IMG/VR virus record: IMGVR_UViG_3300002920_000062
Location: 6,123 to 70,122 of that record
Reading direction: 5' to 3' (one strand)
Length of the DNA stretch: 64,000 nt
Origin: a virus
Shown here: piece after piece, positions 1 through 64,000 of the stretch
How the letters are laid out: each line of letters starts with the position of its first letter
How positions within the stretch are numbered: position 1 is the first letter of the stretch
Made by a program: the position numbers and the translations under genes
Notes under the pieces: model-generated
Database searches by the model: none
What the model was told of the DNA's origin: nothing
The model's input: only the letters and a program-made list of their open reading frames with translations

Positions 1-827
1 CTTAACTTAAAGTTTTTAGCTTCGGGGTCATGACCGAGATAACCCCTAGGATTACATGCAACAAAGGTATCACCTACATAATAACAATGTGGATCATGCA
101 TATGTCCCAGTGTCCAAAGCTTAATCTGAGGACGATCATAAATGAAGTCAAACAGGTTACTTGCATACCCGCCATTCATGTAATATTCTTTTTGGTATTT
201 GGGGTGCACACTTAAAAACGTAGGAGCATGGTGACTTACTACAATATATTTCTTTGTAGCATCACTATCTACAATTTTCTGTATATAGGAAACGGTGTCT
301 TTGTGATGCTTAAACGCATCAATGGGAGAGAAACTACGATAGTTTAGTTTACTGTTACGAATAACTCTAAAATCATTTATCATGTTCTCAAGCAAGTGCA
401 TAGTAATAGGGTCACTCTTATTCATGTCGGTCCAAAGAGTTCCACCAACAAAAACATAACCGTCAATCTCTATACTATCTTGTTCAAGGAAGTGAATGTT
501 AGGAAATGCCTTCATTTCTTCATAAATCCAATCATAGAAGTCAGGATATCGTCCATGATAGCCTTCGTGGTTTCCAGCTACATAAACTACATGCTCGTAT
601 TCGCTGCTAACATGATTAAAGAATTGACGGTACTCGGACGCAGCCCGAGCATGGCGACTTGTTTTTATATCATCTGTCAAGGCATTTTCGCTCGTGGGAT
701 GTTCATGCAAACTATGTGCGACACAGATATCGCCGCTAAGGATTAACACCTTTGCTTTCTCAGTGTTGGATAAGGTGATATTACGAAATTCAAGGTGCAA
801 ATCTGAACAAAGGGCAATTTTAGTCAT
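1..827 (-). CDS. Calcineurin-like metallophosphoesterase (runs off window edge; absent from ORF track)
   Basis: Manual translation from ATG 827: MTKIALCSDLHLEF..LSGDI..AGNHE..GGTLWTD..SHHAP..GHMH..NPRGY, open to the window edge. Confidence 0.9.
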   Translation of the reverse strand, partial: MTKIALCSDLHLEFRNITLSNTEKAKVLILSGDICVAHSLHEHPTSENALTDDIKTSRHARAASEYRQFFNHVSSEYEHVVYVAGNHEGYHGRYPDFYDWIYEEMKAFPNIHFLEQDSIEIDGYVFVGGTLWTDMNKSDPITMHLLENMINDFRVIRNSKLNYRSFSPIDAFKHHKDTVSYIQKIVDSDATKKYIVVSHHAPTFLSVHPKYQKEYYMNGGYASNLFDFIYDRPQIKLWTLGHMHDPHCYYVGDTFVACNPRGYLGHDPEAKNFKL

Positions 828-1158
828 AATAGTAAATTTATTATAATACAGTATTATAAAAATGTCAAATATCAACCAATATTTAGGGTAGTAAAATGCT
901 CCGATATTATTTAGGATTGAGAATTATAAAAGCTGTTGGGTCAGGTTAGATATCCATAGTTACTATTCTGGGACATATACTCATTAGTCTTACTTGAAAC
1001 CAATCTACCCAAATGCAGGTACAATCAATAACTTTTCAGGTAGTCCGTTTCTATCTTTTTCGACAGCTTTATTGTGAATGAACCAGTTATCAGGGAATTT
1101 TTCTGCGTTTTTTCAACTTACCCTCATATGCTTCTGTTTATAATGCTACGGCTGTTCT

Positions 1159-1701
1159 TTAACGGACATAAAATCCGTTAAAGTTGGGAGCGTTGACTGC
1201 TCTACGATGACTGATAGCTTCTGAGTTCAACCACGGAGCGTGCGATTTTAAGTCCGCTTTAATACGTTCACTAATACTTTCTGCGTTATTTACAATAGAT
1301 TTCAATAGGTAATTTGCAGCGCCGTGCGGCGAACCTTCATCTAGTAAACTTGTCACAACACGACTGCTTCGGACTCTATTTTTAAACCATAATGCCGATG
1401 CTACCATAGAATATGATTTATAAGTAGCACGTATGTGAGTGCGAGACTTGTCAGTCTTTTGAAAAGCGCCAGCTGGGGCCCAGGAGCGCATTTTTCCTAC
1501 GTAGATAACTTTACCTTTTTTTCTAGCAAATGTAAGATTATATGTGATACCAAGCTTAAAATTAATATCATAATTTTTGCGTCGGCGCATAAGTATTTTT
1601 CTTATGTGGTAGGGTGCAACATCCTTTTTTAATAAGTATCTTAAGTAGGGGTCATAGCGTTTTCTACGCTTCATAAATCTGCTAGTATCTTTAAATGCCA
1701 T
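1159..1701 (-). CDS. Hypothetical basic protein
   Basis: 180-aa ORF with AAGGAG RBS, K/R-rich N-terminus. Confidence 0.7.
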   Translation of the reverse strand: MAFKDTSRFMKRRKRYDPYLRYLLKKDVAPYHIRKILMRRRKNYDINFKLGITYNLTFARKKGKVIYVGKMRSWAPAGAFQKTDKSRTHIRATYKSYSMVASALWFKNRVRSSRVVTSLLDEGSPHGAANYLLKSIVNNAESISERIKADLKSHAPWLNSEAISHRRAVNAPNFNGFYVR

Positions 1702-1737
1702 TCTTGTTCTCCTTGGATATATATTTCTGTATAATTT

Positions 1738-2130
1738 CTAGTTGATTCTCTTGACACAAAGTCCTTATCTATCTCTATACAGCAACAGTGTCTGGATTTT
1801 CGCAATCTTCACCACTTTGATGGATAAAGCTTTAATTACTGAAATAGCAACTTGAATATATTCACCCAAGCCGAGGCAATTAAACCTCATCAGGCCTTTT
1901 CTTTTTCTCAAACATAGAATAATTGGCATTCCAGTCAAAATTGGGATCGGTTTACTTTACTATTCCGTTTAATAGCAAATTGGTGAGAATTTACTATCAA
2001 TATAGCTTTGTATCCTCCCGCACAAAGTATCAATTAACTAAAACCAACCATTGCCCACAGATATTTCACACTTCCCATTAAACAAATTAGGATAGGTGTC
2101 TTCTAGGTATTGGATAAATTCCGGGCTCAT
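1738..2130 (-). pseudogene. Decayed conserved phage hypothetical gene
   Basis: MSPEFIQYLEDTYPNLF..VGNGWF*LIDTLCGRIQSYID followed by frameshifts. Confidence 0.55.
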
Positions 2131-2208
2131 AATTTCGATACTTTATCATATGAAAGATTATATCCATTTTTATAGACCAAACTTATCAAATCAATCAAGC
2201 TTGTCAAT

Positions 2209-2700
2209 TCAAGCTGTTTCCTCTTCCCAGTCCCCGTATGTCATGCAATATTGTAAAAAGTCTTCCCAAGTACCTTCATATTCAATTGAATTTGAAGGTG
2301 CGACAGGTTTGTAATCATCATCAAAGTTGCGAACTACTTTGATCTTTCCGGGCCAAATGTGATATTCATATTCTTGCAACAAATCATGGTCTAGACGGGG
2401 TGCCACGATACAAGTATTTCCGGCAACTTCATTACCGTTTTTCATGTGGGCCACAAGCTGTGCTGCAAGACAGCCCATACCTTCAAACACGATAGTATTA
2501 TCGTCACTGATACCGTTAACAAGAATCTTAGAGTTGAGAAACTTAGCAATAGTAAGCCCAAGACACACGATGTCTCCATCAAGCCTATTGAAAATACAGA
2601 CAAAAGGAGTAGTTTCATTCTCTTCATAGATGTAAGTTAGCGAATAAATACAAAGAGAATAAGTGGTCTTATCATCTTCATTAATGCAAGTTAGGCTCAT
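2209..2700 (-). CDS. Hypothetical protein
   Basis: 163-aa ORF with AAGGAG RBS. Confidence 0.7.
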   Translation of the reverse strand: MSLTCINEDDKTTYSLCIYSLTYIYEENETTPFVCIFNRLDGDIVCLGLTIAKFLNSKILVNGISDDNTIVFEGMGCLAAQLVAHMKNGNEVAGNTCIVAPRLDHDLLQEYEYHIWPGKIKVVRNFDDDYKPVAPSNSIEYEGTWEDFLQYCMTYGDWEEETA

Positions 2701-2799
2701 TTACTTTCTCCTTGGACTTAGTGTTTGACTTCAAACTGCTCGTAAAGATGACTACTTGTCCTTATTGTCACAAGTCGGGGTAAAAATACTGCAACTTAA

Positions 2800-3207
2800 C
2801 TAGCCCCTACGCATCTTAGCAATATCTTCTGCCTGTTCTTTTGACCAAACAGGCTGTAAATTAGATTTGTGCATGACAGCAATACCAAGTAACTTACGCT
2901 CACCATCATACTTTTTGGCGGGCTTTGCAGGCATATGACCAACCAACAAACCCTCAGATGGATAAAGCTCACGATGGTTACTAGTGTATGTAGGAATCTT
3001 ATTGAGACCTTTTCGTGGTGTGACCTTAGCCTTGCCCTGAATATAGGCAATATATTGTTCAATTGTTTTCTCAGGTAGCCTGCACTTTTTCATGAGCTTG
3101 TTATGCTCACGAAAGTCTTTGACTATCTTATCATTGATAGTCACAGGCTTGTTCTTACGCTTGTGCGTAGAGATAGTGGACAGACGTTTATCTATATGCA
3201 TAGTCAT
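2800..3207 (-). CDS. Conserved T4-like phage hypothetical protein
   Basis: C-terminal GIAVMHKSNLQPV..AEDIAKMRR motif typical of T4-like phages. Confidence 0.75.
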   Translation of the reverse strand: MTMHIDKRLSTISTHKRKNKPVTINDKIVKDFREHNKLMKKCRLPEKTIEQYIAYIQGKAKVTPRKGLNKIPTYTSNHRELYPSEGLLVGHMPAKPAKKYDGERKLLGIAVMHKSNLQPVWSKEQAEDIAKMRRG

Positions 3208-3238
3208 AGCAAGTTTATATCAGACTTTCTGTTTAATG

Positions 3239-3454
3239 TCAATCTAAAGGAATACCGGGATCTACTGAACGTCCCATATAATGATCGTCGGTTACACAGA
3301 AAAATTGAATAGCAAGTTGTTCATTGATATATTTCTTTGCCTCTTCGCCGGCAAGCTTGACACAATCTTCTTTGCTAATAGTAGGAAACTCTTGCTTTTC
3401 TAAAAAATTAGAGGTATATGGATCTAAGATCATTACCAATAGCCAATATTTCAT
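3239..3454 (-). CDS. Small hypothetical protein
   Basis: 71-aa ORF with RBS, hydrophobic N-terminus. Confidence 0.55.
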   Translation of the reverse strand: MKYWLLVMILDPYTSNFLEKQEFPTISKEDCVKLAGEEAKKYINEQLAIQFFCVTDDHYMGRSVDPGIPLD

Positions 3455-3580
3455 TACTTTACTTCCTTTACCGAGTCAGTGTTATCTATCCTTTTGTTTT
3501 CGGTTTGTTATACAAGGATACGTTATGCTTGTTGACACAATATACTCAAAAATACATAATGTCAACAAGCTAATTAAGTT

Positions 3581-4108
3581 TTAACCGTAAAAAATATGAT
3601 TTCCTATTATAGCTAATCTACGCTTTTTCCAGCCTGGATTAGTTCTAGTTGAATGGAAGAACAACGCACCATCCATGTTGTCTAGTGCCCTTCCCTTACT
3701 AAGGATTTTATCGGCTAATTGTTGGCTTTCAGCCCATGCCTTACCTGAAGGTATAGACCAACGCCATGTACGGTTTTTAGTCCAAGAGAATTGATTTCTC
3801 TCGTAAACAACACCGCAAATTGTGTTTTTGAATTTTGGGCTCTTTACCCTGTTGAGCGTTACCTGTGCAACTGCTCGTTTTCCATGTTCATTCTCGCCTC
3901 TAGCCTCATGATAAATGTTCTTAGCTAGGCAGAATTTATCTTTTTCAGTGTAGTTATGTTGAAGCTTACTCGCCTCTTTAAGTTCTTTGACTTGTTTGGG
4001 AATCATGACAATATCATTGCCCTGTATATTTTCAGTCTCAGTGGCTTCGGCACAAGAAGCCAATATCATTGTAAGTGCCGCAAGCAATATCTTTACATTA
4101 AATAGCAT
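3581..4108 (-). CDS. SleB/Hydrolase_2-family cell wall hydrolase
   Basis: CLAKNIYHEARGE, AVAQVTLNRV, QFSW and IGNHIFY motifs; signal/lipoprotein-like N-terminus. Confidence 0.92.
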   Translation of the reverse strand: MLFNVKILLAALTMILASCAEATETENIQGNDIVMIPKQVKELKEASKLQHNYTEKDKFCLAKNIYHEARGENEHGKRAVAQVTLNRVKSPKFKNTICGVVYERNQFSWTKNRTWRWSIPSGKAWAESQQLADKILSKGRALDNMDGALFFHSTRTNPGWKKRRLAIIGNHIFYG

Positions 4109-4265
4109 TTTTCAACCTTTATATGGCCCATAACAGAATTAGCAAGACCTTGAATGTTACTAAAGAACACCATGCTAGTCACGTTATCAGCGCATCAGAT
4201 AAGCTTGAAAACAAAAACGCCCCAGGGTTTTGGGGCATTGTTTTTGAATCTAACCTATGCTGCTT

Positions 4266-4418
4266 TTAGTCGAAGAATAAAGTCTTGTATTTTTCCTTTC
4301 TGCTATAAAGCTTCTTGGACTTTACAACTTTAGGGCGCAAAAGAGAGCCAGACTCATAGAAAATCTTGGCTCGCATTTTTGGACGCCCGACCTGGATATG
4401 AATAACTTCTTTCTTCAT
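4266..4418 (-). CDS. ArfA-like small basic protein (50 aa, below ORF-track cutoff)
   Basis: MKKEVIHIQVGRPKMRAKIFYESGSLLRPKVVKSKKLYSRKEKYKTLFFD resembles the ArfA core [33 protein letters not shown] promoter-like sequence upstream. Confidence 0.55.
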   Translation of the reverse strand: MKKEVIHIQVGRPKMRAKIFYESGSLLRPKVVKSKKLYSRKEKYKTLFFD

Positions 4419-4544
4419 AGTCGTAATATACTAGTGTCTGTGCTAAAAGTCAACACTAAGTATAATGTATTTATGGCCAAAACAAGCTAAAAACACTATC
4501 TATTGTGTCATTAGTCTAAAATTTAGAACGGCCTATCCAAACTA

Positions 4545-4865
4545 TCAGTCGTTGTCTCTCTCAAACTTGACTTCGGTGATAGAGCGAATTGAAAAGCTAC
4601 GCCAAGCATTCTTTTCCAAGTCATAGACAGGAAGACTGGTTTCTGACTTCTTGCGTTCAGGCTTTGTTTCTGTTAACTCTTGCTTGGGAAGCATATCGTC
4701 ACGCAAGGTGCATTTCATTTCACGCAAAGAACCGTCCTTCTTAGTAAAGGTTACAGTAGCAACCGTGACGGATAGAACTCCTTTGAGCCAAGACTTAAAA
4801 ACGTCCCAGTCATTGTCGTTATAGTTGTCACTGGGCCGGGTAATAACTAGCATTTTAATCTCCAC
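4545..4865 (-). CDS. WYL_2/SH3-fold protein
   Basis: VTFTKKDGSLREMKCTL..VYDLEKNAWRSF signature. Confidence 0.8.
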   Translation of the reverse strand: MEIKMLVITRPSDNYNDNDWDVFKSWLKGVLSVTVATVTFTKKDGSLREMKCTLRDDMLPKQELTETKPERKKSETSLPVYDLEKNAWRSFSIRSITEVKFERDND

Positions 4866-4982
4866 GTCTAGAATTGGTTAGAATTTGAAATATAGATGTT
4901 GCTATATAATAGATACCTACTATAATCAAGCAAATTGACCAAATAAGCAACGATAGTGTAAAATGTGCTATTTCCCGAAATG

Positions 4983-5318
4983 TCACACTGGATCCCCTGC
5001 AGGTTTCCTAGGCTTAGTGATGCCCAAGATCTTGCGTTCGTTAGGAGTTAAACGCTCAAATGCATTGAGCCTGATATTATAGTTACGCCAGGCTGCCTTA
5101 CGTTTAGCCAGGTTCTTCTTGGACTGTTGTACTAGCTTTTCCCAGTAGGTTCTTACCTCATCGTCCTTAAGGAACAATAACATGCCTTGGTTGGCAGAAA
5201 CAAGCTCAACAATAACCTTACGTAGAATACGCTCGTTCTTGTTGATTTTACCTGGAACATTGGCATCCCGAAGAATTTCATCAACTAGTTCCTGGTCTAG
5301 CATTGATTCCTTAGCCAT
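4983..5318 (-). CDS. Hypothetical protein
   Basis: 111-aa ORF; LTPNERKILG motif shared with the neighbour's LSEEEKIAFG. Confidence 0.65.
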   Translation of the reverse strand: MAKESMLDQELVDEILRDANVPGKINKNERILRKVIVELVSANQGMLLFLKDDEVRTYWEKLVQQSKKNLAKRKAAWRNYNIRLNAFERLTPNERKILGITKPRKPAGDPV

Positions 5319-5323
5319 AATTA

Positions 5324-5647
5324 TCAGTCTGCCTTTTTAATTTTCTTACCGTTTCTATTAGTAGCTAAGCCGAAGGCAATTTTTTCTTCTTCACTGAGCT
5401 TGGACAGAATTTTTTCTTTTTGTTTTTCTAGCTCAATCTTAGCTTCCCTTTCTTTTTTATCTTTTTCTGTTTTTTCATCAAGGCTAGTGACCCATGCTTT
5501 TAGCAACTTGTTCTTCTCTAGAAGCTTTGAAAACTTTGGATCATCTCGGAAGGTTTTAACTAATAAGTCAGCTACCTTCCGTGCATCATCATAACGGGCG
5601 TAGTGATAATATGAACGTTTACCTGAGTCATGATAATTTGCGTGCAT
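5324..5647 (-). CDS. Hypothetical protein
   Basis: 107-aa ORF, C-terminus similar to 4983..5318. Confidence 0.65.
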   Translation of the reverse strand: MHANYHDSGKRSYYHYARYDDARKVADLLVKTFRDDPKFSKLLEKNKLLKAWVTSLDEKTEKDKKEREAKIELEKQKEKILSKLSEEEKIAFGLATNRNGKKIKKAD

Positions 5648-5713
5648 TTTTTAATCCTATAGTTGCTTTAAGAACGACATTACAGTCGTTAATATCTAAA
5701 AGCAACCTAAATA

Positions 5714-6151
5714 TTATAGAATTTTACCCAAAAGCTCTTTCTGTTTATAGAAAGCTTCAAGCTCCCAAGGAAGATTGCGATACTCCTTGAAAGTCATCCT
5801 AGACTGATCAACTCTATATATCTTGCCCTCCCAAAGAATATTACCGGCCCTAGACACAGCTAACCTTTTTTCATATATCTGGTTAATATGAACCAATTCA
5901 TGTATTAATGGCTCAATTAGCTCCTGTAGCGAAAGCTTATTGCTAAGATGTATGATGTGTTTGGCTAAATGAGTCAAAGGAGTTTCAGCATATACATTAT
6001 TACCAAGATTTAAAAATTTGATAGTTATTTCTTTTGGAAGTGTAATATGTAAAAAAATAGCCCGACATAGACTTGTAACCAATTTGGCTTTGTCTATGTC
6101 GGGCTTGGTTTCAAATTCAATATTGACTTTCATCAATGTATTTATAATCAA
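5714..6151 (-). CDS. Zinc metallopeptidase-like protein (HExxH)
   Basis: LIHELVHINQ..YRNLPWELEAF. Confidence 0.75.
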   Translation of the reverse strand: MIINTLMKVNIEFETKPDIDKAKLVTSLCRAIFLHITLPKEITIKFLNLGNNVYAETPLTHLAKHIIHLSNKLSLQELIEPLIHELVHINQIYEKRLAVSRAGNILWEGKIYRVDQSRMTFKEYRNLPWELEAFYKQKELLGKIL

Positions 6152-6187
6152 GTGGTACAGATCTGCGTACTGTTACTGTCTTCTATT

Positions 6188-6520
6188 TCAATGTGTAACT
6201 AGATTTGTCATGCTTGTTGGGGGCACAGTCAATTTGATCCACTGACATACGAAAATAGCGAGGATCAATTTTATCCTAGTAGATAATTTCTCCGATTTAT
6301 AGATTATTGTTGGCCAGCAAGTATAATCAAAAATTAAGTGATTACCCTTGATCAGGACTTTATCTTTATTCTGGTGACCCAGAATAAAGCGAGACTTACA
6401 GTTGATAACAATATCATCCAGCATGTAAACCTTATTGTGTTCTCTAACCTTGGCGTTCCAGCGCTGGGCCATTTCTTCATCCATCTCGGTCACATCATCC
6501 CAGGGGCGAGTCTTGGTCAT
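6188..6520 (-). pseudogene. Truncated/degenerate metallophosphoesterase
   Basis: RPWDDVTEMDEEM..WN..VYMLDD..KVLIKGNH; N-terminal DxH motif and C-terminus lost. Confidence 0.55.
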
Positions 6521-6662
6521 ATCATAATTATGGTATTTTTAGATATTTTGGTGACTATAATATGAGTAGTCAGAGATGTAAAAGTCTTTTTATGTTTTAG
6601 GATACTAATTTAAATTGACATGATATTATACGATTAGTTATGACAAATGATAAATATATGTT

Positions 6663-7418
6663 ATGAGAATACACGAAATTTTAACTGAAAAAGAAGTCAT
6701 TCCTTACCAGTCTGAGCCAATTCACACTGACAAAATTAGTCAACTTGTTGAGTTGGCTAAACAAAATTGCTCGGAATTTTTAGAGAACAACCTCGTTAGT
6801 CCTCTTTGGAGAGGCACCGGCAGAGAACACCCGTACATAAGAATTGTAGATCCTAGTATGGGAGTTAGAAAATCACAAAATACTACTAACCATTATACTG
6901 AATTGATGGATAACTCTCCCTATTATGAAGGATGGCCAAAAAGAGGCAAGTCACTTATCTGTAGCACTTCAAAATACCGGGCTATCGAATACGGAAGATT
7001 GTATGCAGTGTTACCTTTTAACAAAACTAAGATAGCAGTAGCTAGCAAGTCTGATATTTGGTTTACCGACATATATTTCCCAAAACTTGATTGGATTACC
7101 AACTTCTATAAGTTCAATAATTTTATGGGTAATAGAGGTTTGGGATTCCCTGAAAATTACGAAGATATGGTATGGTATAGCAAGAGTGATACTTTCGCCG
7201 ATATCTTTCGTAGAGAATTTTATGATGCATACGACTTTGACCCGTCTAATTTCATAGACTATATACAGAAGTATATGGCACCATACCGAGTTGGGTTCAG
7301 TCTTGAAGATACTTCGTCTTTTAGCACTAACGAATATCCTAAGAAAGAATGTTGGTTTAGTGGCAAATGTATCATAATAGAACAAGACACTTATCAATCA
7401 ATGTTAGAAGCATTTTAG
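6663..7418 (+). CDS. Putative internal head protein with ADP-ribosyltransferase-like fold
   Basis: TAAATA at 6651; MRIHEILTE N-terminus; LWRG..SLICSTS..AIEYG..ECWF; motif-level similarity to the N-terminal domain of 16071..19790. Confidence 0.6.
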   Translation: MRIHEILTEKEVIPYQSEPIHTDKISQLVELAKQNCSEFLENNLVSPLWRGTGREHPYIRIVDPSMGVRKSQNTTNHYTELMDNSPYYEGWPKRGKSLICSTSKYRAIEYGRLYAVLPFNKTKIAVASKSDIWFTDIYFPKLDWITNFYKFNNFMGNRGLGFPENYEDMVWYSKSDTFADIFRREFYDAYDFDPSNFIDYIQKYMAPYRVGFSLEDTSSFSTNEYPKKECWFSGKCIIIEQDTYQSMLEAF

Positions 7419-7654
7419 CCAAATAAGAGATTAAATGGGCTACCTATTTTTAGCCTAAAGCGGGTAATGAAAATCTAACTTGCGCATCTACAATGGCAAG
7501 ATAGCAGGCTAACACTACATAATACCGCATTTATAAACTATACAGCTTCTGCTATCGGCTCTGTCAGCAGATGCATATTGTATATCTTGTATAGCTTCTG
7601 TGTTCTTTAACTTAACATATTCGCCCATTTTTAAGTATACAAGATTGTTTAATC

Positions 7655-7728
7655 TGGAGCTTCGTATGGGAATCGAACCCATGACCTCAGGATGGAAGCC
7701 TGATACGTTACCTCTACGCCAACGAAGC
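7655..7728 (-). tRNA. tRNA-Gly(TCC)
   Basis: Cloverleaf; TCAGG-CTTCCAT-CCTGA anticodon arm; encoded CCA. Confidence 0.9.
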
Positions 7729-7738
7729 ATCTATATCT

Positions 7739-7809
7739 TGCGGAGGTTCGAATCGAACGAACGTAAGGGTAGCTTATGAGACTCCCGGAGATCCAACACT
7801 CGCTCCGCT
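7739..7809 (-). tRNA. Atypical tRNA with CAT anticodon (Met/fMet-like)
   Basis: GCGGAG/CTCCGC acceptor with 1:72 mismatch, CTCATAA loop, bulged anticodon stem, GTTCG-TTCGATT-CGAAC T arm; no CCA. Confidence 0.55.
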
Positions 7810-7835
7810 ACAATATTTATGCCCACTAGAAAATA

Positions 7836-7920
7836 ACAGCATATTTTCAAAAATATGTATTTTTCTCTGTTATGATCTGAATACAGCATATTTTCAAAAA
7901 TATGTATTTTTCTCTGTTAT
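7836..7920. repeat. 38-bp perfect direct repeat, 2 copies (7836-7873, 7883-7920)
   Basis: acagcatattttcaaaaatatgtatttttctctgttat occurs twice, 9 nt apart. Confidence 0.9.
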
Positions 7921-8205
7921 TCTCTTAGTGTAGATGCCGAATCACTATTCGCTAAAGGGGTCCTTTACGGGTTTTATCTAACAATAGATTCACCGACCCA
8001 AAACAATATTTTCTCTACACTTTATAGTGGGCAAATAGTAGAGTAGTAAATTACTTATGTTTTTTCACATTTACTACGTCAAACTATATAGTCTGTATTT
8101 ATTACAAAGCATGAAATTATTGCTTATTATCTCAAAACTATTCTTATTTTTGATGCTCTTAATATAGTCATTCTTGTTACTAATATCAAGAAGTTTTTGC
8201 ATTTT

Positions 8206-8419
8206 GGAGAAGAAAGAGCAAGTCATAGACAATTCAAACTACAAGGGCATTGCCACTATGCAAAAAACAAGCAACAAACTGCATTGCTGCCTATCTCCCA
8301 ACTTACAACTCACAAATCTGAATAAAAGTTGGAACACGCAAGCTAAACCATTGAAGGCTGTTGCTCAGAGTAGTTATTAAAACTACAAGGATGTCTACTC
8401 TAACCTCTCTTTCTTCCCC
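8206..8419 (-). ncRNA. Unannotated ~215-nt structured RNA downstream of coiled-coil gene
   Basis: Ends form a ~24-bp closing helix with G-U pairs only in minus sense; internal hairpins and UUG-rich segments. Confidence 0.65.
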
Positions 8420-8445
8420 TAAGCGGGGGACTAAGCCCCCTAAAC

Positions 8446-9006
8446 TTACAGAATTCCCTGTTCGTTAAGAACCTTAGCAGCATCATCACTTAAAGTGATG
8501 GTTGCTTGAACGTTCAATTCAAGAAGCTTGTCTTGAAGCTTCTGCTTTTCACGCTTCAAAGTCTTCACTGTCTTACGATAGTTGTCAATCTCTTCCTCAG
8601 TAAATACTGTAGTAGAAACTGTCTTAGGTGAATAAAAAGAAGACTCAGAGTTCCCGGCAATCTTCTTTACCTTGGCTTGAATTACATCAATATTGAAGCC
8701 TGCATTCAGTTGAGCAAGGGTTGAGTTAAACTCAATTTCACGCTCTAGGCGGGCTAAGTCTGCAAGAAGATCGTCAATCTGCATTACAGCATTAGTTCGG
8801 GACACACTCTTACGAATCTCATAAAGAGCATCTAATAAACGCTTGCGAAGCGCAACACGCTCTGCAAACTGTGCCCTAGCGGAACTAAGAGTTTCCTCAA
8901 TTGGCATAAATTCGTCTAGCTCTAATGAGCCTACGGGAGTAGTTTCCTTAATAAGCTCGTTAATTGAAGCTTGAATGGCGTTTGCCTTTCGGAGTGTAAT
9001 CTGCAT
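8446..9006 (-). CDS. Coiled-coil protein (DIP1984-like helical hairpin, tentative)
   Basis: Probable start MQITLRKANAIQ at 9006; C-terminal KQKLQDKLLELNVQATITL. Confidence 0.7.
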   Translation of the reverse strand: MQITLRKANAIQASINELIKETTPVGSLELDEFMPIEETLSSARAQFAERVALRKRLLDALYEIRKSVSRTNAVMQIDDLLADLARLEREIEFNSTLAQLNAGFNIDVIQAKVKKIAGNSESSFYSPKTVSTTVFTEEEIDNYRKTVKTLKREKQKLQDKLLELNVQATITLSDDAAKVLNEQGIL

Positions 9007-9073
9007 TTTTTCTTTCTCTATTGAGACTTGATTATAACTAAAAGACACTGAGAATTCAACTATTAAGGGTGAC

Positions 9074-9514
9074 TTATATACCCATGTCGACAAGAATTTG
9101 ATTTACGTCTTGTGGATTGAAACTTCCCTTATAGTTTTGGTTCATATTCTTCATGACAAAGCCACGAAGAGCCTTGCCCTCAGGGCCCTCGTTAACCAAA
9201 TTAGTAACAATAGTATTTAATTCATCTTTAGACAACTGTTGAGGGAGATACTCAGATAATACACTAATTTCAAAATTAAACTTAGCTACGTCACGGTTAG
9301 CCTTGATGGCAAAATCTTTGGTATCGTTCGCGTCCTTAATCATTTTTTTCACTGCTTGGATAACATCATGATCAGTGACTTCACGGTTCTTGTCGTTTTT
9401 GGCAATCAGCTTTGCCCTTGAAATCAAATGCGAAAGAACGTTTTTACGCTCTTTATTGCCTGCTTTCAAGGAAGCAAGCATGTCAGTTTGGACTTTAGCA
9501 AGCATTTCGCTCAT
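9074..9514 (-). CDS. GatB/YqeY domain protein
   Basis: Start MSEMLAKVQ after AAGGA; EISVLSEYLPQQLS motif; the ORF-track extension overlaps a tRNA. Confidence 0.88.
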   Translation of the reverse strand: MSEMLAKVQTDMLASLKAGNKERKNVLSHLISRAKLIAKNDKNREVTDHDVIQAVKKMIKDANDTKDFAIKANRDVAKFNFEISVLSEYLPQQLSKDELNTIVTNLVNEGPEGKALRGFVMKNMNQNYKGSFNPQDVNQILVDMGI

Positions 9515-9532
9515 TTTACTTTTCCTTAGAAT

Positions 9533-9603
9533 TGGTGGCTCTGGGTAGAATTGAACTAACCTTAGCACCCTTATGAGAGGCACCTCACACCCTGGTCAGA
9601 GCC
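9533..9603 (-). tRNA. tRNA(CAT) with reduced D arm
   Basis: GGCTCTG/CAGAGCC acceptor, CTCATAA loop, TTCAATT T loop, ACCA end; 71 nt. Confidence 0.6.
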
Positions 9604-10099
9604 TTTAACTTTATACCCCTACGATATTAACTACCGGAGTTTCTCTTGCTGAAGAATTTCTGATATAAGATTCTACGAACAGGCGAGCATCTTCAATATG
9701 TTCAAAGGTGCGAGCAATACCCGTTTCTCTGTCAGAATCATATGTAATAGATACTACAAACATATTCAATTCTCCTATTGTTTTATTTGGTGATCAAAAG
9801 ATGTTTAATTACAATAGCTCATCCACACTATTAAGATATAAACCGCTCCCGACAATTTGTTTTTGTGTACCTAACATTTCACAATGGTTTCAAAGCCATT
9901 ATGTGAATAGTGGATAACGTGAAGTTGATAATTAACAATAACACTACTTGATAGATTAGTCAACAATTTTTTACTTCTTCATCATGATTGTTTGTTCCGA
10001 GAATTTTGGTTACGAACTATATAAACTCACAAATCAACATCCTGAGGCTACTATCTTAATTGAAAAACGGGAGACGTAAAATCTCAGTAAGTTTATGCT

Positions 10100-10469
10100 T
10101 TATCCGGTTAAAATAAAGGCCTTCAAACTTTTGATATCATCAACAATATTATCTTCACTGATTGTGCCGAACCCAAGACAGGTAGGTAGTTGGGAAATTA
10201 AACACAGTAAAACTGGCCTCAGTAACTGAATGTGTGGCGACTATATGATTGTACTTCTCTTGGAGCTCTTTAAGCTGTTCAACAGTATTAATCTTATAAA
10301 CCCTATCAGATAGATATGCTTCTACAGCTTATGGGGTTTCAGTAAGAGCCTTGGGCAAGGTATGGGTATACTCATGGCCAGCCTGGGCACACTTTTTACC
10401 CCTGTTACCTTTCATTTTATCTACGCTTTCTTTGGCAAAGATACAATACATCTTATGCTTTATCTTCAA
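10100..10469 (-). pseudogene. pth2: Peptidyl-tRNA hydrolase Pth2 pseudogene
   Basis: KMYCIFAKESVDKMKGNRGKKCAQAGH..(in-frame TAA)..VEQLKELQEKY..VTEASFTVF.(frameshift).CLGFG..DDIKSLK follows the Pth2 motif order. Confidence 0.75.
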
Positions 10470-10881
10470 AGCCAAAAACAGCAAGCTTGTAATTATTCAT
10501 TATCTATTCCTAAATTTTCTAGTATTATACTTGACATTATGGTTTCTGTCCCATGCTTCTTGCGTATATGCTGGGCCATATTTGGCTAACAGCTTGTCTT
10601 TTTCATTGCTGTCAAGACTAATCCATTCTAGATGCGAAAAACGTTGCCCGTTTTTAGCTAATATCATGTTTGACATAGTAACATCTCCTTTAAATTATTT
10701 TTGTATTTCCAAATTTGATTAATTCTTCTATCAAATCTAATTTAATTACTTACCATATTTATCCTTAAAATTAAATTTAAGGTTATCATATGGCATGTTG
10801 GGTATTTAGCAAATTTCAGGATAGTTATCCCTAAGTTGGTAACATTGCTGTATTACATTTGCGATGTAGTGTCAAGGGTTA

Positions 10882-12099
10882 TTAGCCCTTGACACAAACC
10901 ACTTGCTTAAGAGTGTGGATAATATCAACCAAGTCTGCCTGAGCGACCATTACTTGATCAATGTCCTTGTAGGCAAGGGGAGTTTCGTCGATGACTCCCT
11001 CATCCTTCCTGCATTCAACACCCTGAGTAGCAGCAACATGGTCCTTCAAAGTAAACCTACGTTTTGCTTCTTCTCGGCTCATGGCACGACCTGCACCGTG
11101 TGAGCAAGAACAAAACGACTCATGGTTACCCTTGCCACGAACAATGTACGAACGAGTGCCCATTGAACCAGGGATTATCCCAAGCTCGTTCAACTGAGCC
11201 GATACCGGACCCTTACGGGTAACTAGGATATCCTCACCAAAATGCTTTTCCTTAGAAACATAGTTGTGATGACACTGAACAGCAAGAAGTTCGGTATGGA
11301 ACGGCTTAGAAATGACACTTCTAATAGCATCAATTGCTGCTTCCATCATAACCTCACGATTACTCTGGGCAAAATCTTGTGCCCATAAGACTGCTTGCAT
11401 GTAATCGTTAAAGTGGTCGGTTCCTTCAGGAATATAAGCGAGGTCGATGTCAGGAAGATTTATGAACCACTTACGCATATCCTGTTTAGCCAATTCAATG
11501 AAATAACTACCGATCCTGTTGCCGATACCACGAGAACCAGAATGAAGCATGATCCAAACATAATCTTCTTCGTCAAGACACACTTCAACAAAGTGATTAC
11601 CTGAACCAAGAGTTCCAAAGTGGTTTATTGACCTTTCTGCGGCCGACTTAATCTTGGGGTGCTTGTCAATAATATCCTTCAAGTTTTTTTCATGAGCCGC
11701 AAACTTTACAATAACACTTTCAGCGGGATTAGTCCAAGCTCCCCTGTCATTCTTCCCGCCATTATCAGTCCGTCCATGAGGAATTCTAGACTCAATTACA
11801 GAACGAATACCAAAAAGGTTATCGGGCAGATCTTCTGCACGAAGGCTAGTGCGGCGAGCCATCATTCCGCAACCGATATCTACTCCAACTGCTGCCGGAA
11901 TCACAGCGCCGATCGTCGGGATTACTGAACCCACAGTAGCTTCCATACCCCAGTGTACATCTGGCATAATAGCTACATGTTTATAAATAAACGGCATAGC
12001 GGCAATATTGTCAAGCTGATGACAAGCTTCCCGTTCAACCTGAACGCCGTCTACCCATGCTTTAATAAGCCCGCCCTTACTTCCTCTAATAACCTGCAT
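10882..12099 (-). CDS. rtcB: RtcB RNA 2',3'-cyclic phosphate/5'-OH ligase
   Basis: MPDVH, VGVDIGCG, GTLGSGNHF, HSGSRG, HHNY, PGSMG and SHGAGR motifs; likely start MQVIRG at 12099. Confidence 0.96.
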   Translation of the reverse strand: MQVIRGSKGGLIKAWVDGVQVEREACHQLDNIAAMPFIYKHVAIMPDVHWGMEATVGSVIPTIGAVIPAAVGVDIGCGMMARRTSLRAEDLPDNLFGIRSVIESRIPHGRTDNGGKNDRGAWTNPAESVIVKFAAHEKNLKDIIDKHPKIKSAAERSINHFGTLGSGNHFVEVCLDEEDYVWIMLHSGSRGIGNRIGSYFIELAKQDMRKWFINLPDIDLAYIPEGTDHFNDYMQAVLWAQDFAQSNREVMMEAAIDAIRSVISKPFHTELLAVQCHHNYVSKEKHFGEDILVTRKGPVSAQLNELGIIPGSMGTRSYIVRGKGNHESFCSCSHGAGRAMSREEAKRRFTLKDHVAATQGVECRKDEGVIDETPLAYKDIDQVMVAQADLVDIIHTLKQVVCVKG

Positions 12100-12132
12100 A
12101 ATTACTTCCTTACTATGTACCTTGTTTATAGC

Positions 12133-12239
12133 AGAATGGGTGAGTTTTGACAACACGGCTATTCAAAATATTTGGTACAGTGTGTTCTCTATACACTTTT
12201 GAATAAACTTGCTGTTTTATTTGAAGCTCAAACCATTCC
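12133..12239 (-). promoter_or_regulatory. Long stem-loop in rtcB leader
   Basis: Nested helices GAAUGG/CCAUUC, UGAG/CUCA, UAUUCAAAA/UUUUGAAUA. Confidence 0.5.
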
Positions 12240-13049
12240 CCTAGCAAACAATGCTACTAGCACTACGCATACTGAACTTCATAATCTCTGACATAACTTG
12301 GGCTTTTTATTCTTTTATATACTCTGAGCCACACTAACTGACCAGGCTTGTAGTAGTTTCATTAATCAAATAGGCTGAAAATTAAACCCGATAATTGGGG
12401 ATATAAATGTAAGGTAGAGGGAATAGCTGATCACTATCATATAGATTGCTACATTACTCTGGACAATAATAACATCTCCTCACTTAGCTTCAAACATAGA
12501 CCAGCCGATGTATCTACTAGGCTAAGGGGGGGTCAGTTTCGAGGCAATCCTTTATATTTTTGTGGATGATCTGGGGATCAAACCCAGTAGCATGACTAGA
12601 ATCGACTGTATTTTCGCTATTCGTCTTTCAAGTCATGACTGCCTAAGACAGCCAACTAGGTTATAACCGACATTAAAAAATATATCTGCACAAATAAAAG
12701 TTGTCTTTTAGATGCTCTTTTTCTACCAAGACATAGTTCTCAATGTCTTCCTGCCCCTCTTTGCGAATCTTTACAGCAGCTTTCGGTCTACTGTCTACTG
12801 GCATTCTACCAATAATCTCTTTAATGTAAGAATTGGGATACCGATCCTTAAAAGAAAAACTGGGTAATGCTCATATATTTACTCACTATAAAAACTATAC
12901 TCTCGGCAAAGAACTATCCTGTGCAGAATGTCCTAAACTATTCTGTATCCTCTTGCGAGAGTGAGACAAAGAGCTTTGGGGCTTGCTTTGACTTGATTAG
13001 ACTTAGTGGGCCCCTCTGAGATTAGAACCCAGTAGTCTGTCTATTAGTT

Positions 13050-13126
13050 TGGTGCACCTGGTGGGGTTCGAACCCACATGCGCACGGATTAAAAGTCCGC
13101 CGTTCGGCCTATTGAACTACAGGTGC
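13050..13126 (-). tRNA. tRNA-Lys(TTT)
   Basis: Cloverleaf; GCGGA-CTTTTAA-TCCGT; CCA. Confidence 0.92.
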
Positions 13127-13494
13127 ACTAATTCACTAATTGTCACAATATATATTCTACAAATATCTCATTGTCAACTGATTTTTGATGTCAGGCTATT
13201 TTACTCGTGTTATCCAACTTAAATTTTCAGGGAACTTATTGTGCCTTTTGTTATTTTCTACAATTCTAGTATCATAATAGATTTGAACTTATTTGTTTCA
13301 TCAAAAACATCTATTCAAGTAGCGAGAAGCAGCGCACCTAGCAATATCTAGCAATTTACGAAACGCCATTCGGGCTTCTCGTCACTTGATATGTCATATA
13401 TACAATATTTCTTGCTACATGTCAACCCTTAAAATCAAACTTAGAAGCATCCCAAACTATAATTATACCTCAGTTGGTGTTTGGTGAGAAAGTT

Positions 13495-13662
13495 TCAGTC
13501 CTCATACAGAAATTCTTCACTGAGGTTGTTGAAGGCTCGGCGCTGCTTGCGGCGAGTAATCTGCTTAATACCACGCTTATCACAGTTCCAGTATTCATCC
13601 CAGCGATCATTAATATCATAATCAGCAAAGGCTTGATGGTTCTTGCGATAGGTACGTGCCAT
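13495..13662 (-). CDS. Small basic hypothetical protein
   Basis: MARTYRKN start after AGGAG. Confidence 0.55.
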   Translation of the reverse strand: MARTYRKNHQAFADYDINDRWDEYWNCDKRGIKQITRRKQRRAFNNLSEEFLYED

Positions 13663-13762
13663 TGTAAATACTCCTAAAAAGATGTAGTCAGATAGTTGTG
13701 TGAGTAGCATCAAGATGCGATAAACTTAATCATCTATCATCTGTCTTCTACTTACAATCTTT

Positions 13763-13789
13763 CATAGCAGTTTGGGTAAACACTGTCAA
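13763..13789 (-). promoter_or_regulatory. Early sigma70-type promoter with TACCCAAA spacer motif
   Basis: TTGACAgtgttTACCCAAActGCTATG; related copies at ~39168-39195, ~39805-39832 and ~47945-47971. Confidence 0.65.
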
Positions 13790-13797
13790 TAGAAAAA

Positions 13798-14316
13798 TCA
13801 GATTTTGTATCTTTTCCTAATTTCAATAAACGCTTCCATATTTCCCTTAGCATCATCAAGCGGATTATGGGTGTGTTTAGTCTTTCTAAAATTTTTCCAC
13901 TCAGACTGTATATAAAGGTTATTGTTTAACCCTGCATACAAATCACCAATTCGTCTAGCACTATGACCGAAAGGATTCTTTATATTGTTAGAGTTAAAAA
14001 GCCAATTAATCCACTGCCAGTCAAACGCTGGGTTGTCTGACCAAAATGTCGGGAAATTTTTGAACTGACTAAGCCATTGTTGAAAACGATACGCTTCATT
14101 ACTGAAAGAACCAGTATAAGATAAATGTTCTTCGCGAGTGATACCTATTACAGTATATGCATCGGGATCAAACTTATCAAACATGGGTGCAAACTTGTCT
14201 GAGACAAATGTTTCCCCCGTTTCTGCAATTGCAGCAAAGTTGATCAGATCACCAGATATAGGGCAGGGACCTGATGCTTCACAATCAACAATAATGTTTA
14301 TGGTTTTTCCTTCCAA
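13798..14316 (-). CDS. DEDD 3'-5' exonuclease (Rv2179c-like exoribonuclease)
   Basis: IVDCEASGP, DNPAFDW, HTHNPLDDA. Confidence 0.85.
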   Translation of the reverse strand: MEGKTINIIVDCEASGPCPISGDLINFAAIAETGETFVSDKFAPMFDKFDPDAYTVIGITREEHLSYTGSFSNEAYRFQQWLSQFKNFPTFWSDNPAFDWQWINWLFNSNNIKNPFGHSARRIGDLYAGLNNNLYIQSEWKNFRKTKHTHNPLDDAKGNMEAFIEIRKRYKI

Positions 14317-14672
14317 ATATTTACCTCTTCGCTATAGTATCCGTTGGACTCGCCCAAGAACCGAACTGTGACATAACCCTTAAACGTGGCAAATGAATAA
14401 AAAGTCCAAGTATAGCTTTCGCTATTACGCTCGGGGGCATTATTTACGTTGCTATCATGTCTAGCAACAAGCAAGGGAATTCCTTCCAAGTCACTCAAAT
14501 CACCGATTGTTTCTTCAACAAACACTGATTCGCAACATTCTTGATTATGACCAAACACATATCTGTTCTGTTCATTTTCAAATACAAGTCTTTCATTATC
14601 ATAGATAAGCTTTACCTTAGTAAAAATCTGGCCTACCATTTCGTCTAACAAATTTTGATACCTATATTCCAT
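14298..14672 (-). CDS. Conserved phage hypothetical protein
   Basis: HNQECCESV..SYTWTFY..GESNGYYSE motif; overlaps neighbour. Confidence 0.75.
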   Translation of the reverse strand: MEYRYQNLLDEMVGQIFTKVKLIYDNERLVFENEQNRYVFGHNQECCESVFVEETIGDLSDLEGIPLLVARHDSNVNNAPERNSESYTWTFYSFATFKGYVTVRFLGESNGYYSEEVNIWKEKP

Positions 14673-14673
14673 A

Positions 14674-15153
14674 TCAGAACTTTTTTCCTAATTGTTTCAA
14701 AGCACGATCATAATGCTTCTGCTTGATACCAAGGCCGTCCTCAATCAAAATCAAGTTAGGTAAATCAGAAAAATTTCTGTCATCAAAACACACCCAATTG
14801 TCAACATAATAATGTGTTGCTAACCAAATATCAATAGCATATAGCCTACCAATTCCACGAACTGTGCTATTAATTTGCTTATAGTCTATGTTAGGAAAGA
14901 TAGTTCTCCAGTCATCATGAAAATATTCTTCTTTAATTCCCCACTTGACCAAATCTTCTTTTAGTGTCCCATCTTTGTAGTCATTGTAATTATGCATACT
15001 GTTGGTAACAATTTTTGCGTTAGTTTGTTCGCATAATTCATTTAGCCTTAGAATTGCTTCATAATTATGCACTAACCTAAATATACTATCGTAAGTAGGA
15101 ACATTGATGGGAATGACTGGCCCATCAATGTCTAAAAAGATGATCTTATTCAC
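14674..15153 (-). CDS. HAD phosphatase (Swiss-Army-Knife RNA-repair type)
   Basis: KIIFLDIDGP, AKIVTNS, WVCFDD. Confidence 0.8.
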   Translation of the reverse strand: MNKIIFLDIDGPVIPINVPTYDSIFRLVHNYEAILRLNELCEQTNAKIVTNSMHNYNDYKDGTLKEDLVKWGIKEEYFHDDWRTIFPNIDYKQINSTVRGIGRLYAIDIWLATHYYVDNWVCFDDRNFSDLPNLILIEDGLGIKQKHYDRALKQLGKKF

Positions 15154-16027
15154 TTGTTAACTTATTCACTAATTCTATAAATCTATCTTTCTGATAAAGC
15201 TTTTCAAGCCATTCAATGGGAATGTTCTTCATACCATAAAAAGCCCCAGCAATCTGTCCTGTTACGGCTGCAACTGTGTCTGCATCTCCGCCGAGGTTTG
15301 TAGCAAGAAGTATTGCATCCTTGAAGTTATTCGTGTGCCTAAATGACCACAATGCAGCGTGAAGAGTATCAATTACGTAACCTGAACTGGATACTTCATC
15401 ACGGCTTACGTCAAGTGTATTCATGATATTCTTGACACTTTCAAGAGTTACTACAACATGTGTGTTGAAAACTTGATCCTTGGTAGTTGCTGTAAATGCA
15501 TTAAGAAGAATGTTAGTTAGCAACATACATGATTCAATGCATTCATCAGATGCATGTGTTGTTTTACTTTGTATAACAGCATCAAAATAAGCCTGATCAG
15601 GATTATTGTGATGCTTGATTGCAACAGGTGCCAATCGCATAATAGAACCATTCCCCGAGTATCGGGAATTTGAGTTATTAACTACACTACCACTGATTTT
15701 CCAATTTAAAATGGCCACATAAGTGTTATGACCAATATCAAAACAATAGCCTGTTGAACTATTCGTTCCTTTATAAAACCAATCACTGAAACGTTGAAGA
15801 AGGTCTGTTTCTTCTACCTTGCCATGCGCAATAATGTTTTCAGCAAGACAAAGTGCCATGCTTGTATCGTCAGTAAAGTAGCCTGCAGGAAGATTGAAGG
15901 GACCCTTGCCCACCATATCAGATACTGGTTCAAATGTGTCTCTATCACAAAACTCAACCGTGGTCCCCACAGCATCACCAATTGCCAGGCCCAAAAATGA
16001 ACCATATAACTTATCTTTGTCTATCAT
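15146..16027 (-). CDS. ADP-ribosylglycohydrolase (DraG/ARH family)
   Basis: GLAIGDAVG, FTDDTSM, FDIG, GNGSIMR, GGDADTVAAV; likely start MIDKDK at 16027. Confidence 0.95.
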   Translation of the reverse strand: MIDKDKLYGSFLGLAIGDAVGTTVEFCDRDTFEPVSDMVGKGPFNLPAGYFTDDTSMALCLAENIIAHGKVEETDLLQRFSDWFYKGTNSSTGYCFDIGHNTYVAILNWKISGSVVNNSNSRYSGNGSIMRLAPVAIKHHNNPDQAYFDAVIQSKTTHASDECIESCMLLTNILLNAFTATTKDQVFNTHVVVTLESVKNIMNTLDVSRDEVSSSGYVIDTLHAALWSFRHTNNFKDAILLATNLGGDADTVAAVTGQIAGAFYGMKNIPIEWLEKLYQKDRFIELVNKLTSE

Positions 16028-16070
16028 ATAACATCCTTTCACGATGTTATACAATTATTTTGTTACAATG

Positions 16071-19000
16071 TCAAGACAATTTTTTAACTTCGTCTGCACC
16101 TACTGTTATAAGGTTCTTGGCTTGGTCAGAGAGGTCATACACTAATAAAACTTCTCGGTCCTTTGTCATATGTTTTACTTTGTATTTTTTTCCCGCGTAC
16201 TGAGGGTATTTTACAATATCTACCTCGACAATGTCGCCTATTTCAATCTTACTAAAAGTAGGATTAATTGAAGTATTTGTTTCTATCTTGGTAAGTGAAG
16301 AAAGCTCAATTGTGGTGGGATTTTCTGGGCCGTCAGGAGGAATAACAACGTCAGCAAACGTATCACCCACTGCCTGCACTATGCCTATCTTTCCAAATAG
16401 CTTAGACCAAGATGATTTTACCTTAACTTTATCTCCGACTTGTATTTTATCTGCGTGGATAGGTTGAGGAATATCTTTATCAGGAATTCTTTTAACGCTG
16501 GTGTTATTAAAGATAATAGTATCTTTAGTGCCAATCAGTTTAACATATAACATCGAATTTTTTGTATCTACAATAACGCCAGTTTTACCGAATAAAGAAA
16601 GCTTTGGGTTGATTACCTCTATCTTTTCGCCCACTTTATACATTGGTATCTTAGACAGTTGAGTAGTATCAAAGGAAAACTCTTTACCAAATTTATCTCC
16701 CTCAAGTATTTTTACTAAGAGAGGGTCGCTATTAGTAACCATTCCCAATGTACCGTTTGCTACAATTGGGCTTTTATTAAATTCTACGATGTCGCCGTAT
16801 TTGAAATCATTTTTTTGTTTTACTACTAATTCAAGTTCGTCTTGATCAAAATGTATATCACTATGTGCATCAGAAAACTTAACGCCGTACCCCAATTCCT
16901 TTTTAGGTATAAATGTTACTTTACCGATTTTACCGAAATACACACTATCTGGTTCAATTACTTTTACAGTATCACCAATTTGAAACTTTTGTCCAGGTAT
17001 AGGCTCTTTGGTTTTGATTTTTTCAATTTGATCTTTAGTTACGTAAAATTCTACCTGTGAAGTTTTCTCTTTTACATCAAAATTACCGTCAACCCAAACA
17101 AAGTCAATGTACCCTTCTTTACCGTAGAATTTATGCGACGGGTCAACTACCTTAACTTTATCACCAACTTTAAACTTGTCTTTGCTAAAACTATCTATTT
17201 TTTTCAAGTAGGATTTATCAGGAACAGTAATAATTTTTGAAGTTCCTTCCACTTTTATGTAAATCAAATCAAATGTTGATATATATTCAATTGTGCCCTT
17301 AGTTCCTTTTGCTGCGTCATGTACTGATTTGATTAATTCTACCTTATCTCCTTCTACAGGGTTAAAAGTATTAGACGCTTCTTCTGGATCTTCTTTTTTT
17401 CCATTGTTGGCTACTAGCTCTAACTCTTTTTCTTTATATGCCAATACTCCTTGGGGAGTACTGACTTTAATGAACGAACCATCATTATCAACAACTTCCC
17501 CCTCGAACCCGGTTAAACCACCAGAGATTATCTTTACCTTATCGCCTATCTTAAACTTTTTAGTAGATTCTATAGTAATATCATTGGGTGTTGCTATAAT
17601 AGTCTTTCCACTTTCAGTGTATAATTCCACGGCAAACACGGCAAGATTATCGTCTTTAGTATATGTGAATCCACGAACTACCAAATTGCCATCATCTGAA
17701 CCCAATTCGTCATTATTGACAATTACTTTATCTCCAATGTTAATTGCAGTACCTTTGCTATCTTTTATTATTTTGGGTTCAACATCATAAACTGTTGTTT
17801 TAAGTGTATTACCCGTGTAAAACTGTATAATGATGTCGTCATCTTCTTTGTCTATTACCACACCCCTCGAGCCGGTAGCTCCACCTTTTATAACTTTTAC
17901 TACGCTGCCAACTACTATGTCTATTTTATTATGAGTTGCTTCTTGATTGTGCTTGAACAGGTGTTTTAGGCTAATATATTGGTATTTGGTATTTTCTCCC
18001 ACTAATTGAACACCAGCTTGACCACTGTTTTGTACCGAAATAATCACACCAATCTTGCCATCATACTCAGATCCTTCTTTCTTTATGAGAACAGTGTCGC
18101 CGGATGCGATCGGTTCTTTGATTTTGTCCTTATTCTCACTTTTAAATCCAATCTGAGTGGGCTTAAAAATAAAGTTTATGAATGACTTGTCAATACGTAC
18201 ATCATAACTCACTGTGTCATAAGTAAAGACATATACTATAGTTCCTGTAAGTTGATAGAATGGGCTATCTGGGTCAATGATTACTACTCTATCATTTACT
18301 TGGAACATAGAAATTTTTAGTTCCTCATATTTTTTTTTAGTTTCGGGGGTGCTTTTTACTAGTTCAAAATTATAAAAATAGTAGGACTTGTCGTTCGGCT
18401 TGTCAAATTTGACACCAACAATGGATTCATTATCTTTTATTTCAATGACTTCTCCTTCATAACCGCGAAGGGCGGAGTTTTTAGAGGTTGGTATTACTTT
18501 ATCGCCTTTTTTCCACTTCCATTGATTTTTGTCAATTACTTCTAAATCATCGAAGGGAATATCGAAAATAATATTGCCGTCAAAACTAGTCTTTACATTA
18601 GCTTGTTGATTTGATACCTCATAAACTATACCAATTTTACCAGAATCACTACCATTGACAATTTTTACTATATCATTAATGAACTTTAATTCTTTTGTGA
18701 GTTTGCCGTATTTTTCAGGAAGTTCAACATCGGTTAGGTCTAAGTCAGAGATGAACTTGCATATGCTTTTAGTATATTTGGCGTTAATAGCATAATATTT
18801 ACTGTTAATATATATTTCATTTTTTGATAAAATTGCACCGTAAATATCATTATCGACAAAATTGAATTTTTGTTTTGGTTTATTGTCCTCATTATATATT
18901 TGTTCTAGCAAAGAACCAACTTTTTTTGGAAGAACCCCCTTTTCAACCAACTTGGCAAGTTTGCGCATATCTTTGTTGTGAGAATAAGAAGTGTCAGTCA

Positions 19001-19790
19001 ATAACAGATTGATTGAGGTTATGTCATCAAACTCTTGTTTTATTTTGTCTCCTTCAGATGCTTCTTTCCAAGTCTTTCTAACAATCTCTATAATTTCTGT
19101 AACCACGTCACTATTGAGAAAGGTAGTCAGATAATTAAAGTCACTTAAAATCAAGTCTTTAATATTTTTGCTATAACAAAAATCGAATCCGTCTACTGGG
19201 AAAATAATATATTCCTCACCATACTTAGAAGCCTGTTTTCTATCACCTGTTGCAAATATTGAGTTGGATCGTCTTGCTTTAATTCCCATTCTTTTCATAT
19301 AATCGTCGGCAAGTTTATTTATAAACTCGTCGCTGTCTTTGGGCAGCCTGTTAGTGTATGGTGTTCCGTAAAAAGCATCTTTCTGGGACCTAATTCCTCT
19401 GAATAAAAAGTTGTTGGAAGTTAGGTCTTTGTTGTTAATCTGCTGATAAACTTTTAAAATCTGGCTGCAATTTTTCTTGATACCTTTGAGTAAATTTTCT
19501 AACTTGATGGGAGTATCACCTTTACCTATTAACCTCTTGTTCAATTCATTATATTCGCGTTCTAACTTTTCTGTAAAGATGGCTATTTTTTCTGCCAATT
19601 GGTTTTGTTCTTTTTGTAACTCAGCCGGCAAAGAAATATTCTTCATGGAAGAAAATGAATGTTGATACTTTTGAATCTTTTCTTTCATTTTTTCAAGCTT
19701 ATTTAATTTAAAAGATAAAGCTTTCTTCTCACCGGGCGCAACTGAACCTTCAGCTAATATACTGTCTAATCGTGCCAACAAGTCTTTCAT
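16071..19790 (-). CDS. 1239-aa protein: ART-like domain plus 14 tandem KOW/SH3-like repeats
   Basis: FLFRG..SIFATG..ASKYG..NEIY domain, then 14 (F/I)xxGDxVxx..GxxGxV units; ILAE/G processing-like site. Confidence 0.75.
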   Translation of the reverse strand: MKDLLARLDSILAEGSVAPGEKKALSFKLNKLEKMKEKIQKYQHSFSSMKNISLPAELQKEQNQLAEKIAIFTEKLEREYNELNKRLIGKGDTPIKLENLLKGIKKNCSQILKVYQQINNKDLTSNNFLFRGIRSQKDAFYGTPYTNRLPKDSDEFINKLADDYMKRMGIKARRSNSIFATGDRKQASKYGEEYIIFPVDGFDFCYSKNIKDLILSDFNYLTTFLNSDVVTEIIEIVRKTWKEASEGDKIKQEFDDITSINLLLTDTSYSHNKDMRKLAKLVEKGVLPKKVGSLLEQIYNEDNKPKQKFNFVDNDIYGAILSKNEIYINSKYYAINAKYTKSICKFISDLDLTDVELPEKYGKLTKELKFINDIVKIVNGSDSGKIGIVYEVSNQQANVKTSFDGNIIFDIPFDDLEVIDKNQWKWKKGDKVIPTSKNSALRGYEGEVIEIKDNESIVGVKFDKPNDKSYYFYNFELVKSTPETKKKYEELKISMFQVNDRVVIIDPDSPFYQLTGTIVYVFTYDTVSYDVRIDKSFINFIFKPTQIGFKSENKDKIKEPIASGDTVLIKKEGSEYDGKIGVIISVQNSGQAGVQLVGENTKYQYISLKHLFKHNQEATHNKIDIVVGSVVKVIKGGATGSRGVVIDKEDDDIIIQFYTGNTLKTTVYDVEPKIIKDSKGTAINIGDKVIVNNDELGSDDGNLVVRGFTYTKDDNLAVFAVELYTESGKTIIATPNDITIESTKKFKIGDKVKIISGGLTGFEGEVVDNDGSFIKVSTPQGVLAYKEKELELVANNGKKEDPEEASNTFNPVEGDKVELIKSVHDAAKGTKGTIEYISTFDLIYIKVEGTSKIITVPDKSYLKKIDSFSKDKFKVGDKVKVVDPSHKFYGKEGYIDFVWVDGNFDVKEKTSQVEFYVTKDQIEKIKTKEPIPGQKFQIGDTVKVIEPDSVYFGKIGKVTFIPKKELGYGVKFSDAHSDIHFDQDELELVVKQKNDFKYGDIVEFNKSPIVANGTLGMVTNSDPLLVKILEGDKFGKEFSFDTTQLSKIPMYKVGEKIEVINPKLSLFGKTGVIVDTKNSMLYVKLIGTKDTIIFNNTSVKRIPDKDIPQPIHADKIQVGDKVKVKSSWSKLFGKIGIVQAVGDTFADVVIPPDGPENPTTIELSSLTKIETNTSINPTFSKIEIGDIVEVDIVKYPQYAGKKYKVKHMTKDREVLLVYDLSDQAKNLITVGADEVKKLS

Positions 19791-19833
19791 AGTTGTTATC
19801 TTTCGGTAAATTTTTCAAGTTTTCTTATGTTGA

Positions 19834-19849
19834 TATTTATGCATAAATA
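19834..19849. promoter_or_regulatory. Palindromic back-to-back late promoters
   Basis: TATTTATGCATAAATA gives ATAAATA on both strands between divergent genes. Confidence 0.7.
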
Positions 19850-19854
19850 ACATT

Positions 19855-20517
19855 ATGCTTATCAAAGAAATTTACGAACCCATAACTGAAGGCATACATG
19901 ACCCAAACATTTTCAAAGCTGTATTCATGGCAGGAAGCCCCGGCTCGGGTAAAACTACTATAGCAAAGAAAATATTTGGGGGCACCGGGATGAAATTTTT
20001 AAACGTGGATGACTTCTATAATTACCTGCGCCAGTCTGAGAAGACAGTAGGTGACCCCGAAACAGACTATACCACGGCGTGGGAAAAGTATCGCAAGCGT
20101 GAGAAAAACTATCTAGACGGTAGACTGGGACTTGTCATTGACGGAACAGGAAAAAACCCAGCTATCATGCGCGATGTTAAGAGTAGACTTGAAGGACTGG
20201 GCTATGAAACTGGGATGATATTTGTTAACACAACTTTACAAACAAGCCTCGAACGTGCTAAAAAAAGAGCTAACCAACCCGGCAAAGATGCCGGAAGAAA
20301 GATTGATCCTTCTTTTATTAAGTTGACTTGGGAACGTGTGCAGAGAGGATTGGGTCAGTTACAGAATATATTTCAAGAGCGTTTTTTTATTGTTGACAAC
20401 AATAGTAATATAAATGATGTAGATATTTCATATGTAGAAAAATATATGAATAACTGGTTAAATACGCCGCCCAAGAGCCACATTGCCAAACAATGGATTG
20501 CGTCACAAAAACTTTAG
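19855..20517 (+). CDS. P-loop kinase (zeta-toxin/AAA_33-like), putative head protein
   Basis: AGSPGSGKT Walker A, NVDD, LVIDGTG; MLIKEIYEPITE N-terminus. Confidence 0.8.
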   Translation: MLIKEIYEPITEGIHDPNIFKAVFMAGSPGSGKTTIAKKIFGGTGMKFLNVDDFYNYLRQSEKTVGDPETDYTTAWEKYRKREKNYLDGRLGLVIDGTGKNPAIMRDVKSRLEGLGYETGMIFVNTTLQTSLERAKKRANQPGKDAGRKIDPSFIKLTWERVQRGLGQLQNIFQERFFIVDNNSNINDVDISYVEKYMNNWLNTPPKSHIAKQWIASQKL

Positions 20518-20721
20518 TCTTGATACACAATAACATCATATGGCAAATATAAAATCAAGGACACAACCAAAACTTACAAGAAGACAACCTTTTCTTCTTT
20601 TTTCCTAAAAAACCAGTCTATAATAATGTCTTTTAGATAGAGTGCAACGTTGGTTTGAACCAACACAATCTTGCTTTGCAAAAAAGTGCATAGACTATTA
20701 TGCAACTGGGTAATTAAACTT

Positions 20722-21057
20722 TTAAATAGCTTGAAAACAGCTATCTCTAACGTATGAGGAAAATTCAGCAATCACCTTTCTTTTCAACTTAGGATTATTC
20801 TGCACTGGAACTTGATATGCCTGATTCAAAATTAACAATAACAAATCAACTAATTCTCGGTTATATTTTTTTATATATGATTGCTCAAGAATTTGAGCAC
20901 GAAGAAAACTATAGTCTAAGTTATTCTGGCGATTAGTCATTACTGTTGCCCCGTAATCCCCCAAGTAAAAGCAAAATTCAGCATCAACCGTCTGTTCTGA
21001 CACTATAGCGGGAGTAGATAGCGCAAGGGCAAGAGGTAATATTAGTTTACGATACAT
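20722..21057 (-). CDS. Secreted hypothetical protein
   Basis: Signal-peptide-like N-terminus. Confidence 0.65.
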   Translation of the reverse strand: MYRKLILPLALALSTPAIVSEQTVDAEFCFYLGDYGATVMTNRQNNLDYSFLRAQILEQSYIKKYNRELVDLLLLILNQAYQVPVQNNPKLKRKVIAEFSSYVRDSCFQAI

Positions 21058-21588
21058 ATTAATTTCTTTCTTAAAACACTATTTATTATAATCAAATGAA
21101 AACCGTCTTAATCCTCATATCATAGCGGTGCAGGACTGACAGTTAGATATTAGTATTCGTTAAGGTTAGAAAGTGAAATTGAAGACACTATAATCATTTG
21201 ATTTTCTACACGACGAGAGAGAGAGAATCGGTTGCATCCATATTCACATAAACATACTATATCATCCTTTATATGGTATTTGTGCCTCCAACACTTCAGT
21301 TGTTCTTTGCACTACTCTTCTTATAGAAAATTAAAAGACCTGACAAAGTGTTTATATAATCTTGTTCTTTTTCAATTGTGGTAAAACCTTATGAAATAAA
21401 TATTCCCTGAATATATCCTGAATGTTTATTGAGTTTGTTAAAAGAAACTCTCTTCGACCAAAGCTTGTTAGTCTTTTGGTAATTAGTTTTCAATTCTTTC
21501 CAGACCTGATATGAATTTTCGTTAATGAGATTATCAAGTAAATTTTTATTTTGACACCTACATTGTTTTAACGCTTTGCGGTATTCTG

Positions 21589-22005
21589 TCACAACCCCAA
21601 ATGCTTTTTGGCATTACTCAAATAATCTTCAATACGCTTCTTACCCGCAGGATTCATAGAATGAACAACATAACGAGGAATTTTATACCACTTCTGTTCG
21701 CAATATTCTACAAGATACTTGGCGCAATCATAGCCAGTCTTTTCAGGGCCATAATTGATGGTCTTTTCCAGCCCATTGTCGTCATACTCAAGCTTGTTAT
21801 CCAAGTTATTTTCTTGCAGCATAGCAATATAATGTTCATCGGCCAAATCATGATCAAAACAAATAAACATGGGAAGACCAAAAAGCTCAAGCTGTTTTAC
21901 AAAACCGTCATAAGAACGAATGATATGAATAGTTTCGTAACGAGGGAACTCAACCCAGGTAACTTGTTCGGGCATAAGCTCATCATCGAGGAAAAGTACG
22001 TACAT
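21589..22005 (-). CDS. Cyclic-phosphate-processing receiver-domain protein
   Basis: LFLDD, FDHDL, KTGYDCAKYL, VHSMNPAG. Confidence 0.8.
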   Translation of the reverse strand: MYVLFLDDELMPEQVTWVEFPRYETIHIIRSYDGFVKQLELFGLPMFICFDHDLADEHYIAMLQENNLDNKLEYDDNGLEKTINYGPEKTGYDCAKYLVEYCEQKWYKIPRYVVHSMNPAGKKRIEDYLSNAKKHLGL

Positions 22006-22268
22006 AAGAAATCCTTGTTAACAATCAATTTTCTTTATGCATGTTTTATTGAATTCAACATTGCTATTTATTCAGAAAACAGTTTGTTGATTAGTTTTCA
22101 CATATATGCTTAGATAAGCAAAAGATTCAAAGAACTCGTTGACTGTTATAACTTAATTATATTGGAAAAGTATAGAAAAATATACACGGCGTAAAATACA
22201 CCCACATTTTTTTCAGCCAGCCAAAGTCCGTGCACGGTGAAAGAATATAGCAAGTAACTTCTACGTTA

Positions 22269-22589
22269 TTACAGCCTTAGTATAGTTATCTTGAAGTCAT
22301 TCATGTCAATTTTATTGCTGTCAACAAATTCCTGGTAGGGATCATACTCACGACAGTCATATTGCTTAATTTCTTCAACAAACTCTTGAATATCGATATC
22401 AAAGCGAGAAAGAGTGTAAATATTTGGTTTTTCCATTTCGCCAATGAGCTTTTCAGGAATACCATGACCACGAAGAATACTAGTCATATCTACGTCAGGG
22501 AATTGTTTAGTTTGATCAAATTCTTCCTTGACGGCATAGCGAACATGATAGTTTGGAAATTCAGCAACTTCAATTGTAAAAACAAGCAT
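22269..22589 (-). CDS. Hypothetical protein
   Basis: 106-aa ORF with AAGGA RBS. Confidence 0.6.
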   Translation of the reverse strand: MLVFTIEVAEFPNYHVRYAVKEEFDQTKQFPDVDMTSILRGHGIPEKLIGEMEKPNIYTLSRFDIDIQEFVEEIKQYDCREYDPYQEFVDSNKIDMNDFKITILRL

Positions 22590-22760
22590 TTGTTGATCCT
22601 TAATTAGAGTTTACCCAAAACTGGTATGTGTCAGTCTTCACTTTATCTATAATAAATGAAAACCTTATAAATTGAGTATGTTTTACTGTATACTGCCTTC
22701 TATCATACAGTCAATATATAAATTATCCAAACATTATTTTTTCATGTCATTTACTAAGAA

Positions 22761-22850
22761 TGGCGGACAGGGTGGGATTCGAACCCACAGTAGGCTTGCA
22801 CCTACGGCGGTTTTCAAGACCGCTACCTTAAACCAGTCCATTATTCTTCC
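22761..22850 (-). tRNA. Degenerate tRNA-Ser(TGA), 5' end overlapped by tilS
   Basis: Anticodon arm, long variable arm, T arm and GCCA intact; 5' acceptor strand GGAAGAA mispairs with CCTGTCC. Confidence 0.65.
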
Positions 22851-23503
22851 ATCAGTCGTTTGATAAGTGGTCTCATTGACTTTCTGATATTCCTGACATT
22901 CATCATTTCAGGAATGATCCTGTTACGGACAATATTGCGCTCGTGGTCGCACATAGAGTTAGTAACATCCTCAATCCAAAATAGCTTTCTGCTCTCGGCA
23001 GTTCTAATCAAATCTTCTTTTTCAATGTCCAGAAAAGGCTTATACTTAGTGAAATTTTCTGTATTTACTAGCCTTTTCATTACAAGAGTTTTGGAACCCC
23101 TCATAGAAGCCATAAAATATTGTTCCAGATTATCGTCGTAGTGGTGTGCAGTCAGAACAATTGACTTGCCACTGAAATGACTAACTGTGTCTGAAACAAA
23201 TTTCCAACGCTGTTCTCTTGCGGCATTTTCCTGATTTGCTACCTGAGCCAACCCCTTACCGTAACCAATAAAAAAAGTCAGGTCTCGTTCAAAGGCCATA
23301 GCCGACACTAAACTGGCGTCTAGATAATCAGTGTTTCGGATAAGATGCCTAAAGTGTATTACATTAACATCTTCTCTTAAACGAGACACAAAATCAAGCA
23401 AAACAACGCTGTCTACTCCACCCGAAACCATAACAAAAACATTGTCATAACCAGACAATGTTTCAGTAATTTCAGTTTTTAGCTTTCGCCAGGCAACAGT
23501 CAT
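22841..23503 (-). CDS. tilS: tRNA(Ile)-lysidine synthetase, PP-loop domain only
   Basis: VSGGVDSV, AAREQR, TAHHYDD, KPFL, EDVTN, ERNIVRN; adjacent to tRNA(CAT). Confidence 0.9.
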   Translation of the reverse strand: MTVAWRKLKTEITETLSGYDNVFVMVSGGVDSVVLLDFVSRLREDVNVIHFRHLIRNTDYLDASLVSAMAFERDLTFFIGYGKGLAQVANQENAAREQRWKFVSDTVSHFSGKSIVLTAHHYDDNLEQYFMASMRGSKTLVMKRLVNTENFTKYKPFLDIEKEDLIRTAESRKLFWIEDVTNSMCDHERNIVRNRIIPEMMNVRNIRKSMRPLIKRLMEE

Positions 23504-23522
23504 AGCTTGCTTTCCTAAAGTT

Positions 23523-23597
23523 TGGTACGCCCGGCAGGATTCGAACCTGCATAACCCCGTTATGAGCGGGGGGCCTTAACCGTTAGACGACAGGCGT
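23523..23597 (-). tRNA. tRNA(CAT), probably Ile2 (copy 1)
   Basis: CCCCG-CTCATAA-CGGGG; CCA; immediately upstream of tilS. Confidence 0.85.
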
Positions 23598-23695
23598 ATT
23601 ACTGTGTTTCTTGATAAATTTTATAACATTAATCTTATAAGAATTCAAGCCTTATTTTTAGGTTGCTTTATCTTTTCTATTGTTTCTCTATCAAC

Positions 23696-23747
23696 GGTGC
23701 CCTGTGAGAGAACCGAACTCCCGTCTTTACCTTACGAAAGCATTGTA
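23696..23747 (-). pseudogene. Decayed partial copy of tRNA-Thr(CGT)
   Basis: Similar to 30494-30544 with substitutions; 5' part missing. Confidence 0.65.
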
Positions 23748-23881
23748 ATATTGAAATTCTTCCCAATATATAACATGCGCAACGCGATAAACAGCAAAGG
23801 TTCCCCAATAGTTGTTAAAACAATAACTCAGTTTTCAGCACTCATTACAGGCCACTTTCCAGTTTGCCTTAACTTAGTGTT

Positions 23882-23912
23882 GATGTAAGTAGCGGAATCC
23901 GCTACTTACATC
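23882..23912. terminator. Perfect hairpin, probable terminator
   Basis: gatgtaagtagcgg-aat-ccgctacttacatc. Confidence 0.55.
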
Positions 23913-23914
23913 TT

Positions 23915-24289
23915 TCAGAAATCATCCAGGAAGGAAAACTCTTGGAAATTTACCAAGATGATTCCGTACTCAACGTACCCGATTTTTTCTTCCAATTGCT
24001 GTGCATACTTCACAGCCTCAGAAAAATCCTCAAAGACTGGCGAGTCTTTGAAAACAAAATCAAGGTACGAACCTACAAGGAATGGAGCATTTTCCTTGTA
24101 GTATTCAAAGTCGTCCCACGCTTGCACATGGGAAACGCGGTAGACAGGGGTGGATTTACCATACTGTCTTGCAGACTCGTCCACTCGAATCCACCGACGG
24201 GTAGTTGTCAAAACGATGATAGAATTGTCAGCACTCATTGCAGGCTCCTTTTCAGTTGACCTTGGGTTGAAGTTGTCTAACTTGCTCAA
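23915..24289 (-). CDS. Hypothetical protein
   Basis: MSADN..YVEYGI motif; true start may be MSADN. Confidence 0.6.
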   Translation of the reverse strand: MSKLDNFNPRSTEKEPAMSADNSIIVLTTTRRWIRVDESARQYGKSTPVYRVSHVQAWDDFEYYKENAPFLVGSYLDFVFKDSPVFEDFSEAVKYAQQLEEKIGYVEYGIILVNFQEFSFLDDF

Positions 24290-24425
24290 AACAATCTACA
24301 TGAAACTTGTAGTCGTTATTAAAGCTCACACTTAGTGTCCAAACAAAGAATAAGTCAACGTCTGTCGAGCCATAGAATCATTAAAAACATACTATTATAA
24401 GGCTTATATATTGTCAAGTTTAAAT

Positions 24426-24656
24426 TTACTTTTTATATGAAAACCAAAAATTAGCCAAATCTTGAATTTCTGGGTCAGCACTCATGTAAAAATTTGCGTC
24501 GTCGATTGCTTCGGCTAAGTCTAGAATGTCATCCATATCTAGCCCCTCTGCATACAAAAAATCAAAATAATCTTCTACCGACGCAAACTTAATGTCTGAA
24601 ACACTCTGACCTAGAACTTTGTTTTTATTAAAGTCAACAAAAATGACATTACTCAT
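24426..24656 (-). CDS. Small acidic hypothetical protein
   Basis: MSNVIFVDF start with RBS. Confidence 0.6.
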   Translation of the reverse strand: MSNVIFVDFNKNKVLGQSVSDIKFASVEDYFDFLYAEGLDMDDILDLAEAIDDANFYMSADPEIQDLANFWFSYKK

Positions 24657-24805
24657 TTTCTATTCTTCCTGAAGGCAAAGCAGTCTAACTACTAGACAGA
24701 AGAGTCATTAAAACCTGTATTCCGGGGGATAGAAGGCCTGACGACACTTTTTAATGTTCATGAGGTATGCCGATAACGCCCTTTCGGGTGAGTACCTCAT
24801 TGATT

Positions 24806-24882
24806 TGGTGCGCCTGATGGGATTCGAACCCATACTTGACGGATTTTAAATCCGTTGCCTCTTCCCGTTGGGCTACAGGCGC
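24806..24882 (-). tRNA. tRNA-Leu(TAA), short variable arm
   Basis: ACGGA-TTTAAAA-TCCGT; CCA. Confidence 0.88.
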
Positions 24883-24891
24883 GTTATTGTT

Positions 24892-25670
24892 TTACATATA
24901 GCACTGTTCTTTTATAATGTCAAGTATTCCTTGCCAGGAATTTATTCTTTTGTCTGTAGAATAAAGAATAACAATATGCACCCCTAGTTCTTCTCTGCAT
25001 TGCTTTATTTTTTCAAGTTGGTGTTCTTGTGCCTTGATAATTTTTCTACCAGTGTCAGATTGATTAGTTTTACTATTTTTGCACCATAGTCCCTTAGGGT
25101 CCAGATATATACTATAATCTACTAAAAAGAAATCAGGCTCGTATTTCTTACCAGATTGAAGTTTGAGGTATTCAGGTCTGATCCATTTAACAGAATTTTC
25201 ATCCAGTATATCAGCAATCTTAGCTTCCAGCTTTGATTCTAACCTAACTGAGTTGCCAAAAGAATCAATTCGTTCAATATAATTTCTTTTCCATCTTAAC
25301 AACGGATCGGCAGCAACACCTGCCACATGAGGCACATACTCCCCATTAGCAATTTGCCGTTTTCTTGTTTCTACCATTGATGCTAGACCAGGATGACTAT
25401 CTTTAGTTTGACCTTTTGCCCAATTCATTTTATCTTTAGAAGCCTGCGGTAATTTTTGATATGCTATATCCCCGGGTAATCTCTTTCCCTCATGATATGC
25501 TTTCTTGCATCCCAAAGAGTTCTTTGCCTTTACCACTGGACATGCTTGAGCGTTTTTGTCACATAATAGCTTTCCAGACAAAGATATATAATTGGCAATT
25601 TGTCCACAGCCATGCGCGCACTTATCAAGTGTTTCAATTTTCGTTGCCGGCTTAGGGCCACTTTTTTCAT
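24892..25670 (-). mobile_element. PD-(D/E)xK homing-endonuclease-like gene, frameshifted right after ATG
   Basis: LESKLE..WIRP..YEPDF..YLDPKG; ATG at 25670 plus A6 run is 1 nt out of frame with the CAHGCG..C..CP N-terminus. Confidence 0.7.
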
Positions 25671-25839
25671 AGTTATAACTCCTGTCATAACTATTTATCC
25701 TGGCGTCTACCTATTCCGTCATGCTAGCACATAAAACAACTATTTCAAAGATCATAGTGAGTAGAACTCCACCAAGATATTCTAACACTCTCTTTATACG
25801 TCATATTAATATGAATGTCAAGAATTATTTTCAAAAGTT

Positions 25840-25914
25840 TGGCACGAGGGCCCAGCAACGATCTGGGAACTCCGGTTTTGGAGACCGGGGTTTTGCCAAT
25901 TAAACTACCCTCGC
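25840..25914 (-). tRNA. tRNA-Trp(CCA), atypical T loop
   Basis: CCGGT-CTCCAAA-ACCGG; T loop ATCGTTG; CCA. Confidence 0.8.
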
Positions 25915-25979
25915 ACACATGAAAACAGTGGCAGTAACCCAAGTTACTGCCATTTAGTTAGAAGTGAAACACCTTTTAT

Positions 25980-26357
25980 TTAAAAGGTCAATATGCCTTC
26001 TTCAAGAATTTCATGAGTATCACGGTCAATTACTTTGAACTGAAGGCTAGTAGTATTAAACTCCTTGAGCATTTCAGTTACCGTTTCAACTTCAAATTCT
26101 CTACATGAATATAAATCAAACATGTAATGTTCTGGCCAGAAGTGAATACTAGAATGACTTGTAGTGATCCCTACCATACCAGTAACGCCTTCGTTACCTT
26201 CATCGTCGCACCAAACACATTTAGGCTCTACCAGAACCTGCATGTTTACGGCGTCAACAAGCCTAAGAAACCAGTCATGCAAGACTGTGACGTATTCGGG
26301 CCCTGGTGCCTCTTTTATAAAACCTTTAACCAGGAGGTGTTTATTGATCTTGGACAA
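25980..26357 (-). CDS. speD: S-adenosylmethionine decarboxylase proenzyme
   Basis: KHLL, GVTGMVGITTSHSSIHFWPE, FDLYSC. Confidence 0.85.
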   Translation of the reverse strand: MSKINKHLLVKGFIKEAPGPEYVTVLHDWFLRLVDAVNMQVLVEPKCVWCDDEGNEGVTGMVGITTSHSSIHFWPEHYMFDLYSCREFEVETVTEMLKEFNTTSLQFKVIDRDTHEILEEGILTF

Positions 26358-26647
26358 CTCATAAAACCCCTTCTAACCCACTGCTAGACAGTGATGTACT
26401 TTATTTATCTTTTTTTAAAGATTACTCGGCGTACTCTATTTGTACCTTAACTTGCTCAAAAGCTTTCTTAAAAGCTTTTACACTAGAAAAAAGTTCTTCT
26501 TGGGTAATACCTAAGGGAACAGACACATATTTAAAAACAGGCTTTCCAGTGTTTCTTACTCTACCACATAAAGTATATTTAAGAATCATACCATAATCCT
26601 CCCGAATAATAAAACCCAATGAATATTTTATCACCAAGTTTTGAAAC

Positions 26648-26719
26648 TAGTACCTGAGACCAGGATTGAACTGACTACCCTCTCTATGTAAAGGAGTTAT
26701 AATACTGCTTGCTCAGCTA
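26648..26719 (-). pseudogene. Decayed tRNA, probably Val(TAC)
   Basis: Residual TTTACAT loop and GTTCAATCC T loop; stems broken. Confidence 0.4.
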
Positions 26720-26819
26720 TATTTAGTTCTGCATTAGTAAATCGCTATTTGCCTTAGCTAACCAGACATATATCGAAATTCTACTAGACTTTTATTTGTC
26801 CGCCCTGATAGGGTTGTAA

Positions 26820-26897
26820 TGGTCTCGGTGGAGAGATTCGAACTCCCGACCCTCTGCACCCAAAGCAGATGCGCTAACCTGACTGCGCTACACCGAG
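26820..26897 (-). tRNA. tRNA-Pro(TGG)
   Basis: Canonical cloverleaf; CCA. Confidence 0.93.
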
Positions 26898-26923
26898 GAA
26901 GTTTTTCTTGCGTTTTAAATAAC

Positions 26924-26996
26924 TGGCACCCCGTAGAGGAGTCGAACCTCTCTCTACAAGTTTAGAAGACTCGTGACTGGATCCGCCAGACGGGGC
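26924..26996 (-). tRNA. tRNA-Arg(TCT), atypical D arm
   Basis: CGAGT-CTTCTAA-ACTTG; good T arm; GCCA; lacks U8 and the normal D-loop pattern. Confidence 0.75.
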
Positions 26997-27049
26997 ATAT
27001 TCTCTTTTATAGACATATTTGTACTATATGTCAATTCTTTTATACCCCA

Positions 27050-27591
27050 ACTTACTAAAAACTTCATCAGAGATATTTTCGTTAATTATTCTAATGTGTT
27101 CTTCTGTAAGTTGAGTGGGTTTCTGTTTCAAGTAGTAAGAGATTATATCGTTACCAAAGCTCTCTGACAATGAACAATGAACCAGGCTAAGTAAGAGTAA
27201 CTGTTTTAGTTTTTTCTTTCAAAAAGCACCTTGTTCAAAAAATCAGTCAGAGTGGCTGGATTAATTGAACTCACGTAATCTTGCCATAGTTTGTTTAACA
27301 AACCAAGAAAGAGCATAGTCATTATACATCTTTGCAAGGTTTGATAAATTTACATTATCATGGCCTATATTATATCCCAACTGTAGCAAGTGCGAATGAA
27401 CCACTAAGATATCAGCTACTCATATATATGGATTTTTGTATATGTTAAATGTTAGTGAAGCCTGTTGAAATTTTATTTAAACTATGCTTCCAGTTTTTGC
27501 CGTTAGCCACTTCACATATGAAATTGTTAGTGAGGGTCTTCTCAACGACTGTAGTTCCTGAACGCTGTAATCCAAATATACAAAATTTCAA
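27050..27591 (-). pseudogene. Sulfotransferase-like pseudogene (3' limit approximate)
   Basis: KFCIFGLQRSGTT..WKH followed by stops and frameshifts. Confidence 0.5.
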
Positions 27592-27678
27592 GTCGTGTAC
27601 CTTTTTGGATAAATAAAAGTGCAGTTCGCGGGATAGCAGTCCCCAACTACTCTAATGCTAGCAAAAGGAAACATCAGC

Positions 27679-28611
27679 GTGACTATTTATACCGATTACG
27701 TATTCCCAGATAAATTAATTTCGCCAGTTACTGGATATCAATGTAAAAGACTGAATTCACAAAATATTAAATTTTTTGGATTTAATAGTATAGATGAATT
27801 ATTGAAATCTTACCTGAATTTCCGTTAATCAGTAAAAATTCATTACTTAGTTTCACTGAGAAAAGTAACGAAGGAAATAAACTTAAAAATGAAAGACTAT
27901 CTGAGGAGAGAAAATCTTCTTATTTAAGCAATCCTATCAAATGCAATACATGCCATAAATCACTAGATTATTCTAAACGTAACAATAAATACTGTTCTCG
28001 TTCTTGTGCTGCAAAGCATAATAACTCACATAGGAGTAGAGAAACTAGAGAAAAGATCAGACTAACTCTTAAAAGACTGACCGAAGAAAACAAACAAAAC
28101 CGTAAGTTACCACCTAAAATCCAAAAAACCATAGTATGTAAAGTGTGTAGTGAAAAATTCACTGTATGCAAGACTAGCACCCGCACGACATGTTCTTCTA
28201 AATGCCGTTCTACTATATATTCTACTATCGCAAAAAATAACCCTGCTATGGGAGGAAATAAAAATACTAGAGCATATGGTTGGTATGTCTCTCCGTTTGC
28301 AGGTAAAATATGGCTAGAATCATCATATGAACATAAAGTAGCAGTTGAGCTAGATACTAATTTAATTAAATGGAAACGACCAAGCTATTTAGTATGGAAA
28401 GATGGTGAGGGGAAAACTAGAAAGTATTTTCCTGATTTTTACTTAGAAGATTATAATGTGTATCATAGACCCGAAGAATGATTTTTTAATTAAAAAAGAC
28501 CAAGATAAAATTTTATCCGCTTGTTCAATCAATAATGTAAAAGTGATCATTCTTGATAAGAATCACTTGGATATTGATAACATCTTAAGATTAATTAATG
28601 GTGCTGACTGA
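27679..28611 (+). pseudogene. Zn-finger plus PD-(D/E)xK homing endonuclease, two frameshifts
   Basis: MTIYTD.. /fs ~27820/ CNTC..YCSRSC..CKVC..LESSYE..YFPDFYL /fs ~28464/ DPKNDFL. Confidence 0.75.
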
Positions 28612-28686
28612 GGGACTCGAACCCTCGAGGGATTATTAATCCGCGGGACTACAAAACCCGTGCTGTCGCCACTGAGCCAAGTCAGC
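28599..28686 (-). tRNA. tRNA-Thr(TGT) with long variable arm
   Basis: GCTGACT/AGTCAGC acceptor; TTTGTAG loop; GGATT-AAT-AATCC variable arm; CCA. Confidence 0.8.
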
Positions 28687-28696
28687 ACATTAATTC

Positions 28697-28773
28697 TGGC
28701 TCCTCAGACAGGATTCGAACCTGTAGCGTCGAGATTAACAGTCTCGTGCCCCTGCCAATAGGGCCCCTGAGGA
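28697..28773 (-). tRNA. tRNA-Asn(GTT)
   Basis: CGAGA-CTGTTAA-TCTCG; GCCA. Confidence 0.88.
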
Positions 28774-28790
28774 ATAGTATTTTACTCTCT

Positions 28791-29290
28791 ATGATATATT
28801 TAGTTTATAATACTGTCAAGAAAAATCAAAATACCAATGGCAGATTGGCAAGCAGAAAGAGTTTGCTAAAGACAGTAAAAAATACGATCCAGAGAACTTT
28901 GAGAAGTCTATATTATGTGTTTGACGACCAAAGATATTCGCCACAACAAAGAAAGTAAGATAATCAACGAATCATTTATTATTGAAGAAGATGCGTATAG
29001 CCCTGTTTTCGGTAAAGAATTGCTGCCCCGTATGAAGCCCTAGATCAAAAAAATAAGAGATAAAATACCCAGAACTCACCCAGTTAAAAATGAGCAAAAA
29101 CCATACTGACATATTAGAAAAAATAATTCAATACATGAAAGACTAAAAGAAGATAATACTAATTACGAAAAAATCTTTCTAGCAAAACTAAAGCTAAGAT
29201 AAACAGGTCGAGCTAGATTCAAAGATATTGCTTTCGTGTCCACAGTCTGTGGTTATGTCGGCAAAAGCTCAAGGATTCAATGATGACATA
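28791..29290 (+). pseudogene. Heavily decayed Seg/GIY-YIG-like endonuclease remnant
   Basis: MIYLVYNT..KKYDPENFEKSIL fragments in shifting frames. Confidence 0.35.
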
Positions 29291-29310
29291 TGAACAATTA
29301 CTGACATAAC

Positions 29311-29877
29311 TTAGACGGACAATGAATCAAAGATTCGACTGTGCTTAGGAACACCACTGAGCAAATATTCCATCTGATCAGCTAAGATTTTCCTGTTCTT
29401 GAGAATCAAGTGTTCGAACCTGTTCGGTTCATACGGTATGAACCTCAACTGCATACCACTCTCGTCAAGAGTCTTACAACCCTTCTTTTGGTTACAAGGA
29501 ATACATGCAGTGATTACATTAGTCCACACATTCAGGCCGCCATGATACTTAGGGATAATATGATCTCTGCTTAATTCACTATTAGAAAAGAGTCCGCCGC
29601 AGTAACCACACATATTTCGGTCACGAGCAAACAAAGTTTCGTTGGTTAAAATAACTTTGCCACGCTTGTTGAAATTTGAGGCAGCTCCCTTTATAGCGAT
29701 AATGCTAGACGATTCAAGGTAGCTTTGACTACCGTCTTTCCTAAAACCACCATGATACCTCGCAACAATCTCACCAAGTTCCCAAGCTACTAGGCCCTTA
29801 GCATAATACTCAATAGCCTTGTCATGCGAGACCCATTCCCTAGGAACACCGGAAATGTCCAACGCGAGAATACTCAT
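29311..29877 (-). CDS. HNH endonuclease
   Basis: LFARDRNMCGYCG..DHIIP..WTNVITACIPCNQKK. Confidence 0.9.
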   Translation of the reverse strand: MSILALDISGVPREWVSHDKAIEYYAKGLVAWELGEIVARYHGGFRKDGSQSYLESSSIIAIKGAASNFNKRGKVILTNETLFARDRNMCGYCGGLFSNSELSRDHIIPKYHGGLNVWTNVITACIPCNQKKGCKTLDESGMQLRFIPYEPNRFEHLILKNRKILADQMEYLLSGVPKHSRIFDSLSV

Positions 29878-30278
29878 TATTTACCCCTAATATAGAATTA
29901 TTTATAGTGCTTCTAATAAGACACTATTTAAAGTTATTATGCAACTGGTTTTGTTGAATAATTAACTGACCAAAAAATATCCTTTAAAAGGTCCACCAAA
30001 AACACACTGGTTGTAGGGCAAGTTTGCATACCGATAACACTTTTCGCATACTTCACACTTCATTTCAACCGTCTTGTCAAAATCAATCTGATTTTTCTTG
30101 CTCATAATAACCTCACCAAACTGATAACCAAAAGGGGGGTTTAAACCCCCACACAATTACTAGCAATATACTTTCAAGATATTATGACTAACATTACACT
30201 ATCAAGTCTGTTAGCAAACTAGATAAGTCCAAGTTCTAAATGATATGAGTTTACCTCAATCACTAAGTTACATAGAAT

Positions 30279-30353
30279 TGGTACGCCCGGCAGGATTCGA
30301 ACCTGCATAACCCCGTTATGAGCGGGGGGCCTTAACCGTTAGACGACAGGCGC
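30279..30353 (-). tRNA. tRNA(CAT), probably Ile2 (copy 2)
   Basis: Identical to 23523..23597 except the first nucleotide. Confidence 0.85.
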
Positions 30354-30494
30354 GTTTTTTATCTTTGTTGATAAATTTATAACACTAATCTTATAGACAC
30401 CTAGACAATAACTTAAATTTTGATAGTAGCATGACGATCAATGTAGTTTGTCTTAAATAGCAAACTTGATACTTTGTGTCAACTAAAAAAACAG

Positions 30495-30565
30495 TGCCCT
30501 GTGAGAGAATCGAACTCCCATTACCGCCTTACGAAGGCATTGTACTACCATTATACTAACAGGGC
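30495..30565 (-). tRNA. tRNA-Thr(CGT)
   Basis: GCCCTGT/ACAGGGC acceptor; TTCGTAA loop; no encoded CCA. Confidence 0.75.
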
Positions 30566-30919
30566 TTATTGCCTATCTTCGTTAGATGTATGCCATTGTC
30601 CATAGAAGCAGTGCATAAATTCATGCCCGTACCATTCAGGTTCATATGAAACTTTGGGGGACATGATATGCACAGTGCACGTATTATCAGTTGGATCTAC
30701 TGGTATCAGTGTAAATGCAGCAAGGTTGGGGTTATTAACACCTGCCTTTTTTCCTGCTTCTAAAAATAATTTTTTGTTATCATATGTGACTATTTTTATT
30801 TTCACCTCTGATTTTTCGAACAAAGGCTTACCAAACGTATAGCTGTCTGCCCCAGTCTTTGATGCACCGTCACAAGCTGCCAGTGCAACAAGTGAAAGAG
30901 CTAATAGAATTTTTCTCAT
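30566..30919 (-). CDS. Lipoprotein with HExxH motif
   Basis: LAAC lipobox; GHEFMHC. Confidence 0.75.
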   Translation of the reverse strand: MRKILLALSLVALAACDGASKTGADSYTFGKPLFEKSEVKIKIVTYDNKKLFLEAGKKAGVNNPNLAAFTLIPVDPTDNTCTVHIMSPKVSYEPEWYGHEFMHCFYGQWHTSNEDRQ

Positions 30920-30991
30920 AGATTAGAACCCTTCAATAAATTGGAGTCTTATCATGATGATAACCAAATAAAGCTACATTAGCCCATGGAA

Positions 30992-31213
30992 TTATTTAGT
31001 TGTGGTGATCGGAAGTATGGGTTCAATTTCAGTAGTTGCCTGTGTTCTAAAAATAATAGCCAATATACCGAGAACAGCCATGATTATTTCCTCTATAATT
31101 CCTTCTTGAATTTCTTCAGGAATTACACCAAAACCCTTTAGAATAGCTAGTATTGATGTTGCTAGACCTACCCAAATAGTTCTGGACATCCACCATGGTT
31201 TAGTCTCTGTCAT
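30992..31213 (-). CDS. Two-TM membrane protein (holin-like)
   Basis: KPWWMSRTIW followed by two hydrophobic helices. Confidence 0.65.
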   Translation of the reverse strand: MTETKPWWMSRTIWVGLATSILAILKGFGVIPEEIQEGIIEEIIMAVLGILAIIFRTQATTEIEPILPITTTK

Positions 31214-31469
31214 GATATTTCTCCTTTATGCCAATTATTCTGGCACAAGTATTTATCATATTTAGTGATAATTTAAGATAGATAGTAGGGGCAAAGAGTC
31301 TAGGACCTTAATTAATTACATGTAAAATTGTTTGAAAAACATATAAACACCAGAATAGTTAGTGTAAGAATTAGTCACTTCTGCCAATCTGTTTATATTC
31401 AAGATTGACCTATGTCAGAAAAGGTTAGGAAAAAGATAAAAGTCAGGTCAAATTATAAAAGAGTATGAT

Positions 31470-31546
31470 TGGTAGCGATAGAGAGATTCGAACTCTCACT
31501 GAACAGATTTTGAATCTGCTGCCTCTTCCAATTGGGCTATATCGCC
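31470..31546 (-). tRNA. tRNA-Leu(CAA), short variable arm
   Basis: GCAGA-TTCAAAA-TCTGT; CCA. Confidence 0.88.
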
Positions 31547-31554
31547 AAAGTATC

Positions 31555-31688
31555 GGTTCAGCAGTTCGGGTTCTATCGTTAATGGACCCTCATAGTGTGC
31601 CTTGAAGCAGAGTTGCGCACCTCGTACTTCTTCCGATCATTGGGACAGCAGAAAACTTAGATGAATGTCTAAGCTACTCTGCTAAACT
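31555..31688 (-). ncRNA. Candidate ~135-nt structured RNA after TATAAATA promoter
   Basis: GUUUAGCAG/CUGCUGAAC terminal helix; GCUUAGA/UCUAAGU hairpin. Confidence 0.4.
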
Positions 31689-31828
31689 ATTTATACTAAA
31701 AAATATAATGATAAACTTTATTTGTGGTAAATGTAATGAGATTTTAAAACAAAAATCCCAATTTTCTAGAAAATATAAAAATTGCCAAATTCTAGAAAGT
31801 AAACGTAACCGTGTGTGTTTAATATTGC

Positions 31829-31906
31829 TGGTGGGGCTACCCGGACTCGAACCGGGACAACTTTTCGGCCTAAACGAAACGACTTTACCAATTTGCCCAT
31901 AGCCCC
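31829..31906 (-). tRNA. tRNA-Leu(TAG), short variable arm
   Basis: TTTCG-TTTAGGC-CGAAA; CCA. Confidence 0.88.
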
Positions 31907-32103
31907 AATAATCAAGATTTATTTTGTTATACCCACACAAAACTGTTTACGAGAATCCTGTCAAGATTCAAACCCGAGCTAGGAATGCCACCGAAACTGG
32001 GATGGCTTACCGTCTTGCCTCTCACATCTACAGGGTTCACATAACGATGTTTGCCGGAACTTGTATACTTTAAGTCTTATATCACTACAAGAGTAGCAAT
32101 TTC

Positions 32104-32191
32104 TGGCGGAACATGATAGCATCGAACTATTAACCCAAATGAGTTACTACTGATTTCGAGTCAGTTTGAGGAGCCAACCTCAGCATGTTCC
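32104..32191 (-). tRNA. tRNA-Ser(CGA) with 8/4 acceptor/T-stem
   Basis: GGAACATG/CATGTTCC 8 bp; ATAG/CTAT 4-bp T stem; long variable arm; GCCA. Confidence 0.8.
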
Positions 32192-32254
32192 TGTAATATT
32201 TACTATATTTAAGGCAGCATTTTTGTGTACTGCCACCTTGTAAACACATACTAG

Positions 32255-33004
32255 TTATTTACTTGCTAATTTTGGACGATAATTTGGCCAGTTAAGAACT
32301 CCCAGAATATGAGCAATAGCCCTATATTTCTGTTCTCTATCTTCTAGACCTTTGAGACCTTTGTTAATAGGCTTGGTTACTGTGGCAGTATCACTATAGT
32401 CACTTACTCTAGGCTGTACCCTATTCTTCCAGAACCAGATAGCTACCTTGGCAGCAACATCTGGACGTTCAACTAATTCTGGATGTTCTTCTAAGGGAAG
32501 CCCTATTGCTTTGCCTGCTTTAGCATAGTTATCTCTGCCGGTTAGCTGAATAAATCCCCTGCCGCGATATTTGTATCCATCTCCGGGTTTTATGTTACCT
32601 AGCTCATTGGCTTTTTTGGGGTTGTGCTCTATATCATATCTTTTGAAGTATTCTTCATTGCCCAACTCTTCCATATACTGGAAATTTAATGTCTCGTGAG
32701 CACATTGTGCCAAAAACTGTGATAGCTGTCTACCTTTCATGCCCGCTGCTCTTGCTTGGTTTACTAAAGCTTTGCCAATCTTAGTGTCCAACAGCTTCAT
32801 CATTTTACGAACCTCAGAAGGATCAGCTTTAATCTTATTAGCATTAAGCTCTTGCTCTATTTGGTCCATACTTTTAATGTTTCCAGGGGCGTGTACTGCC
32901 TTGTAGGCTAGATTTCCTGTTGCTGCAAGAGCAAGAGCAGCCATAGTACCTTTTGTCCACTTAGAAAAATCTTCGTCTAGGGGTTCAAATTCATAACTTC
33001 GCAT
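32255..33004 (-). CDS. Glycoside hydrolase family 19 lysozyme/endolysin
   Basis: FLAQCAHET, YRGRGFIQLTGRDNY; likely start MRSYEF at 33004 after TAAATA. Confidence 0.92.
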   Translation of the reverse strand: MRSYEFEPLDEDFSKWTKGTMAALALAATGNLAYKAVHAPGNIKSMDQIEQELNANKIKADPSEVRKMMKLLDTKIGKALVNQARAAGMKGRQLSQFLAQCAHETLNFQYMEELGNEEYFKRYDIEHNPKKANELGNIKPGDGYKYRGRGFIQLTGRDNYAKAGKAIGLPLEEHPELVERPDVAAKVAIWFWKNRVQPRVSDYSDTATVTKPINKGLKGLEDREQKYRAIAHILGVLNWPNYRPKLASK

Positions 33005-33225
33005 AATATATTTATACAACCCGAATATAAAATAGAAAACCAAAATCCGTGGCGAGAAACCTGAACATTGTTCAGGAAAAATTCATGCGTAAACTGGCGC
33101 CCCCTATTATTTTTCTTCATGCTTTTTCCCATCATTGGACGAAAGGACGCATTGTAGGGGACATAAACTCTGGGGTAACTGCAACATTTTTCGTCACTTT
33201 AAAGTATATGCTAGTCACCAAAAAA

Positions 33226-33411
33226 TCATAATCCTAAAAAATGTGTAAGAATATAGAAGGGCCAAACTTTCTCCCAAAGGAAATGTTCTATAGGAAAACT
33301 AATTGTGACCCCTACCCAAAAGCGATAATCTGTTAAAAGATTAGTGCAATGATTAAAGCACTTTACCAACAAACCGGTTTTTTCATCCTTGTGAAAATGT
33401 TCATCAGACAT
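33226..33411 (-). CDS. Small membrane protein
   Basis: 61 aa with RBS; FPIEHFLWEK motif. Confidence 0.6.
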   Translation of the reverse strand: MSDEHFHKDEKTGLLVKCFNHCTNLLTDYRFWVGVTISFPIEHFLWEKVWPFYILTHFLGL

Positions 33412-33905
33412 GATTATCCTTTTATATTAAATTTGGTGAACGATATAGGTACTGCTCTTATTTACTTTTAAACTAAAGGACCTCTGTTCTTTGTTTCTCA
33501 GTAGTAATTACGATCTGCCTTCTCTACCATGTCAAAGTAGCGTTCTTATACTAGCGAACTAACTGGACATTAATTCTTTTCTTCTACTGCGACGTCTTTA
33601 TGAATTGTTTCGATAAATCCCGAGTCATGTTTTAGTAAGTAAGTTTCACCTACTACACCAATGATAGTTCCTACAGACTTCTTTCCCGTTTTTTCACAGA
33701 CGAAACAATAGGTCCGTTCACCAATTGAAAGCATAATAAGATTCCTTGTTAATAAAAGGTGCTTCCAAGAAGTACTAGCCCTCTGTCTCAACATATGTCG
33801 TGACAATACTTTTATACTATGGAAGCTTACATCATAATTATTATATTGTTTTTGGCTTCAATTTAAAGGAAGTTCTCTTGCCCATACTACAGAAACCTTA
33901 AGTCC

Positions 33906-33981
33906 TGGATGCCCCGCCTGGGCTCGAACCAGGAACCTTTTGATTCAAAGTCAAACATGCTGCCAATTGCACCACGGGGCA
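33906..33981 (-). tRNA. tRNA-Gln(TTG)
   Basis: TTTGA-CTTTGAA-TCAAA; CCA. Confidence 0.92.
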
Positions 33982-34251
33982 TTAAATTTTTGTATTATAC
34001 TCGGGAAGTTAAAATAGTTAAAGAGGCTAAAACAGACTTTCCCTGTAAAAGTTTCTAGCTTTTAAAAACTATCAGTAAGTGCGTTTCCAGATTGACAATC
34101 TGGTGCTGTTTTCATTGTTGATAGTTTATGTTAAACATGTTTTCTTATCCAAGACATTTGTTGCTTTTTTGGGTTTGTTCTTTTTGTGTTATTGACTTTT
34201 CTTTTTCAGAAAAAGTATATAATTGATTTTTCCCACAAGTCAAGTAATATT

Positions 34252-34484
34252 TGGAAATCACGCCTTGCCCAGCTTAAAGCCAGTAGTCCGTCTGTGCTAA
34301 TAGAACTCATCTATCAGCGGGAAGTAGTTTTTAGCTCTTCCCAACGGAGGTATCCGCGTGTCAGTCCACATTCACCTTCACACAGTGGAGTTCACCGTGC
34401 GCTAAGCTACCCTTTTTCTGATATTTCTATCAGACGCGCCTTTCGGGGCACCTAGTCTAGCTAGGGGGTCGATGGACTCAACCC
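34252..34484 (-). ncRNA. Unannotated ~230-nt multi-hairpin RNA at head of tRNA array
   Basis: GC-rich island with at least seven hairpins/helices; ends ..UUUCCA; no ORF in sense orientation. Confidence 0.6.
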
Positions 34485-34495
34485 ATTTATAATTT

Positions 34496-34526
34496 AAAAA
34501 CCCTGAAAATCTTTCGATTTTCAGGG
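34496..34526 (-). terminator. Intrinsic terminator (attenuator)
   Basis: CCCUGAAAAUC-GAAA-GAUUUUCAGGG-UUUUU. Confidence 0.85.
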
Positions 34527-34573
34527 ACTAATACAAACATATATTTCTATTTTCTATGTTTACATTAGTCCCC
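34523..34573 (-). promoter_or_regulatory. Antiterminator helix overlapping leader stop codon and terminator base
   Basis: GGGGACUAAUGUAAACAUA pairs with UAUGUUUGUAUUAGUCCCU (19 bp, 3 G-U). Confidence 0.75.
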
Positions 34574-34696
34574 GATATCCCATTCAAATATATTAATGAA
34601 ACTTGGGGTTCTTAGAGTATATATGCCCGCACGTAATACCAGAGTGGGCACTCTTGATTGTACGTGTTGTTTGCATATGTTCGTTATCATAGTCAT
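34565..34696 (-). CDS. Putative attenuator leader peptide (43 aa)
   Basis: MTMITNICKQHVQSRVPTLVLRAGIYTLRTPSFINIFEWDIGD*; ATG 6 nt after TAAATA (34703-34708). Confidence 0.6.
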   Translation of the reverse strand: MTMITNICKQHVQSRVPTLVLRAGIYTLRTPSFINIFEWDIGD

Positions 34697-34775
34697 ATAA
34701 CGTATTTAGTCCTGATATTCAAAGAGTATTTTTTAGCTGATTTTTTCAATTTTTATCTCAGCGTCTATATGTTTA

Positions 34776-34804
34776 ACTATATAACAATGTTTCTTATATG
34801 TCAA
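34776..34804 (-). promoter_or_regulatory. Sigma70-type promoter upstream of leader
   Basis: TTGACA-N17-TATAGT. Confidence 0.7.
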
Positions 34805-35167
34805 CTATTATTTTCACAGACCGGATGATTTACTATTGCAATCTTTTGCGTGTAGTAAAAATCAAGTTCCATCTATAATTCTAACAGGTGATAGCCCATC
34901 CTTCTAGAAACCAGAATCCTTACAAATACTGAATAAATATCTTGAATAAATTATATTCTATTTGTAAACTTCATCTTGAAGAACCCCGAATGCTAGGCGA
35001 AGCATTACCTCTTCGACATACTTGGGGGTCAGTTTTACTCCCCAGCTAGTGGTATGGGTATACTCGCTGCCGCGAGGATAAACAGTGCGAACCGCATTTC
35101 CTAGGTCAACAAGAGTATATGCTTCTTTCCGCCGATATAAATTTCGATACCCTTTGCAGTGGCCTTC

Positions 35168-35817
35168 TTACTGATACCACATGCTTTGATAACTGCCTGG
35201 TAGTCCATCTACTGTCTCCTTGTTAATAATCTCTTGCAGCCCCAAAATATTCCCAGCTTCTCTCAGTGATTCCCGCAAGACCAACTTTCTTTTGGCATCC
35301 TGTTCCTGCTTAATCAAGCTAGCAATACTAGCCATTTCAGCAAGAGCAACCGGAAAGGATAAGTCATTCATCAAAGCGTTTTCTACCCTAAAGAGACAAT
35401 AGCAGAGACCGCCACGGCATCAGTTTTTTCACCAAACACATTATATAGCCGATTGAGTCGCATAGTGGCCTGAGATACTGCATTTTCCGACCAAGCAGCA
35501 GACTGGCGATATTGTGCATTGAGCAACACCAAACGATCTGTTTCTGCTGGATAAAGTTTAAGAGCATCCCTCACAGTGAGCATACTGCCAGTTGACTTAG
35601 ATATTTTTTGTCCGTCTACTGTAACCATACCGTTATGCATCCAAATGCTTGCGTATTTGTTACCGCCGTGTGCGCAGTTACCTTGAGCAATTTCATATTC
35701 TTCGCCGGTCTTAGAAATCCAAGCCCATCCTTCTAGAGCTTCTTTGGCAAAAATAATAATTTGATCTACAGTCCATCCTTGCCAGATAGCCGTATCATAT
35801 ATTTCCTCTTGTGTCAT
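35168..35817 (-). pseudogene. cysS: Cysteinyl-tRNA synthetase C-terminal fragment, frameshifted and fused to unrelated N-terminus
   Basis: EIAQGNCAHG..WMHNGMVTVDGQKISKS..YRQ then VENALMNDLS (DALR-like) in the next frame. Confidence 0.8.
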
Positions 35818-35976
35818 ACTTTGGATAAATACCTGTGAATAATTCAGTCTTAAAAAGAGTCACCGTATAATGAATAGCAACTGCGCCAGTTTCATTAACA
35901 GCAAAGAGAACATGGCAGCTTTGACTGAACCCTGATTGGCCCTCACAAACCAATTATATCATACCCTGAGATTTTA

Positions 35977-36225
35977 TTAATCTTGTACAACTTGGTCTCC
36001 ATATTTCAACATAAAGAGCAAATATTCTTTTTCATTATCAAAGAAAACCTTTTTTTCAAATCCATATACCATAGCGGCATTAAATTTTTCTTTACAAAAC
36101 ATATCAAGACCATTCCACCAATGATGGTTATAGGTCTTAAATCTACAAGACTCTGGAGTGCGCTCATACTCGTCAATAAGAGATTGGTATAGTTTCTCGC
36201 TTATTACAGCCGTGAAGTAGTCCAA
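35977..36225 (-). CDS. Small hypothetical protein (FxxE..FxLKY/W family)
   Basis: C-terminal FFDNEKEYLLFMLKYG. Confidence 0.6.
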   Translation of the reverse strand: MDYFTAVISEKLYQSLIDEYERTPESCRFKTYNHHWWNGLDMFCKEKFNAAMVYGFEKKVFFDNEKEYLLFMLKYGDQVVQD

Positions 36226-36448
36226 TGTATTTCCTCCCTGATATTGTCAGGATATTTAAGCTTGAACAATACAAATATTTTCTTGTTAAAAATACAAAAT
36301 ATCCCTATACTGTCATCATGCACATAATTTCTACAGAACCTACGTATTTTATGGAATATGTGAGGGTCATAAATAACAACAGTTGTATCAGTTGTCCCGT
36401 AAAACTCTTAAAGTACCTTGTTGAAGAACTTCGGATACATTCTTACCT

Positions 36449-36697
36449 TCATGTATATAATTTACCTGCCAATCCACAATATCCATGTTCGCCCTCATAT
36501 TCTGGGATTTCCTTGCCGAAAGTAAACAAGTCTGTTACCGGGTCTTTTATCCAACGCCATGCCATACAGTTGCTTGCTATACATCTTGAGGGGCCGGCCG
36601 CTGCTGTAGTTTCAGTTCGGTTATAAGCGCCGTTAGATGAATATACTCTGCCAAATGGGCACCACTTTGTTTTAGCTTCTTCTTCTGTCATAATCAT
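36449..36697 (-). CDS. Cys-rich small hypothetical protein
   Basis: AKTKWCPF..CIASNCMAWRW..GYCGLAG. Confidence 0.7.
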   Translation of the reverse strand: MIMTEEEAKTKWCPFGRVYSSNGAYNRTETTAAAGPSRCIASNCMAWRWIKDPVTDLFTFGKEIPEYEGEHGYCGLAGKLYT

Positions 36698-36794
36698 ATT
36701 ATATCATACTGAAATAAACTACACAAGTTAAAAAACAATATCTTGCACGGCAGGTTCATCGTATTTACCAATTTTGCTATAAGTCATTTTTAAA

Positions 36795-37013
36795 TCATAA
36801 CCACATCAGCGAGAAAAATACTGCCTTACTGGCATCTTCAATTATCATTAGCCATCTACGCAATTTTGGTTCCCAAATTAGTTTCCACCCCTCTCCTTCA
36901 TCGTAGTTGATAAACTTGCCTATGTTATGATCCATCCATTGATTTGATTCTTCTATTGTCAAATCATCAATAAATGAACTGCTAGTAACATCTAAAATAG
37001 TCATGAATATCAC
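36795..37013 (-). CDS. Small hypothetical protein (FxxE..FxLKY/W family)
   Basis: C-terminal IEDASKAVFFSLMWL. Confidence 0.55.
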   Translation of the reverse strand: MIFMTILDVTSSSFIDDLTIEESNQWMDHNIGKFINYDEGEGWKLIWEPKLRRWLMIIEDASKAVFFSLMWL

Positions 37014-37619
37014 AGTATAGCCGTTGTGTATAATTTACGGTCGACCACACAAAAATTCTGCCAAAATGGATAGTCGTTGTCGTTGATGTTTCCTATATTT
37101 GTAGCAAGAATACTGTTCAAATTCTTCACCCAGCAAAGAAGCATCTGGCTCTTTATTAAGCCTAAAATTTTCTTCAAACGAAAAATATATGCGGTCAAAC
37201 ATACCTTTTTCAAGTAAAGTTGCATATTATGCATGACCAACATAAAAAACATCATATCTTTCTCGTTTGTGAATATAATTATATTATGGTCGTAATGAAA
37301 CTTAACCGAAATACCTTATCTTCACACTATTCAACAGCTTCTAATACAGCATCTATTGTTGGCCGGATATTTTGGTCAGGGTTATTATAGACAAGTCCAT
37401 ATTCTATGCGAGGATGAATGCACCACATATTACAAATACTTTATTACGAAGAATGCTGCTTGCTGTTCAGTTTCAAAATGCAGGTAATTACCATTATCAA
37501 CCGCACCTTATTACCTAAGTATGTTGTTTCTATGTTCAATGTAGAATTGACTCATCAGTGAAGTATCGGAGCCATCAAGAAAAATTGGCTACCGGCTTTG
37601 CACTAGCCCGTCTTTATCT

Positions 37620-38003
37620 CTAAAATGTAATTTCATCTTGATGTTTACAAGATTTCCGGTAGGCCCACCCGGGACATGTACATGATACCTTGCCATCAAT
37701 TTTAGTGACAACATAAGTCTGGCCTTTGCTACCGGTTACAGTCTTTGTAACAGGCATGAAAAAAGCTGCCGGCAGGTCAACCTGCTCTGAATTAACTGAT
37801 ACGATAGCCGCTCTACTGATACGACGGATAGGGAAATTTGGGTCATCCGTAGTCAATCCTACATCACCATTGAAATGAGAAACATTGACTACTGTGCCGG
37901 TATACTCTTCGTATTCAGGACCAACATACTTGTTGGCAAACCTATCACGCGATTCATATAATGGGTTGCGCACCTTCAAAGTTACTGTTTGTCCCTGTTT
38001 CAT
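37620..38003 (-). CDS. SWIM zinc-finger protein
   Basis: GSKGQTYVV..CTCPG..CKH. Confidence 0.8.
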   Translation of the reverse strand: MKQGQTVTLKVRNPLYESRDRFANKYVGPEYEEYTGTVVNVSHFNGDVGLTTDDPNFPIRRISRAAIVSVNSEQVDLPAAFFMPVTKTVTGSKGQTYVVTKIDGKVSCTCPGWAYRKSCKHQDEITF

Positions 38004-38113
38004 ATCACTTCTTTCCGAAATATATTTTCAAGAATTACCCTTCGTGATGAGAAGATTTGTTAAATAAAAATGACACTATACTATTTTTAGCGTAATAACA
38101 AATATTTTATCGG

Positions 38114-38803
38114 CTAAACGGGGAACGAAATAAACGGTCTTCCATAATCAATAGAAAGCATATTTCTATCTTCCTTAAGCTCAGCCAGAAACCTAAGCTT
38201 GGTAAGCCCGGGCCAATCGCTTTCAAAAAGTTTAACGTCATAACGGTAGCGATTGTCACCAACAAGGCCTACGGCAACACCACCTGTGCTAGTATGAATA
38301 CCGAGCCTAGCCATTGCTATAGAATACTTGCTAATTTTGTGACTAGTATAAAACTCAATTCTGCCAGTCCAACCGGGATAACCACGAGGACGCCCGTCAG
38401 AGGACTCTACACTGTCCCAGCATGTAACCCCATCCCTAGGGCAGCAATGAGTGTTATTGATTTTGTCTCTATAAGTAAGCCTGAGATGAGTAATCTTGAT
38501 CCAAAACTTATTTCGGTCTTCATACGAGATATTACAGGTAGGATAATTCGGAACACCGTTCGGGAACATAGTGTCAAAGACAAACTCAGGATGAGTTTCG
38601 ATCCATTCAATAATCTTCTCAAACGAGTACTGGTTGATAAGCTCGTTGAACATTTTATCACGGGTACTGTAACGAATGGTAAGGAGGCGGTCAGCGCGAA
38701 GCCGCCTAAGATGTTCGACGTAACTAGCCTTTGTATCAAATACCTTCTTGGTCCAAGGACACTGATAAGCACTGGTAGTCTTTTTGTCATTTACCAGAAT
38801 CAT
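38114..38803 (-). CDS. Hypothetical protein
   Basis: 229-aa ORF. Confidence 0.7.
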   Translation of the reverse strand: MILVNDKKTTSAYQCPWTKKVFDTKASYVEHLRRLRADRLLTIRYSTRDKMFNELINQYSFEKIIEWIETHPEFVFDTMFPNGVPNYPTCNISYEDRNKFWIKITHLRLTYRDKINNTHCCPRDGVTCWDSVESSDGRPRGYPGWTGRIEFYTSHKISKYSIAMARLGIHTSTGGVAVGLVGDNRYRYDVKLFESDWPGLTKLRFLAELKEDRNMLSIDYGRPFISFPV

Positions 38804-38857
38804 TATACCCTCAAAAATAAATTTCAGGCTTTTTGATAATTTCTTTATTAATCAATA

Positions 38858-39142
38858 TTATCCCACCACGCGATCAATAACATTCACCAAGTCTTCGGCA
38901 AACACACCCGTGATGTTCTTGTCCGTCTTGATATTTACGTTGCGAATGCGGAAAAATTCGATATCGTAAAGGTCAGTACCTTCGTTATAACGAATATACA
39001 CGTAACCCTTCCACTTAACCATACCCGAAGTCTTGAACTTCAAGCCGTCGCCCATAAAGATAAATTCCTTGGCGCCCCAAGCAAGAGTAGCCCTGGGGTC
39101 GATTGTCTTGATTTGAGACAAAATAGTTTGTGCAACGGTCAT
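38858..39142 (-). CDS. Conserved early hypothetical protein
   Basis: VAQTILSQI..DLYDIEF; upstream early promoter and RBS. Confidence 0.75.
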   Translation of the reverse strand: MTVAQTILSQIKTIDPRATLAWGAKEFIFMGDGLKFKTSGMVKWKGYVYIRYNEGTDLYDIEFFRIRNVNIKTDKNITGVFAEDLVNVIDRVVG

Positions 39143-39254
39143 ATCAATGTTTCCTTGCTATAGTCTTTTATGACATTTTGGGTATATCGTGTCAACCGTT
39201 TTAATGGTTAAAGCGTAAAAGTATCATTACCGAAGCTGTAACTTCAATGACACA

Positions 39255-39470
39255 TCACTTTCTTCGACAAAGAAACTCTCTAGGTGAAGAATACTTCATA
39301 TGAATGTCAATAATACGCTTAAAGGTTTTTGGATCTTTTTGCCTCATAATTTTGAGTGGATCTACCCTCTGCTCATAGATAGCGCGAATAGTCGCTTGGC
39401 AGCTTTCCATAGACCTATATTCACCAAGTTGAGTGTTAGTGAGCAGTGCAATGAGGACGAATTTAATCAT
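39255..39470 (-). CDS. Small hypothetical protein
   Basis: 71-aa ORF in operon. Confidence 0.55.
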   Translation of the reverse strand: MIKFVLIALLTNTQLGEYRSMESCQATIRAIYEQRVDPLKIMRQKDPKTFKRIIDIHMKYSSPREFLCRRK

Positions 39471-39473
39471 TAT

Positions 39474-39779
39474 TTACATGTTCCAATATGCTTCGCTTGC
39501 TGGTGAGCAGTAGCTAGGAGTATTAATACTCTCAAGATAATTCTTACCAGTCATAAGATTGACACGCTCGACCATCTTTTCAATATTAGCGTAGTATTCC
39601 TTGGCTTCCGCGATTGAATACATGAAGATAGGGTCTCGGTCAGGATTGCCGATATCCCAAACAGGAATCTTATTATGCATACGAGTGATAGCAGCCCTAG
39701 CAGCGCCGTGGGTCTTGTAAGTCTTATTCATGCCGCCGATAATGCGAGAAGTCTTGTTGTCGTAAATCACATAAGCCAT
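39474..39779 (-). CDS. Conserved early hypothetical protein
   Basis: NLMTGK..NTPSYCSPASEAYW; AAGGAG RBS; early promoter. Confidence 0.75.
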   Translation of the reverse strand: MAYVIYDNKTSRIIGGMNKTYKTHGAARAAITRMHNKIPVWDIGNPDRDPIFMYSIAEAKEYYANIEKMVERVNLMTGKNYLESINTPSYCSPASEAYWNM

Positions 39780-39857
39780 TTCGTATCTCCTTGTTACACA
39801 CTGTGTATAGCAGTTTGGGTAACCAGTGTCAACTGATTTTTTGCATTATCTACAATT

Positions 39858-40061
39858 TTAGGATTGCTCAACTTTCCAGCCTTTATAGTCAGGAAACCTT
39901 CTGCGAAGAAACCTGACTTCATCATGCATATCATGATCTGACCATCCATTGTATTGGTAAGCAAAGCGGAAAATACCATCACGGTAGATGTTCACTACAT
40001 ATGAAAGAGTAGTGCTTGTGCCAGGGTTGGCAAGTTTGGTGATGTTGCGATACTTTGACAT
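39858..40061 (-). CDS. Small hypothetical protein
   Basis: MSKYRN start after AGGAG. Confidence 0.5.
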   Translation of the reverse strand: MSKYRNITKLANPGTSTTLSYVVNIYRDGIFRFAYQYNGWSDHDMHDEVRFLRRRFPDYKGWKVEQS

Positions 40062-40112
40062 AATATCTACTCCTTTCATAAGCAAAAATGATAGCAGATA
40101 TTATTTATTATA

Positions 40113-41654
40113 TCAAGAGCGTTTTTCTCTACCTACATTGCCAACTGACAAGTCTGCTTGCCTGTGTGGTTTTCTACTCTTACCCAATGCAATACTTGCT
40201 GCCATGTCTCTGAATTCATTATCAGTTGGGACACGAATCTGTCTAGGAGATATTTCAATTTTTGTATCTTTAGGAATGCCGCCACCTCTATCAATTTTGA
40301 ATGTAAAATTTCCTTTAATACCAGTACTATAATAAGTTTTTTCTGCTGATAGATACACTCCAGTGATTAATTTGCTAGGGTAAATTGTGCTAAACTCTTC
40401 AAGAACCCAAGTATCTTTCTTTTCTTTGGCCTTAGTATAGACCTGCACTAACGCGCTATTATTCAATATATCTGATGCTGCTTTGCTAAACTCACCATCT
40501 TTGTTTACCTTAGCGGCAACTTCAAAAGCAATCGCTGCCATAATATGGTAAAATAAATCTAGACTATGTGGGTTGGTAGCATTTCTTTTTCTAGCAATTT
40601 CTTTGATATTATCAGAAATATCTAAAAATTCAAGATCTTCCATATTAATTAGTGGCTTATTTCTAAGGGACAATATTTCATTTACTTCTTTTTGAGAAAT
40701 AATCTCAAACTTCGTAGCTAAAAAGAGCGGAGCGCCTACTTGTCCACGAGTTTTAATTTCGTTGATGATATCAATTGTGTCTTTGTATTTCTCTTTAAGT
40801 TCTGAACCTCTGACAGTTTCTTCTAATTCGTTAATGCTGTTTATTAAATTTGAAACACTGGCTGTTGCTCCTCTTCCCCCTTTTGTACTAACCTTTATTT
40901 TTCTTCCATCAATTTTAGATAAAATACTATCACTTAGCCCTGCTGTTTTACTTTGGTCAAATGATATGTAGGTGTCTTCAAAGGAGCCATCTAAGAAAAT
41001 ATCTGCTACTTCTTGCGCGTTTCCCGTAAATTGTCCATTTTGTAATGCAATCGGCTGTAGTATCTCACAAAAATAATCGCGGAAACTTGTGAAGCTTACG
41101 TCTTTGGGTTTGGGAAATTCAATAGGAAATTTTTCCCCAGATGCAACTTGATACGCTAAGTCATACAATGGATGTCTTGTTCCAAGACTAATTGCTAATT
41201 GGTCTAGGATATCATCGGATGTCAAGTCAGACATATTAGTCAACAGGTCTTGTGGTGTAAGCTTATCTTGTATTTTGGTTGCTGATTTACCTACATATCT
41301 GAAATCACCCACACGGTTAGGGACAAAATTATTAGTAAAGTTGGGCTTGATGTTTTCAAGATACTTACCGAACACAAAAGTGTTTTCGAAGGAATCATAA
41401 AATTTAGCTATTGCGATTCCGCCGCTTTTAGAACTTCTTGTGTTTAACCAGGAAATATTGTTCTCAGACTCTAAATGTCTGACCATATTATCTAGTTCTT
41501 GTGGCTCCAATCGTCCACCGTTTGTTGGGAAGAACTCAATACCTTTAAAGTAAATCTCTTTACCATTGCTGTCCCTGAACACATCACCAACCTTACGGTT
41601 GGCTAGTCCTGTGCTTTCCTCTAAACTTTCAAGATGTTGTAATATATTGCGCAT
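40113..41654 (-). CDS. Late protein, possible PD-(D/E)xK nuclease fold, putative head protein
   Basis: TAAATA 5 nt before ATG; LESLEE/S site; GLSDSIL..IKVSTKGG motif. Confidence 0.6.
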   Translation of the reverse strand: MRNILQHLESLEESTGLANRKVGDVFRDSNGKEIYFKGIEFFPTNGGRLEPQELDNMVRHLESENNISWLNTRSSKSGGIAIAKFYDSFENTFVFGKYLENIKPNFTNNFVPNRVGDFRYVGKSATKIQDKLTPQDLLTNMSDLTSDDILDQLAISLGTRHPLYDLAYQVASGEKFPIEFPKPKDVSFTSFRDYFCEILQPIALQNGQFTGNAQEVADIFLDGSFEDTYISFDQSKTAGLSDSILSKIDGRKIKVSTKGGRGATASVSNLINSINELEETVRGSELKEKYKDTIDIINEIKTRGQVGAPLFLATKFEIISQKEVNEILSLRNKPLINMEDLEFLDISDNIKEIARKRNATNPHSLDLFYHIMAAIAFEVAAKVNKDGEFSKAASDILNNSALVQVYTKAKEKKDTWVLEEFSTIYPSKLITGVYLSAEKTYYSTGIKGNFTFKIDRGGGIPKDTKIEISPRQIRVPTDNEFRDMAASIALGKSRKPHRQADLSVGNVGREKRS

Positions 41655-41696
41655 AATAGTATTTATATAAGATTTAGCTAGACACTAAATAACAGC

Positions 41697-42398
41697 ATGA
41701 CAAATACTATTGGTTTTGACATTATTAACGACTTGAACTTATCAATTGATGAAAAATTTAATTGGGCAGAAAAAGTTACTAGTTTATACTGTATTGTTGC
41801 GGGTAACATTAGCGATGATCTAAAAACTGTAGCCAAGGTTCTCTTTCACTTATCTACACTTTATCAGGGAGTTTTCTTTGTTCCCGGGAAATTAGAATAT
41901 AGTGACACTTTAAACTATGCTAGTAGAACTAAAGAATTAAATTTGATAGCTGAAAACATAGAAAATGTCGTGTTTTTATACAACAATATTGCAATAATAG
42001 ATGGAATAGCAGTGTTAGGTTCTAATGGTTGGGGAAATATTACCGACACTGTTGACCCAAAAACATTACTCATGAACGCTTCCAAATACCAAGACAGTCT
42101 TTATTTGGAGGCTTCATTACGTAAATTACAACGCCATCCTGATATCAAGAAAATTGTATTAGTAACAAGTGCAGTCCCTAGAGAAGAATTGTATTTCGGT
42201 GAAAAACCAAGCAACGTAGTAGATCACACACCTTTGCATAAAATTTTAGTTGAAGATACAGAACGAAAGGTTGTCGTCTGGGTGTTCGGGACATATACAA
42301 AACCTGTAGATGTGTTAATTGACAACATTAATTACATTAGCAACCCAAACACCCAAGATTTACCATATCACTCTAAGAGGATAGAGATAACAATTTAA
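41697..42398 (+). CDS. Metallophosphoesterase-fold protein with degenerate metal ligands
   Basis: NDLNL, AGNI, PGKLEY, WVFGTY, NP align to DLH, GD, GNHE, GH.H, NP. Confidence 0.7.
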   Translation: MTNTIGFDIINDLNLSIDEKFNWAEKVTSLYCIVAGNISDDLKTVAKVLFHLSTLYQGVFFVPGKLEYSDTLNYASRTKELNLIAENIENVVFLYNNIAIIDGIAVLGSNGWGNITDTVDPKTLLMNASKYQDSLYLEASLRKLQRHPDIKKIVLVTSAVPREELYFGEKPSNVVDHTPLHKILVEDTERKVVVWVFGTYTKPVDVLIDNINYISNPNTQDLPYHSKRIEITI

Positions 42399-42534
42399 CC
42401 ATGTTTGGGTTTTCAGAGTGGTCAGTAATAGGTAATTGATAAAATTTTATGGTATAAGAGGGTTTCTAAAATAATAAAAACCCTGACGCTTTAGGAAATA
42501 CCAGTAAGTTAGCGCTGGGGAAAACAATAACAAG

Positions 42535-42837
42535 TTATTGAATATCTGGCTCAATTTTTACCTGAAGCGGAAACCCATTTGCTCTTGCATCGAGGACAAC
42601 TTCTATACCACGCTGTTCAGCAATCTCATATGGTAAAACAGCTACTACAGCACTTCCGTGCTCATGAATATCAGTAGCAATGTTTAACGCAGTATCAGTA
42701 TTATAGCCAAAATACTTAACCAATGACGAAACTACGAACTCCATCGTAGTAGTTTCGTCATTCAAATATATTACTTTGTAAAGGGGAGGTTCAGCTAAGT
42801 CTAGCTTGGGCTTAATTTTAGTTTCTACTTTAGACAT
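42535..42837 (-). CDS. clpS: ClpS adaptor protein
   Basis: PPLYKVIYLNDETTTMEFVV..IHEHGSAVV..FPL. Confidence 0.93.
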   Translation of the reverse strand: MSKVETKIKPKLDLAEPPLYKVIYLNDETTTMEFVVSSLVKYFGYNTDTALNIATDIHEHGSAVVAVLPYEIAEQRGIEVVLDARANGFPLQVKIEPDIQ

Positions 42838-42891
42838 CAGATTTCCTTAAATGTGCTCTCTGTAATAATACAGAGAGCACTATACGTTAAA

Positions 42892-43338
42892 TTAGTAATT
42901 AATGTCAATCTTCCTGGGCAATTTGTCTTCAGGAATGATTTTTTCTAAGTCGATTGTTAGAATGCCGTCTCGTGACCTTGCACCAACAACTTCGACATAC
43001 TCAGCAAGTCTGAAAGTTCTGGTAAACTTACGACTGCTAATTCCCTGATGAATGTACGTTACAGCATTGTCGCCTTCTTGGGCATGTACTGACCTTTCAC
43101 CTGAGATGGTGAGAACATTCTTTTCTAGGGTAATTGAGATATCACCTTCCTTGAACCCAGCAACTGCCAGTTCAATAGAATACTTATTTTCATCATGACT
43201 GACAATATTATACGGGGGGTAATTTACAGCTGGTTGAGAAGTGAACTTGGCCAAATCATCAAAGAAGCTGTCAAACCCAACACCAAATCTAGCAATACTG
43301 GGAATATCAAAGCTGCGAAGGGTTAATTCTCTTGTCAT
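42892..43338 (-). CDS. Small heat shock protein Hsp20 (IbpA-like)
   Basis: NYPPYNI, IELAVAGF, HQGISSRKFTRTF, DGIL. Confidence 0.95.
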   Translation of the reverse strand: MTRELTLRSFDIPSIARFGVGFDSFFDDLAKFTSQPAVNYPPYNIVSHDENKYSIELAVAGFKEGDISITLEKNVLTISGERSVHAQEGDNAVTYIHQGISSRKFTRTFRLAEYVEVVGARSRDGILTIDLEKIIPEDKLPRKIDINY

Positions 43339-43440
43339 ATATTTTCTCCTTTTTAAGCAAGAATTAATTGTAGGCCTATCAAAGCACCTACGAATATATT
43401 TATACTTTATTGTTATGAAATAATCTAGTATTTTGGTAAA

Positions 43441-44865
43441 TTATTTAAGAAGATCGTTAATATATTGTACAATCTGTTCTTTTTCTTTGTCAGTCAATAA
43501 GTCAATATCATACTCACCTGCATCAATCTTATCAACTAGGTATTTGATATATTGTTGGTCATATGACACTTTATCTAAATTATCAGTTTTTTCGTTCCAC
43601 TTGTACCCATCAAACTCAAACACTCTGTTTGGTTTTGAATCTACTCTTACAAAAATTTCACCTTTTTTTGCGGTCGGTGGAAATTTAGTACCGAACCCAG
43701 TTTTGGCATCATTAATGGTAGAAAACAAATCAGGCCTCAACTCTGATAATGCTTGCTTACTCGAAGTTTTGCCGTTATAGTTAACGTAATTATCACCCAC
43801 CTCTAAGAATGTAACACCCTCTGTCTCTATTTTTTTAGGTGACTGTCTATCTTCATCTTCTCTTCTGTCCAGTATAGTATCATTCTCATTGTTATATGGA
43901 TGTAATACTTTTGGTAAGTCGTTTCCCATTACTTCATCTGGATTTTCACTAACTGGTTCAGTTGGTTGTTCAACACATTCTTGTTTTTCTTCAATTATTT
44001 CGGGAACAGTTTCAGGTTCTGATGATTGTTCAAACTTTTCTGGATCTTGTTCTTCTTTTTCTTGTGTCTTTTTGTTACGAAAGTCTTCATTCAACCACTC
44101 GTAGCTTTTTTGTGAAGCAATAACAAGGGTAAGAGCTAAAGGGTCAAATACCAATACAATAATTATGATAACCCATCTTACTGCTTTTTCCAATAAATTA
44201 GCATCAGGGTTGTCACCGTATATCATTGCGGCTATGTATCTAATTGGACCAACTTCTGCTTCAACTTTTCTAAACTTAGCCTTGATAGGTGCTGATTCTT
44301 CATTAAGCTTGGTAATAATATCTTGATTTTGAGAAATTTCGGCAAGCAACCTTTCTCTTTCTGCTGCCTGCTGTCGTCTAATCTGTACCGCACGATTTGC
44401 GCCGCCCGCATCATCAGTTCTTGATAGCATCTGGTTAACTTGTTCATCAAGTTGTTGAAGCGCGGCTCTGTTGGTATTAATATTTTCTCTAGCTACTTGT
44501 ATTTTTTCATCGTATATAGCTATTTGCGCTGATGTATCACCAGATACTAATGTCTGGTCACTATGAGCTTTAGAGAGAAACCCAAAAATTCCCATACTTG
44601 TTATGAAGGCCAATGTTACAACAGCAGGAACAAGATAAAGCTTTAATTGCCAACCGCACTTATTCCAATATCTATGCAGCCAAACAGTTGTGACTACCTT
44701 AGCTACCTCTAAAGAACCTCCCATAATAATGATAGGGATAACTGCACCGGCAAATATTGCGGTCAACCCCAATACTGAGTACCAAGCCGCAATACCACTA
44801 AGTAATAAAGCAACTAGTAAAGTTAGCGTTGCAAAACTGAATAGTTTGGAAAATAGGTTAGTCAT
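43441..44865 (-). CDS. Membrane-anchored coiled-coil protein
   Basis: N-terminal TMs, LEVAK, TSMGIFGFLS, EVGPIRY, VFDPLA. Confidence 0.85.
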   Translation of the reverse strand: MTNLFSKLFSFATLTLLVALLLSGIAAWYSVLGLTAIFAGAVIPIIIMGGSLEVAKVVTTVWLHRYWNKCGWQLKLYLVPAVVTLAFITSMGIFGFLSKAHSDQTLVSGDTSAQIAIYDEKIQVARENINTNRAALQQLDEQVNQMLSRTDDAGGANRAVQIRRQQAAERERLLAEISQNQDIITKLNEESAPIKAKFRKVEAEVGPIRYIAAMIYGDNPDANLLEKAVRWVIIIIVLVFDPLALTLVIASQKSYEWLNEDFRNKKTQEKEEQDPEKFEQSSEPETVPEIIEEKQECVEQPTEPVSENPDEVMGNDLPKVLHPYNNENDTILDRREDEDRQSPKKIETEGVTFLEVGDNYVNYNGKTSSKQALSELRPDLFSTINDAKTGFGTKFPPTAKKGEIFVRVDSKPNRVFEFDGYKWNEKTDNLDKVSYDQQYIKYLVDKIDAGEYDIDLLTDKEKEQIVQYINDLLK

Positions 44866-44878
44866 AATACTTTATTTA

Positions 44879-45139
44879 TTAAAAGTCTTCATCAAAGTAT
44901 TCGTCACCGAACAAGTGACCGAAGTTTTCTCTAAATTCTTCTACATGCATTACTAGTTTTTTGGGAACACCCGGGACATCATGAACCAAATAAAATACCC
45001 ATGGACCGGTATCTCTTCTCTTTACTTGAATTACCTCAAGTTTTTTACCATCTGGAAAAACATGTATTGTACCAACAATACTGTTAGCCCATGTTAGTAT
45101 ATTATTATAATATGAATAGTCTACTTCTTCATTCATCAA
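44879..45139 (-). CDS. Hypothetical protein
   Basis: 86-aa ORF in operon. Confidence 0.6.
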   Translation of the reverse strand: MMNEEVDYSYYNNILTWANSIVGTIHVFPDGKKLEVIQVKRRDTGPWVFYLVHDVPGVPKKLVMHVEEFRENFGHLFGDEYFDEDF

Positions 45140-45315
45140 ACAAACAATTCAAAGTAGATTTCTTTGCTACGGATTTCTGTCAACGAAGGGTCTTTCTGAC
45201 TACATGGATAGCAAATCTCTTCGTGGTTGATCCCGTAAGGGCGAGTATCTGCTATTATGCCGCACTGGCTGCAAACACAGTAATATTCATCGTATTCTAC
45301 AATTGATATTTTCAT
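45136..45315 (-). CDS. Small zinc-finger protein (59 aa, below ORF-track cutoff)
   Basis: CSQCG..TRPYG..EEICYPC; 4-nt start/stop overlaps on both sides. Confidence 0.7.
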   Translation of the reverse strand: MKISIVEYDEYYCVCSQCGIIADTRPYGINHEEICYPCSQKDPSLTEIRSKEIYFELFV

Positions 45316-45602
45316 TGTCCATTCCTATCTTTGAAAAGCTGAATATTGTCCAGATAACGTTGGTTTTCTTTTTTCCTACGCTGCTCTTCTTTTTCCCACT
45401 GTTTTTCTATCAGTCCCCTGTATATACTATTTGCCCCGTTACCCCAATAGTCGCATTCTAGACCACAATCAGGACAATATTCATATGATACTGTCTCTTT
45501 GTATTTAGTGCTTTTACAGTTAGGACAGGGTCGTTTGTTGATAACTTTACCATTACCGGCACAATTGTCATGTTTATTATAATATGTCATTTTTATACTC
45601 AT
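45312..45602 (-). CDS. Zinc-ribbon protein
   Basis: CPNC..CPDC. Confidence 0.65.
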   Translation of the reverse strand: MSIKMTYYNKHDNCAGNGKVINKRPCPNCKSTKYKETVSYEYCPDCGLECDYWGNGANSIYRGLIEKQWEKEEQRRKKENQRYLDNIQLFKDRNGQ

Positions 45603-45638
45603 GATAAAAGTTGTCCATCATAAATTCATAACGCTTGT

Positions 45639-46991
45639 TCACTTGTCATCTCTGAAACGAACAAAACGAGGGAATCGTAGAGAGTAAGTACCATCTTGGT
45701 TCTGAGACACAGAGTCAGCTAATACTTCAACAAAAGATCCGATAATAAGATTCTTATTATCCCAAATCTCTTGACGTTCTTTATCTGTAAAACCGGTTCC
45801 TACATTTACGGTAATTTCTCTGTTGTTGTCGATTCCATGACAAACTAGGGCGCCCAGCCTTTTCTTGTTGTTGCCAGTCCCTTCTTCTACTCCCATGACC
45901 TTAAGGTCAACTGTGATAGTTGGTTTGTATTTTAACCAGAAATTGTTACGTTTACATAGATAAGGTGCACCGAGCTTTTTGATCATTACGCCCTCTAACC
46001 CAGACTGAATAGCTTTTTCTGTATAAGCATGGTATTGCTCAAGGCCTTCAGGTGTGTCTAAGTCAACTTCTTCGCCGGAAACAATCTTTAGCTTACTAGA
46101 ATTGGCAAAGATGGGCCTCAATTTTTCAAGGTATTCTAATCGCTTGTACAAAGGAGCATTCCAGTGTCCTTCGATAAAACTAGAAATAGGTATAATATCA
46201 AAGATATAGAATATGCTATCTGAGGTATTTATGTTTTTCTTTCTATGTACTTGGCGCATCAAATCTTGAAAGCTCTTACTAACAATTTCCCCATCCAACA
46301 AAAAACCAGTAGATATACTGGAAGGCATAACTCGCTTAATTTTGCCACCGTACTTTCTTAGCTCCTCTTGAATATCTTTGAAATTAAAGAGTATTTTGCC
46401 ATTACGGCTATAAACAATAGAATAAGTATCAAAAAATTGTTTTGCTACGGAATCATATACTATTTCAAGATAAACTAGCGCCCTAACACCGTCATACTTG
46501 GGCTCAAGACGAACCTTACCTTGCATTTCAAGGCAATTAGTGCTGTCAGTAGCAAGCTGACAACTAAACACAGGAATATGATACTTTTTATTCTTTACTA
46601 CTTTATTGACAGTGGTTTCTGTTACGCCAACACGCAAGTCTTTGCGAATCACAGGAGCACAAAATTTATTCCATTCTTTACTATCAAACCGGCGCGACAT
46701 ATTAATGATAGCATCACGCGCCGCATTTCCGGTTAGAATTTTTGTTCTCAAACTATATAAAAGGTTGAAGAATTCTTCCCAAGGATTTTCCTGATCAACA
46801 ATACCGACTGTATCATCAACCTTCTTTACACCAAAAACTATCATGGGATCATATGCATAACGAAACCCGCTAAGAAAGCGTTCTGCTGTCTTGTCACCTA
46901 ACTCAGCCATAAATTCGGCTTCAGCAAGAACCTTCTCTTTGTAAAGTCTGCCGTTTTCTTGTTTTATTCTGTCAATCCAAACTGCTGCCAC
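45639..46991 (-). CDS. ATP-dependent DNA ligase
   Basis: EPKYDGVR, LDGEI, EGVMIK, WLKYK, SLRFPRF. Confidence 0.96.
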   Translation of the reverse strand: MAAVWIDRIKQENGRLYKEKVLAEAEFMAELGDKTAERFLSGFRYAYDPMIVFGVKKVDDTVGIVDQENPWEEFFNLLYSLRTKILTGNAARDAIINMSRRFDSKEWNKFCAPVIRKDLRVGVTETTVNKVVKNKKYHIPVFSCQLATDSTNCLEMQGKVRLEPKYDGVRALVYLEIVYDSVAKQFFDTYSIVYSRNGKILFNFKDIQEELRKYGGKIKRVMPSSISTGFLLDGEIVSKSFQDLMRQVHRKKNINTSDSIFYIFDIIPISSFIEGHWNAPLYKRLEYLEKLRPIFANSSKLKIVSGEEVDLDTPEGLEQYHAYTEKAIQSGLEGVMIKKLGAPYLCKRNNFWLKYKPTITVDLKVMGVEEGTGNNKKRLGALVCHGIDNNREITVNVGTGFTDKERQEIWDNKNLIIGSFVEVLADSVSQNQDGTYSLRFPRFVRFRDDK

Positions 46992-47041
46992 ATATTACCC
47001 CTTCGGTTATTATTTTACTATAACAATATATTCATAAGTTG

Positions 47042-47263
47042 TCAAGTGTGTTTCAACTTAAAAAGAATGTGCTTGTTTTTATTGTAGAACTTTACTACTC
47101 GATAGATTTCGCCGTTAATCAAAACGACGGATCTATTAGTAGAGAAAAAACAATCATACTCTGTTTCAATCTCACTATACGTACCAAAAATACCCAACAT
47201 GTTTTTTATTACAGTAAGCGGAATAAAGTCAGTTTCTACGTAACTTGTGTTAGTTAACTTCAT
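47042..47263 (-). CDS. Small hypothetical protein
   Basis: Probable start MKLTN; C-terminal ILFKLK. Confidence 0.5.
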   Translation of the reverse strand: MKLTNTSYVETDFIPLTVIKNMLGIFGTYSEIETEYDCFFSTNRSVVLINGEIYRVVKFYNKNKHILFKLKHT

Positions 47264-47915
47264 TGATCTTAACCCGCCTAAGCTTGGTGTGGTTTTCACG
47301 ATGTTCAGCTACCGTTGCGTTCACAACAATCTTGGAATCACTTTGAAGTTCCGAACGATATGAGAAAAATACCGTCGAACCCTCAGTAACACCAGTTACA
47401 AAGAAAGTGTTCCACTTATTGGAATACTGGCAACGGACTACTTCAATTTCAAACTTCCTACGAGTGCCGATAGCCACATCAAGCTGCTTAGAATTGTTGA
47501 AAAGGATAGTGTTTTCTTTGTTACGCCTCTGTTCAATTTCAAAGGCATTTGGCGCAGATGCAATCAACCCAATTTCGTGTTGGGAAGTCACTACTTCTTT
47601 CTGAGACAATTCCGCGAGAGATACGATATAAGAATTAGCCTTACCGGCAATAATAGCCAAAGACAGGTTCTTAAGAAAACGAAAGACCTCCCGAGCCCGT
47701 TCATTATCCTCTTCGGTGATATTCAACAAATCGGGGCTATTGAGAGCCATATAGACAAGTTCCTTATTTGACGATATCCAGATATCAGCTTCACGGGCAT
47801 ACCTACCGTACTTCTCGTAACCACCCTTAATTCGATGTGCTGCGCAAGCCGCTGTAATAACATCCATGATAGGATAAGAGAACTTGAGGGTCTTGTTAGA
47901 AGGATAACAGGGCAT
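47250..47915 (-). CDS. Hypothetical protein with C-terminal beta-rich (OB-like) domain
   Basis: 221-aa ORF with GGAG RBS and early promoter. Confidence 0.7.
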   Translation of the reverse strand: MPCYPSNKTLKFSYPIMDVITAACAAHRIKGGYEKYGRYAREADIWISSNKELVYMALNSPDLLNITEEDNERAREVFRFLKNLSLAIIAGKANSYIVSLAELSQKEVVTSQHEIGLIASAPNAFEIEQRRNKENTILFNNSKQLDVAIGTRRKFEIEVVRCQYSNKWNTFFVTGVTEGSTVFFSYRSELQSDSKIVVNATVAEHRENHTKLRRVKINEVN

Positions 47916-48292
47916 GACAATCTCCGTTGAACAAGTATGTTTGTTATAACAGGTTGGATATGGGGTGTCAATTACTACTTTCTAATTTTTTTATCCCCGC
48001 ATTTTTTGTAAGTAAGTTTTTTAGTTAGAGTATTTTTTCAAGTATCTTGTAGGTTCTGTCAAGCTTGTAACAAATATACTGTCTGTCTCTGAACTTATAT
48101 TTCATATAATCATTTTCGTCTTTGTTATATTCAACAGTAATTTTGTTCTTTTTGACTAGAACTCTACTGCCACCGTTACAACTTACTCTTTACCTAGAAG
48201 TGTAATAGATTTTCTTTTACATGTCGATATCTTGCTTCCAAATACGCTACATTTTAATATTGTAAGTTATAGTCCTTATGTTCAGGTAATCA

Positions 48293-49006
48293 TTACTCGT
48301 AATCAAACTCTACCTTAAAAAATTCATAATATTTGTGTTCATAAAAAGTTTTATGTATAATGGATGTTTTTTCAGGAATAACCTTAATTTTTCCATTTAT
48401 GTTAAGGATTTTTTCAAACAACAAGAGTAGAGGATCAGGAGATTTATACTTGAACATATACATATAACCCTCGTTGCTCTTGAACCAGTAATGATTGTGT
48501 GGGAAAGCCTTTGAAAAGGGATCTAGTTTACCTAAGTAGATTAATTCTGCTGAATCTTTATACTGTTTTTTACCTCTACTATATACTAGTTCTTCACTAG
48601 CATTTTCTTTAAACATCTTGTTAAGTTTAATGTCATGATCATAGAAGAACGGAAGCTTATAAGCTATGCTCACATATTTGTTTGGAACATTATAATAGTC
48701 CTTGTGTGTAAAGAATTGCAAGGTTCGTATTTTATATTCAGTCAGATTTCCGTCACATAGTTGACGTATCATATACTTGTTAGAATAATATTGTTTGATA
48801 TTATTGGTCATATTATAATCATCTGAAGTAGCCTTTGACAATATTTCATTGACTTCTTGTTCCCTATAGAAATATAGTCCGAAGTTTTTGTCCGAGTGGA
48901 TTCTATGTTGGATGCAGGCTAGTAATAAAGGATCTGCCCCAAAGAAATTACTACATTCAGTATCTAAATCTGTCTCGTGCATTGCCGCCAATTGTGTTTC
49001 AATCAT
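48293..49006 (-). CDS. Hypothetical protein
   Basis: 237-aa ORF. Confidence 0.7.
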   Translation of the reverse strand: MIETQLAAMHETDLDTECSNFFGADPLLLACIQHRIHSDKNFGLYFYREQEVNEILSKATSDDYNMTNNIKQYYSNKYMIRQLCDGNLTEYKIRTLQFFTHKDYYNVPNKYVSIAYKLPFFYDHDIKLNKMFKENASEELVYSRGKKQYKDSAELIYLGKLDPFSKAFPHNHYWFKSNEGYMYMFKYKSPDPLLLLFEKILNINGKIKVIPEKTSIIHKTFYEHKYYEFFKVEFDYE

Positions 49007-49025
49007 TATTGTTCTCTTCTTGGGA

Positions 49026-49481
49026 TTAAAGGCTAATATCTTCCATGCCTGCTGCTCTTAGACGGACTATATGCCCTAACATAAAGTTCTTAGATTCAAG
49101 TGCTTTTATTATGCCTAGAAATTTGTTTCTAATCAAGCTAACTTCATTGATAACAAGCTGGAAGTCAATTACTTCTTGCTCACCATCAGCATACTTCTCA
49201 GCGTCTTTAGAGCTAAGCTCTCGGTTGTATTTTTCTAAATATTTCCTGAAATGCTTCTGTCTAATTTGTTTTAGCTGAATGTTGAGAAAATTCAGTACAG
49301 CCTCAATTTCTTGAAGCTGATTAAACCTAAACTCAGTAATCCCAGGCAAAGCTGAGAGATTTTTTTCTATATTCCCGTAGATTTTAACATCTTGCTTTGC
49401 CTGGGTTACTTGTTCGTCATAATACGTAATAAAGTCTGGTATATTGTTCAAGTCTTGAACAATTTTGGTATACCACATCAT
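49026..49481 (-). CDS. uvsY: UvsY recombination mediator
   Basis: YLEKYNRELSSKDAEKYADGE..LGHIVRLRAAGMED; near uvsX and gp32. Confidence 0.85.
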   Translation of the reverse strand: MMWYTKIVQDLNNIPDFITYYDEQVTQAKQDVKIYGNIEKNLSALPGITEFRFNQLQEIEAVLNFLNIQLKQIRQKHFRKYLEKYNRELSSKDAEKYADGEQEVIDFQLVINEVSLIRNKFLGIIKALESKNFMLGHIVRLRAAGMEDISL

Positions 49482-49777
49482 TAGTATTCTTCTTCGTCAT
49501 CATAATAGCCATTATAGCTCATATGGGTATCAATATCATCTTCATCCTCTTCATATGATTCAAAAAATGACCCATCTTCTGGTTTCTCTAGGTAAAATTG
49601 CACAGCTTCTTTGATTTCCCTATCTCCCCTAAACATCTGCTTGATTTCTGAAGGAGAAAAATCTTCATCAATTAGATAATTTACTAGTGTTTCTGCTGCT
49701 TCATCAACATCACCTATCTCAATACTAGGCTTCAGTATTTTCCAGACTTCTTTGATAAGGTTAAGATTGTTGCTCAT
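49481..49777 (-). CDS. Acidic hypothetical protein
   Basis: 98 aa, D/E-rich tail. Confidence 0.7.
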   Translation of the reverse strand: MSNNLNLIKEVWKILKPSIEIGDVDEAAETLVNYLIDEDFSPSEIKQMFRGDREIKEAVQFYLEKPEDGSFFESYEEDEDDIDTHMSYNGYYDDEEEY

Positions 49778-49829
49778 ATACTGTTCCTTTTATTATTTGT
49801 TTATTGTGTATCTTAATTTATTGTTATAT

Positions 49830-51275
49830 TCAAACAATTCGGGTAAAATAGTATACACTATACCCGCAATCATAGATTTTATCATATTGGTCGGCAAATT
49901 CTATGTTTATGTCTTGTTGACTATACCTCCTGCATCCTTTGCTGTAAAACCAAATTGGCTCAATTCTTTCCATTTCTTTAAAACCCAGAGAATGTAAAAT
50001 TTTACTATTAGAATACCTCAAGTCATCATACAATATAATGTCCTTATTATAAGTCATTAACTGGTTTAAAAGCTCGTTCAATTTTCTAGAAGTTATAAAC
50101 TTATCTGGTATGACTTCTATAAAATCATTTATCATTATGTCATTGTGTAGTTCAACATTCTCAGTATCTATTCCAACTTTTGATAAAATCAAATTTTTGA
50201 TACTTGAACTATTATCGTCCCATTCGTCTTGAAAAATTTGTATCAAATCAATTTCAAGATTAGAACAACTGTTGAATTTATCCAAGTGATAATTTTTACC
50301 GCGACCTGATTTATCACCATGCCAATTAAGACCACAAAATTCAATGGCAAAGTTGAATTTTGGAATAAAAAAATCCAATTCTTTGGGTTTGATAATTTTG
50401 CGAGTATTTCTTATATACTCAATGTTATTATCATCTAGCAGCTTGGCAATCAATTCTTCATAATATGAAGGCTTATTTTGAAACTCAATTAGATTATATT
50501 TATTTATACGATGCTCAATTGTTGACCTACAGCAATTCCATCTTATACTAAGCTCATTAATTGAAAATTTTCGTAGCATCAGTGTTAATTGGTCAGGTTC
50601 AAACAATATATCGTAATCATTCTTGAAATTACCTTGAGCGTAATTTAATGAATATTTTTTTCCATCTTGCGCTGTTCTAACATAAGAACGTTGTCCGTTA
50701 TTATTCCTTTTCTTCCAAAATTCTTGAATAGAATATTGAATATTTTCATTTTGAAAGGGATATTCATGACCGGTTTTTTCTTTTAAATTTTCTCTTATTT
50801 TTTGACGAATAGAATAAGACTGTAAAGGATATTCACTGCCGTATTTTTCAAGATTGGTAAATTTACGCTTTTCTTTATTGACTTCACTAAGTTTATTAGT
50901 TTTAAATCTAGCCATCAACGTAGAATACATTTTTTCTTTAATCGCAGAATTTTGATTTGGGTACTCTGTGCCATAACGTTCTAACATAGTGGTAGTATAT
51001 TTTTGCTTTGCACATATACAATGTTTTTCACAACATGAATATCCTTTGGTTAGTCCGTTAAACTTTTTTCTATTTGACTCTGGACAAAAAACATCTTGTT
51101 GAAATAGATAGTATTCTATTTTTTCGATGAATTTGGCCTCTATCTTGTATTTCCAAAAGTCAATTATTTCCTTGTGTAGCTCGGGAAAATTAGATTTTAT
51201 TTTATACTCTAACTTTCCCCAGCCTGCTTTTGGTGTTGAATCAATTATACTACGAAGTTTGTCATGGTTGTTCAT
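49830..51275 (-). mobile_element. Free-standing homing endonuclease (Hef/Vsr-like PD-(D/E)xK)
   Basis: T.LERYG..YP repeats; ELDFFIP..AIEFCGLNWHG; inserted between uvsX and uvsY. Confidence 0.8.
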
Positions 51276-52332
51276 TAGTTAACTGGTCTGTCATATCAGC
51301 ATGTGCTAAACCCAATTCAGAAATTTCTGCCATTACTTTATCTAGGCATCCATCATCATTAGCTTCCCATGCTTTGCGAAACTTCTTGATTTTTGTTCCG
51401 TCTTGTGACGAATACACTAAACTGTTGCCTTCTTTGCTGAGTAATTTCATAGATTCAAACATATCTACTAGACCTGAATAGGGGTTCATTCCAGTATCAT
51501 AAGGAATCTTGATTTGTACAGTTTCGAAGGGCTTTGCATATCGTGTTTTCATTATCTTACATACTGCGCGAATACCTCGAACTTCGCTAATCTTATTACC
51601 CGTCTCATCTTCTTTGAGCTTAAGCTTTTTCATAGCTACCACAATAGAGCTTGCGTATATAAAGCCTTGCCCACCTGCGATTTTATCATCAGGGTCAAAC
51701 ATATCCTGACTGGCGTATGTATGATTTGTAGCAACAAGACCTACATTATAATTACCGAACATATTAACACAGTTACGAACAAGTGCAGTAAGAGCTTTAG
51801 GCTTACGTCCCATATCACCCTTCATATCACCGGATTCGAACTGACTAACGTCGGTTGGAGTAAGTAGCATACCGAGACTATCAATCACAAATAGAACTTT
51901 AGGCTTCTCGTCATCATTGATTTGCTTGTAGCCTTTCATAAACTCACTAATAGTCTTGGCCACATCGTCAATCATAGCCATGTTAAGCTTTAGTAGCTTG
52001 TCCTCGGAAGTGTCGACCCCAAGTGCTTGTAACCAAGTTTCATCAAGCGCGTTTTCGGTATCAATTAGAACTACAAAAATACCTTGTTCTTGGGCATTCT
52101 TTACTAAGTTTCCTGAACAAATGTAGCTCTTACCTGAACCTGATTCGCCCGCAAATACAGTAACCTTACCGAGAGGAATGCCTTTCTTGAAATCACCGCT
52201 AATTCTATAATTTAATGCGTAATTGCCTGTGCTGATCCAATCAGTTGGGTCATTAAAGCCGAAACTAAGACCGTCAATTGACTTAGTTAGGTCGCGACGA
52301 AACTTTGATAAGTCAAATGGACGATTAACCAT
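51262..52332 (-). CDS. uvsX: UvsX/RecA recombinase
   Basis: AGESGSGKS, IDTENA, FVIDSLGM, TNHTY. Confidence 0.95.
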   Translation of the reverse strand: MVNRPFDLSKFRRDLTKSIDGLSFGFNDPTDWISTGNYALNYRISGDFKKGIPLGKVTVFAGESGSGKSYICSGNLVKNAQEQGIFVVLIDTENALDETWLQALGVDTSEDKLLKLNMAMIDDVAKTISEFMKGYKQINDDEKPKVLFVIDSLGMLLTPTDVSQFESGDMKGDMGRKPKALTALVRNCVNMFGNYNVGLVATNHTYASQDMFDPDDKIAGGQGFIYASSIVVAMKKLKLKEDETGNKISEVRGIRAVCKIMKTRYAKPFETVQIKIPYDTGMNPYSGLVDMFESMKLLSKEGNSLVYSSQDGTKIKKFRKAWEANDDGCLDKVMAEISELGLAHADMTDQLTNEQP

Positions 52333-52454
52333 TATTGGATCTCCTTTTATTTTCCCAAGATTGATTTATTTTTTCGCTTATTCTTTGCTTTTGTTCTTCT
52401 GTCATGGGCTTTTTTCCTTTGCCTTTTCTTTCATTTTTTTATGGCATCTTCCGA

Positions 52455-52610
52455 TTAATCAATGTCAATATTTTGAAGATAATCTTTCAATATGCTTCTA
52501 GCTCTGTTTCTTACCGTGCTGGGAACTCTGGGAGTTTTGCCAGGGTCACATAAATCCTCAAGTAATTTTCTTGTCTGTTTTAATGACTCTGTTTTGCCAT
52601 TCTGTTCCAT
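52455..52610 (-). CDS. Small hypothetical protein (51 aa)
   Basis: LLEDLCDPGKTPRVPSTVRNRARSILK; GAGG RBS. Confidence 0.55.
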   Translation of the reverse strand: MEQNGKTESLKQTRKLLEDLCDPGKTPRVPSTVRNRARSILKDYLQNIDID

Positions 52611-52622
52611 AACAACCTCAAA

Positions 52623-52645
52623 TGGGGAGACTAAAGTCTCCCCAT
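52623..52645 (-). terminator. Hairpin after gp32
   Basis: ggggagac-taaa-gtctcccc. Confidence 0.65.
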
Positions 52646-52651
52646 CCTAGA

Positions 52652-53638
52652 TTAGGCCTTGCTCTGACGAGCGCGGATCATTTCAAGAATATCCCTCGCC
52701 TTATCGCTTGAACTTTCTGACTTGGGAACAACAACTTTTTCCTTAGCGGCAGTATCTTCTTCCCAGGGGAGGTGCTCATCGGTTGTGGCATTGATTGTTG
52801 TAGTTCTTTCAGGATTAGGATCAGTTTCCTCTCTTGTAGAAGCTACACCCTCAATTTCTAAACCATATGGCTTATAGTAAGCTCCGAACTTATCAGGGTC
52901 ATAAGGACGACCATCTACTGATGCTTCAAACATTTCCTTGATAACTCTTAATTCAGCTTCGGATGGCTTCTTGGGTAAGAAATTCTTAAGTTCATAAAGA
53001 CCATGCGTTTCAATTGCCGCCAATTCAGCCTCAGTAAGTGCGCTTTCCTTACGTGCCCAACTACTAGTCGTATAGCTTGGATGCTGGCCATTTGGGGTCT
53101 TCTTGATATTAAAGTCAAGACCTCGGACGTAATCAGTTGGCAGCTCTTCAAGTTCAGGATCGATCAACGATGCCCTAATAATATCTTGAATCTGTGTTCT
53201 GATAACAAATCTACGAATAGGATTATCGGGAGTTATATCGTCCTTAAGCGGGTTAACCCTTACAAATCCCTGATAAATATACGAACGCTTTTTCCAGTAC
53301 TTGTTGGCCATATCCTTTAAACTATCATCCTTATACCAGGGACGAATTTCAGTCAAGATAGGGCAGTTTTCACCGTACATTTCCATACACGGTACTTTAA
53401 CAGTAACAACTTTATTGTCTAACTTACCCTTGATTCCGTTAAATGGAAGCTTGATAATTAGACGCTCTACCCAGAAGAAGTCATTGGATGTGTCTCCGTC
53501 AGGTAAAAATCTTATTGTTGCTACTGAACCTTCTGGCATATTCCAAAAAGGGTACAAAGAGTTGTCTAATTCTGGACGATTTTTATTTTTGTTTTGTTCC
53601 GCAGTTAGCCTGGCTCGGATCTCGCTTAGTGTTGGCAT
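52652..53638 (-). CDS. Single-stranded DNA-binding protein (T4 gp32-like)
   Basis: ATIRFLPDG, CMEMYGENCPI, YWKKRSY, GLDFNIKK. Confidence 0.9.
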   Translation of the reverse strand: MPTLSEIRARLTAEQNKNKNRPELDNSLYPFWNMPEGSVATIRFLPDGDTSNDFFWVERLIIKLPFNGIKGKLDNKVVTVKVPCMEMYGENCPILTEIRPWYKDDSLKDMANKYWKKRSYIYQGFVRVNPLKDDITPDNPIRRFVIRTQIQDIIRASLIDPELEELPTDYVRGLDFNIKKTPNGQHPSYTTSSWARKESALTEAELAAIETHGLYELKNFLPKKPSEAELRVIKEMFEASVDGRPYDPDKFGAYYKPYGLEIEGVASTREETDPNPERTTTINATTDEHLPWEEDTAAKEKVVVPKSESSSDKARDILEMIRARQSKA

Positions 53639-53903
53639 TGTTTTCTCCTTTAATGTGTGCCTAATGTTGTGCTTAAGTGTGCTCTTATGTTGTGTTGTAC
53701 GGAGAACAACTGAACATAAGTTATTTTATAACTTATGTTCGCAATATTTACAATGCTTTTGGTAACCATATAATATAGTATTTTAGGTTTTGGATATTTT
53801 TTATTATATTATTTCTTTAATACACATTTATTACAGAGGTAAACCAATTAAATTGAGACTAACTTTACTTTACGAATGTGTTCTGTGTTTTTGTTGCTGC
53901 TTT

Positions 53904-54947
53904 CTATATGGATTCTATGTCATCAATTTCATCAAGCTCTAACTTCTCATTAACGATACTGTCTGCCCACTCTGAAATAGCATTAGAAATATTGGGTGAC
54001 TTGTCTTTTAGTTTGGACAATATTGGTATTACACTTTCAATTCTAGGATCAATCATTTCCTGAACAAATAATTCATTAATGGTTTCATCCAGACTGTCTT
54101 CCATTAGAGTGGGAGTCCACTCTTCAAAATAAGTATGATAACCTTTATGACTGGCTAGTTTGCCAAGTGTTTTTCTTAAATTTTGATAATATTCAATTCC
54201 ATTCTCAATAAGCTTTTGTGCTGCCTCATTGAACTCTTTGTTCTTGATAGCTCTCACAAATCTTCCTAGCTTGCTGTATTCTTCGCAGATACCTTTAATA
54301 TGATTCCATTTGTCATCATTCGGTAAGCCACCCTCTGCAATATGGCGAGCATATACCTTAGCCAATCCAGTCCGATTGGTTGGGGCGAGGAATCTTTCAC
54401 CGTCAGTGTTTTCCAAGAAGATTCTAGCCACGCTACGATAACGCTGTTCACCTTCCTCAAGATTGCGACTATGCTGTAGAATAATCTTCACAGTAGGGAT
54501 ATCATCGTTGTATGATGTCTTCTTATTGATAGGATAATAAGACTCACCAAGCTTAGCTTTTTCCTTGAAGTATCGGCGTTGCTTCATGTCATCACTTAGT
54601 CTGTCTTTGTTGGCTAGTTCAAATCCTAGCTGCCTACGTTGGGCCCAAGATTTCAAGTGCTTTAAGAAGCCAGTCCAAGTATCGTCAAATATAGAACCCG
54701 GAGTAGGGTTGTTGGGGCTTTTTCGCTGTTTTTCGCTGTAATATACAACAATTTTTTTAGCGTCTTCTACACTAATCCAAACTTTGCCGTAGTCTATTCC
54801 ATCTTTCTTGAACGAAAACTCTATAACGTCTGCTTCCTGGCTGGCAGGAACTCTTTGGTTTTGGTCATTTAAGGGGATGGGTTGATAACCCCTTACTTTC
54901 AATAGATCGTATAAATCTTTGTTGAAGGTTTCAATATTTTGTGCCAT
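53904..54947 (-). CDS. Late hypothetical (structural) protein
   Basis: TAAATA 5 nt before ATG; IFLENTDGERF. Confidence 0.7.
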   Translation of the reverse strand: MAQNIETFNKDLYDLLKVRGYQPIPLNDQNQRVPASQEADVIEFSFKKDGIDYGKVWISVEDAKKIVVYYSEKQRKSPNNPTPGSIFDDTWTGFLKHLKSWAQRRQLGFELANKDRLSDDMKQRRYFKEKAKLGESYYPINKKTSYNDDIPTVKIILQHSRNLEEGEQRYRSVARIFLENTDGERFLAPTNRTGLAKVYARHIAEGGLPNDDKWNHIKGICEEYSKLGRFVRAIKNKEFNEAAQKLIENGIEYYQNLRKTLGKLASHKGYHTYFEEWTPTLMEDSLDETINELFVQEMIDPRIESVIPILSKLKDKSPNISNAISEWADSIVNEKLELDEIDDIESI

Positions 54948-54965
54948 ATATTTATTTATACAAAC

Positions 54966-56972
54966 TTAGTTTAGTACTGCAAAGAAAGGAAGCGGTTGTA
55001 TTATTTCGTCATGATCTCGTATTCTTGCTTCTAACTCTCCGTGATAATCAGCTAGCTGTGTCATCATCCTGACTGATAGAATAGTAGCCATAACCAAATC
55101 ATCAGTTTCGCCCACTTTTGCACTATAGCTATTAGTTGAATTTGCTACGAACGTTTTCAATTCCGATATTAACGCTTTGCTGTAAACCTTCATTTTCTTT
55201 GACTCAATTAAGGTTTTTAGTTTAGCACATGCTCTAAGTTTTGGTTTATTAGTAGTATTGAATCCTTTTCTACCCTTACCTGGTTCACTCAAAAATATCC
55301 CAGGAATATTGCTTTCGCTATATTCATTAAGTGATACAATTGCTGCCTCACCGATGCCATTGTTCTCAATAGAATAATAGATGTTATTTGGTTCTTGCGT
55401 TTGTTCATTGATATGTTTACATATCTCAGCTAATAATTTGATCTGGTTAGGAATATCTGTTTTATTATGTGTCCATTCACCTATTTGTTCGGTTGTTCCT
55501 GCATCATATATTTGTATAGCTGCTGGGTCTCCTCCTGTGCCTAGACTAGGATCTAATGCTACAGTATAAATGCTTCCCTTACGGATATCTCTGTACCACC
55601 TGACCTGTCCCATCCTACTCACAGGTTCAATGCCCTCAAGTTCGATTAGAGTGCTGGGATTTATCAATGTTTCATCTGCAATCAAGAACTCACAATTCGA
55701 GGCTAGGACTCGGTTAGCATAAAATCTTTTATTTTCTCCGACATTTACTATATCATATACAATTGTCTTTTTGCCATCGGATATTTTCTTTACTGGCAAA
55801 AGTCCATCAACGGTTGTCACTAACTGACCTACATTTAACTGACATGCTGGTATTTTATTAAAATTATCATCATATATTTCATGGTCTGGTGTAACTTTTA
55901 ATTTTTCATCACCTACGGTTATTTCTAATGTTGGAGCTATACCCTTTTCTAAAATACCTTCAAATGTCTGCCATCCAGTATCAGTAAGTATTTTCAACCC
56001 TAATATGTTTTTTAGAAACTCTTCCTCCCTTAAACTGTCTATCTTCTTTTCCGTTTTTAATATTTTTGCCAGTTCTTCTATTGTAACATCAAATACTTTA
56101 CCAGTTTTATCTCTGAGAGTTACCTTAGTGTCACCTGCGAAACAAAGCACCTCTCGTCTAAATCTGTCGTCACCGAGCTTAGCACGCATTTCCTTTTCAT
56201 AAGTTTCATCGCGCTCAGGATGCTCATACCAGTAAGCACGATATGCCTTAAAACCATTGATACCAAGTTCTGTGGTATTACCGAATTCATCTACAGTTTT
56301 GTTTGCTCCCTTCCAAATAAGAGCAAATTGATCTTCATCACTGTTGGGAGTTGATGTAATAATACACTTACCACCTGTTGATAAAGTAGGTGTAATAGAA
56401 GTCCAAAACTCTGTCGCAATACTTGGTCTAACGAACGCAAATTCGTCGATATACAGTAAAGTGATAGACATACCGCGGCCGGTATTTTCAGTAGTAGTAG
56501 CACTTACAATTCTTGATCCATTATCAAAGTCAATCGAGCCCTTGTTATAGGTAGTACAACCTGCCTTAATATAATCGGGACAGTTTTCATATGCATACCT
56601 AATTCGGTGCATAATTTCTTGGGCGCCTGCATATTTATGCGCTGCAATTAAAATTGTGCTGTCTGGTACAAACATAGCATACCATAACAAATATCCAGCA
56701 GCACTTGTAGATTTTCCAGTCTGTCTGGGCATTAGTGAAATGCTGTTACGATAATTATGATAAGTGTGTATAAGTCTTCTCTGAAAATCCCAAGGACGAT
56801 AATTGATCGAACCTTTAGTAGGATGCTGTATCATAAAAAAATTATCCATGAAATACATTGGCCCAGTTACTGGATCACAACATTTCATAAAATGATCAAG
56901 TTGGTCTTGATTTTCAAAGACAGTTTTAGAATATGGTTCTTTTACTAGTGCTGGCGTATTATTTTTAGACAT
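54966..56972 (-). CDS. Terminase large subunit (gp17-like) with intein
   Basis: PRQTGKS Walker A, YIDEFAF Walker B, ITSTPN, ALDPS, DDLVMA. Confidence 0.95.
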   Translation of the reverse strand: MSKNNTPALVKEPYSKTVFENQDQLDHFMKCCDPVTGPMYFMDNFFMIQHPTKGSINYRPWDFQRRLIHTYHNYRNSISLMPRQTGKSTSAAGYLLWYAMFVPDSTILIAAHKYAGAQEIMHRIRYAYENCPDYIKAGCTTYNKGSIDFDNGSRIVSATTTENTGRGMSITLLYIDEFAFVRPSIATEFWTSITPTLSTGGKCIITSTPNSDEDQFALIWKGANKTVDEFGNTTELGINGFKAYRAYWYEHPERDETYEKEMRAKLGDDRFRREVLCFAGDTKVTLRDKTGKVFDVTIEELAKILKTEKKIDSLREEEFLKNILGLKILTDTGWQTFEGILEKGIAPTLEITVGDEKLKVTPDHEIYDDNFNKIPACQLNVGQLVTTVDGLLPVKKISDGKKTIVYDIVNVGENKRFYANRVLASNCEFLIADETLINPSTLIELEGIEPVSRMGQVRWYRDIRKGSIYTVALDPSLGTGGDPAAIQIYDAGTTEQIGEWTHNKTDIPNQIKLLAEICKHINEQTQEPNNIYYSIENNGIGEAAIVSLNEYSESNIPGIFLSEPGKGRKGFNTTNKPKLRACAKLKTLIESKKMKVYSKALISELKTFVANSTNSYSAKVGETDDLVMATILSVRMMTQLADYHGELEARIRDHDEIIQPLPFFAVLN
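55695..56144 (-). mobile_element. 150-aa mini-intein in terminase
   Basis: CFAGDT block A, TPDH block B, VYDI block F, ASN/C junction; no endonuclease. Confidence 0.92.
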
Positions 56973-57007
56973 ATATACCCAATAGTTTTTATACTATTGA
57001 GTATTTA

Positions 57008-57703
57008 TTATCTAATGTCTAAAGGGCAGGTCTTTGTAGCCAATATGCAGAAATACTTCTCTTTAACTGTTTTAGTTTCATCAGTGTCATTACCAACCGG
57101 GACATTCAAATCAAACTCTAAATTGTTGAAGATATTGATTTCAAAACCACATCTTATCAATAGCGCACCAAGTTGGTTAGATCCAAAAATGCTATAGTGA
57201 TTGGGATTGAACTCATGTAGTCTATCACAGTCAGGTGCAGGGACTTCAATATAAATCTTGGAGCCTTGCTTTAAAAGACGATTGTATTCCATCAAGCTAA
57301 AAATTGGATAGGGACTATGCTCTAACGCATGACGTAAAAAGATAAAATCTACTGATTCATCAATAAATCCGTCTGTATGAGGTAAGAAAGTCAAATCGTA
57401 CTTCTTGATAGTATGCCCTTTATCCTCGCAAATCTTGATATCACCAGGACTCAAGGTTACCCCTATAACATTAGTATATCCTCTAGACTTCATTTCGTCT
57501 AAGAAATACCCTGGACCACACCCCAAGTCTAAAATATGTGCATCTTTGGGAAGATTCAGTGGATCGACATAAGTATGTACTACTTGAGTAGTAAGTTCCT
57601 TATGAAACTGGCTATCACCCTCGTCATATATGTGGTTGGTATAGAGATACTCATTGTACATCTTGAGTTTTATTAGGTCGAGCGTGTTGTTAATGTCTAT
57701 CAT
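57008..57703 (-). CDS. Class I SAM-dependent methyltransferase
   Basis: ILDLGCGPG, RHALEHS, YIEVP. Confidence 0.9.
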   Translation of the reverse strand: MIDINNTLDLIKLKMYNEYLYTNHIYDEGDSQFHKELTTQVVHTYVDPLNLPKDAHILDLGCGPGYFLDEMKSRGYTNVIGVTLSPGDIKICEDKGHTIKKYDLTFLPHTDGFIDESVDFIFLRHALEHSPYPIFSLMEYNRLLKQGSKIYIEVPAPDCDRLHEFNPNHYSIFGSNQLGALLIRCGFEINIFNNLEFDLNVPVGNDTDETKTVKEKYFCILATKTCPLDIR

Positions 57704-57737
57704 GTAAATATTTAGCTAGCAAAAACGACTGATAAAA

Positions 57738-58100
57738 TTATTTAGGATATCCTTTGAACCCTTTTATCGGGCTTTGTGTATTTGTGCTGGCTAGTTCTTC
57801 GCTAGAATCATCGCCGTGGTTGAGGTCTTCCCACTTAGCTCCAACTGATTGGTATGCCAACTTAAGCATGTTTTCTTCTTCTTTAGTATAAGGGTGTGCT
57901 GATTTGAATTTTCCTATCCAAGAATCCTTGTGAGCAAACCCAAGTTCTTTGTCGCTTGCCCCGGCTACAGCCATCATAACTCTGTTCATAACGTAATCAC
58001 TATTGAAACGTTCTTTGTCGGCATAAATATGCAGGCCGCGAGTGGGATATTTCAATCGTTTGGGCATTTTATCTTCGTTTATGAACTCGCTAGCTCTCAT
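57738..58100 (-). CDS. Putative internal head protein
   Basis: TAAATA; MRASEFINE N-terminus. Confidence 0.7.
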   Translation of the reverse strand: MRASEFINEDKMPKRLKYPTRGLHIYADKERFNSDYVMNRVMMAVAGASDKELGFAHKDSWIGKFKSAHPYTKEEENMLKLAYQSVGAKWEDLNHGDDSSEELASTNTQSPIKGFKGYPK

Positions 58101-58107
58101 AGTAGTA

Positions 58108-58231
58108 TTTATATAAGTTTGTAACTTTCACCGTCTTTAATGAGAGCAAATTCATAAATAAGAATCTTGGAACTAATATTCTTTGCTGCTATCTGACGAT
58201 TGTATTCCAATAGGAATTCTTTTGCTCTTAT
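58108..58231 (-). pseudogene. Internally deleted third paralogue of 58228..59514
   Basis: 68 bp matching 59444-59511 (1 mismatch) fused in frame to a short C-terminus; ATG changed to ATA. Confidence 0.7.
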
Positions 58232-59514
58232 TTACCGTGATACCTTAATTTTGGTATACCGTTTACAATTTGTATGGTATACTTATTAATAAAATCACCT
58301 AGTTCCCTTTTTAATTCTGCAATGCGATATGCTTTTCCTTTTTGGGCTTCAAATTCTAAACCGTAAATTAAATAACGCACAATTATGTTTGGCATATCAG
58401 TTGCTTTTGTCCAGCCCCATTTGCCACCATACTTGATAAAATCATCGTAATCGTCAAATATTCCCATGATTTGGTTATATACGTTTTTTGCATTTGGGTT
58501 ATACTCCATATAAGTTAGGCCCGCTTGTTCAACACGATTCCAGTCTATTTCTCCGTCGTCATCAACAAAACCTTTATCATAAAGATACATACGATAATCG
58601 TCATCATTGATTCCCCAATCTTTTATAAATTTCCATAACAGTTCTTGTATCTTATCTTTTGCTAACTCAACGTAGGGCTTAAGTTCTTCTTTAGTCATTA
58701 AGAAAGTATGGTTAGCTAGTTCCGGTCTAGTTGTTTTGAAAAACCCCATTACGTCTTCACCGAAGCGTTTATTTAGTAAAAAATCGGCATCTACCCCCAA
58801 ATCATTTTCATCCATGAAACTACATGTTTCAAAATGAATTTGATACTTTTCCCCATTATGCTGGGGTCTCTTTGGTATTAAGATATAAAGCGGTCCCATT
58901 CGGTTATACTGACTAAAATAGTTGTGGCTATGGACCGCTGAGGTACACCAGCGAGTTCCTTTGCCATACTTACATGCTGCCGCTTCGTTTTGGGGGACAA
59001 CAATCAAAACTTCTTCGTTCTCAAATACCTTTTTAGCTTGTGGCTTTTCAGTTTCATCTTCTTCTGTGCCAAATATCTCATCCAAATCATAATTATTAAA
59101 CATTACATTTTCAAATTCTTGGTATGTCTTGAATTTATTAATGTCTTTGTGTTCTGGTTTTATAAGTTTTCGCTTTTTACCTATTTCATACATACCAATC
59201 ATATTGTGCCTATTTAGGTCTTCATACTTGATGTTTCCTTTAGAATACATTCTAGCTAGCCACTGAGTATATTGTTTATTAGAGGTAGGGTCTTTAAGCT
59301 CAATTGCTGCCAATATTACTTCAATGGCTTTGGTTTGGTCAAGTTTTTCAATTGTGCCATTTTTGGTCATCTCATTTATCATATTAGCAAGTTCAGACAT
59401 TTCTCTTGGCATTTCAACTGAAGTATCGGCTATAAGTGCCTGAAGAATCTTGGAACTAATATTCTTTGCTGCTATCTGACGATTGTATTCTAATAGGAAT
59501 TCTTTTGCTCTCAT
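58228..59514 (-). CDS. Putative internal head protein, PcfJ-like core (paralogue A)
   Basis: MRAKEFLLE; DPTSNKQY..AACKYGKGTRWCT. Confidence 0.75.
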   Translation of the reverse strand: MRAKEFLLEYNRQIAAKNISSKILQALIADTSVEMPREMSELANMINEMTKNGTIEKLDQTKAIEVILAAIELKDPTSNKQYTQWLARMYSKGNIKYEDLNRHNMIGMYEIGKKRKLIKPEHKDINKFKTYQEFENVMFNNYDLDEIFGTEEDETEKPQAKKVFENEEVLIVVPQNEAAACKYGKGTRWCTSAVHSHNYFSQYNRMGPLYILIPKRPQHNGEKYQIHFETCSFMDENDLGVDADFLLNKRFGEDVMGFFKTTRPELANHTFLMTKEELKPYVELAKDKIQELLWKFIKDWGINDDDYRMYLYDKGFVDDDGEIDWNRVEQAGLTYMEYNPNAKNVYNQIMGIFDDYDDFIKYGGKWGWTKATDMPNIIVRYLIYGLEFEAQKGKAYRIAELKRELGDFINKYTIQIVNGIPKLRYHGK

Positions 59515-60857
59515 TTTCTACCGACCTTCATGAATCTATGATATTTAGTCTCAGGGTCTTCAAGTTCTCTTTTGCTTAGTAGGATTGTCTTACTTAGAGG
59601 AAATAGTTCATCAAACTCTTCTAAACTATCTGTTTTAATTAACACATTTTCAACATTATCTCTTGCTTGAAATAAGCATAGGGTATTATCAGGAATATTA
59701 AGCAAGAATAAAGGGCCTGTTTCATTACAACTGGTATTGACAATTACACTGTCTTTTTCATACACCACATCTTCTAAGTTTTGTCTAAGTATGATAAGCT
59801 TGCCGTGTTTATCAATGTTAGACAATAGTTTTTTACTCTTAGCTGCCACTTCTTCGTCAGGCTCAACCAATACTAAATTGCGATAATTTATTCCAGCTTT
59901 TTCTATGAATAACCCCATATTCCCATACCAGCTACCCAAAATGTAAATATTATTGGGCTTCTTGTTTGCTAATAGCTTTGACAAGACCTTTACTAACCAT
60001 TCTTTGCTCTTTATCAAATCTGAAGTAAAACTTCCCTCAATGGTATCAGGACTTGCCTCGTCAATGTATTTGTAATTTTCTTTTTTAGCAAAGCTGTCAG
60101 ACTTTTCTTGCCCAATATATGCCGGTATAAATGAATAGCCCAATCTTGCATAAGCATTTGCCCTATGAATGCCGTCAATAACCGATTGGTTATAAGGGTC
60201 AAATACAATGGGGGGCATAGTATTAGGACTATCCTTAATATAGTCAATATAATCTTTTACTAAGTTTTCATCAACGTAATATTCATTTAGGTTGATGATA
60301 GATAGTTCAAGTTCAGTAAGAACATAGCTGTTGAACCAATATATTCTATCAGTTAGATCACCTTTTGAAAAATCTCGCTCGTCTCTGTGTATAATCTGGA
60401 CCATTCTATCTAAATCACCAGGGTTAATTTGTTTAGGGTAATGTATCTTGTTCTCGGTTAAAACATCATCTACTTGGAATACAGCATAATAAATAGGGTA
60501 CTCTTCATCACCTGTCAACCCGCTGTCAATCGGGAAGTTACCATTTTCTCGTTGTATGAAATCTCGCAAAACTTCGTCGTAAATATCTTCGTACCGTTCT
60601 AAGTGTCGTGGATCTTCAGGGGGCAAATAGGTTCTATCTTGGGCGCTTTGTATACGCATGTCGGTAAAGCCTTCAAAATGAACATGGTAAGGCCCAATCT
60701 TTTCCATACCAACATCACTGGGGCTCAAGTTATTTAGAAACTCTTCAATTGCTTTGTTATAGTTGTTAGAAATTGCTCTCTTACTTTCGTGAAGGACTAC
60801 TCTTCTCTTTTCAATTTCTAGCCTTGTTATAAAGTCCATTAGTTTATAATTTTCCAT
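59511..60857 (-). CDS. Multidomain protein: unknown + ParB-like + methyltransferase-like
   Basis: PPIV..VIDGIHRANA; YILGSWYG..VNTSCNE. Confidence 0.75.
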   Translation of the reverse strand: MENYKLMDFITRLEIEKRRVVLHESKRAISNNYNKAIEEFLNNLSPSDVGMEKIGPYHVHFEGFTDMRIQSAQDRTYLPPEDPRHLERYEDIYDEVLRDFIQRENGNFPIDSGLTGDEEYPIYYAVFQVDDVLTENKIHYPKQINPGDLDRMVQIIHRDERDFSKGDLTDRIYWFNSYVLTELELSIINLNEYYVDENLVKDYIDYIKDSPNTMPPIVFDPYNQSVIDGIHRANAYARLGYSFIPAYIGQEKSDSFAKKENYKYIDEASPDTIEGSFTSDLIKSKEWLVKVLSKLLANKKPNNIYILGSWYGNMGLFIEKAGINYRNLVLVEPDEEVAAKSKKLLSNIDKHGKLIILRQNLEDVVYEKDSVIVNTSCNETGPLFLLNIPDNTLCLFQARDNVENVLIKTDSLEEFDELFPLSKTILLSKRELEDPETKYHRFMKVGRK

Positions 60858-62095
60858 TTTCCATTAGGAGTTTTTATCAAGCGTTTGGACGATAGCTCTG
60901 GCTCAAAAATGCTTAGAAACCCATACACATCATAACTCACACCTGGCCGACACATATCCATTACCATAAAGAAGGGAAGCATCCTTATATCTTTCATTCT
61001 GTCGTAAGTGCTGCTGTCCCACAATGAATTGCTATCAAGCTTTTGTAAGAACTTGATTGCTCTGTCATAGATAGGGCCGATGAACTCTTTATAAGTTAAT
61101 CCTGAGTCTTCAACTCTCTCCCAATCTATTTCTCCGTCGTCATCAACAAAACCTTCACGTTCTAAGAACTTCAAGTATTTCTCATCTTTGTACTGGTAAG
61201 TTTCAAGCTTGGTACTTACATAGTCAATGATATACTGCTTAACCATTTCAAATAGCTGGTCTACTTCAGAGGCAAGAATTAATTCTAAACTATATTGAAA
61301 CTCTGGTTGTATATTAATAAAGAAATCATATAGTCCTGGAAATCTTTTCCTTAATAAGTAGCCAAGTGACACTGGTTCATCATGCTCGTCCATATAACTA
61401 TTGGTTTCAAATTGAAGTTGATACTTTTCCCCATTATGCTGAGGTATCTTTGGTATCAAGATATAAAGTGGTCCTTCTTTATTGTAGTCGTCAAAATAGT
61501 TGTGGCTATGGACCGCCGCGGTACACCATCTTGTGTTTTTGCCATACTTACATGCCGCTGCTTTGTTCTCGGGGACAATAACCAAAACTTCTTCGTTATC
61601 AAACACCTTTTTAGCTTGTGGCTTTTCAGTTTCGTCTTCTTCTGTGCCAAATATCTCATCCAAATCATAATTATTAAACATTACATCTTCAAATTCTTGG
61701 TATGTTTTAAAGCGGTTAATGTCCCTGTGTTCTGGTTTTATAAGTTTTCGCTTTTTACCTATTTCATACATACCAATTAAATTATGCCTGTTTAAGTCTT
61801 CATACTTGACACCTCCCCTAGAATACATTCTCACTAACCAGGGAACGTATTGTTTATTAGAGGTAGGATCTTTTTCTTCAATTTCTGCCACTACAATTTC
61901 TATCAAGTTTGCAATTTTATCGTCTGGAATTTTGTCGCTAGTTTTATTCACATGAACTAAAATTTCCTGGACGTCTAACAAGCTCTTAGGTAACGCCACT
62001 GAATTATCATTTTTTACTACATCCAATATCTTAGGACTGGTCCGCTTTAACATGATATTCCTGTTATATTCTACCAAAAACTCATAAAATCTCAT
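60839..62095 (-). CDS. Putative internal head protein, PcfJ-like core (paralogue B)
   Basis: MRFYEFLVE; central region nearly identical to paralogue A. Confidence 0.75.
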   Translation of the reverse strand: MRFYEFLVEYNRNIMLKRTSPKILDVVKNDNSVALPKSLLDVQEILVHVNKTSDKIPDDKIANLIEIVVAEIEEKDPTSNKQYVPWLVRMYSRGGVKYEDLNRHNLIGMYEIGKKRKLIKPEHRDINRFKTYQEFEDVMFNNYDLDEIFGTEEDETEKPQAKKVFDNEEVLVIVPENKAAACKYGKNTRWCTAAVHSHNYFDDYNKEGPLYILIPKIPQHNGEKYQLQFETNSYMDEHDEPVSLGYLLRKRFPGLYDFFINIQPEFQYSLELILASEVDQLFEMVKQYIIDYVSTKLETYQYKDEKYLKFLEREGFVDDDGEIDWERVEDSGLTYKEFIGPIYDRAIKFLQKLDSNSLWDSSTYDRMKDIRMLPFFMVMDMCRPGVSYDVYGFLSIFEPELSSKRLIKTPNGKWKIIN

Positions 62096-62096
62096 G

Positions 62097-62531
62097 TTAT
62101 GCTCCAGGAAGTATTAATGAGGAGATTTCTACAGCAAGAGGGGCGTTAATTAATGGTGTGATTTGCAGTCTTACATTACCCCCATTAACATCCATATTGT
62201 ATCGGTTCAGAGGACTACCATTAAAGACTGTGTTAGAGCCTACAAAAATTACATCCGTGTTGTCACTGTTAAGGTGTGCTGAAATATTTATTGTCTGAGA
62301 TTGATTGTTGCTAGAAGTCTTTACAATAAAAGTTCCCTGCCCAAAATTGGTTACAGGGAACTCAAAAACAGTTTGGTTGGGAGAGGTGCCTGTCGTGTTA
62401 GCAGTGGTTATTTTTGATGTTACCGTAAATAAGTTAGAGAAATTTTCATTGACTTTGGTGAATGCTACTCTAATTGGATCACCAGTGCCGTCATTTGGTA
62501 AATCACCGACATTGATTATCTGCTGTGTCAT
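62097..62531 (-). CDS. Virion structural protein (baseplate/tail-associated)
   Basis: QQIINVG..NDGTGDPIRVAFTKVNENF motif of T4 gp9/gp10-like N-termini. Confidence 0.8.
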   Translation of the reverse strand: MTQQIINVGDLPNDGTGDPIRVAFTKVNENFSNLFTVTSKITTANTTGTSPNQTVFEFPVTNFGQGTFIVKTSSNNQSQTINISAHLNSDNTDVIFVGSNTVFNGSPLNRYNMDVNGGNVRLQITPLINAPLAVEISSLILPGA

Positions 62532-62582
62532 ATGTTAAGTCCTAATAATATACTATTTATCACTAAAACTTATTTGGACAAG

Positions 62583-62894
62583 TTACTTAGCTATTTTCTC
62601 ATTCTGTGCATTATAATCAATTGCTAGTTGACGGCATTTTTTATACATTTGCACCGAAGTGTCTAGCTTATTTTCCGAGGTTTTTAGACGAGTAGTTAGC
62701 TTTATTATTTCAAGAACCAGTCCCTCCATTGTAGGGTCTGTGATATCTTCAAGTGGCGGTAGTTTTTCTGTTACTTCAATTGGAAGTTCTTCGCATACTG
62801 GTGCTTTTGACACAGGTTGAACTGGCTCATGTTGAGCACATGCTAATAATAATAACAATGGTGCTAATAAAAAAATATTCTTATTCATTGCCAA
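62583..62894 (-). CDS. o-spanin (Rz1-like lipoprotein)
   Basis: LLLAC lipobox, Pro-rich; overlaps i-spanin. Confidence 0.7.
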   Translation of the reverse strand: MAMNKNIFLLAPLLLLLACAQHEPVQPVSKAPVCEELPIEVTEKLPPLEDITDPTMEGLVLEIIKLTTRLKTSENKLDTSVQMYKKCRQLAIDYNAQNEKIAK

Positions 62895-63246
62895 CTCTCC
62901 TCAACGCATTTAGCTCGTCTAATACTTCTGCATCTACCTTACATTCTCGGTAGATTGGCTTCTCTTGGATGATGGTTTTAATGACTGTCTCGGTTCTTAC
63001 TGCTTGATCGGTGACTTCAGTGTTCTTTGCATTTAAGGCCATAGCAAGTTCTTTCTTGGTGTTAGCCAATGAAGTCTCAAGTTGACTTGCGCGAGCATTT
63101 GCCTGCTCTAAATCAAGCTTGTATTGAAGCTCAATTTTTTCTCTAGTCTCCTCACGCACCTTTTCAAGTTGTTTGTTATACCAAAAAATAGCGCTAATGA
63201 TTAAGCCGATACCTGCTATACCAGCTGCTATATATATCTTCCACAT
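62881..63246 (-). CDS. i-spanin (Rz-like)
   Basis: N-terminal TM, coiled coil, C-terminal Cys. Confidence 0.7.
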   Translation of the reverse strand: MWKIYIAAGIAGIGLIISAIFWYNKQLEKVREETREKIELQYKLDLEQANARASQLETSLANTKKELAMALNAKNTEVTDQAVRTETVIKTIIQEKPIYRECKVDAEVLDELNALRRVGNE

Positions 63247-63270
63247 ATACTTATCCTTTGATATTATTTA

Positions 63271-63474
63271 TCAGTCGATAATGATATTGTGCTTTTCAAA
63301 TATGGGCATGATAACGTTTTCAAAAATCTGCTTCATACTATTGTGTAAGGTTTCTCTTTCATCCTTAGTCATCCCAGGAGTCAAAGTATACATCCTATCA
63401 TCTTCACTAATTTCTAAATCATAATCATTCCGGAAAGTTTTGCACATATGGTCGATGATTTCAGCTTTATTCAT
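63271..63474 (-). CDS. Small hypothetical protein
   Basis: 67-aa ORF. Confidence 0.6.
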   Translation of the reverse strand: MNKAEIIDHMCKTFRNDYDLEISEDDRMYTLTPGMTKDERETLHNSMKQIFENVIMPIFEKHNIIID

Positions 63475-63645
63475 ATCTAAGTTTCCAATATAATTATCCT
63501 TTTGTGGTTAATTCTGTATAAATGATGTTATTTTTTATGACTTCTTTATATATTTAAACTTTCAATAATCTATTTTTTGCCTGTTTCTACCCGCTCGTCG
63601 ACTATTTTCCCCTCATTAGTAAACTACCAGATTAGAATTTTGACA

Positions 63646-64000
63646 TTATACTGCCATTTCTGCTTTAATTATACCATGACATTGGTAATTTTCAAGCTTG
63701 ATATCACTCATAGTAAATTTGTCTATGTCCTTGATATTTGTATTTAACCAAAGCTTGGGTAGTGGAAATTCAGTTCTTGATAACTGCTCTTTGACTTGAT
63801 CTACATGATTGGTATAGATATGAGTATCACCAAACGATAACACAAGCTCACCAACATCCAAATCACATACTTGAGCAATCATGTGAGTTAATAGAGCATA
63901 GCTGGCAATGTTGAACGGAACACCCAAGAAACAATCCGCACTTCTTTGATACATGTGACAACTAAGTTTACCGTCATTAGAAACATAATATTGACTCATG
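63646..64000 (-). CDS. thyA: Thymidylate synthase (C-terminal part)
   Basis: [29 protein letters not shown] end. Confidence 0.96.

Follow-up and report, generated by a model that had tools for sequence, protein, structure and literature searches.

A conserved structured RNA with phased UG units beside a helical protein gene in phages

Why would a phage keep a structured RNA directly behind the gene of a small helical protein, and could the two act as one unit? The question is raised by a locus in a 64 kb stretch of DNA from a giant phage (64,000 nucleotides in full, called the window here, whose numbering is used for all coordinates). An earlier note on this DNA had proposed that the protein may oligomerise on a periodic RNA, forming an undescribed ribonucleoprotein (RNP). 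We examined the RNA, its coupling to the gene and the protein itself, and weighed the RNP against other explanations.

A conserved, strand-specific RNA behind the gene

The segment 8206-8442 (-) is a conserved, strand-specific structured RNA that is absent from Rfam. It lies right 3' of the gene for a 186-aa protein, the stop codon of which occupies 8446-8448 (-). A small GC hairpin, P0, is found at 8425-8442, and the 5' strand of the closing helix P1 (8419-8393) begins 26 nt past the stop and pairs with 8230-8206, all of which the earlier note had located correctly. The closing pairing, put there at ~24 bp, is a true helix for which the family model counts 22 pairs, three of them G-U or U-G. 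The minus strand folds at -88.8 kcal/mol with a z of -5.23, a value equalled by 0 of 200 shuffles, while the fold of the plus strand is weaker (-61.1 kcal/mol, z -3.5); the G-U pairs are formed on one strand only, as the earlier note had said. The closed part measures 214 nt without P0, in agreement with the ~215 nt proposed, and the RNA has 237 nt including P0 and ~240-310 nt across the family.

We built a covariance model (R1) from nine relatives and searched it in 84 sources. It matches at 82 places, 82/82 of them on the strand of the gene, and scores the copy in the window at 209.5 bits (E 6e-50). Pairing holds in 87.2% of the cells, a share that shuffling lowers to 67.8% and sliding to 37-48%, and double changes occur in 50 of the 53 model pairs, statistics that are biased in favour of R1 as they are drawn from an alignment fitted to it. 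The top mutual-information pairs are R1's own pairs, and a separate MAFFT alignment of six cultured-phage versions has double changes in 21 of 54 pairs. A covarying structure is present beside the homologues, downstream of them in most loci. Across the window only tRNAs reach the gathering threshold of an Rfam 15 family; at E<=10 the best match in 7800-9100 is PrrB_RsmZ, with 19.5 bits against the 44 needed and mostly over the coding region, and Rfam searches of the relatives L003, L090, L092 and L093 gave no family, so that the RNA is uncatalogued at gathering and permissive thresholds alike. The relatives were reached through a profile only: the window's own sequences have no megablast or tblastn match among cultured phages, and an IMG/VR scan with the window's protein as the single query gave no match.

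The family architecture consists of P0 beside a purine/pyrimidine closing helix of 22-27 bp, which encloses three to four hairpins as well as a long unpaired strand with the UG units. P0 (helix 1 of the model) abuts P1 on the 5' side and has seven pairs, all double-changed and 83% paired; it reads GGGGG-CUUAGU-CCCCC in the window, where no U-run follows it, and (U)UUGGUAG...CUACC in most relatives. P1 has a purine-rich 5' strand (8392-8419) and a pyrimidine-rich 3' strand (8206-8231, placed by the family-model alignment and covariation), and is made of 13 outer pairs, a conserved internal loop and nine inner pairs (helices 2 and 3, 95% and 92% paired), with compensatory changes in 22/22 pairs. 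Hairpin P2 (8370-8386, helix 4) is the GUAGUU/AACUAC helix pointed out earlier and belongs to the family; its five pairs are all double-changed, and the top mutual-information pair is found here. The variable hairpin region P3 (8340-8366) is outside the covariance model and forms a hairpin in the single-sequence folds of 9/9 relatives. In the P4-P5-P5a domain (8287-8341), helices 5-7 are 85-97% paired and helix 8 (P5a) 59%; P5 (8332-8297) corresponds to the UCCAACUU/AAGUUGGG helix of the earlier note, again a family helix with compensatory changes. The mini-hairpin P6 (8246-8254, helix 9) is bigger in most relatives and missing from the Caulobacter and Brevundimonas phage versions. Two other features proposed from the window fared less well. 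The strands of the AUGCA/UGCAU helix are left unpaired by the family model, and covariation is unreadable there because both strands are invariant UG units; the sequence CCUUGUAGUUU does occur twice in the window (15 nt, 93%) but is not kept in relatives.

The most conserved feature of the RNA is the phased UUG, whose 7-nt spacing had been noticed from the window and proved to be real. Eight UG units (8314/13, 8307/06, 8283/82, 8276/75, 8269/68, 8262/61, 8243/42 and 8236/35), mostly UUGY, keep a 7-nt phase in three blocks of unpaired RNA. Units 1 and 2 are carried by the P4-P5-P5a domain and followed by a conserved A-rich AUA bulge; four units make up block B (8261-8283, UGCAGUU UGUUGCU UGUUUUU UG), P6 then interrupts the array, and units 7 and 8 form block C (UGUAGUUUG, 8235-8243, from the family alignment). 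Both letters of units 2-8 are invariant in 65/65 distinct family sequences, and unit 1 is UG in 45/45 sequences aligned there, being gapped in the other 20 of the 65. The spacers between the units vary freely, and the helices drift in sequence. A search of the 64 kb window for TG-N4-TTG-N4-TTG-N4-TTG gave a single occurrence, where chance predicts 0.04. No pseudoknot or long-range partner of the array emerged from APC-corrected mutual information; having no covarying partner, the UG units are therefore conserved as sequence.

Gene and RNA are coupled across the family

Gene and RNA are coupled far above chance, in either order. The gene precedes the RNA in ~65 loci with a gap of 0-424 nt and follows it in ~12 loci, 15-243 nt away; some loci have unrelated ORFs inserted between the two, and one locus (L071) has two RNA+gene modules in tandem. 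The window's own record and five complete genomes of 328-361 kb each contain exactly one RNA copy, and it lies next to the gene. When the scan was run from the RNA pattern first, the gene was adjacent in 5/5 true matches. Only two matches came from bacterial genomes; each is a short MAG contig that has the RNA too. L060 has a divergent copy that R1 missed and whose UG array was recognized by eye and by pattern, and L085, again without an R1 match, has no clear copy. The sequence of L035 ends 247 nt past the gene and has no R1 match. L003, L005 and L057 have an ORF-free insert of 336-347 nt between gene and RNA.

Among cultured phages, homologues of the protein are found in CcrColossus and CcrPW, which infect Caulobacter, and in jumbo phages of Brevundimonas; behind the gene is an unannotated gap of 285-315 nt, which in CcrColossus lies between gp272 and gp273 (JX100810, 201299-201582). 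These gaps show the same architecture as the window RNA, with the UG array. With filters off, R1 scores CcrPW at E 0.085 and CcrColossus at 2.5, marginal values if at the right place, and a whole-record R1 search of the cultured phages gave no match; what argues for homology is therefore their position, their architecture and the UG array.

A conserved third protein of the module was considered and rejected, the ORFs beside the RNA being of different families by clade. In one clade the small ORF is RNA polymerase omega-like (PF01192); the cultured phages have an unrelated 81-aa protein instead, another clade has a 139-aa ORF, and the window has none. Neighbours of the module in the window are RtcB, YqeY and tRNAs, and several metagenomic loci have a like setting; around the module in the cultured Caulobacter and Brevundimonas phages the neighbours are different, and the stretches read contain no tRNA. 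The tRNA/RNA-repair neighbourhood described earlier thus holds for the window and several metagenomic loci and fails as a conserved part of the system. The tRNA/translation-factor islands and the omega-like ORF of one clade offer weak hints of function.

A promoter-like site TTGAAT-N17-TATAAT (9031-9059, -) between the YqeY-like gene and the 186-aa gene is probably the start of a gene+RNA transcript; it is a consensus match only, at 10 of 12 positions, in a region without excess of such sites over shuffles. Another promoter-like site, TTGATA-N17-TATATT (8161-8189, -), lies just 3' of the RNA and marks the next transcription unit, toward tRNA-Met and tRNA-Gly. Many relatives have (GTTC)TTGACA at the same place, and 23 of 61 distinct loci have TTGACW no more than 90 nt away.

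The helical protein and comparable systems

The partner gene (8446-9006, -, ATG at 9006) encodes an all-helical protein with 480 homologues, all of ~185-190 aa and with the N-terminus MxITLRKANA. The family comprises 1528 clusters at 50% identity, and identity falls to ~30% between cultured phages. The 186-aa protein has no Pfam, PHROG or NCBIfam match, and Pfam and structure searches found no recognisable RNA-binding fold or domain in it. It is mildly acidic, with a pI of 5-6.5 in 23 of 24 members. The AF2 model (pLDDT 88.5) is helical with two 3-residue strands only. The oligomerisation suggested by the earlier note agrees with the modelling: the self-association prediction is 0.64 against 0.09 for the best control, a mark that was reached by 20/30 solved homodimers and 1/23 solved monomers in a calibration with two copies where four were used here. 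A dimer is predicted, in runs that share at least 85% of contacts with a partner pLDDT of at least 84, and the most conserved residues fall outside its predicted interface.

The same note had tentatively called the protein DIP1984-like. DIP1984 (PDB 3kdq) indeed comes first in both PDB searches as a weak match (Foldseek E 6.4e-3, TM 0.40-0.47), and the VIA comparison with 3kdq gives Z 10.4 with rmsd 8.4 over 143/152 residues, but for helical proteins a Z below ~13 settles nothing, and 10.4 is within the chance range for helical bundles. A large viral Atlas cluster, 19% of whose members have PF20935, matches with TM 0.70/0.86 over 147 residues. DIP1984/DUF6847 (PF20935, often annotated 'septicolysin') is hence the best structural match, at rmsd 8.4-9.9 A, and sequence membership in DUF6847 did not stand: PF20935 (cut-off 27 bits) has no match at E<=10 in 24/24 family members, nor was one found when the window's own record was searched in six frames, with a control that matched in four genomes. 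DUF6847 is without known function or RNA partner, and the resemblance therefore says nothing on mechanism.

The UG array has what marks triplet-repeat sites, i.e. invariant triplets at fixed spacing in unpaired RNA. TRAP sites have a spacing of 2-3 nt. HutP sites consist of three XAG units with 4-nt spacers, and two sites meet two hexamer faces (PMC2425495). The hut leader and the UG RNA have in common a 3+4 = 7-nt period, unpaired invariant triplets and units split into blocks. They differ in the motif, which is XAG or GAG for HutP and TRAP and UUG or UG here; in the setting, a terminator-switching leader there and the inside of a closed multi-helix stable RNA here; and in the candidate protein, here a predicted all-helical dimer of neither the HutP nor the TRAP fold, with no ligand control evident. 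In the adjacent protein, to which the search was confined, no HutP or TRAP (MtrB) Pfam family was found at E<=10.

The VIPR system is also phage-encoded, with its gene flanked up- or downstream by a phased-repeat ncRNA that has a structured remainder, and its protomers oligomerise along the vrRNA (bioRxiv 10.64898/2026.04.26.720920 and 10.64898/2026.04.26.720927). VIPR repeats are GGY/NN (YNNGG), 5 nt long, in 9-16 units with hypervariable NN, whereas here 6-8 units of 7 nt are found. Vipr is an RRM/RAMP protein (RRM core, G-loop, thumb), whereas the protein here is all-helical with no RRM/RAMP in Pfam scans; VIPR has a vap-like accessory gene, whereas none is conserved here, where there is one RNA per genome. 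Membership in VIPR was rejected on the helical protein, the 7-nt UUGY units and the spacers, which are not hypervariable.

GOLLD, ROOL and OLE are, like the UG RNA, conserved structured RNAs of unknown function, but they are much larger and have no counterpart of the phased UG array. For OLE, a dedicated protein partner is encoded next to the RNA (PMC3413148). GOLLD occurs in the same phage tRNA islands, at most 3.5 kb from the module in L002, L003 and L005, where RF02032 finds it at 186-206 bits away from the UG RNA; at a threshold of at least 150 bits it was found neither in the window nor in its own record, where the search's control matched nowhere. A type III toxin-antitoxin (ToxIN-like) was rejected, the sequence as read having no direct repeats of ~34-36 nt and the only phased unit being 7 nt, and the 186-aa protein has no ToxN/AbiQ family match. 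The idea of a Y RNA with Ro60 (Rsr), prompted by the nearby rtcB, was rejected too: TROVE is absent from the 179 kb record (~52% complete), with the control matching in Deinococcus and Bacteroides, and the Rfam search found no Y RNA family in the window.

A putative ribonucleoprotein and its rivals

Gene and RNA occur together in the related phages examined, and we therefore propose that they form an undescribed RNP, with protein units docking on the UG heptads. This is the best reading, and we hold the case for it to be evenly balanced. For this putative RNP we infer co-transcription, protein-RNA binding and, from the structure models, dimerisation. Co-transcription of the RNA with the 186-aa gene would start at the promoter-like site 9059-9031, and the protein would form antiparallel dimers via a long helical hairpin (residues ~36-100). 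The dimers may dock on the UG heptads via a conserved polar/basic cluster from the N- and C-termini (LRKANAxQ..INE and KRxKQKLQDxLLELN), outside the predicted dimer interface, and the closed P0/P1 helix would scaffold the RNA and shield its ends. The product would be a discrete RNP, present once per genome. A dimer has two equivalent sites against eight UG units, and the stoichiometry is therefore unaccounted for by the dimer. Counting against an RNP are the acidic protein without an RNA-binding fold and an adjacency that co-transcription alone could explain.

The RNA could instead stand alone, as a decoy or sponge with UG heptads that titrate a nuclease or RNA-binding protein of the host, or as an ornate self-assembly of the GOLLD/ROOL kind, the gene being its transcription-unit mate or regulator. 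We consider this possible if doubtful. It fits an RNA that sits in tRNA arrays, near GOLLD RNAs in relatives, with tRNA genes directly behind it in several loci, a position known from other processed stable phage RNAs, and a protein that is acidic and has no RNA-binding domain; GOLLD and ROOL are themselves RNA-only assemblies (bioRxiv 10.1101/2024.12.08.627333). However, the linkage outlasts inversion of the order, ORF insertion, tandem duplication of the pair and divergence to ~30% identity, six whole records hold no copy away from the gene, and GOLLD has no such fixed gene partner in the same loci. We find it unlikely that the RNA is a cis-acting element in the mRNA of the 186-aa gene, be it a 3' stabiliser or terminator or an autoregulatory operator. 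In most loci the RNA starts at the stop codon, leaving no space for a promoter of its own, at least five U stand behind P1 in 32/61 distinct loci, and in the RNA-then-gene loci the RNA ends 15-22 nt ahead of the start codon. Yet the window copy has no U-run, the same element is found both before and after the gene, also where ORFs of 80-140 aa intervene, separate canonical terminators lie behind the RNA in several loci, and a ~250-nt multi-helix fold with eight invariant phased units exceeds what a stabiliser or operator needs.

A non-contiguous guide RNA like the vrRNA of VIPR, in which protomers would hold the UUGY units and the 3-nt spacers would jointly read a gapped target, seems to us highly improbable. 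Phased short repeats with an invariant and a variable part, an adjacent phage gene and a structured remainder are indeed as in vrRNAs (bioRxiv 10.64898/2026.04.26.720920), but the spacers diverge at 0.11 per site against 0.09 at other unpaired sites (sequences at least 90% identical) and are thus not hypervariable, those of the window are U-rich and of low complexity, the units number only 6-8, each genome has a single RNA and no array, and the all-helical protein is neither RAMP nor RRM. We give hardly any credence to an element acting at the DNA level, i.e. a phased TG protein-binding array, an origin or a packaging site. Phased TG/CA steps could bind a DNA-binding protein, and the adjoining protein has no known fold assignment; against this, compensatory changes keep Watson-Crick and G-U pairs across strands ~190-210 nt apart, the G-U pairs are on one strand only, and the orientation to the gene is fixed in 82/82 matches.

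The RNP of protein units docked on UG heptads may represent a new phage RNP class, in which a helical DUF6847-like protein polymerises in register along a 7-nt UG ruler that a closed RNA scaffold keeps open, in a mode unrelated to TRAP, HutP, RAMP or Sm and with a function specific to giant siphophages, e.g. the control of RNA metabolism or transcription of host or phage. This wider view is tentative, and our confidence in it falls a little short of even. Structured RNA families of such size and covariation outside Rfam are now rare finds, and this one is paired with a dedicated, equally uncharacterised protein family and bears an explicit recognition signature of eight UG marks, one per 7 nt. 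Some of the phages that carry it can be propagated on Caulobacter crescentus and on Brevundimonas, and the RNP hypothesis is therefore directly testable. The RNA adds a defined member to the little-understood stable RNAs of phage tRNA islands (GOLLD, T4 species I/II). If the protein reads the UG ruler, periodic RNA would be recognised in a new way, and there would be a first functional handle on DUF6847/DIP1984-like proteins.

A new structured RNA family with phased UG units

The RNA on the minus strand at window 8206-8442 represents a new structured RNA family. Re-reading the sequence bore out the long pairing described in the earlier note: a purine-rich stretch (8419-8393), 26 nt past the stop codon of the partner gene and beyond a GGGGG/CCCCC hairpin, pairs with the pyrimidine-rich 8230-8206. 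The minus strand folds at -88.8 kcal/mol (z -5.23 versus 200 shuffles) while the opposite strand reaches only -61.1, consistent with the claim that the G-U pairs work only in the minus sense. We found no matching family in Rfam 15 at gathering or permissive thresholds, and no paper on this RNA in the literature searched, an absence that is not proof.

Single-sequence folds of the stretches downstream of nine relatives gave a consensus structure and from it the covariance model R1, which has 82 matches across 84 sources, all 82 on the strand of the gene. In an alignment of 65 distinct sequences fitted to R1, standard pairs fill 87.2% of the cells versus 67.8% when shuffled and 37-48% with partners slid by 1-3 columns, compensatory double changes occur in 50 of the 53 pairs, and the closing helix P1 (22 pairs) is 92-95% paired. 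Because this alignment was fitted to R1, two independent checks were made: the top ranks of mutual information with APC correction are R1's own pairs, and aligning six cultured-phage versions with plain MAFFT gives double changes in 21 of 54 pairs. The AUGCA/UGCAU helix proposed earlier did not survive, being made of the UG units themselves and lacking covariation support, and the duplicated CCUUGUAGUUU proved peculiar to the window's phage.

The RNA begins with the P0 hairpin (UUUGGUAG...CUACC in most members), directly followed by P1 with 13 + 9 pairs and a conserved internal loop. After the 5' strand of P1 come the P2 and P3 hairpins, the P4-P5-P5a domain and a long unpaired strand; a P6 hairpin, which is optional, comes next, then a short single-stranded stretch and finally the 3' strand of P1. 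The striking feature is one of sequence rather than structure: eight UG dinucleotides, mostly UUGY, of which the P5a hairpin holds two, the long unpaired strand four and the stretch after P6 the last two (window 8314/13, 8307/06, 8283/82, 8276/75, 8269/68, 8262/61, 8243/42 and 8236/35). The 7-nt spacing of UUG noticed from the sequence alone is an exact phase, and the UG is invariant across relatives, with seven of the eight units in 65/65 distinct sequences and the first in all 45 that align there; the spacers and most helices vary among the 65. Within the 64 kb there is one occurrence of the array pattern, versus 0.04 expected, and by APC-corrected mutual information neither the units nor their spacers have a covarying partner.

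Gene order and phage neighbourhoods

The gene precedes the RNA in ~65 loci (RNA start 0-424 nt past the stop codon) and follows it in ~12 (RNA end 15-243 nt ahead of the start codon). Exactly one RNA copy, adjoining the gene, is present in the window's record and in each of five genomes (328-361 kb) that are complete or nearly so; in locus L071 the whole module is duplicated in tandem (575-1442 and 3103-3971), each RNA copy 15-18 nt upstream of its own gene copy. Scanning IMG/VR with an RNA-only pattern gave mostly chance matches; all five true members adjoin the gene, and two come from new contigs, where the order is RNA then gene. The bacterial genome collection yielded only two matches, both short MAG contigs carrying gene and RNA.

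The longer gaps between gene and RNA contain unrelated small ORFs, including an RNA polymerase omega-like ORF in one clade and a 139-aa ORF in another. The former, in the RNA-then-gene clade, encodes 71-80 aa of the Rpb6/omega family PF01192 (E 5e-11 to 8e-13) in a 215-243-nt gap (L065:439-678, L070:2774-3001; also L056 and L086), a phage-encoded omega-like subunit wedged inside the module. Gaps of 336-347 nt (L003:4568-4914, L005:4568-4912, L057:3574-3909) have no ORF >55 aa and no Rfam match, are GC-richer (0.46-0.48), fold strongly and share short conserved blocks across different clades; they may represent a further RNA domain that is as yet undescribed. GOLLD RNA (RF02032, 186-206 bits) lies ~0.7-3.5 kb from the module in related jumbo phages (L002:7548-8010, L003:2848-3314, L005:2117-2581), and searches of the window and of its 179 kb record gave none.

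That record, an IMG/VR virus judged ~52% complete, is from a giant phage; 16 tRNA genes fall within the window. Genes for an RtcB ligase (10882-12156), a YqeY-like protein (9074-9583) and the 186-aa partner (8446-9006) lie on the minus strand, the RNA occupying the next 240 nt. Between the RNA and tRNA-Met/tRNA-Gly (7655-7810) there are ~380 nt of AT-rich sequence (7811-8190, minus) without a convincing ORF; because a promoter-like site (8189-8161) stands at its beginning, after the RNA, this stretch probably serves as leader to the tRNA transcript. A 251-aa ORF (6663-7418, plus), on the strand opposite to its neighbours, has no Pfam family, and its match to phrog_12810 (unknown function, E 1.5e-30) is confined to the N-terminal third of that family. 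The tRNA/RNA-repair setting, which the earlier note tied to the system, is not part of it, as no tRNA occurs within the stretches read in cultured phages.

A fold search with the protein model led to the Caulobacter phage CcrColossus and its uncharacterised protein gp272, which the family profile matches (E 6.5e-16). Directly after it lies an unannotated 284-nt gap with a fold z of -4.6, P0 plus a long closing helix as in the window RNA, and six UUG units in 7-nt phase. CcrPW has a homologue, as do seven jumbo phages of Brevundimonas (312-357 kb), with a corresponding gap of 286-314 nt in all five read. These RNAs have a continuous UG array and no P6, and their units are often GUG or CUG, so UG is the constant part of the unit. 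As the R1 matches, though correctly positioned, are only marginal (E 0.085 and 2.5), we rate these copies probable distant members by position, architecture and array. A conserved acidic 81-82-aa protein is always encoded 3' of the RNA in the cultured phages (L090:4084-4329, L092:2063-2308, L093:2111-2359); it has no Pfam family and no counterpart in the window.

The partner protein

A word-indexed search gave 480 relatives, nearly all of 185-190 aa and many on 325-373 kb contigs, and a profile search 1528 clusters at 50% identity; there is no Pfam, PHROG or NCBIfam match. The AlphaFold2 model is confident (pLDDT 88.5) and all-helical, with short N- and C-terminal strands that pair. The best solved match in both structure searches is the DIP1984 protein 3kdq, a weak one (Foldseek E 6.4e-3, TM 0.40-0.47; Z 10.4, rmsd 8.4 A). 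A large viral Atlas cluster, partly with PF20935 (DUF6847), reaches TM 0.70/0.86 to the model, and PF20935 has no sequence-level match to the protein. The DIP1984-like label suggested before thus appears to hold for the modelled fold only, not for sequence.

The oligomerisation suggested with it is retained as predicted self-association: the four-copy complex scores 0.64 versus 0.09 for the best control. In the calibration, which used two copies, solved homodimers reached this mark in 20 of 30 cases and solved monomers in 1 of 23. At least 85% of contacts are common to the four-copy runs, with partner pLDDT at least 84. The modelling supports a dimer, with a predicted antiparallel interface at residues ~24-135. 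The most conserved residues (R6, K7, N9, Q12, N16, K151, K154, Q155, Q158, D159 and N165) lie outside this interface. The protein is mildly acidic, which makes a generic RNA binder less likely.

Readings of the gene-RNA pair

A promoter-like site, TTGAAT-N17-TATAAT, lies ahead of the partner gene (9059-9031). The R1 match begins at the stop codon in most loci, which leaves no room there for a promoter of the RNA's own. A run of at least five U follows P1 in 32 of 61 distinct loci; in other loci what follows is a tRNA gene, the partner gene or a distinct terminator hairpin, and TTGACW occurs within 90 nt after P1 in 23 of the 61. We infer that the RNA is co-transcribed with the partner gene, and it is probably processed to a stable species. 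What the data show is the new structured RNA family, its strand and invariant phased UG units, and a coupling to one protein family that is obligate and independent of order. Such a stable RNA might act independently of the protein, as a decoy or by self-assembly, which we regard as rather unlikely. That it serves as a cis element of the mRNA seems improbable, and a DNA element is barely credible.

Phased repeats have known parallels. HutP recognises XAG triplets, set apart by 4-nt spacers and grouped in two blocks (PMC2425495), an arrangement that resembles the UG array in its phased, spaced triplets and its blocks. Vipr protomers line up along GGY/NN repeats (bioRxiv 10.64898/2026.04.26.720920), again phased and short. 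The pair belongs to neither HutP nor VIPR, differing in protein fold and repeat and lacking hypervariable spacers, which were not seen between the UG units; a VIPR-like guide is very improbable. The most economical reading is a ribonucleoprotein, to which we give about an even chance, in which protein units would dock on the UG heptads of the RNA.

Follow-up and report, generated by a model that had tools for sequence, protein, structure and literature searches.

The window analyzed here, a 64,000-nucleotide stretch of a viral genome record, carries on its minus strand an ORF (positions 16071-19790) whose translation gives a protein of 1239 residues. From the N terminus, this protein consists of a leader resembling the capsid-targeting sequences of phage T4, a coiled coil, a domain with a predicted ADP-ribosyltransferase (ART) fold, and 14 KOW repeats, an architecture that is also found in 15 long relatives. 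The next gene on the same strand encodes a DraG/Tri1-type ADP-ribosylhydrolase (ARH; 15146-16054) and is followed by RNA-repair genes (10882-15153, minus strand), among which Pfam and PHROG matches identify a HAD_SAK protein (14674-15153), a DUF7448 protein (14298-14672), an RNase T-like exonuclease (13798-14316), and RtcB (10882-12156). The divergent neighbor on the other side (19855-20517, plus strand) encodes a P-loop kinase of the Zeta-toxin/AAA_33 type. The sequence CATAAATA, 44 nt upstream of the 1239-residue gene, was considered as a late promoter; this reading was dropped because the ATAAATA heptamer is only mildly enriched and often lies 2 to 8 nt before start codons.

The first 14 residues (19749-19790) make up the leader, which ends, at residues 11-15, in the ILAE/G sequence that the original prediction had singled out (the slash marks the candidate gp21-type protease site). 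ILAE/G has the hydrophobic-x-Glu triplet followed by a small residue by which gp21 sites are recognized, and cleavage is predicted at this point; the genome encodes its own gp21-type prohead protease (PF03420, E = 5e-25). E14 is invariant in 16 long relatives, and the family as a whole, including its short forms, has the N-terminal pattern M[KR]..[LF][IL]xE/AxVxPGE[RK]K, to be compared with MKTYQEFIAE/A at the N terminus of T4 IPIII and IPII (for published facts on the T4 leader, see PMC9026906). Residues 15-95 (19506-19748) comprise a conserved PGEKK..SF strand and then a helical, coiled-coil-like linker, which gives weak Pfam matches to coiled coils of the spectrin/ATG17 type and is missing from short family members.

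Residues 96-360 (18711-19505) match phrog_11975, a PHROG of unknown function, at 4.9e-34 and belong to a phage-only family with approximately 3000 cluster representatives. The R-S-E motif order that had been noted earlier is indeed found in the sequence, the candidate catalytic residues being R131 in FLFRG (19398-19400), S177 in (N)SIFATG (19260-19262), and E325 in NEIY (18816-18818). Among 96 family members, each of these three residues is at least 90% conserved, as are C108, R174, and N176, and R148 and D212 are invariant. Arginine-directed ARTs are expected to have an ExE or QxE motif. At strand 5 of this family no such motif was found, and the position two residues before the glutamate varies family-wide (K, E, G, S, R, T, Y).

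Sequence comparisons gave the domain no named family in Pfam, NCBIfam, or PADLOC, and no ART was retrieved for it by phmmer and profile searches against the PDB; a Cas7c tail match in the PDB profile search (E = 0.017) was judged to be due to chance. In Pfam, neither the 1239-residue protein nor its 96 relatives (scanned at E = 0.01 and E = 10) matched the ART clan, and the protein gave no match to PTS_2-RNA (KptA/Tpt1) up to E = 1. Alignment with T4 ModA and ModB using hhalign yielded probabilities of approximately 1% or less and covered only the LYRG/LWRG stretch. The ESM Atlas contained only viral hypothetical clusters matching the domain; the nearest Pfam-bearing cluster, DUF2441 (score 0.84), is a lead only. 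Our literature search found no description of the family or of any ART-KOW fusion.

The AF2 model of the window's domain (pLDDT 88) contains a helical insertion, residues 214-314 (18849-19151), which according to the model's secondary structure lies between ART core strands 4 and 5, at the position of the ARTT loop. Since this insertion swamped the first VIA-align list obtained with the window's model, a short homolog was folded instead (pLDDT 93.7); the insertion is short or missing in homologs of 190-220 residues. Among 48,161 solved chains, only 74 matched the short-homolog model at Z of at least 2, and the top 11 all belong to the ART superfamily. The best of these were BC2332 (Z 6.4, rmsd 3.2, 122 residues aligned), classified as SCOP d.166.1.6 in the ADP-ribosylation superfamily (PMC3000352), and Arr (Z 5.2, rmsd 3.9, 91 residues aligned). 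Further ART matches were Spx (4.5), diphtheria toxin (4.2), cholix (4.2), and ExoA (4.0), with DarT, AvrPphF, PARP16, and CteC also in the top 11; Tpt1 structures appear in the list at Z 2.4-3.2. For the window's own model, BC2332 (Z 5.8) and Arr (Z 5.0) were the only core-spanning matches, and all Z scores were below 8 for both models. Foldseek searches of the PDB returned no significant match for either model. Of the two structural comparisons, VIA-align places the domain in the ART superfamily and Foldseek does not, and an assignment that had been based on motifs now has the backing of matches to ART structures, at modest Z. In the model, R131, S177, and E325 each begin or end one of the expected strands, the catalytic triad of ARTs being carried on strands 1, 2, and 5, where it lines the NAD pocket. 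Taken together, these data suggest a very divergent ART fold, for which we infer catalysis; the insertion at the ARTT-loop position may have a role in substrate recognition.

The window contains a second, short member of the family, a paralog of 251 residues (6663-7418, plus strand), which is recognized by the family HMM (E = 1.4e-14), matches positions 13-249 of phrog_12810 at 1.5e-30, and keeps the R (LWRG), S, D, and E (KECW). There are 13 family copies in Atu_ph07 and five in RsoM2USA, and the majority of family members sit in paralog arrays that have no repair genes nearby. N-domain identity is 33-40% between contigs whose neighboring genes share 52-80%. The family thus shows conflict-type evolution, with a fast N-domain, arrays of up to 13 paralogs, and between one and 14 KOW copies.

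The remainder of the protein, residues 366-1239 (16074-18695), is occupied by 14 tandem SH3-like barrels of the KOW type, as delineated by repeat alignment and profile. The count of GDxVxV...GxxGxV units agrees with the original prediction, each unit spanning 57-70 residues, and so does their KOW/SH3 identity: the repeat profile matches the KOW of Spt5 (E = 2.7e-9 to 1e-8) and of uL24 (approximately 1e-4). Single repeats score under the Pfam gathering threshold, the Pfam KOW score for the whole protein being 15.8 bits against a cut-off of 22.3, and NCBIfam NusG/UpxY models give weak matches in the array. Run against the 179-kb genome record, the repeat HMM matches exactly 14 times and only inside this ORF; among relatives the copy number ranges from one to 14. 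With a pI of 5.8 the array is mildly acidic, and this speaks against nonspecific nucleic-acid binding.

The divergently transcribed kinase matches Pfam Zeta_toxin (5.9e-14) and positions 259-464 of phrog_12810 (7.7e-43) and has an intact P-loop. Its N terminus, MLIKEIYEPITE/G, also resembles the T4 leader. In Atu_ph07 gp53, an N-terminal ART-like domain is fused to a kinase region, residues 250-454, that shares 40% identity with the window's kinase (E = 9e-48), and a kinase adjoins a family member in RsoM2USA and at 13 of 26 other loci. By fusion, by adjacency, and by one shared PHROG, the Zeta-like kinase is therefore a recurrent, conserved partner of the ART-like family. The original prediction had overlooked it.

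Published proteomics bears on where such proteins are found. Atu_ph07 gp53-gp63 are members of the ART-like family, and every one of them was detected in purified virions by 3-31 unique peptides (PMC6102473, Table S5); this virion presence applies to KOW-less homologs only, as none of the KOW-bearing members comes from a cultured phage. The earlier proposal that the protein is packaged and injected is thus supported as regards packaging, by the T4-like leader, the gp21-type protease, and the homologs in Atu_ph07 virions, from which we infer cleavage and ejection. Packaging and injection of the 1239-residue protein are plausible. The gene heads the RNA-repair operon and does not lie within a head-gene cluster, which counts against a packaged effector.

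Virion association would also be expected if the ART-like fold were inactive and anchored a long chain of KOW beads in or on the particle. A repeat number that varies from one to 14 and the undetectable sequence link to active ARTs are compatible with such a structural or decorative role. However, R131, R148, R174, S177, D212, and E325 are strictly conserved at approximately 25% identity, distant paralogs included, and this strict conservation of polar residues points to an active site. Moreover, the P-loop is intact in the kinase to which the family is tied, and we consider a purely structural role very improbable.

The ARH gene matches PF03747 (ADP_ribosyl_GH) at 1.6e-67 over profile positions 1-285 of 287 (228.6 bits, cut-off 26.2), and the metal-binding motifs GDAVG, DDTS, and GGDADT are present, so that a DraG-type hydrolase does lie directly after the 1239-residue gene. 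Translation probably begins at the ATG at 16027, which is preceded by a Shine-Dalgarno-like AAAGGA site and lies 43 nt past the stop of the upstream gene. The closest relative is Tri1: the ARH matches the NCBIfam Tri1 equivalog (NF041672) at 7e-100 with 334 bits, under the cut-off of 490, and Tri1 in PDB entry 6dre at 3.8e-74, over Tri1 residues 69-357 only. Neither the toxin-blocking N-terminal extension of Tri1 nor a capsid-targeting-like leader was found on the ARH.

The two genes had originally been read as a writer-eraser module, in which the ART-KOW protein would modify host transcription or translation factors and the ARH would be a dedicated eraser or a producer-cell antidote, as in Tre1-Tri1 or DraT-DraG. 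The same-strand arrangement, with the ARH directly downstream, recurs in every one of the 11 KOW-bearing contigs, even where ARH identity falls to 53%. The likeness to Tri1, an immunity hydrolase, fits this reading, as do the leaders on the ART-like protein and the kinase, with none on the ARH, and the ART-ARG pairs known from Aeromonas phages (PMC9503650). However, the 11 contigs represent one lineage, in each of them the ARH sits within the RNA-repair operon (HAD-SAK, RtcB, and others), and HAD_SAK and other repair genes travel with it; the adjacency therefore amounts to a single evolutionary observation and does not extend across independent lineages. As a property of the family, the pair does not hold up: the ARH occurs at 0 of 26 KOW-less family loci and in neither Atu_ph07 nor RsoM2USA despite their 13 and five family copies, whereas Serratia phage BF and Salmonella phage Munch carry an ARH ortholog and no family member. 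The family's lack of ExE/QxE makes it a poor fit with an arginine-type hydrolase, and the missing inhibitory extension of Tri1 also argues against a dedicated pair. The writer-eraser reading is thus limited to one lineage and unproven, and we regard it as unlikely.

The gene context also suggests a role in RNA repair, in which the ART-fold domain would act like KptA/Tpt1 or the repair-linked phage sirtuins and place ADP-ribose on the phosphate ends of RNA, ends that would be made or removed by the kinase and the HAD phosphatase. The KOW repeats would hold tRNA or the ribosome, and the ARH would clear ADP-ribose adducts before sealing by RtcB. In a compact operon, the 1239-residue gene comes first and is followed by ARH, HAD_SAK, DUF7448, exonuclease, and RtcB genes, the first four of which abut or overlap; the gene order is kept in related contigs, and cREC, TilS, YqeY, and tRNA genes are near. 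NAD-dependent repair neighborhoods with cREC, nucleotide kinase, and HAD-SAK are known from phages (PMC9503650), and the Tpt1 structures in the fold list point the same way. Such a role nevertheless appears quite improbable to us, because most family members reside in paralog arrays away from repair genes, the Atu_ph07 members are virion proteins, the repair genes evolve far more slowly than the N-domain, PTS_2-RNA is unmatched in Pfam, and ligation by RtcB leaves no 2'-phosphate to be removed.

On balance, we lean toward the view, with slightly more confidence than doubt, that in this T4-like jumbo phage the 1239-residue protein is an effector carried inside the capsid and probably ejected from it. 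The fold, conservation, repeats, and synteny on which this view draws were computed here, and the virion presence of homologs was taken from the published proteome. The T4-capsid-targeting-like leader would carry the protein into the prohead and be cut after E14 by the gp21-type prohead protease. After ejection into the next host, the ART-fold domain, using R131, S177, and E325, would spend NAD+ to ADP-ribosylate a target, with the large helical insert at the ARTT-loop position recognizing the substrate and the 14 KOW barrels serving as a beads-on-a-string arm for targeting or tethering. The protein would likely work jointly with the neighboring Zeta-like kinase, which bears a similar leader. 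The ARH has no leader and should therefore remain in the producing cell; in the KOW lineage it may reset the modification or act as its antidote, a suggestion that we put forward tentatively and with more doubt than conviction. Otherwise, the ARH would serve the RNA-repair or anti-defense operon to which it belongs.

A broader and much more speculative extension of the effector reading, which we rate as a long shot, is that the Zeta-like kinase and the ART-fold enzyme, acting in tandem, form a two-enzyme capsid payload that is widespread among jumbo phages and is supplemented in one lineage by the KOW arm and a resetting hydrolase. The kinase could, for example, make a phosphate acceptor, or phosphorylate NAD or ADP-ribose in the manner of AvrRxo1 (PMC5491322), after which ADP-ribose could be added by the ART-fold enzyme. 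In the KOW lineage, the transcription-translation or RNA machinery would be the target to which the 14-KOW arm guides this chemistry, and the co-transcribed Tri1-like hydrolase would reset the modification in the producing cell.

The ART-like domain defines a large phage-only family that has neither a Pfam nor a functional PHROG annotation, and existing sequence surveys would miss its members. The conserved kinase partner and the published virion evidence provide direct experimental handles, and the unusual architecture of the KOW-array form could shed light on the tethering of an enzyme to host RNA polymerase, the ribosome, or RNA. The analysis also corrects the attractive but weakly founded writer-eraser reading.

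T4 Alt is a capsid-packaged, ejected R-S-E ADP-ribosyltransferase, and packaged ARTs are a classic tool of host takeover. We regard the 1239-residue protein as a variant of such Alt-like effectors. Both occur in T4-like phages with a gp21-type protease, both are large, multi-region proteins whose propeptide-like N-terminal leader has Glu as its last residue, and in both the ART-fold domain shows the order R-S-E; for the window's protein, it is homologs that are present in virions. In contrast to Alt, the window's protein has no sequence homology to Alt/VIP2 (PF03496 matches neither this protein nor anything else in the genome record) and no ExE, and it has the helical insert at the ARTT-loop position, the 14-KOW tail, and a kinase partner; the best structural matches of its domain are BC2332, Arr, and diphtheria-toxin-type enzymes, not C3/VIP2. 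The leader is similar in style to the capsid-targeting sequences of T4 IPI-IPIII (MKTYQEFIAE/A in IPII and IPIII, against M[KR]..[LF][IL]xE/A in the family), but it runs into the AxVxPGE[RK]K strand, which in the model is packed onto the domain. With Tre1-Tri1, DraT-DraG, and the Aeromonas phage ART-ARG pairs (PMC9503650), the locus shares an ART-fold gene beside a same-strand DraG/Tri1-type hydrolase gene. Here, however, the ART comes from an unrelated family, the pairing is confined to one lineage, and the hydrolase, compared with Tri1, has no occluding N-terminal extension and is translationally coupled to RNA-repair genes. The KptA/sirtuin phage repair neighborhoods (PMC9503650, section 3.7.3) likewise combine an NAD-utilizing fold with a nucleotide kinase, cREC, a HAD-SAK phosphatase, and an RNA ligase; they differ in that the window's ligase is RtcB, its ART-fold domain is not KptA, and the ART-like family is overall unlinked to repair genes and has virion-packaged members. 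The repeats share the GDxVxV..G..G.V motif with the KOW domains of Spt5/NusG and uL24, whereas the window's array, unlike Spt5/NusG, consists of 14 tandem copies, is mildly acidic, and is not accompanied by an NGN domain. Atu_ph07 gp53 (AUZ94865.1; phrog_12810), which differs from the separate genes of the window in being a fusion, in having approximately 320 extra C-terminal residues, and in lacking a KOW array, shares with them the combination of an ART-like domain and the kinase, joined there in one polypeptide.

The ART-KOW ORF (16071–19790, minus strand; ORF call and translation) encodes a 1239-residue protein that begins with MKDLLARLDSILAE/GSVAPGEKK and contains the motifs FLFRG (R131), RRSNSIF (R174, N176, and S177), and NEIY (E325). 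From residue 366 onward, it consists of 14 units of 57 to 70 residues, every one with the signature GDxVxV...GxxGxV; an HMM of the unit matched the 179.5-kb genome record 14 times, always within this ORF. Next to it lies a full-length ADP-ribosylglycohydrolase gene (ARH; 15146–16054, likely start ATG at 16027, minus strand; PF03747, 1.6e-67), and the original description of ORF, motifs, repeats, and neighbor stands. Because the repeat profile matches Spt5 KOW domains (E = 2.7e-9 to 1e-8), followed by uL24, PsaE, and NdhS, the repeats are KOW-type SH3-like barrels, as predicted. The array is mildly acidic (pI 5.8), and 1 to 13 repeats per protein are detectable in 31 of the 150 top representatives of the family, that is, phage proteins sharing the ART-like domain. 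On contig IMGVR_UViG_3300008108_000736 (L036), the gene is split into a 760-residue ORF (6920–9199; seven repeats) and a 219-residue ORF (9203–9859; three repeats), a split that a stop, a frameshift, or a misassembly within the repeats could explain.

The N-terminal domain matched no Pfam, NCBIfam, or PADLOC model; its PHROG matches are function-unknown groups only (phrog_11975 at 4.9e-34), and its ESM Atlas neighbors are all viral hypothetical proteins. An exhaustive HMMER search gave a family of 2992 cluster representatives (E ≤ 1e-3). Across 96 members sharing 25 to 39% identity with the window's domain, R148 and D212 do not vary, and conservation reaches at least 90% at C108, R131–G132, R174, N176, S177, F179, and E325; the R, S, D, and E are also retained by distant paralogs from the same genome. 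Since polar residues are conserved in this way, a purely structural role for the ART-KOW protein is very unlikely.

Modeled with AF2 (pLDDT 88), the window's domain has a β core split by a helical insert of about 100 residues. This insert dominated a first structure search, where matches across the core were limited to BC2332 (Z = 5.8) and the rifampin ART Arr (Z = 5.0). An insert-free homolog of 188 residues, modeled at pLDDT 93.7, reached Z ≥ 2 with only 74 of 48,161 solved chains, the best being BC2332 (6.4), Arr (5.2), and Spx (4.5), followed by diphtheria toxin, cholix toxin, exotoxin A, DarT, AvrPphF-ORF2, PARP16, and CteC, and, further down, more PARPs, OspC3/CopC, SopF, TreX, Tpt1, and pertussis toxin. 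SCOP places BC2332 in the ADP-ribosylation superfamily (PMC3000352; PMC3024214). Although Z scores stay modest and neither model gave a significant Foldseek match, the list is near-exclusively ART, and an ART fold is therefore well supported by modeling. The order of R on strand 1, S on strand 2, and E on strand 5 fits the R-S-E pattern, and the insert probably occupies the ARTT-loop position. The ExE/QxE motif is absent from the family, and profile comparisons, including those with T4 ModA and ModB, connected the domain to no ART family.

The protein had also been proposed to be packaged and injected. The family's N-terminal pattern, M[KR]..[LF][IL]xE/AxVxPGE[RK]K, resembles the N termini of T4 IPIII and IPII, which read MKTYQEFIAE/A. 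The T4 capsid-targeting sequence comprises ten residues and is cut by gp21 after Glu, and a 7-residue propeptide is removed from Alt (PMC9026906). A gp21-type protease is encoded in the window's genome (PF03420 at 5.3e-25). The cultured phage Atu_ph07 carries 13 family copies, mostly as tandem genes gp53–gp63 (numbering checked against CDS 49 and the listed masses); gp53–gp63 were all detected in its virion proteome with 3 to 31 unique peptides each (PMC6102473 Table S5). The 87-kDa gp53 was most abundant in the gel band below 30-kDa proteins (PMC6102473), which suggests processing by the prohead protease; VTE/G occurs at residues 250–252 (AUZ94865.1; L028 5485–7821), between its ART-like and Zeta-kinase domains. 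Leader, protease, and virion homologs thus support packaging and injection, the virion homologs being gp53–gp63 and none of the KOW-bearing members coming from cultured phages. T4-like leaders (MRASEFINE, MRAKEFLLE, MRFYEFLVE, and MRNILQHLESLEE/S) were also seen, by N-terminal sequence, on minus-strand ORFs near the large terminase gene (54966–56972), at 57738–58100, 58228–59514, 60839–62095, and 40113–41654. These may encode further capsid-internal proteins; those of 428 and 418 residues are paralogs (phrog_28193/17056, function unknown).

The divergent neighbor of the ART-KOW gene, a Zeta_toxin/AAA_33 kinase by family match (19855–20517, plus strand), has a T4-leader-like N terminus as well (MLIKEIYEPITE/G). 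It shares 40% identity (E = 9e-48) with residues 250–454 of gp53, a fusion of an N-terminal ART-like domain with a Zeta kinase. Both halves are spanned by phrog_12810, to which the window's short paralog (6663–7418) aligns at positions 13–249 and the kinase at 259–464. In phage RsoM2USA, an ART-like gene is followed by a kinase homolog, and such homologs border family genes at 13 of the 26 IMG/VR loci that lack KOW repeats, several of these contigs being near-identical. We lean toward reading the ART-KOW protein as a packaged ART-fold effector, Alt-like but unrelated, that acts together with a co-packaged kinase and, in the window's lineage, carries a KOW arm.

Because two short tandem paralogs lie outside the window (G000:C1:170544–174266; L015 737–1510 and 1507–2259), its half-complete genome carries at least four ART-like copies. 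IMG/VR contigs L050, L052, L053, L056–L058, and L062 each have five to eight tandem paralogs, some of only ~200 residues. Paralog arrays (13 copies in Atu_ph07) look like rapid gene-family expansion as in conflict systems.

The ARH most resembles Tri1 (NCBIfam 7e-100, below cut-off; PDB 6dre 3.8e-74, the alignment covering Tri1 residues 69–357). Each of the 11 KOW-bearing contigs has the ARH gene just after the ART-KOW gene, with the kinase upstream and, where the contig is long enough to show it, HAD_SAK downstream; the ARH was not found in the 26 other family loci, Atu_ph07, or RsoM2USA. The gene adjacency behind the proposed writer–eraser pairing is thus confined to the KOW-bearing lineage and does not extend to the family. 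ARH orthologs (43–46% identity) are also encoded by Serratia phage BF, Salmonella phage Munch, and their relatives; these phages have no family member, and neither HAD_SAK nor a kinase is found close to the ARH. Unannotated gaps of 0.6 to 0.7 kb (L025 6246–6986 in BF; L026 6412–7028 in Munch) precede these stand-alone orthologs; NAD salvage genes (NadR-like, PnuC) lie 4 to 5 kb downstream in BF, whose counterpart in Munch has tRNAs, an exoribonuclease, and a peptidyl-tRNA hydrolase in its vicinity. Macro domains are encoded in Atu_ph07 and RsoM2USA, distant from the family arrays, and no Alt-type ART (PF03496) was found in the five genome records compared. The ARH may, tentatively, be a producer-cell antidote or eraser, or else belong to a repair/anti-defense operon.

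In the window, ART-KOW, ARH, HAD_SAK, DUF7448, an RNase T-like exonuclease, and RtcB follow one another with overlapping or nearly abutting genes, and cREC, TilS, and YqeY are close by. ATAAATA occurs 45 times in the window (32.7 ± 5.5 expected), frequently 2 to 8 nt before a start codon and oriented like the gene (e.g., 6650, 19843, 41660, 44873, 54949, and 58106), and forms the palindrome TATTTATGCATAAATA (19834–19849) between the ART-KOW and kinase genes; it could be a T4-late-promoter-like or translation-start element. The operon resembles NAD-linked RNA-repair neighborhoods (PMC9503650), a context that a KptA-like RNA-repair role of the ART-like domain would fit; such a role is nevertheless improbable given the family's paralog arrays, virion location, and fast evolution (N-domains 33–40% identical between contigs whose neighboring genes are 52–80% identical).

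A literature search found no paper describing the family, its kinase partnership, or a 14-KOW architecture. Packaged phage ARTs and phage ART–ARG pairs have precedents (PMC9503650); the novel elements are an unannotated family recognizable only by fold, its partnership with a kinase, and the 14-KOW architecture.

Follow-up and report, generated by a model that had tools for sequence, protein, structure and literature searches.

A putative leader-peptide transcription attenuator preceding phage tRNA genes

Known attenuators and the leader in the window

Leader-peptide attenuators are known from the enterobacteria, where they include trpL, hisL, leuL, thrL and pheL as well as the multivalent leaders of ilvGMEDA and thr. 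The locus described here lies on the minus strand of a 64,000-nucleotide stretch of DNA from a large uncultured phage (hereafter the window, meaning the whole stretch that was analysed). It resembles these attenuators in that a short promoter-proximal ORF is followed by an intrinsic terminator before the genes that would be regulated, and in that an alternative helix, with its 5' strand placed where the ORF ends, takes part of the 5' strand of the terminator. The spacing is also similar: the stop codon precedes the terminator by about 70 nt in the trp attenuator, and in the phage leaders 57-66 nt separate it from the point where the terminator stem ends (57-63 nt in L024, L025 and L026; coordinates give 66 nt for the window). 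Unlike the classical attenuators, the phage leaders have a longer ORF of 43-45 codons, share merely 3-5 nt between the two helices and contain no regulatory codon run, but instead 19-20 different amino acids and 31-36 different codons (codons counted in six leaders). Furthermore, the genes placed under their putative control encode a structured phage RNA and tRNAs rather than biosynthetic enzymes.

Leaders that respond to more general translation problems offer another comparison. According to its abstract, toiL, upstream of topAI-yjhQ in E. coli, senses several classes of ribosome-targeting antibiotics (PMC12121999), and the mef/mel leader is likewise summarized as controlling macrolide-inducible resistance by attenuation (PMC4335068). 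As far as these abstracts go, toiL and the antibiotic-responsive leaders are like the phage leader in that a short ORF reports varied translation trouble and in that stalling turns on downstream transcription, whereas the phage leader differs from toiL and mef/mel in being phage-borne, in preceding RNA genes and in combining an intrinsic terminator with an overlapping helix. There is also a functional likeness to the T-box riboswitches, in which the choice between terminator and antiterminator couples translation-related genes to tRNA status. However, the phage leader has no specifier loop or T-box sequence, and its sensor would be the ribosome rather than direct binding of a tRNA; the T-box covariance model gave no Rfam match at E-values up to 10 in 33500-35400.

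To our knowledge, the regulation of phage tRNA genes is essentially undescribed, and our full-text literature searches did not return published reports of leader-peptide attenuation controlling phage tRNA genes. The role of phage tRNAs is itself debated, with codon compensation set against escape from tRNA-targeting defences (PMC10264068). We consider it likely that a conserved ribosome-mediated transcription attenuator of the leader-peptide type heads the phage tRNA region, and that failure of ribosomes to complete the leader ORF probably raises transcription where the array begins. From the arrangement and folding of the leaders we infer that translation controls termination, in which direction the switch works and what kind of signal it reads. 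If this interpretation is correct, decoding capacity would feed back on the translation-related RNAs that phages themselves encode, leader-peptide attenuation would extend past amino-acid operons and single-amino-acid signals, and two conserved RNAs, here called ncRNA-1 and ncRNA-2, would become stress-induced products.

The promoter of the leader in the window is of the sigma-70 type (TTGACA-17-TATAGT, 34776-34804, a match at 11 of 12 positions) and is the joint best among 37 promoter-like sites in the 8 kb scanned. The 5' untranslated leader (34697-34769), in which an AGGA Shine-Dalgarno-like site is spaced 13 nt from the ATG, precedes the leader ORF (protein P0004, 34565-34696), which consists of 43 codons plus TAA. 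Its last two sense codons and the stop codon (34567-34565) lie within the 5' strand of the putative antiterminator helix (34555-34573), which begins with GGGG and forms 19 standard pairs, 34573-34555 with the 3' strand at 34541-34523. The last four bases of that 3' strand, CCCU (34526-34523), are also the first four bases of the stem of the intrinsic terminator (34496-34526), in which two 11-nt arms (34526-34516 and 34511-34501) enclose a GAAA loop before a U5 tract (T5 at 34500-34496). The whole element is compact, about 310 nt, and folds more stably than all of 200 shuffled sequences (z = -4.8). Promoter, ORF, helix and terminator were thus found on the minus strand exactly where a sequence-only reading had placed them, and counting confirmed the 20 amino acids and 34 codons that it had reported for the ORF, including four ATA codons and two each of AGA, CAA and GTA. 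A TAAATA element in the same leader, which that reading had taken for a late promoter, is on the other hand kept in the closest relative only.

Downstream of the terminator follow the structured RNA ncRNA-1 (34250-34491, minus strand), which has a consensus fold, a second sigma-70-like promoter (TTGACT-18-TATACT, 34214-34243, minus strand) and tRNA-Gln(TTG) (33906-33981, minus strand), the first downstream tRNA of the array. The source virus record has a length of 179 kb, is estimated to be about half complete and carries 16 tRNAs. Directly upstream of the leader promoter are the remains of a split cysteinyl-tRNA synthetase gene in two ORFs (35168-35817, minus strand), one covering the last part of the catalytic domain (PF01406 positions 223-300) and the other a piece of DALR_2, with the first ~220 catalytic residues absent.

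Relatives and the leader reading frame

Together with the window, eight relatives from metagenomic phage contigs give nine distinct leaders: the window, L002, L003, L004/L017-20, L010-15, L016, L024, L025 and L026/27. Of these sequences, L010-L020 come from bog-lake samples. The viral contigs L002 and L003 were retrieved with the conserved stretch of the downstream RNA, as were L004, L005/8/9 and L007 from metagenomes. The leaders with peptides P0005 and P0006 were recovered with a profile of the L003 and L004 peptides, and those with P0007, P0008 and P0010 in a search of 1.84 billion representatives; the DNA around these later-found peptides (L010-16, L024-27) has the same architecture as the window. 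The nine leaders fall into two lineages without nucleotide similarity to each other across the ORF, the larger of which, that of L003, comprises seven leaders, with the window and L002 outside it.

Other searches were negative within their scope. The window leader had no match in the GenBank phage collection, the sole match of the L017 leader there was a tRNA, and the exact pattern of the window terminator was not found in viral contigs. Three extra ncRNA patterns recovered only L002 and L003 again, a scan of genome contigs gave nothing, and no homologs were recovered with the window and L002 peptides as queries. Neither the leader peptides nor a 64-residue ORF in L010 matched Pfam or PHROGs, and Rfam holds no family for the leader, ncRNA-1 or ncRNA-2. 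Within the tRNA region of the window itself, no further cassettes of promoter, mini-ORF and terminator were seen.

Promoter, ORF, helix, terminator and ncRNA follow one another in this order in the window, L002, L003 and L004, and all nine leaders have a promoter, an AGGA-like site, an ATG-initiated ORF of 43-45 codons and a terminator. The -10 box lies 17 nt from the TTGACA in every relative. The trp/his-type geometry proposed from the window alone is hence conserved across both lineages, with compensatory changes in the helix, and the codon-diverse ORF with an overlapping antiterminator and terminator, which the sequence-only reading had proposed to look for in related phages, recurs in eight of them. 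Two observations from this comparison count against the attenuator reading. First, L005 and L007 have an RNA of the same ncRNA family without an attenuator, their promoter leading straight into a different 5' segment and then the ncRNA, with no ORF and no terminator. Second, the purine run of the leaders is located 11-13 nt 5' of the ATG in six tabulated cases (and is visible in L024, L025 and L026 too), a spacing that is longer than the 5-10 nt of AGGA or GGAG in the genes of the window phage, yet conserved.

Several features suggest that the ORF is a coding sequence. In the six leaders for which the sense strand was checked, the ORF frame alone is without stops. The ORFs of the window and L002 have diverged to 68 of 129 identical nucleotides and nine of 43 common residues (dN/dS about 1), yet start, length and stop are identical, and identity is about 88% in the helix, terminator and ncRNA next to them. 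In simulations of neutral drift, the frame stayed open in 12% of the runs from the window to L002 and in 19% of those from L003 to L004. Where lengths differ among four leaders of the larger lineage, they do so by whole codons. Within this lineage of seven, most pairs show a dN/dS between 0.15 and 0.6, third codon positions are changed disproportionately often, synonymous variants occur at 8 of 15 conserved residues, and the peptides have a common motif (Trp, Ile, Tyr-Asn-Arg-Asn-x-Pro-Thr, Asp-Gly-Gly-Thr) at codons 25-39 that is absent from the window and L002 leaders. The conservation of frame, length and stop, along with the coding-type substitutions, indicates that the leader ORF is very probably translated. 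Judged from the same comparisons, the peptide is under weak constraint in the larger lineage and seemingly under none in the window and L002, and the motif of the larger lineage hints that there the peptide itself may matter.

These patterns bear on two explanations in which the ORF has no role in termination. One is that a chance ORF happens to lie beside an ordinary terminator. A random 43-codon frame of this composition would be open in about 5-6% of cases, but its recurrence in nine sequences from two lineages without nucleotide similarity across the ORF makes coincidence extremely improbable. The other is that a protein or RNA antiterminator of the phage or its host binds the leader RNA, with the ORF irrelevant to control. 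Antitermination of this kind is well known in phages, as exemplified by lambda N and Q and by HK022 put, and the leader is highly structured. Binding of a factor would nevertheless leave unexplained both the coding signature and the conservation of ATG, frame, length and stop through saturated divergence, and we regard it as improbable.

The antiterminator and terminator helices

The base helix of the antiterminator is found in five compensated versions among the nine leaders, with no pair broken: two 19-bp forms, GGGGUAC/GUACCCC, GGGGUUG/CAACCCC and GGGACACA/UGUGUCCC. Pairs 1-3 are always G-C, and their C's also open the terminator stem, whereas pairs 4-7 are changed on both sides among the versions. 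In L002, an A-U pair of the window is replaced by G-C. The stop codon lies in the G-run strand or at most 15 nt after it in every leader, so that the position of the stop relative to the helix is conserved in the relatives along with the start and length of the ORF. An upstream GGACUAA was also considered, in an alignment inspected by eye, as another partner of the antiterminator 3' strand, and was rejected because it fails to follow the compensatory change in L002.

A G+C-rich stem with a U tract is situated between the ORF and the downstream genes in all nine leaders; the terminator is at the same place in all eight relatives, while stems and loops vary. The overlap with the antiterminator involves the base pairs of the terminator that adjoin the U tract. 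Because just 3-5 nt are exchanged, the terminator and antiterminator states are only 1-3.4 kcal/mol apart and thus nearly iso-energetic, and the long hairpin can keep its upper 15 bp when the terminator is fully formed. The small overlap and the near-equal energies mean that the switch may only modulate termination.

The effect of a ribosome was modelled by masking its footprint codon by codon and calculating pairing probabilities from partition functions, which describes equilibrium and not kinetics. When the A site is placed on the stop or on one of the final 6-9 codons, the base of the terminator is predicted to be paired with a probability of 0.9-1.0 in all nine leaders, in agreement with the sequence-only reading, in which a ribosome at the end of the ORF turns the terminator on. 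In five leaders, the predicted pairing of the terminator base is about 0 at any earlier position as well as without a ribosome, so that, unlike in the classical attenuators, read-through rather than super-attenuation is expected when the ORF is not translated. The remaining four (the window, L024, L025 and L026) give values of 0.3-0.7 without a ribosome and the lowest ones, 0-0.3, with a ribosome at codons ~25-36, where it covers an upstream C-rich segment able to hold the G-run. The terminator would in these four be least favoured by a stall within the ORF, which is a trp-like pattern.

The mechanism that we propose would thus operate as follows. Host RNA polymerase would start at the sigma-70 promoter and transcribe the leader ORF, whose final codons and stop are situated in a G-run able to pair with the C-run that constitutes the base of the terminator. 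A ribosome that reaches the end of the ORF would cover the G-run and leave the C-run free, so that the terminator could be completed and transcription would end at about 270 nt. With a ribosome that stalls or lags further upstream, the greatest sensitivity being predicted at codons ~25-36, the helix between G-run and C-run would form, as it may in several relatives also without any ribosome. The terminator would then lose its G-C base beside the U tract, and the polymerase could read through the weakened structure into ncRNA-1 and the first tRNA genes.

Alternatively, the ORF may be a stand-alone gene for a micro-protein, followed by a cluster of two hairpins that serves as its terminator, with incidental leakage into the ncRNA. 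The seven members of the larger lineage keep a peptide motif with synonymous variation, intrinsic terminators are known that consist of tandem hairpins (PMC8355165), and the compatibility of the upper 15 bp of the long hairpin with the full terminator agrees with such a cluster. Less easily explained in this way are the window and L002 peptides, only nine of 43 residues alike at a dN/dS of about 1 between flanks of about 88% identity, and the fact that the leader peptides match no protein family. Nor would a micro-protein gene account for a G-run/C-run overlap with the terminator base that has survived five compensated versions, for a stop codon that is always in or just after the G-run strand, or for an ncRNA without another conserved promoter. 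Taken together, these observations make a stand-alone gene unlikely.

We also considered the possibility that the terminator is set by a ligand- or condition-specific arrest peptide in the style of TnaC, SpeFL or SecM, in which case the codon diversity would be a by-product. The motif of the seven leaders is conserved at the protein level and falls exactly in the predicted sensitive stretch, at codons 25-39. However, it is missing in the window and L002 despite the same architecture, and the constraint on it is mild (dN/dS about 0.5). We know of no arrest motif that the leader peptides resemble, and we judge this explanation to be slightly less probable still than a micro-protein gene. We favor an attenuator in which progress of the ribosome through the ORF would decide between the two helices.

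Amino-acid sampling and the putative signal

The nine leader ORFs contain 20, 19, 20, 20, 19, 19, 19, 19 and 20 different amino acids; Cys is missing from five of them and His from one (L002), and the positions of Cys, His and Trp differ from leader to leader. Such diversity is uncommon. Windows of 43 residues in the proteins of this phage contain 20 amino acids in 0.7% of cases and at least 19 in 6%, random codons of the ORF's own composition give 1.4-2.8% and about 12%, respectively, and among other short ATG ORFs 1 of 112 has all 20. On the other hand, the seven related peptides have a common core that already fixes 12 residue types, and the diversity conditioned on this core gives p about 0.01-0.02 by Fisher's combination. 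The comparison with random 43-residue stretches that the sequence-only reading had asked for thus shows more diversity than chance would give, but the effect is modest, with p about 0.01. Broad codon sampling by the leaders is real, whereas selection for it is only moderately supported.

Because the ORFs sample 19-20 amino acids and 31-36 codons without runs, the signal is probably general rather than tied to one amino acid, and the most likely candidate is the overall capacity for decoding and translation, that is, the supply of charged tRNAs and the availability of ribosomes. More specifically, the leader might act as a pan-amino-acid gauge of charged-tRNA supply, which upon decoding failure would induce transcription of the ncRNA and of extra tRNAs in jumbo phages that have a complete tRNA set. 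We put this forward tentatively, as plausible but less likely than not. Such a gauge would also register tRNAs that are lost to host anticodon nucleases or because the phage itself shuts off its host, and, if it exists, the logic of attenuation would apply to decoding as a whole instead of to single amino acids.

The idea that a stall at any codon would be sensed, which goes back to the sequence-only reading, has modest support. In its favour are the 19-20 amino acids of all nine leaders, the shifting positions of Cys, His and Trp and the complete tRNA set behind the L003 leader; against it are the gaps for Cys and His, the modest p-values of 0.01-0.02 and the final codons. Because stalling at the final 6-9 codons is expected from the folds to promote termination, Glu38, Trp39 and Asp40 of the window leader would be outside the sensing range, and several of the residues that complete the set of 20 sit in such final, presumably termination-favouring codons. 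Furthermore, as there are no regulatory codon runs, a single hungry codon would have to suffice.

A match between the codons of the leader and the tRNAs of the phage had also been suggested. This was rejected, as 21 of the 43 codons in the window leader are read by phage tRNAs compared with 40% genome-wide, which is no enrichment. The converse, that amino acids absent from the leader correspond to tRNAs absent from the array, was rejected as well: the L002 leader has no His and its array contains a tRNA-His, and the window leader has all 20 amino acids and an array that covers 11. In the L003 phage, the array behind the leader comprises 41 tRNAs that cover all 20 amino acids. This array (L021/L022, G001:C1:40000-65500) includes two tRNAs with anticodon TCA, annotated as 'SeC' by ARAGORN, which are candidates for UGA-reading suppressor tRNAs.

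The RNAs and tRNA genes downstream

ncRNA-1 is about 230 nt long, with a long-range closing helix that encloses several hairpins and a nearly invariant 45-nt stretch. Its consensus fold has 49 pairs, 18 of them with compensatory changes, and the RNA itself gives z = -5.2. It was found in the window, L002, L003, L004, L005, L007 and L026, where it always heads a tRNA array on the same strand with up to 41 tRNAs, and it is still 80-89% identical between phages that have lost any match in the proteins encoded nearby. A conserved promoter between the terminator and ncRNA-1 was not found in the alignment of the window, L002, L003 and L004; a TATAAAT-like box that was considered for this role occurs in the window and L002 but not in L003 and L004, and was dismissed as unconserved. 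With no conserved promoter of its own in these four leaders, ncRNA-1 is, on present sequence comparisons, a product that depends on read-through of the terminator. The sequence GGAUACCUCC, which we take to be one base off the 3' tail of the 16S rRNA (the anti-Shine-Dalgarno sequence), is present in ncRNA-1 of the window (about 34340-34360, minus strand), L002, L003, L004 and L026 and is unconserved in L005 and L007.

In L010 and L025, the same leader is followed not by ncRNA-1 but by ncRNA-2, a conserved RNA of about 190 nt (L010:3200-3400 and L025:3200-3342, both plus strand). In L010, a very basic 64-residue ORF without a family comes next, and then tRNA-Tyr and tRNA-Lys. The presence of the same leader before a different RNA, which in L010 still heads tRNA genes, indicates that the leader is a portable module.

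How far the influence of the switch could reach is limited by other promoters and terminators. A TTGAC(T/A) promoter-like site after ncRNA-1, as at 34243-34214 in the window, is present at the same place in L002, L003, L004 and L026, and several perfect TTGACA-17-TATAAT promoters were seen in the L003 array, which has no further strong terminator. These promoters, behind ncRNA-1 and throughout the arrays, leave control of the whole array by the switch unsupported. The suggestions that the gated unit of the window extends to 22.7 kb and that the whole array stays off did therefore not hold: the promoter behind the ncRNA intervenes, the next minus-strand terminator after the leader is at 30150, and strong sigma-70 promoters recur within the arrays. 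A more restricted role seems to fit the sequence better, in which the switch would control the RNA at the head and add to the transcription of the first tRNA block, which in the window would end at the terminator at 30150 at most.

Two further observations concern the arrays themselves. In L022 (3900-12450, minus strand), four perfect TTGACA-17-TATAAT promoters and three with 11 of 12 matches are spread across the tRNA array, and one perfect promoter, in tandem with that of the leader, precedes it by about 80 nt. In the window, a 262-residue ORF with a Glyco_hydro_19 domain (chitinase class I or lysozyme-like) is located between tRNA genes of the array (32255-33043, minus strand).
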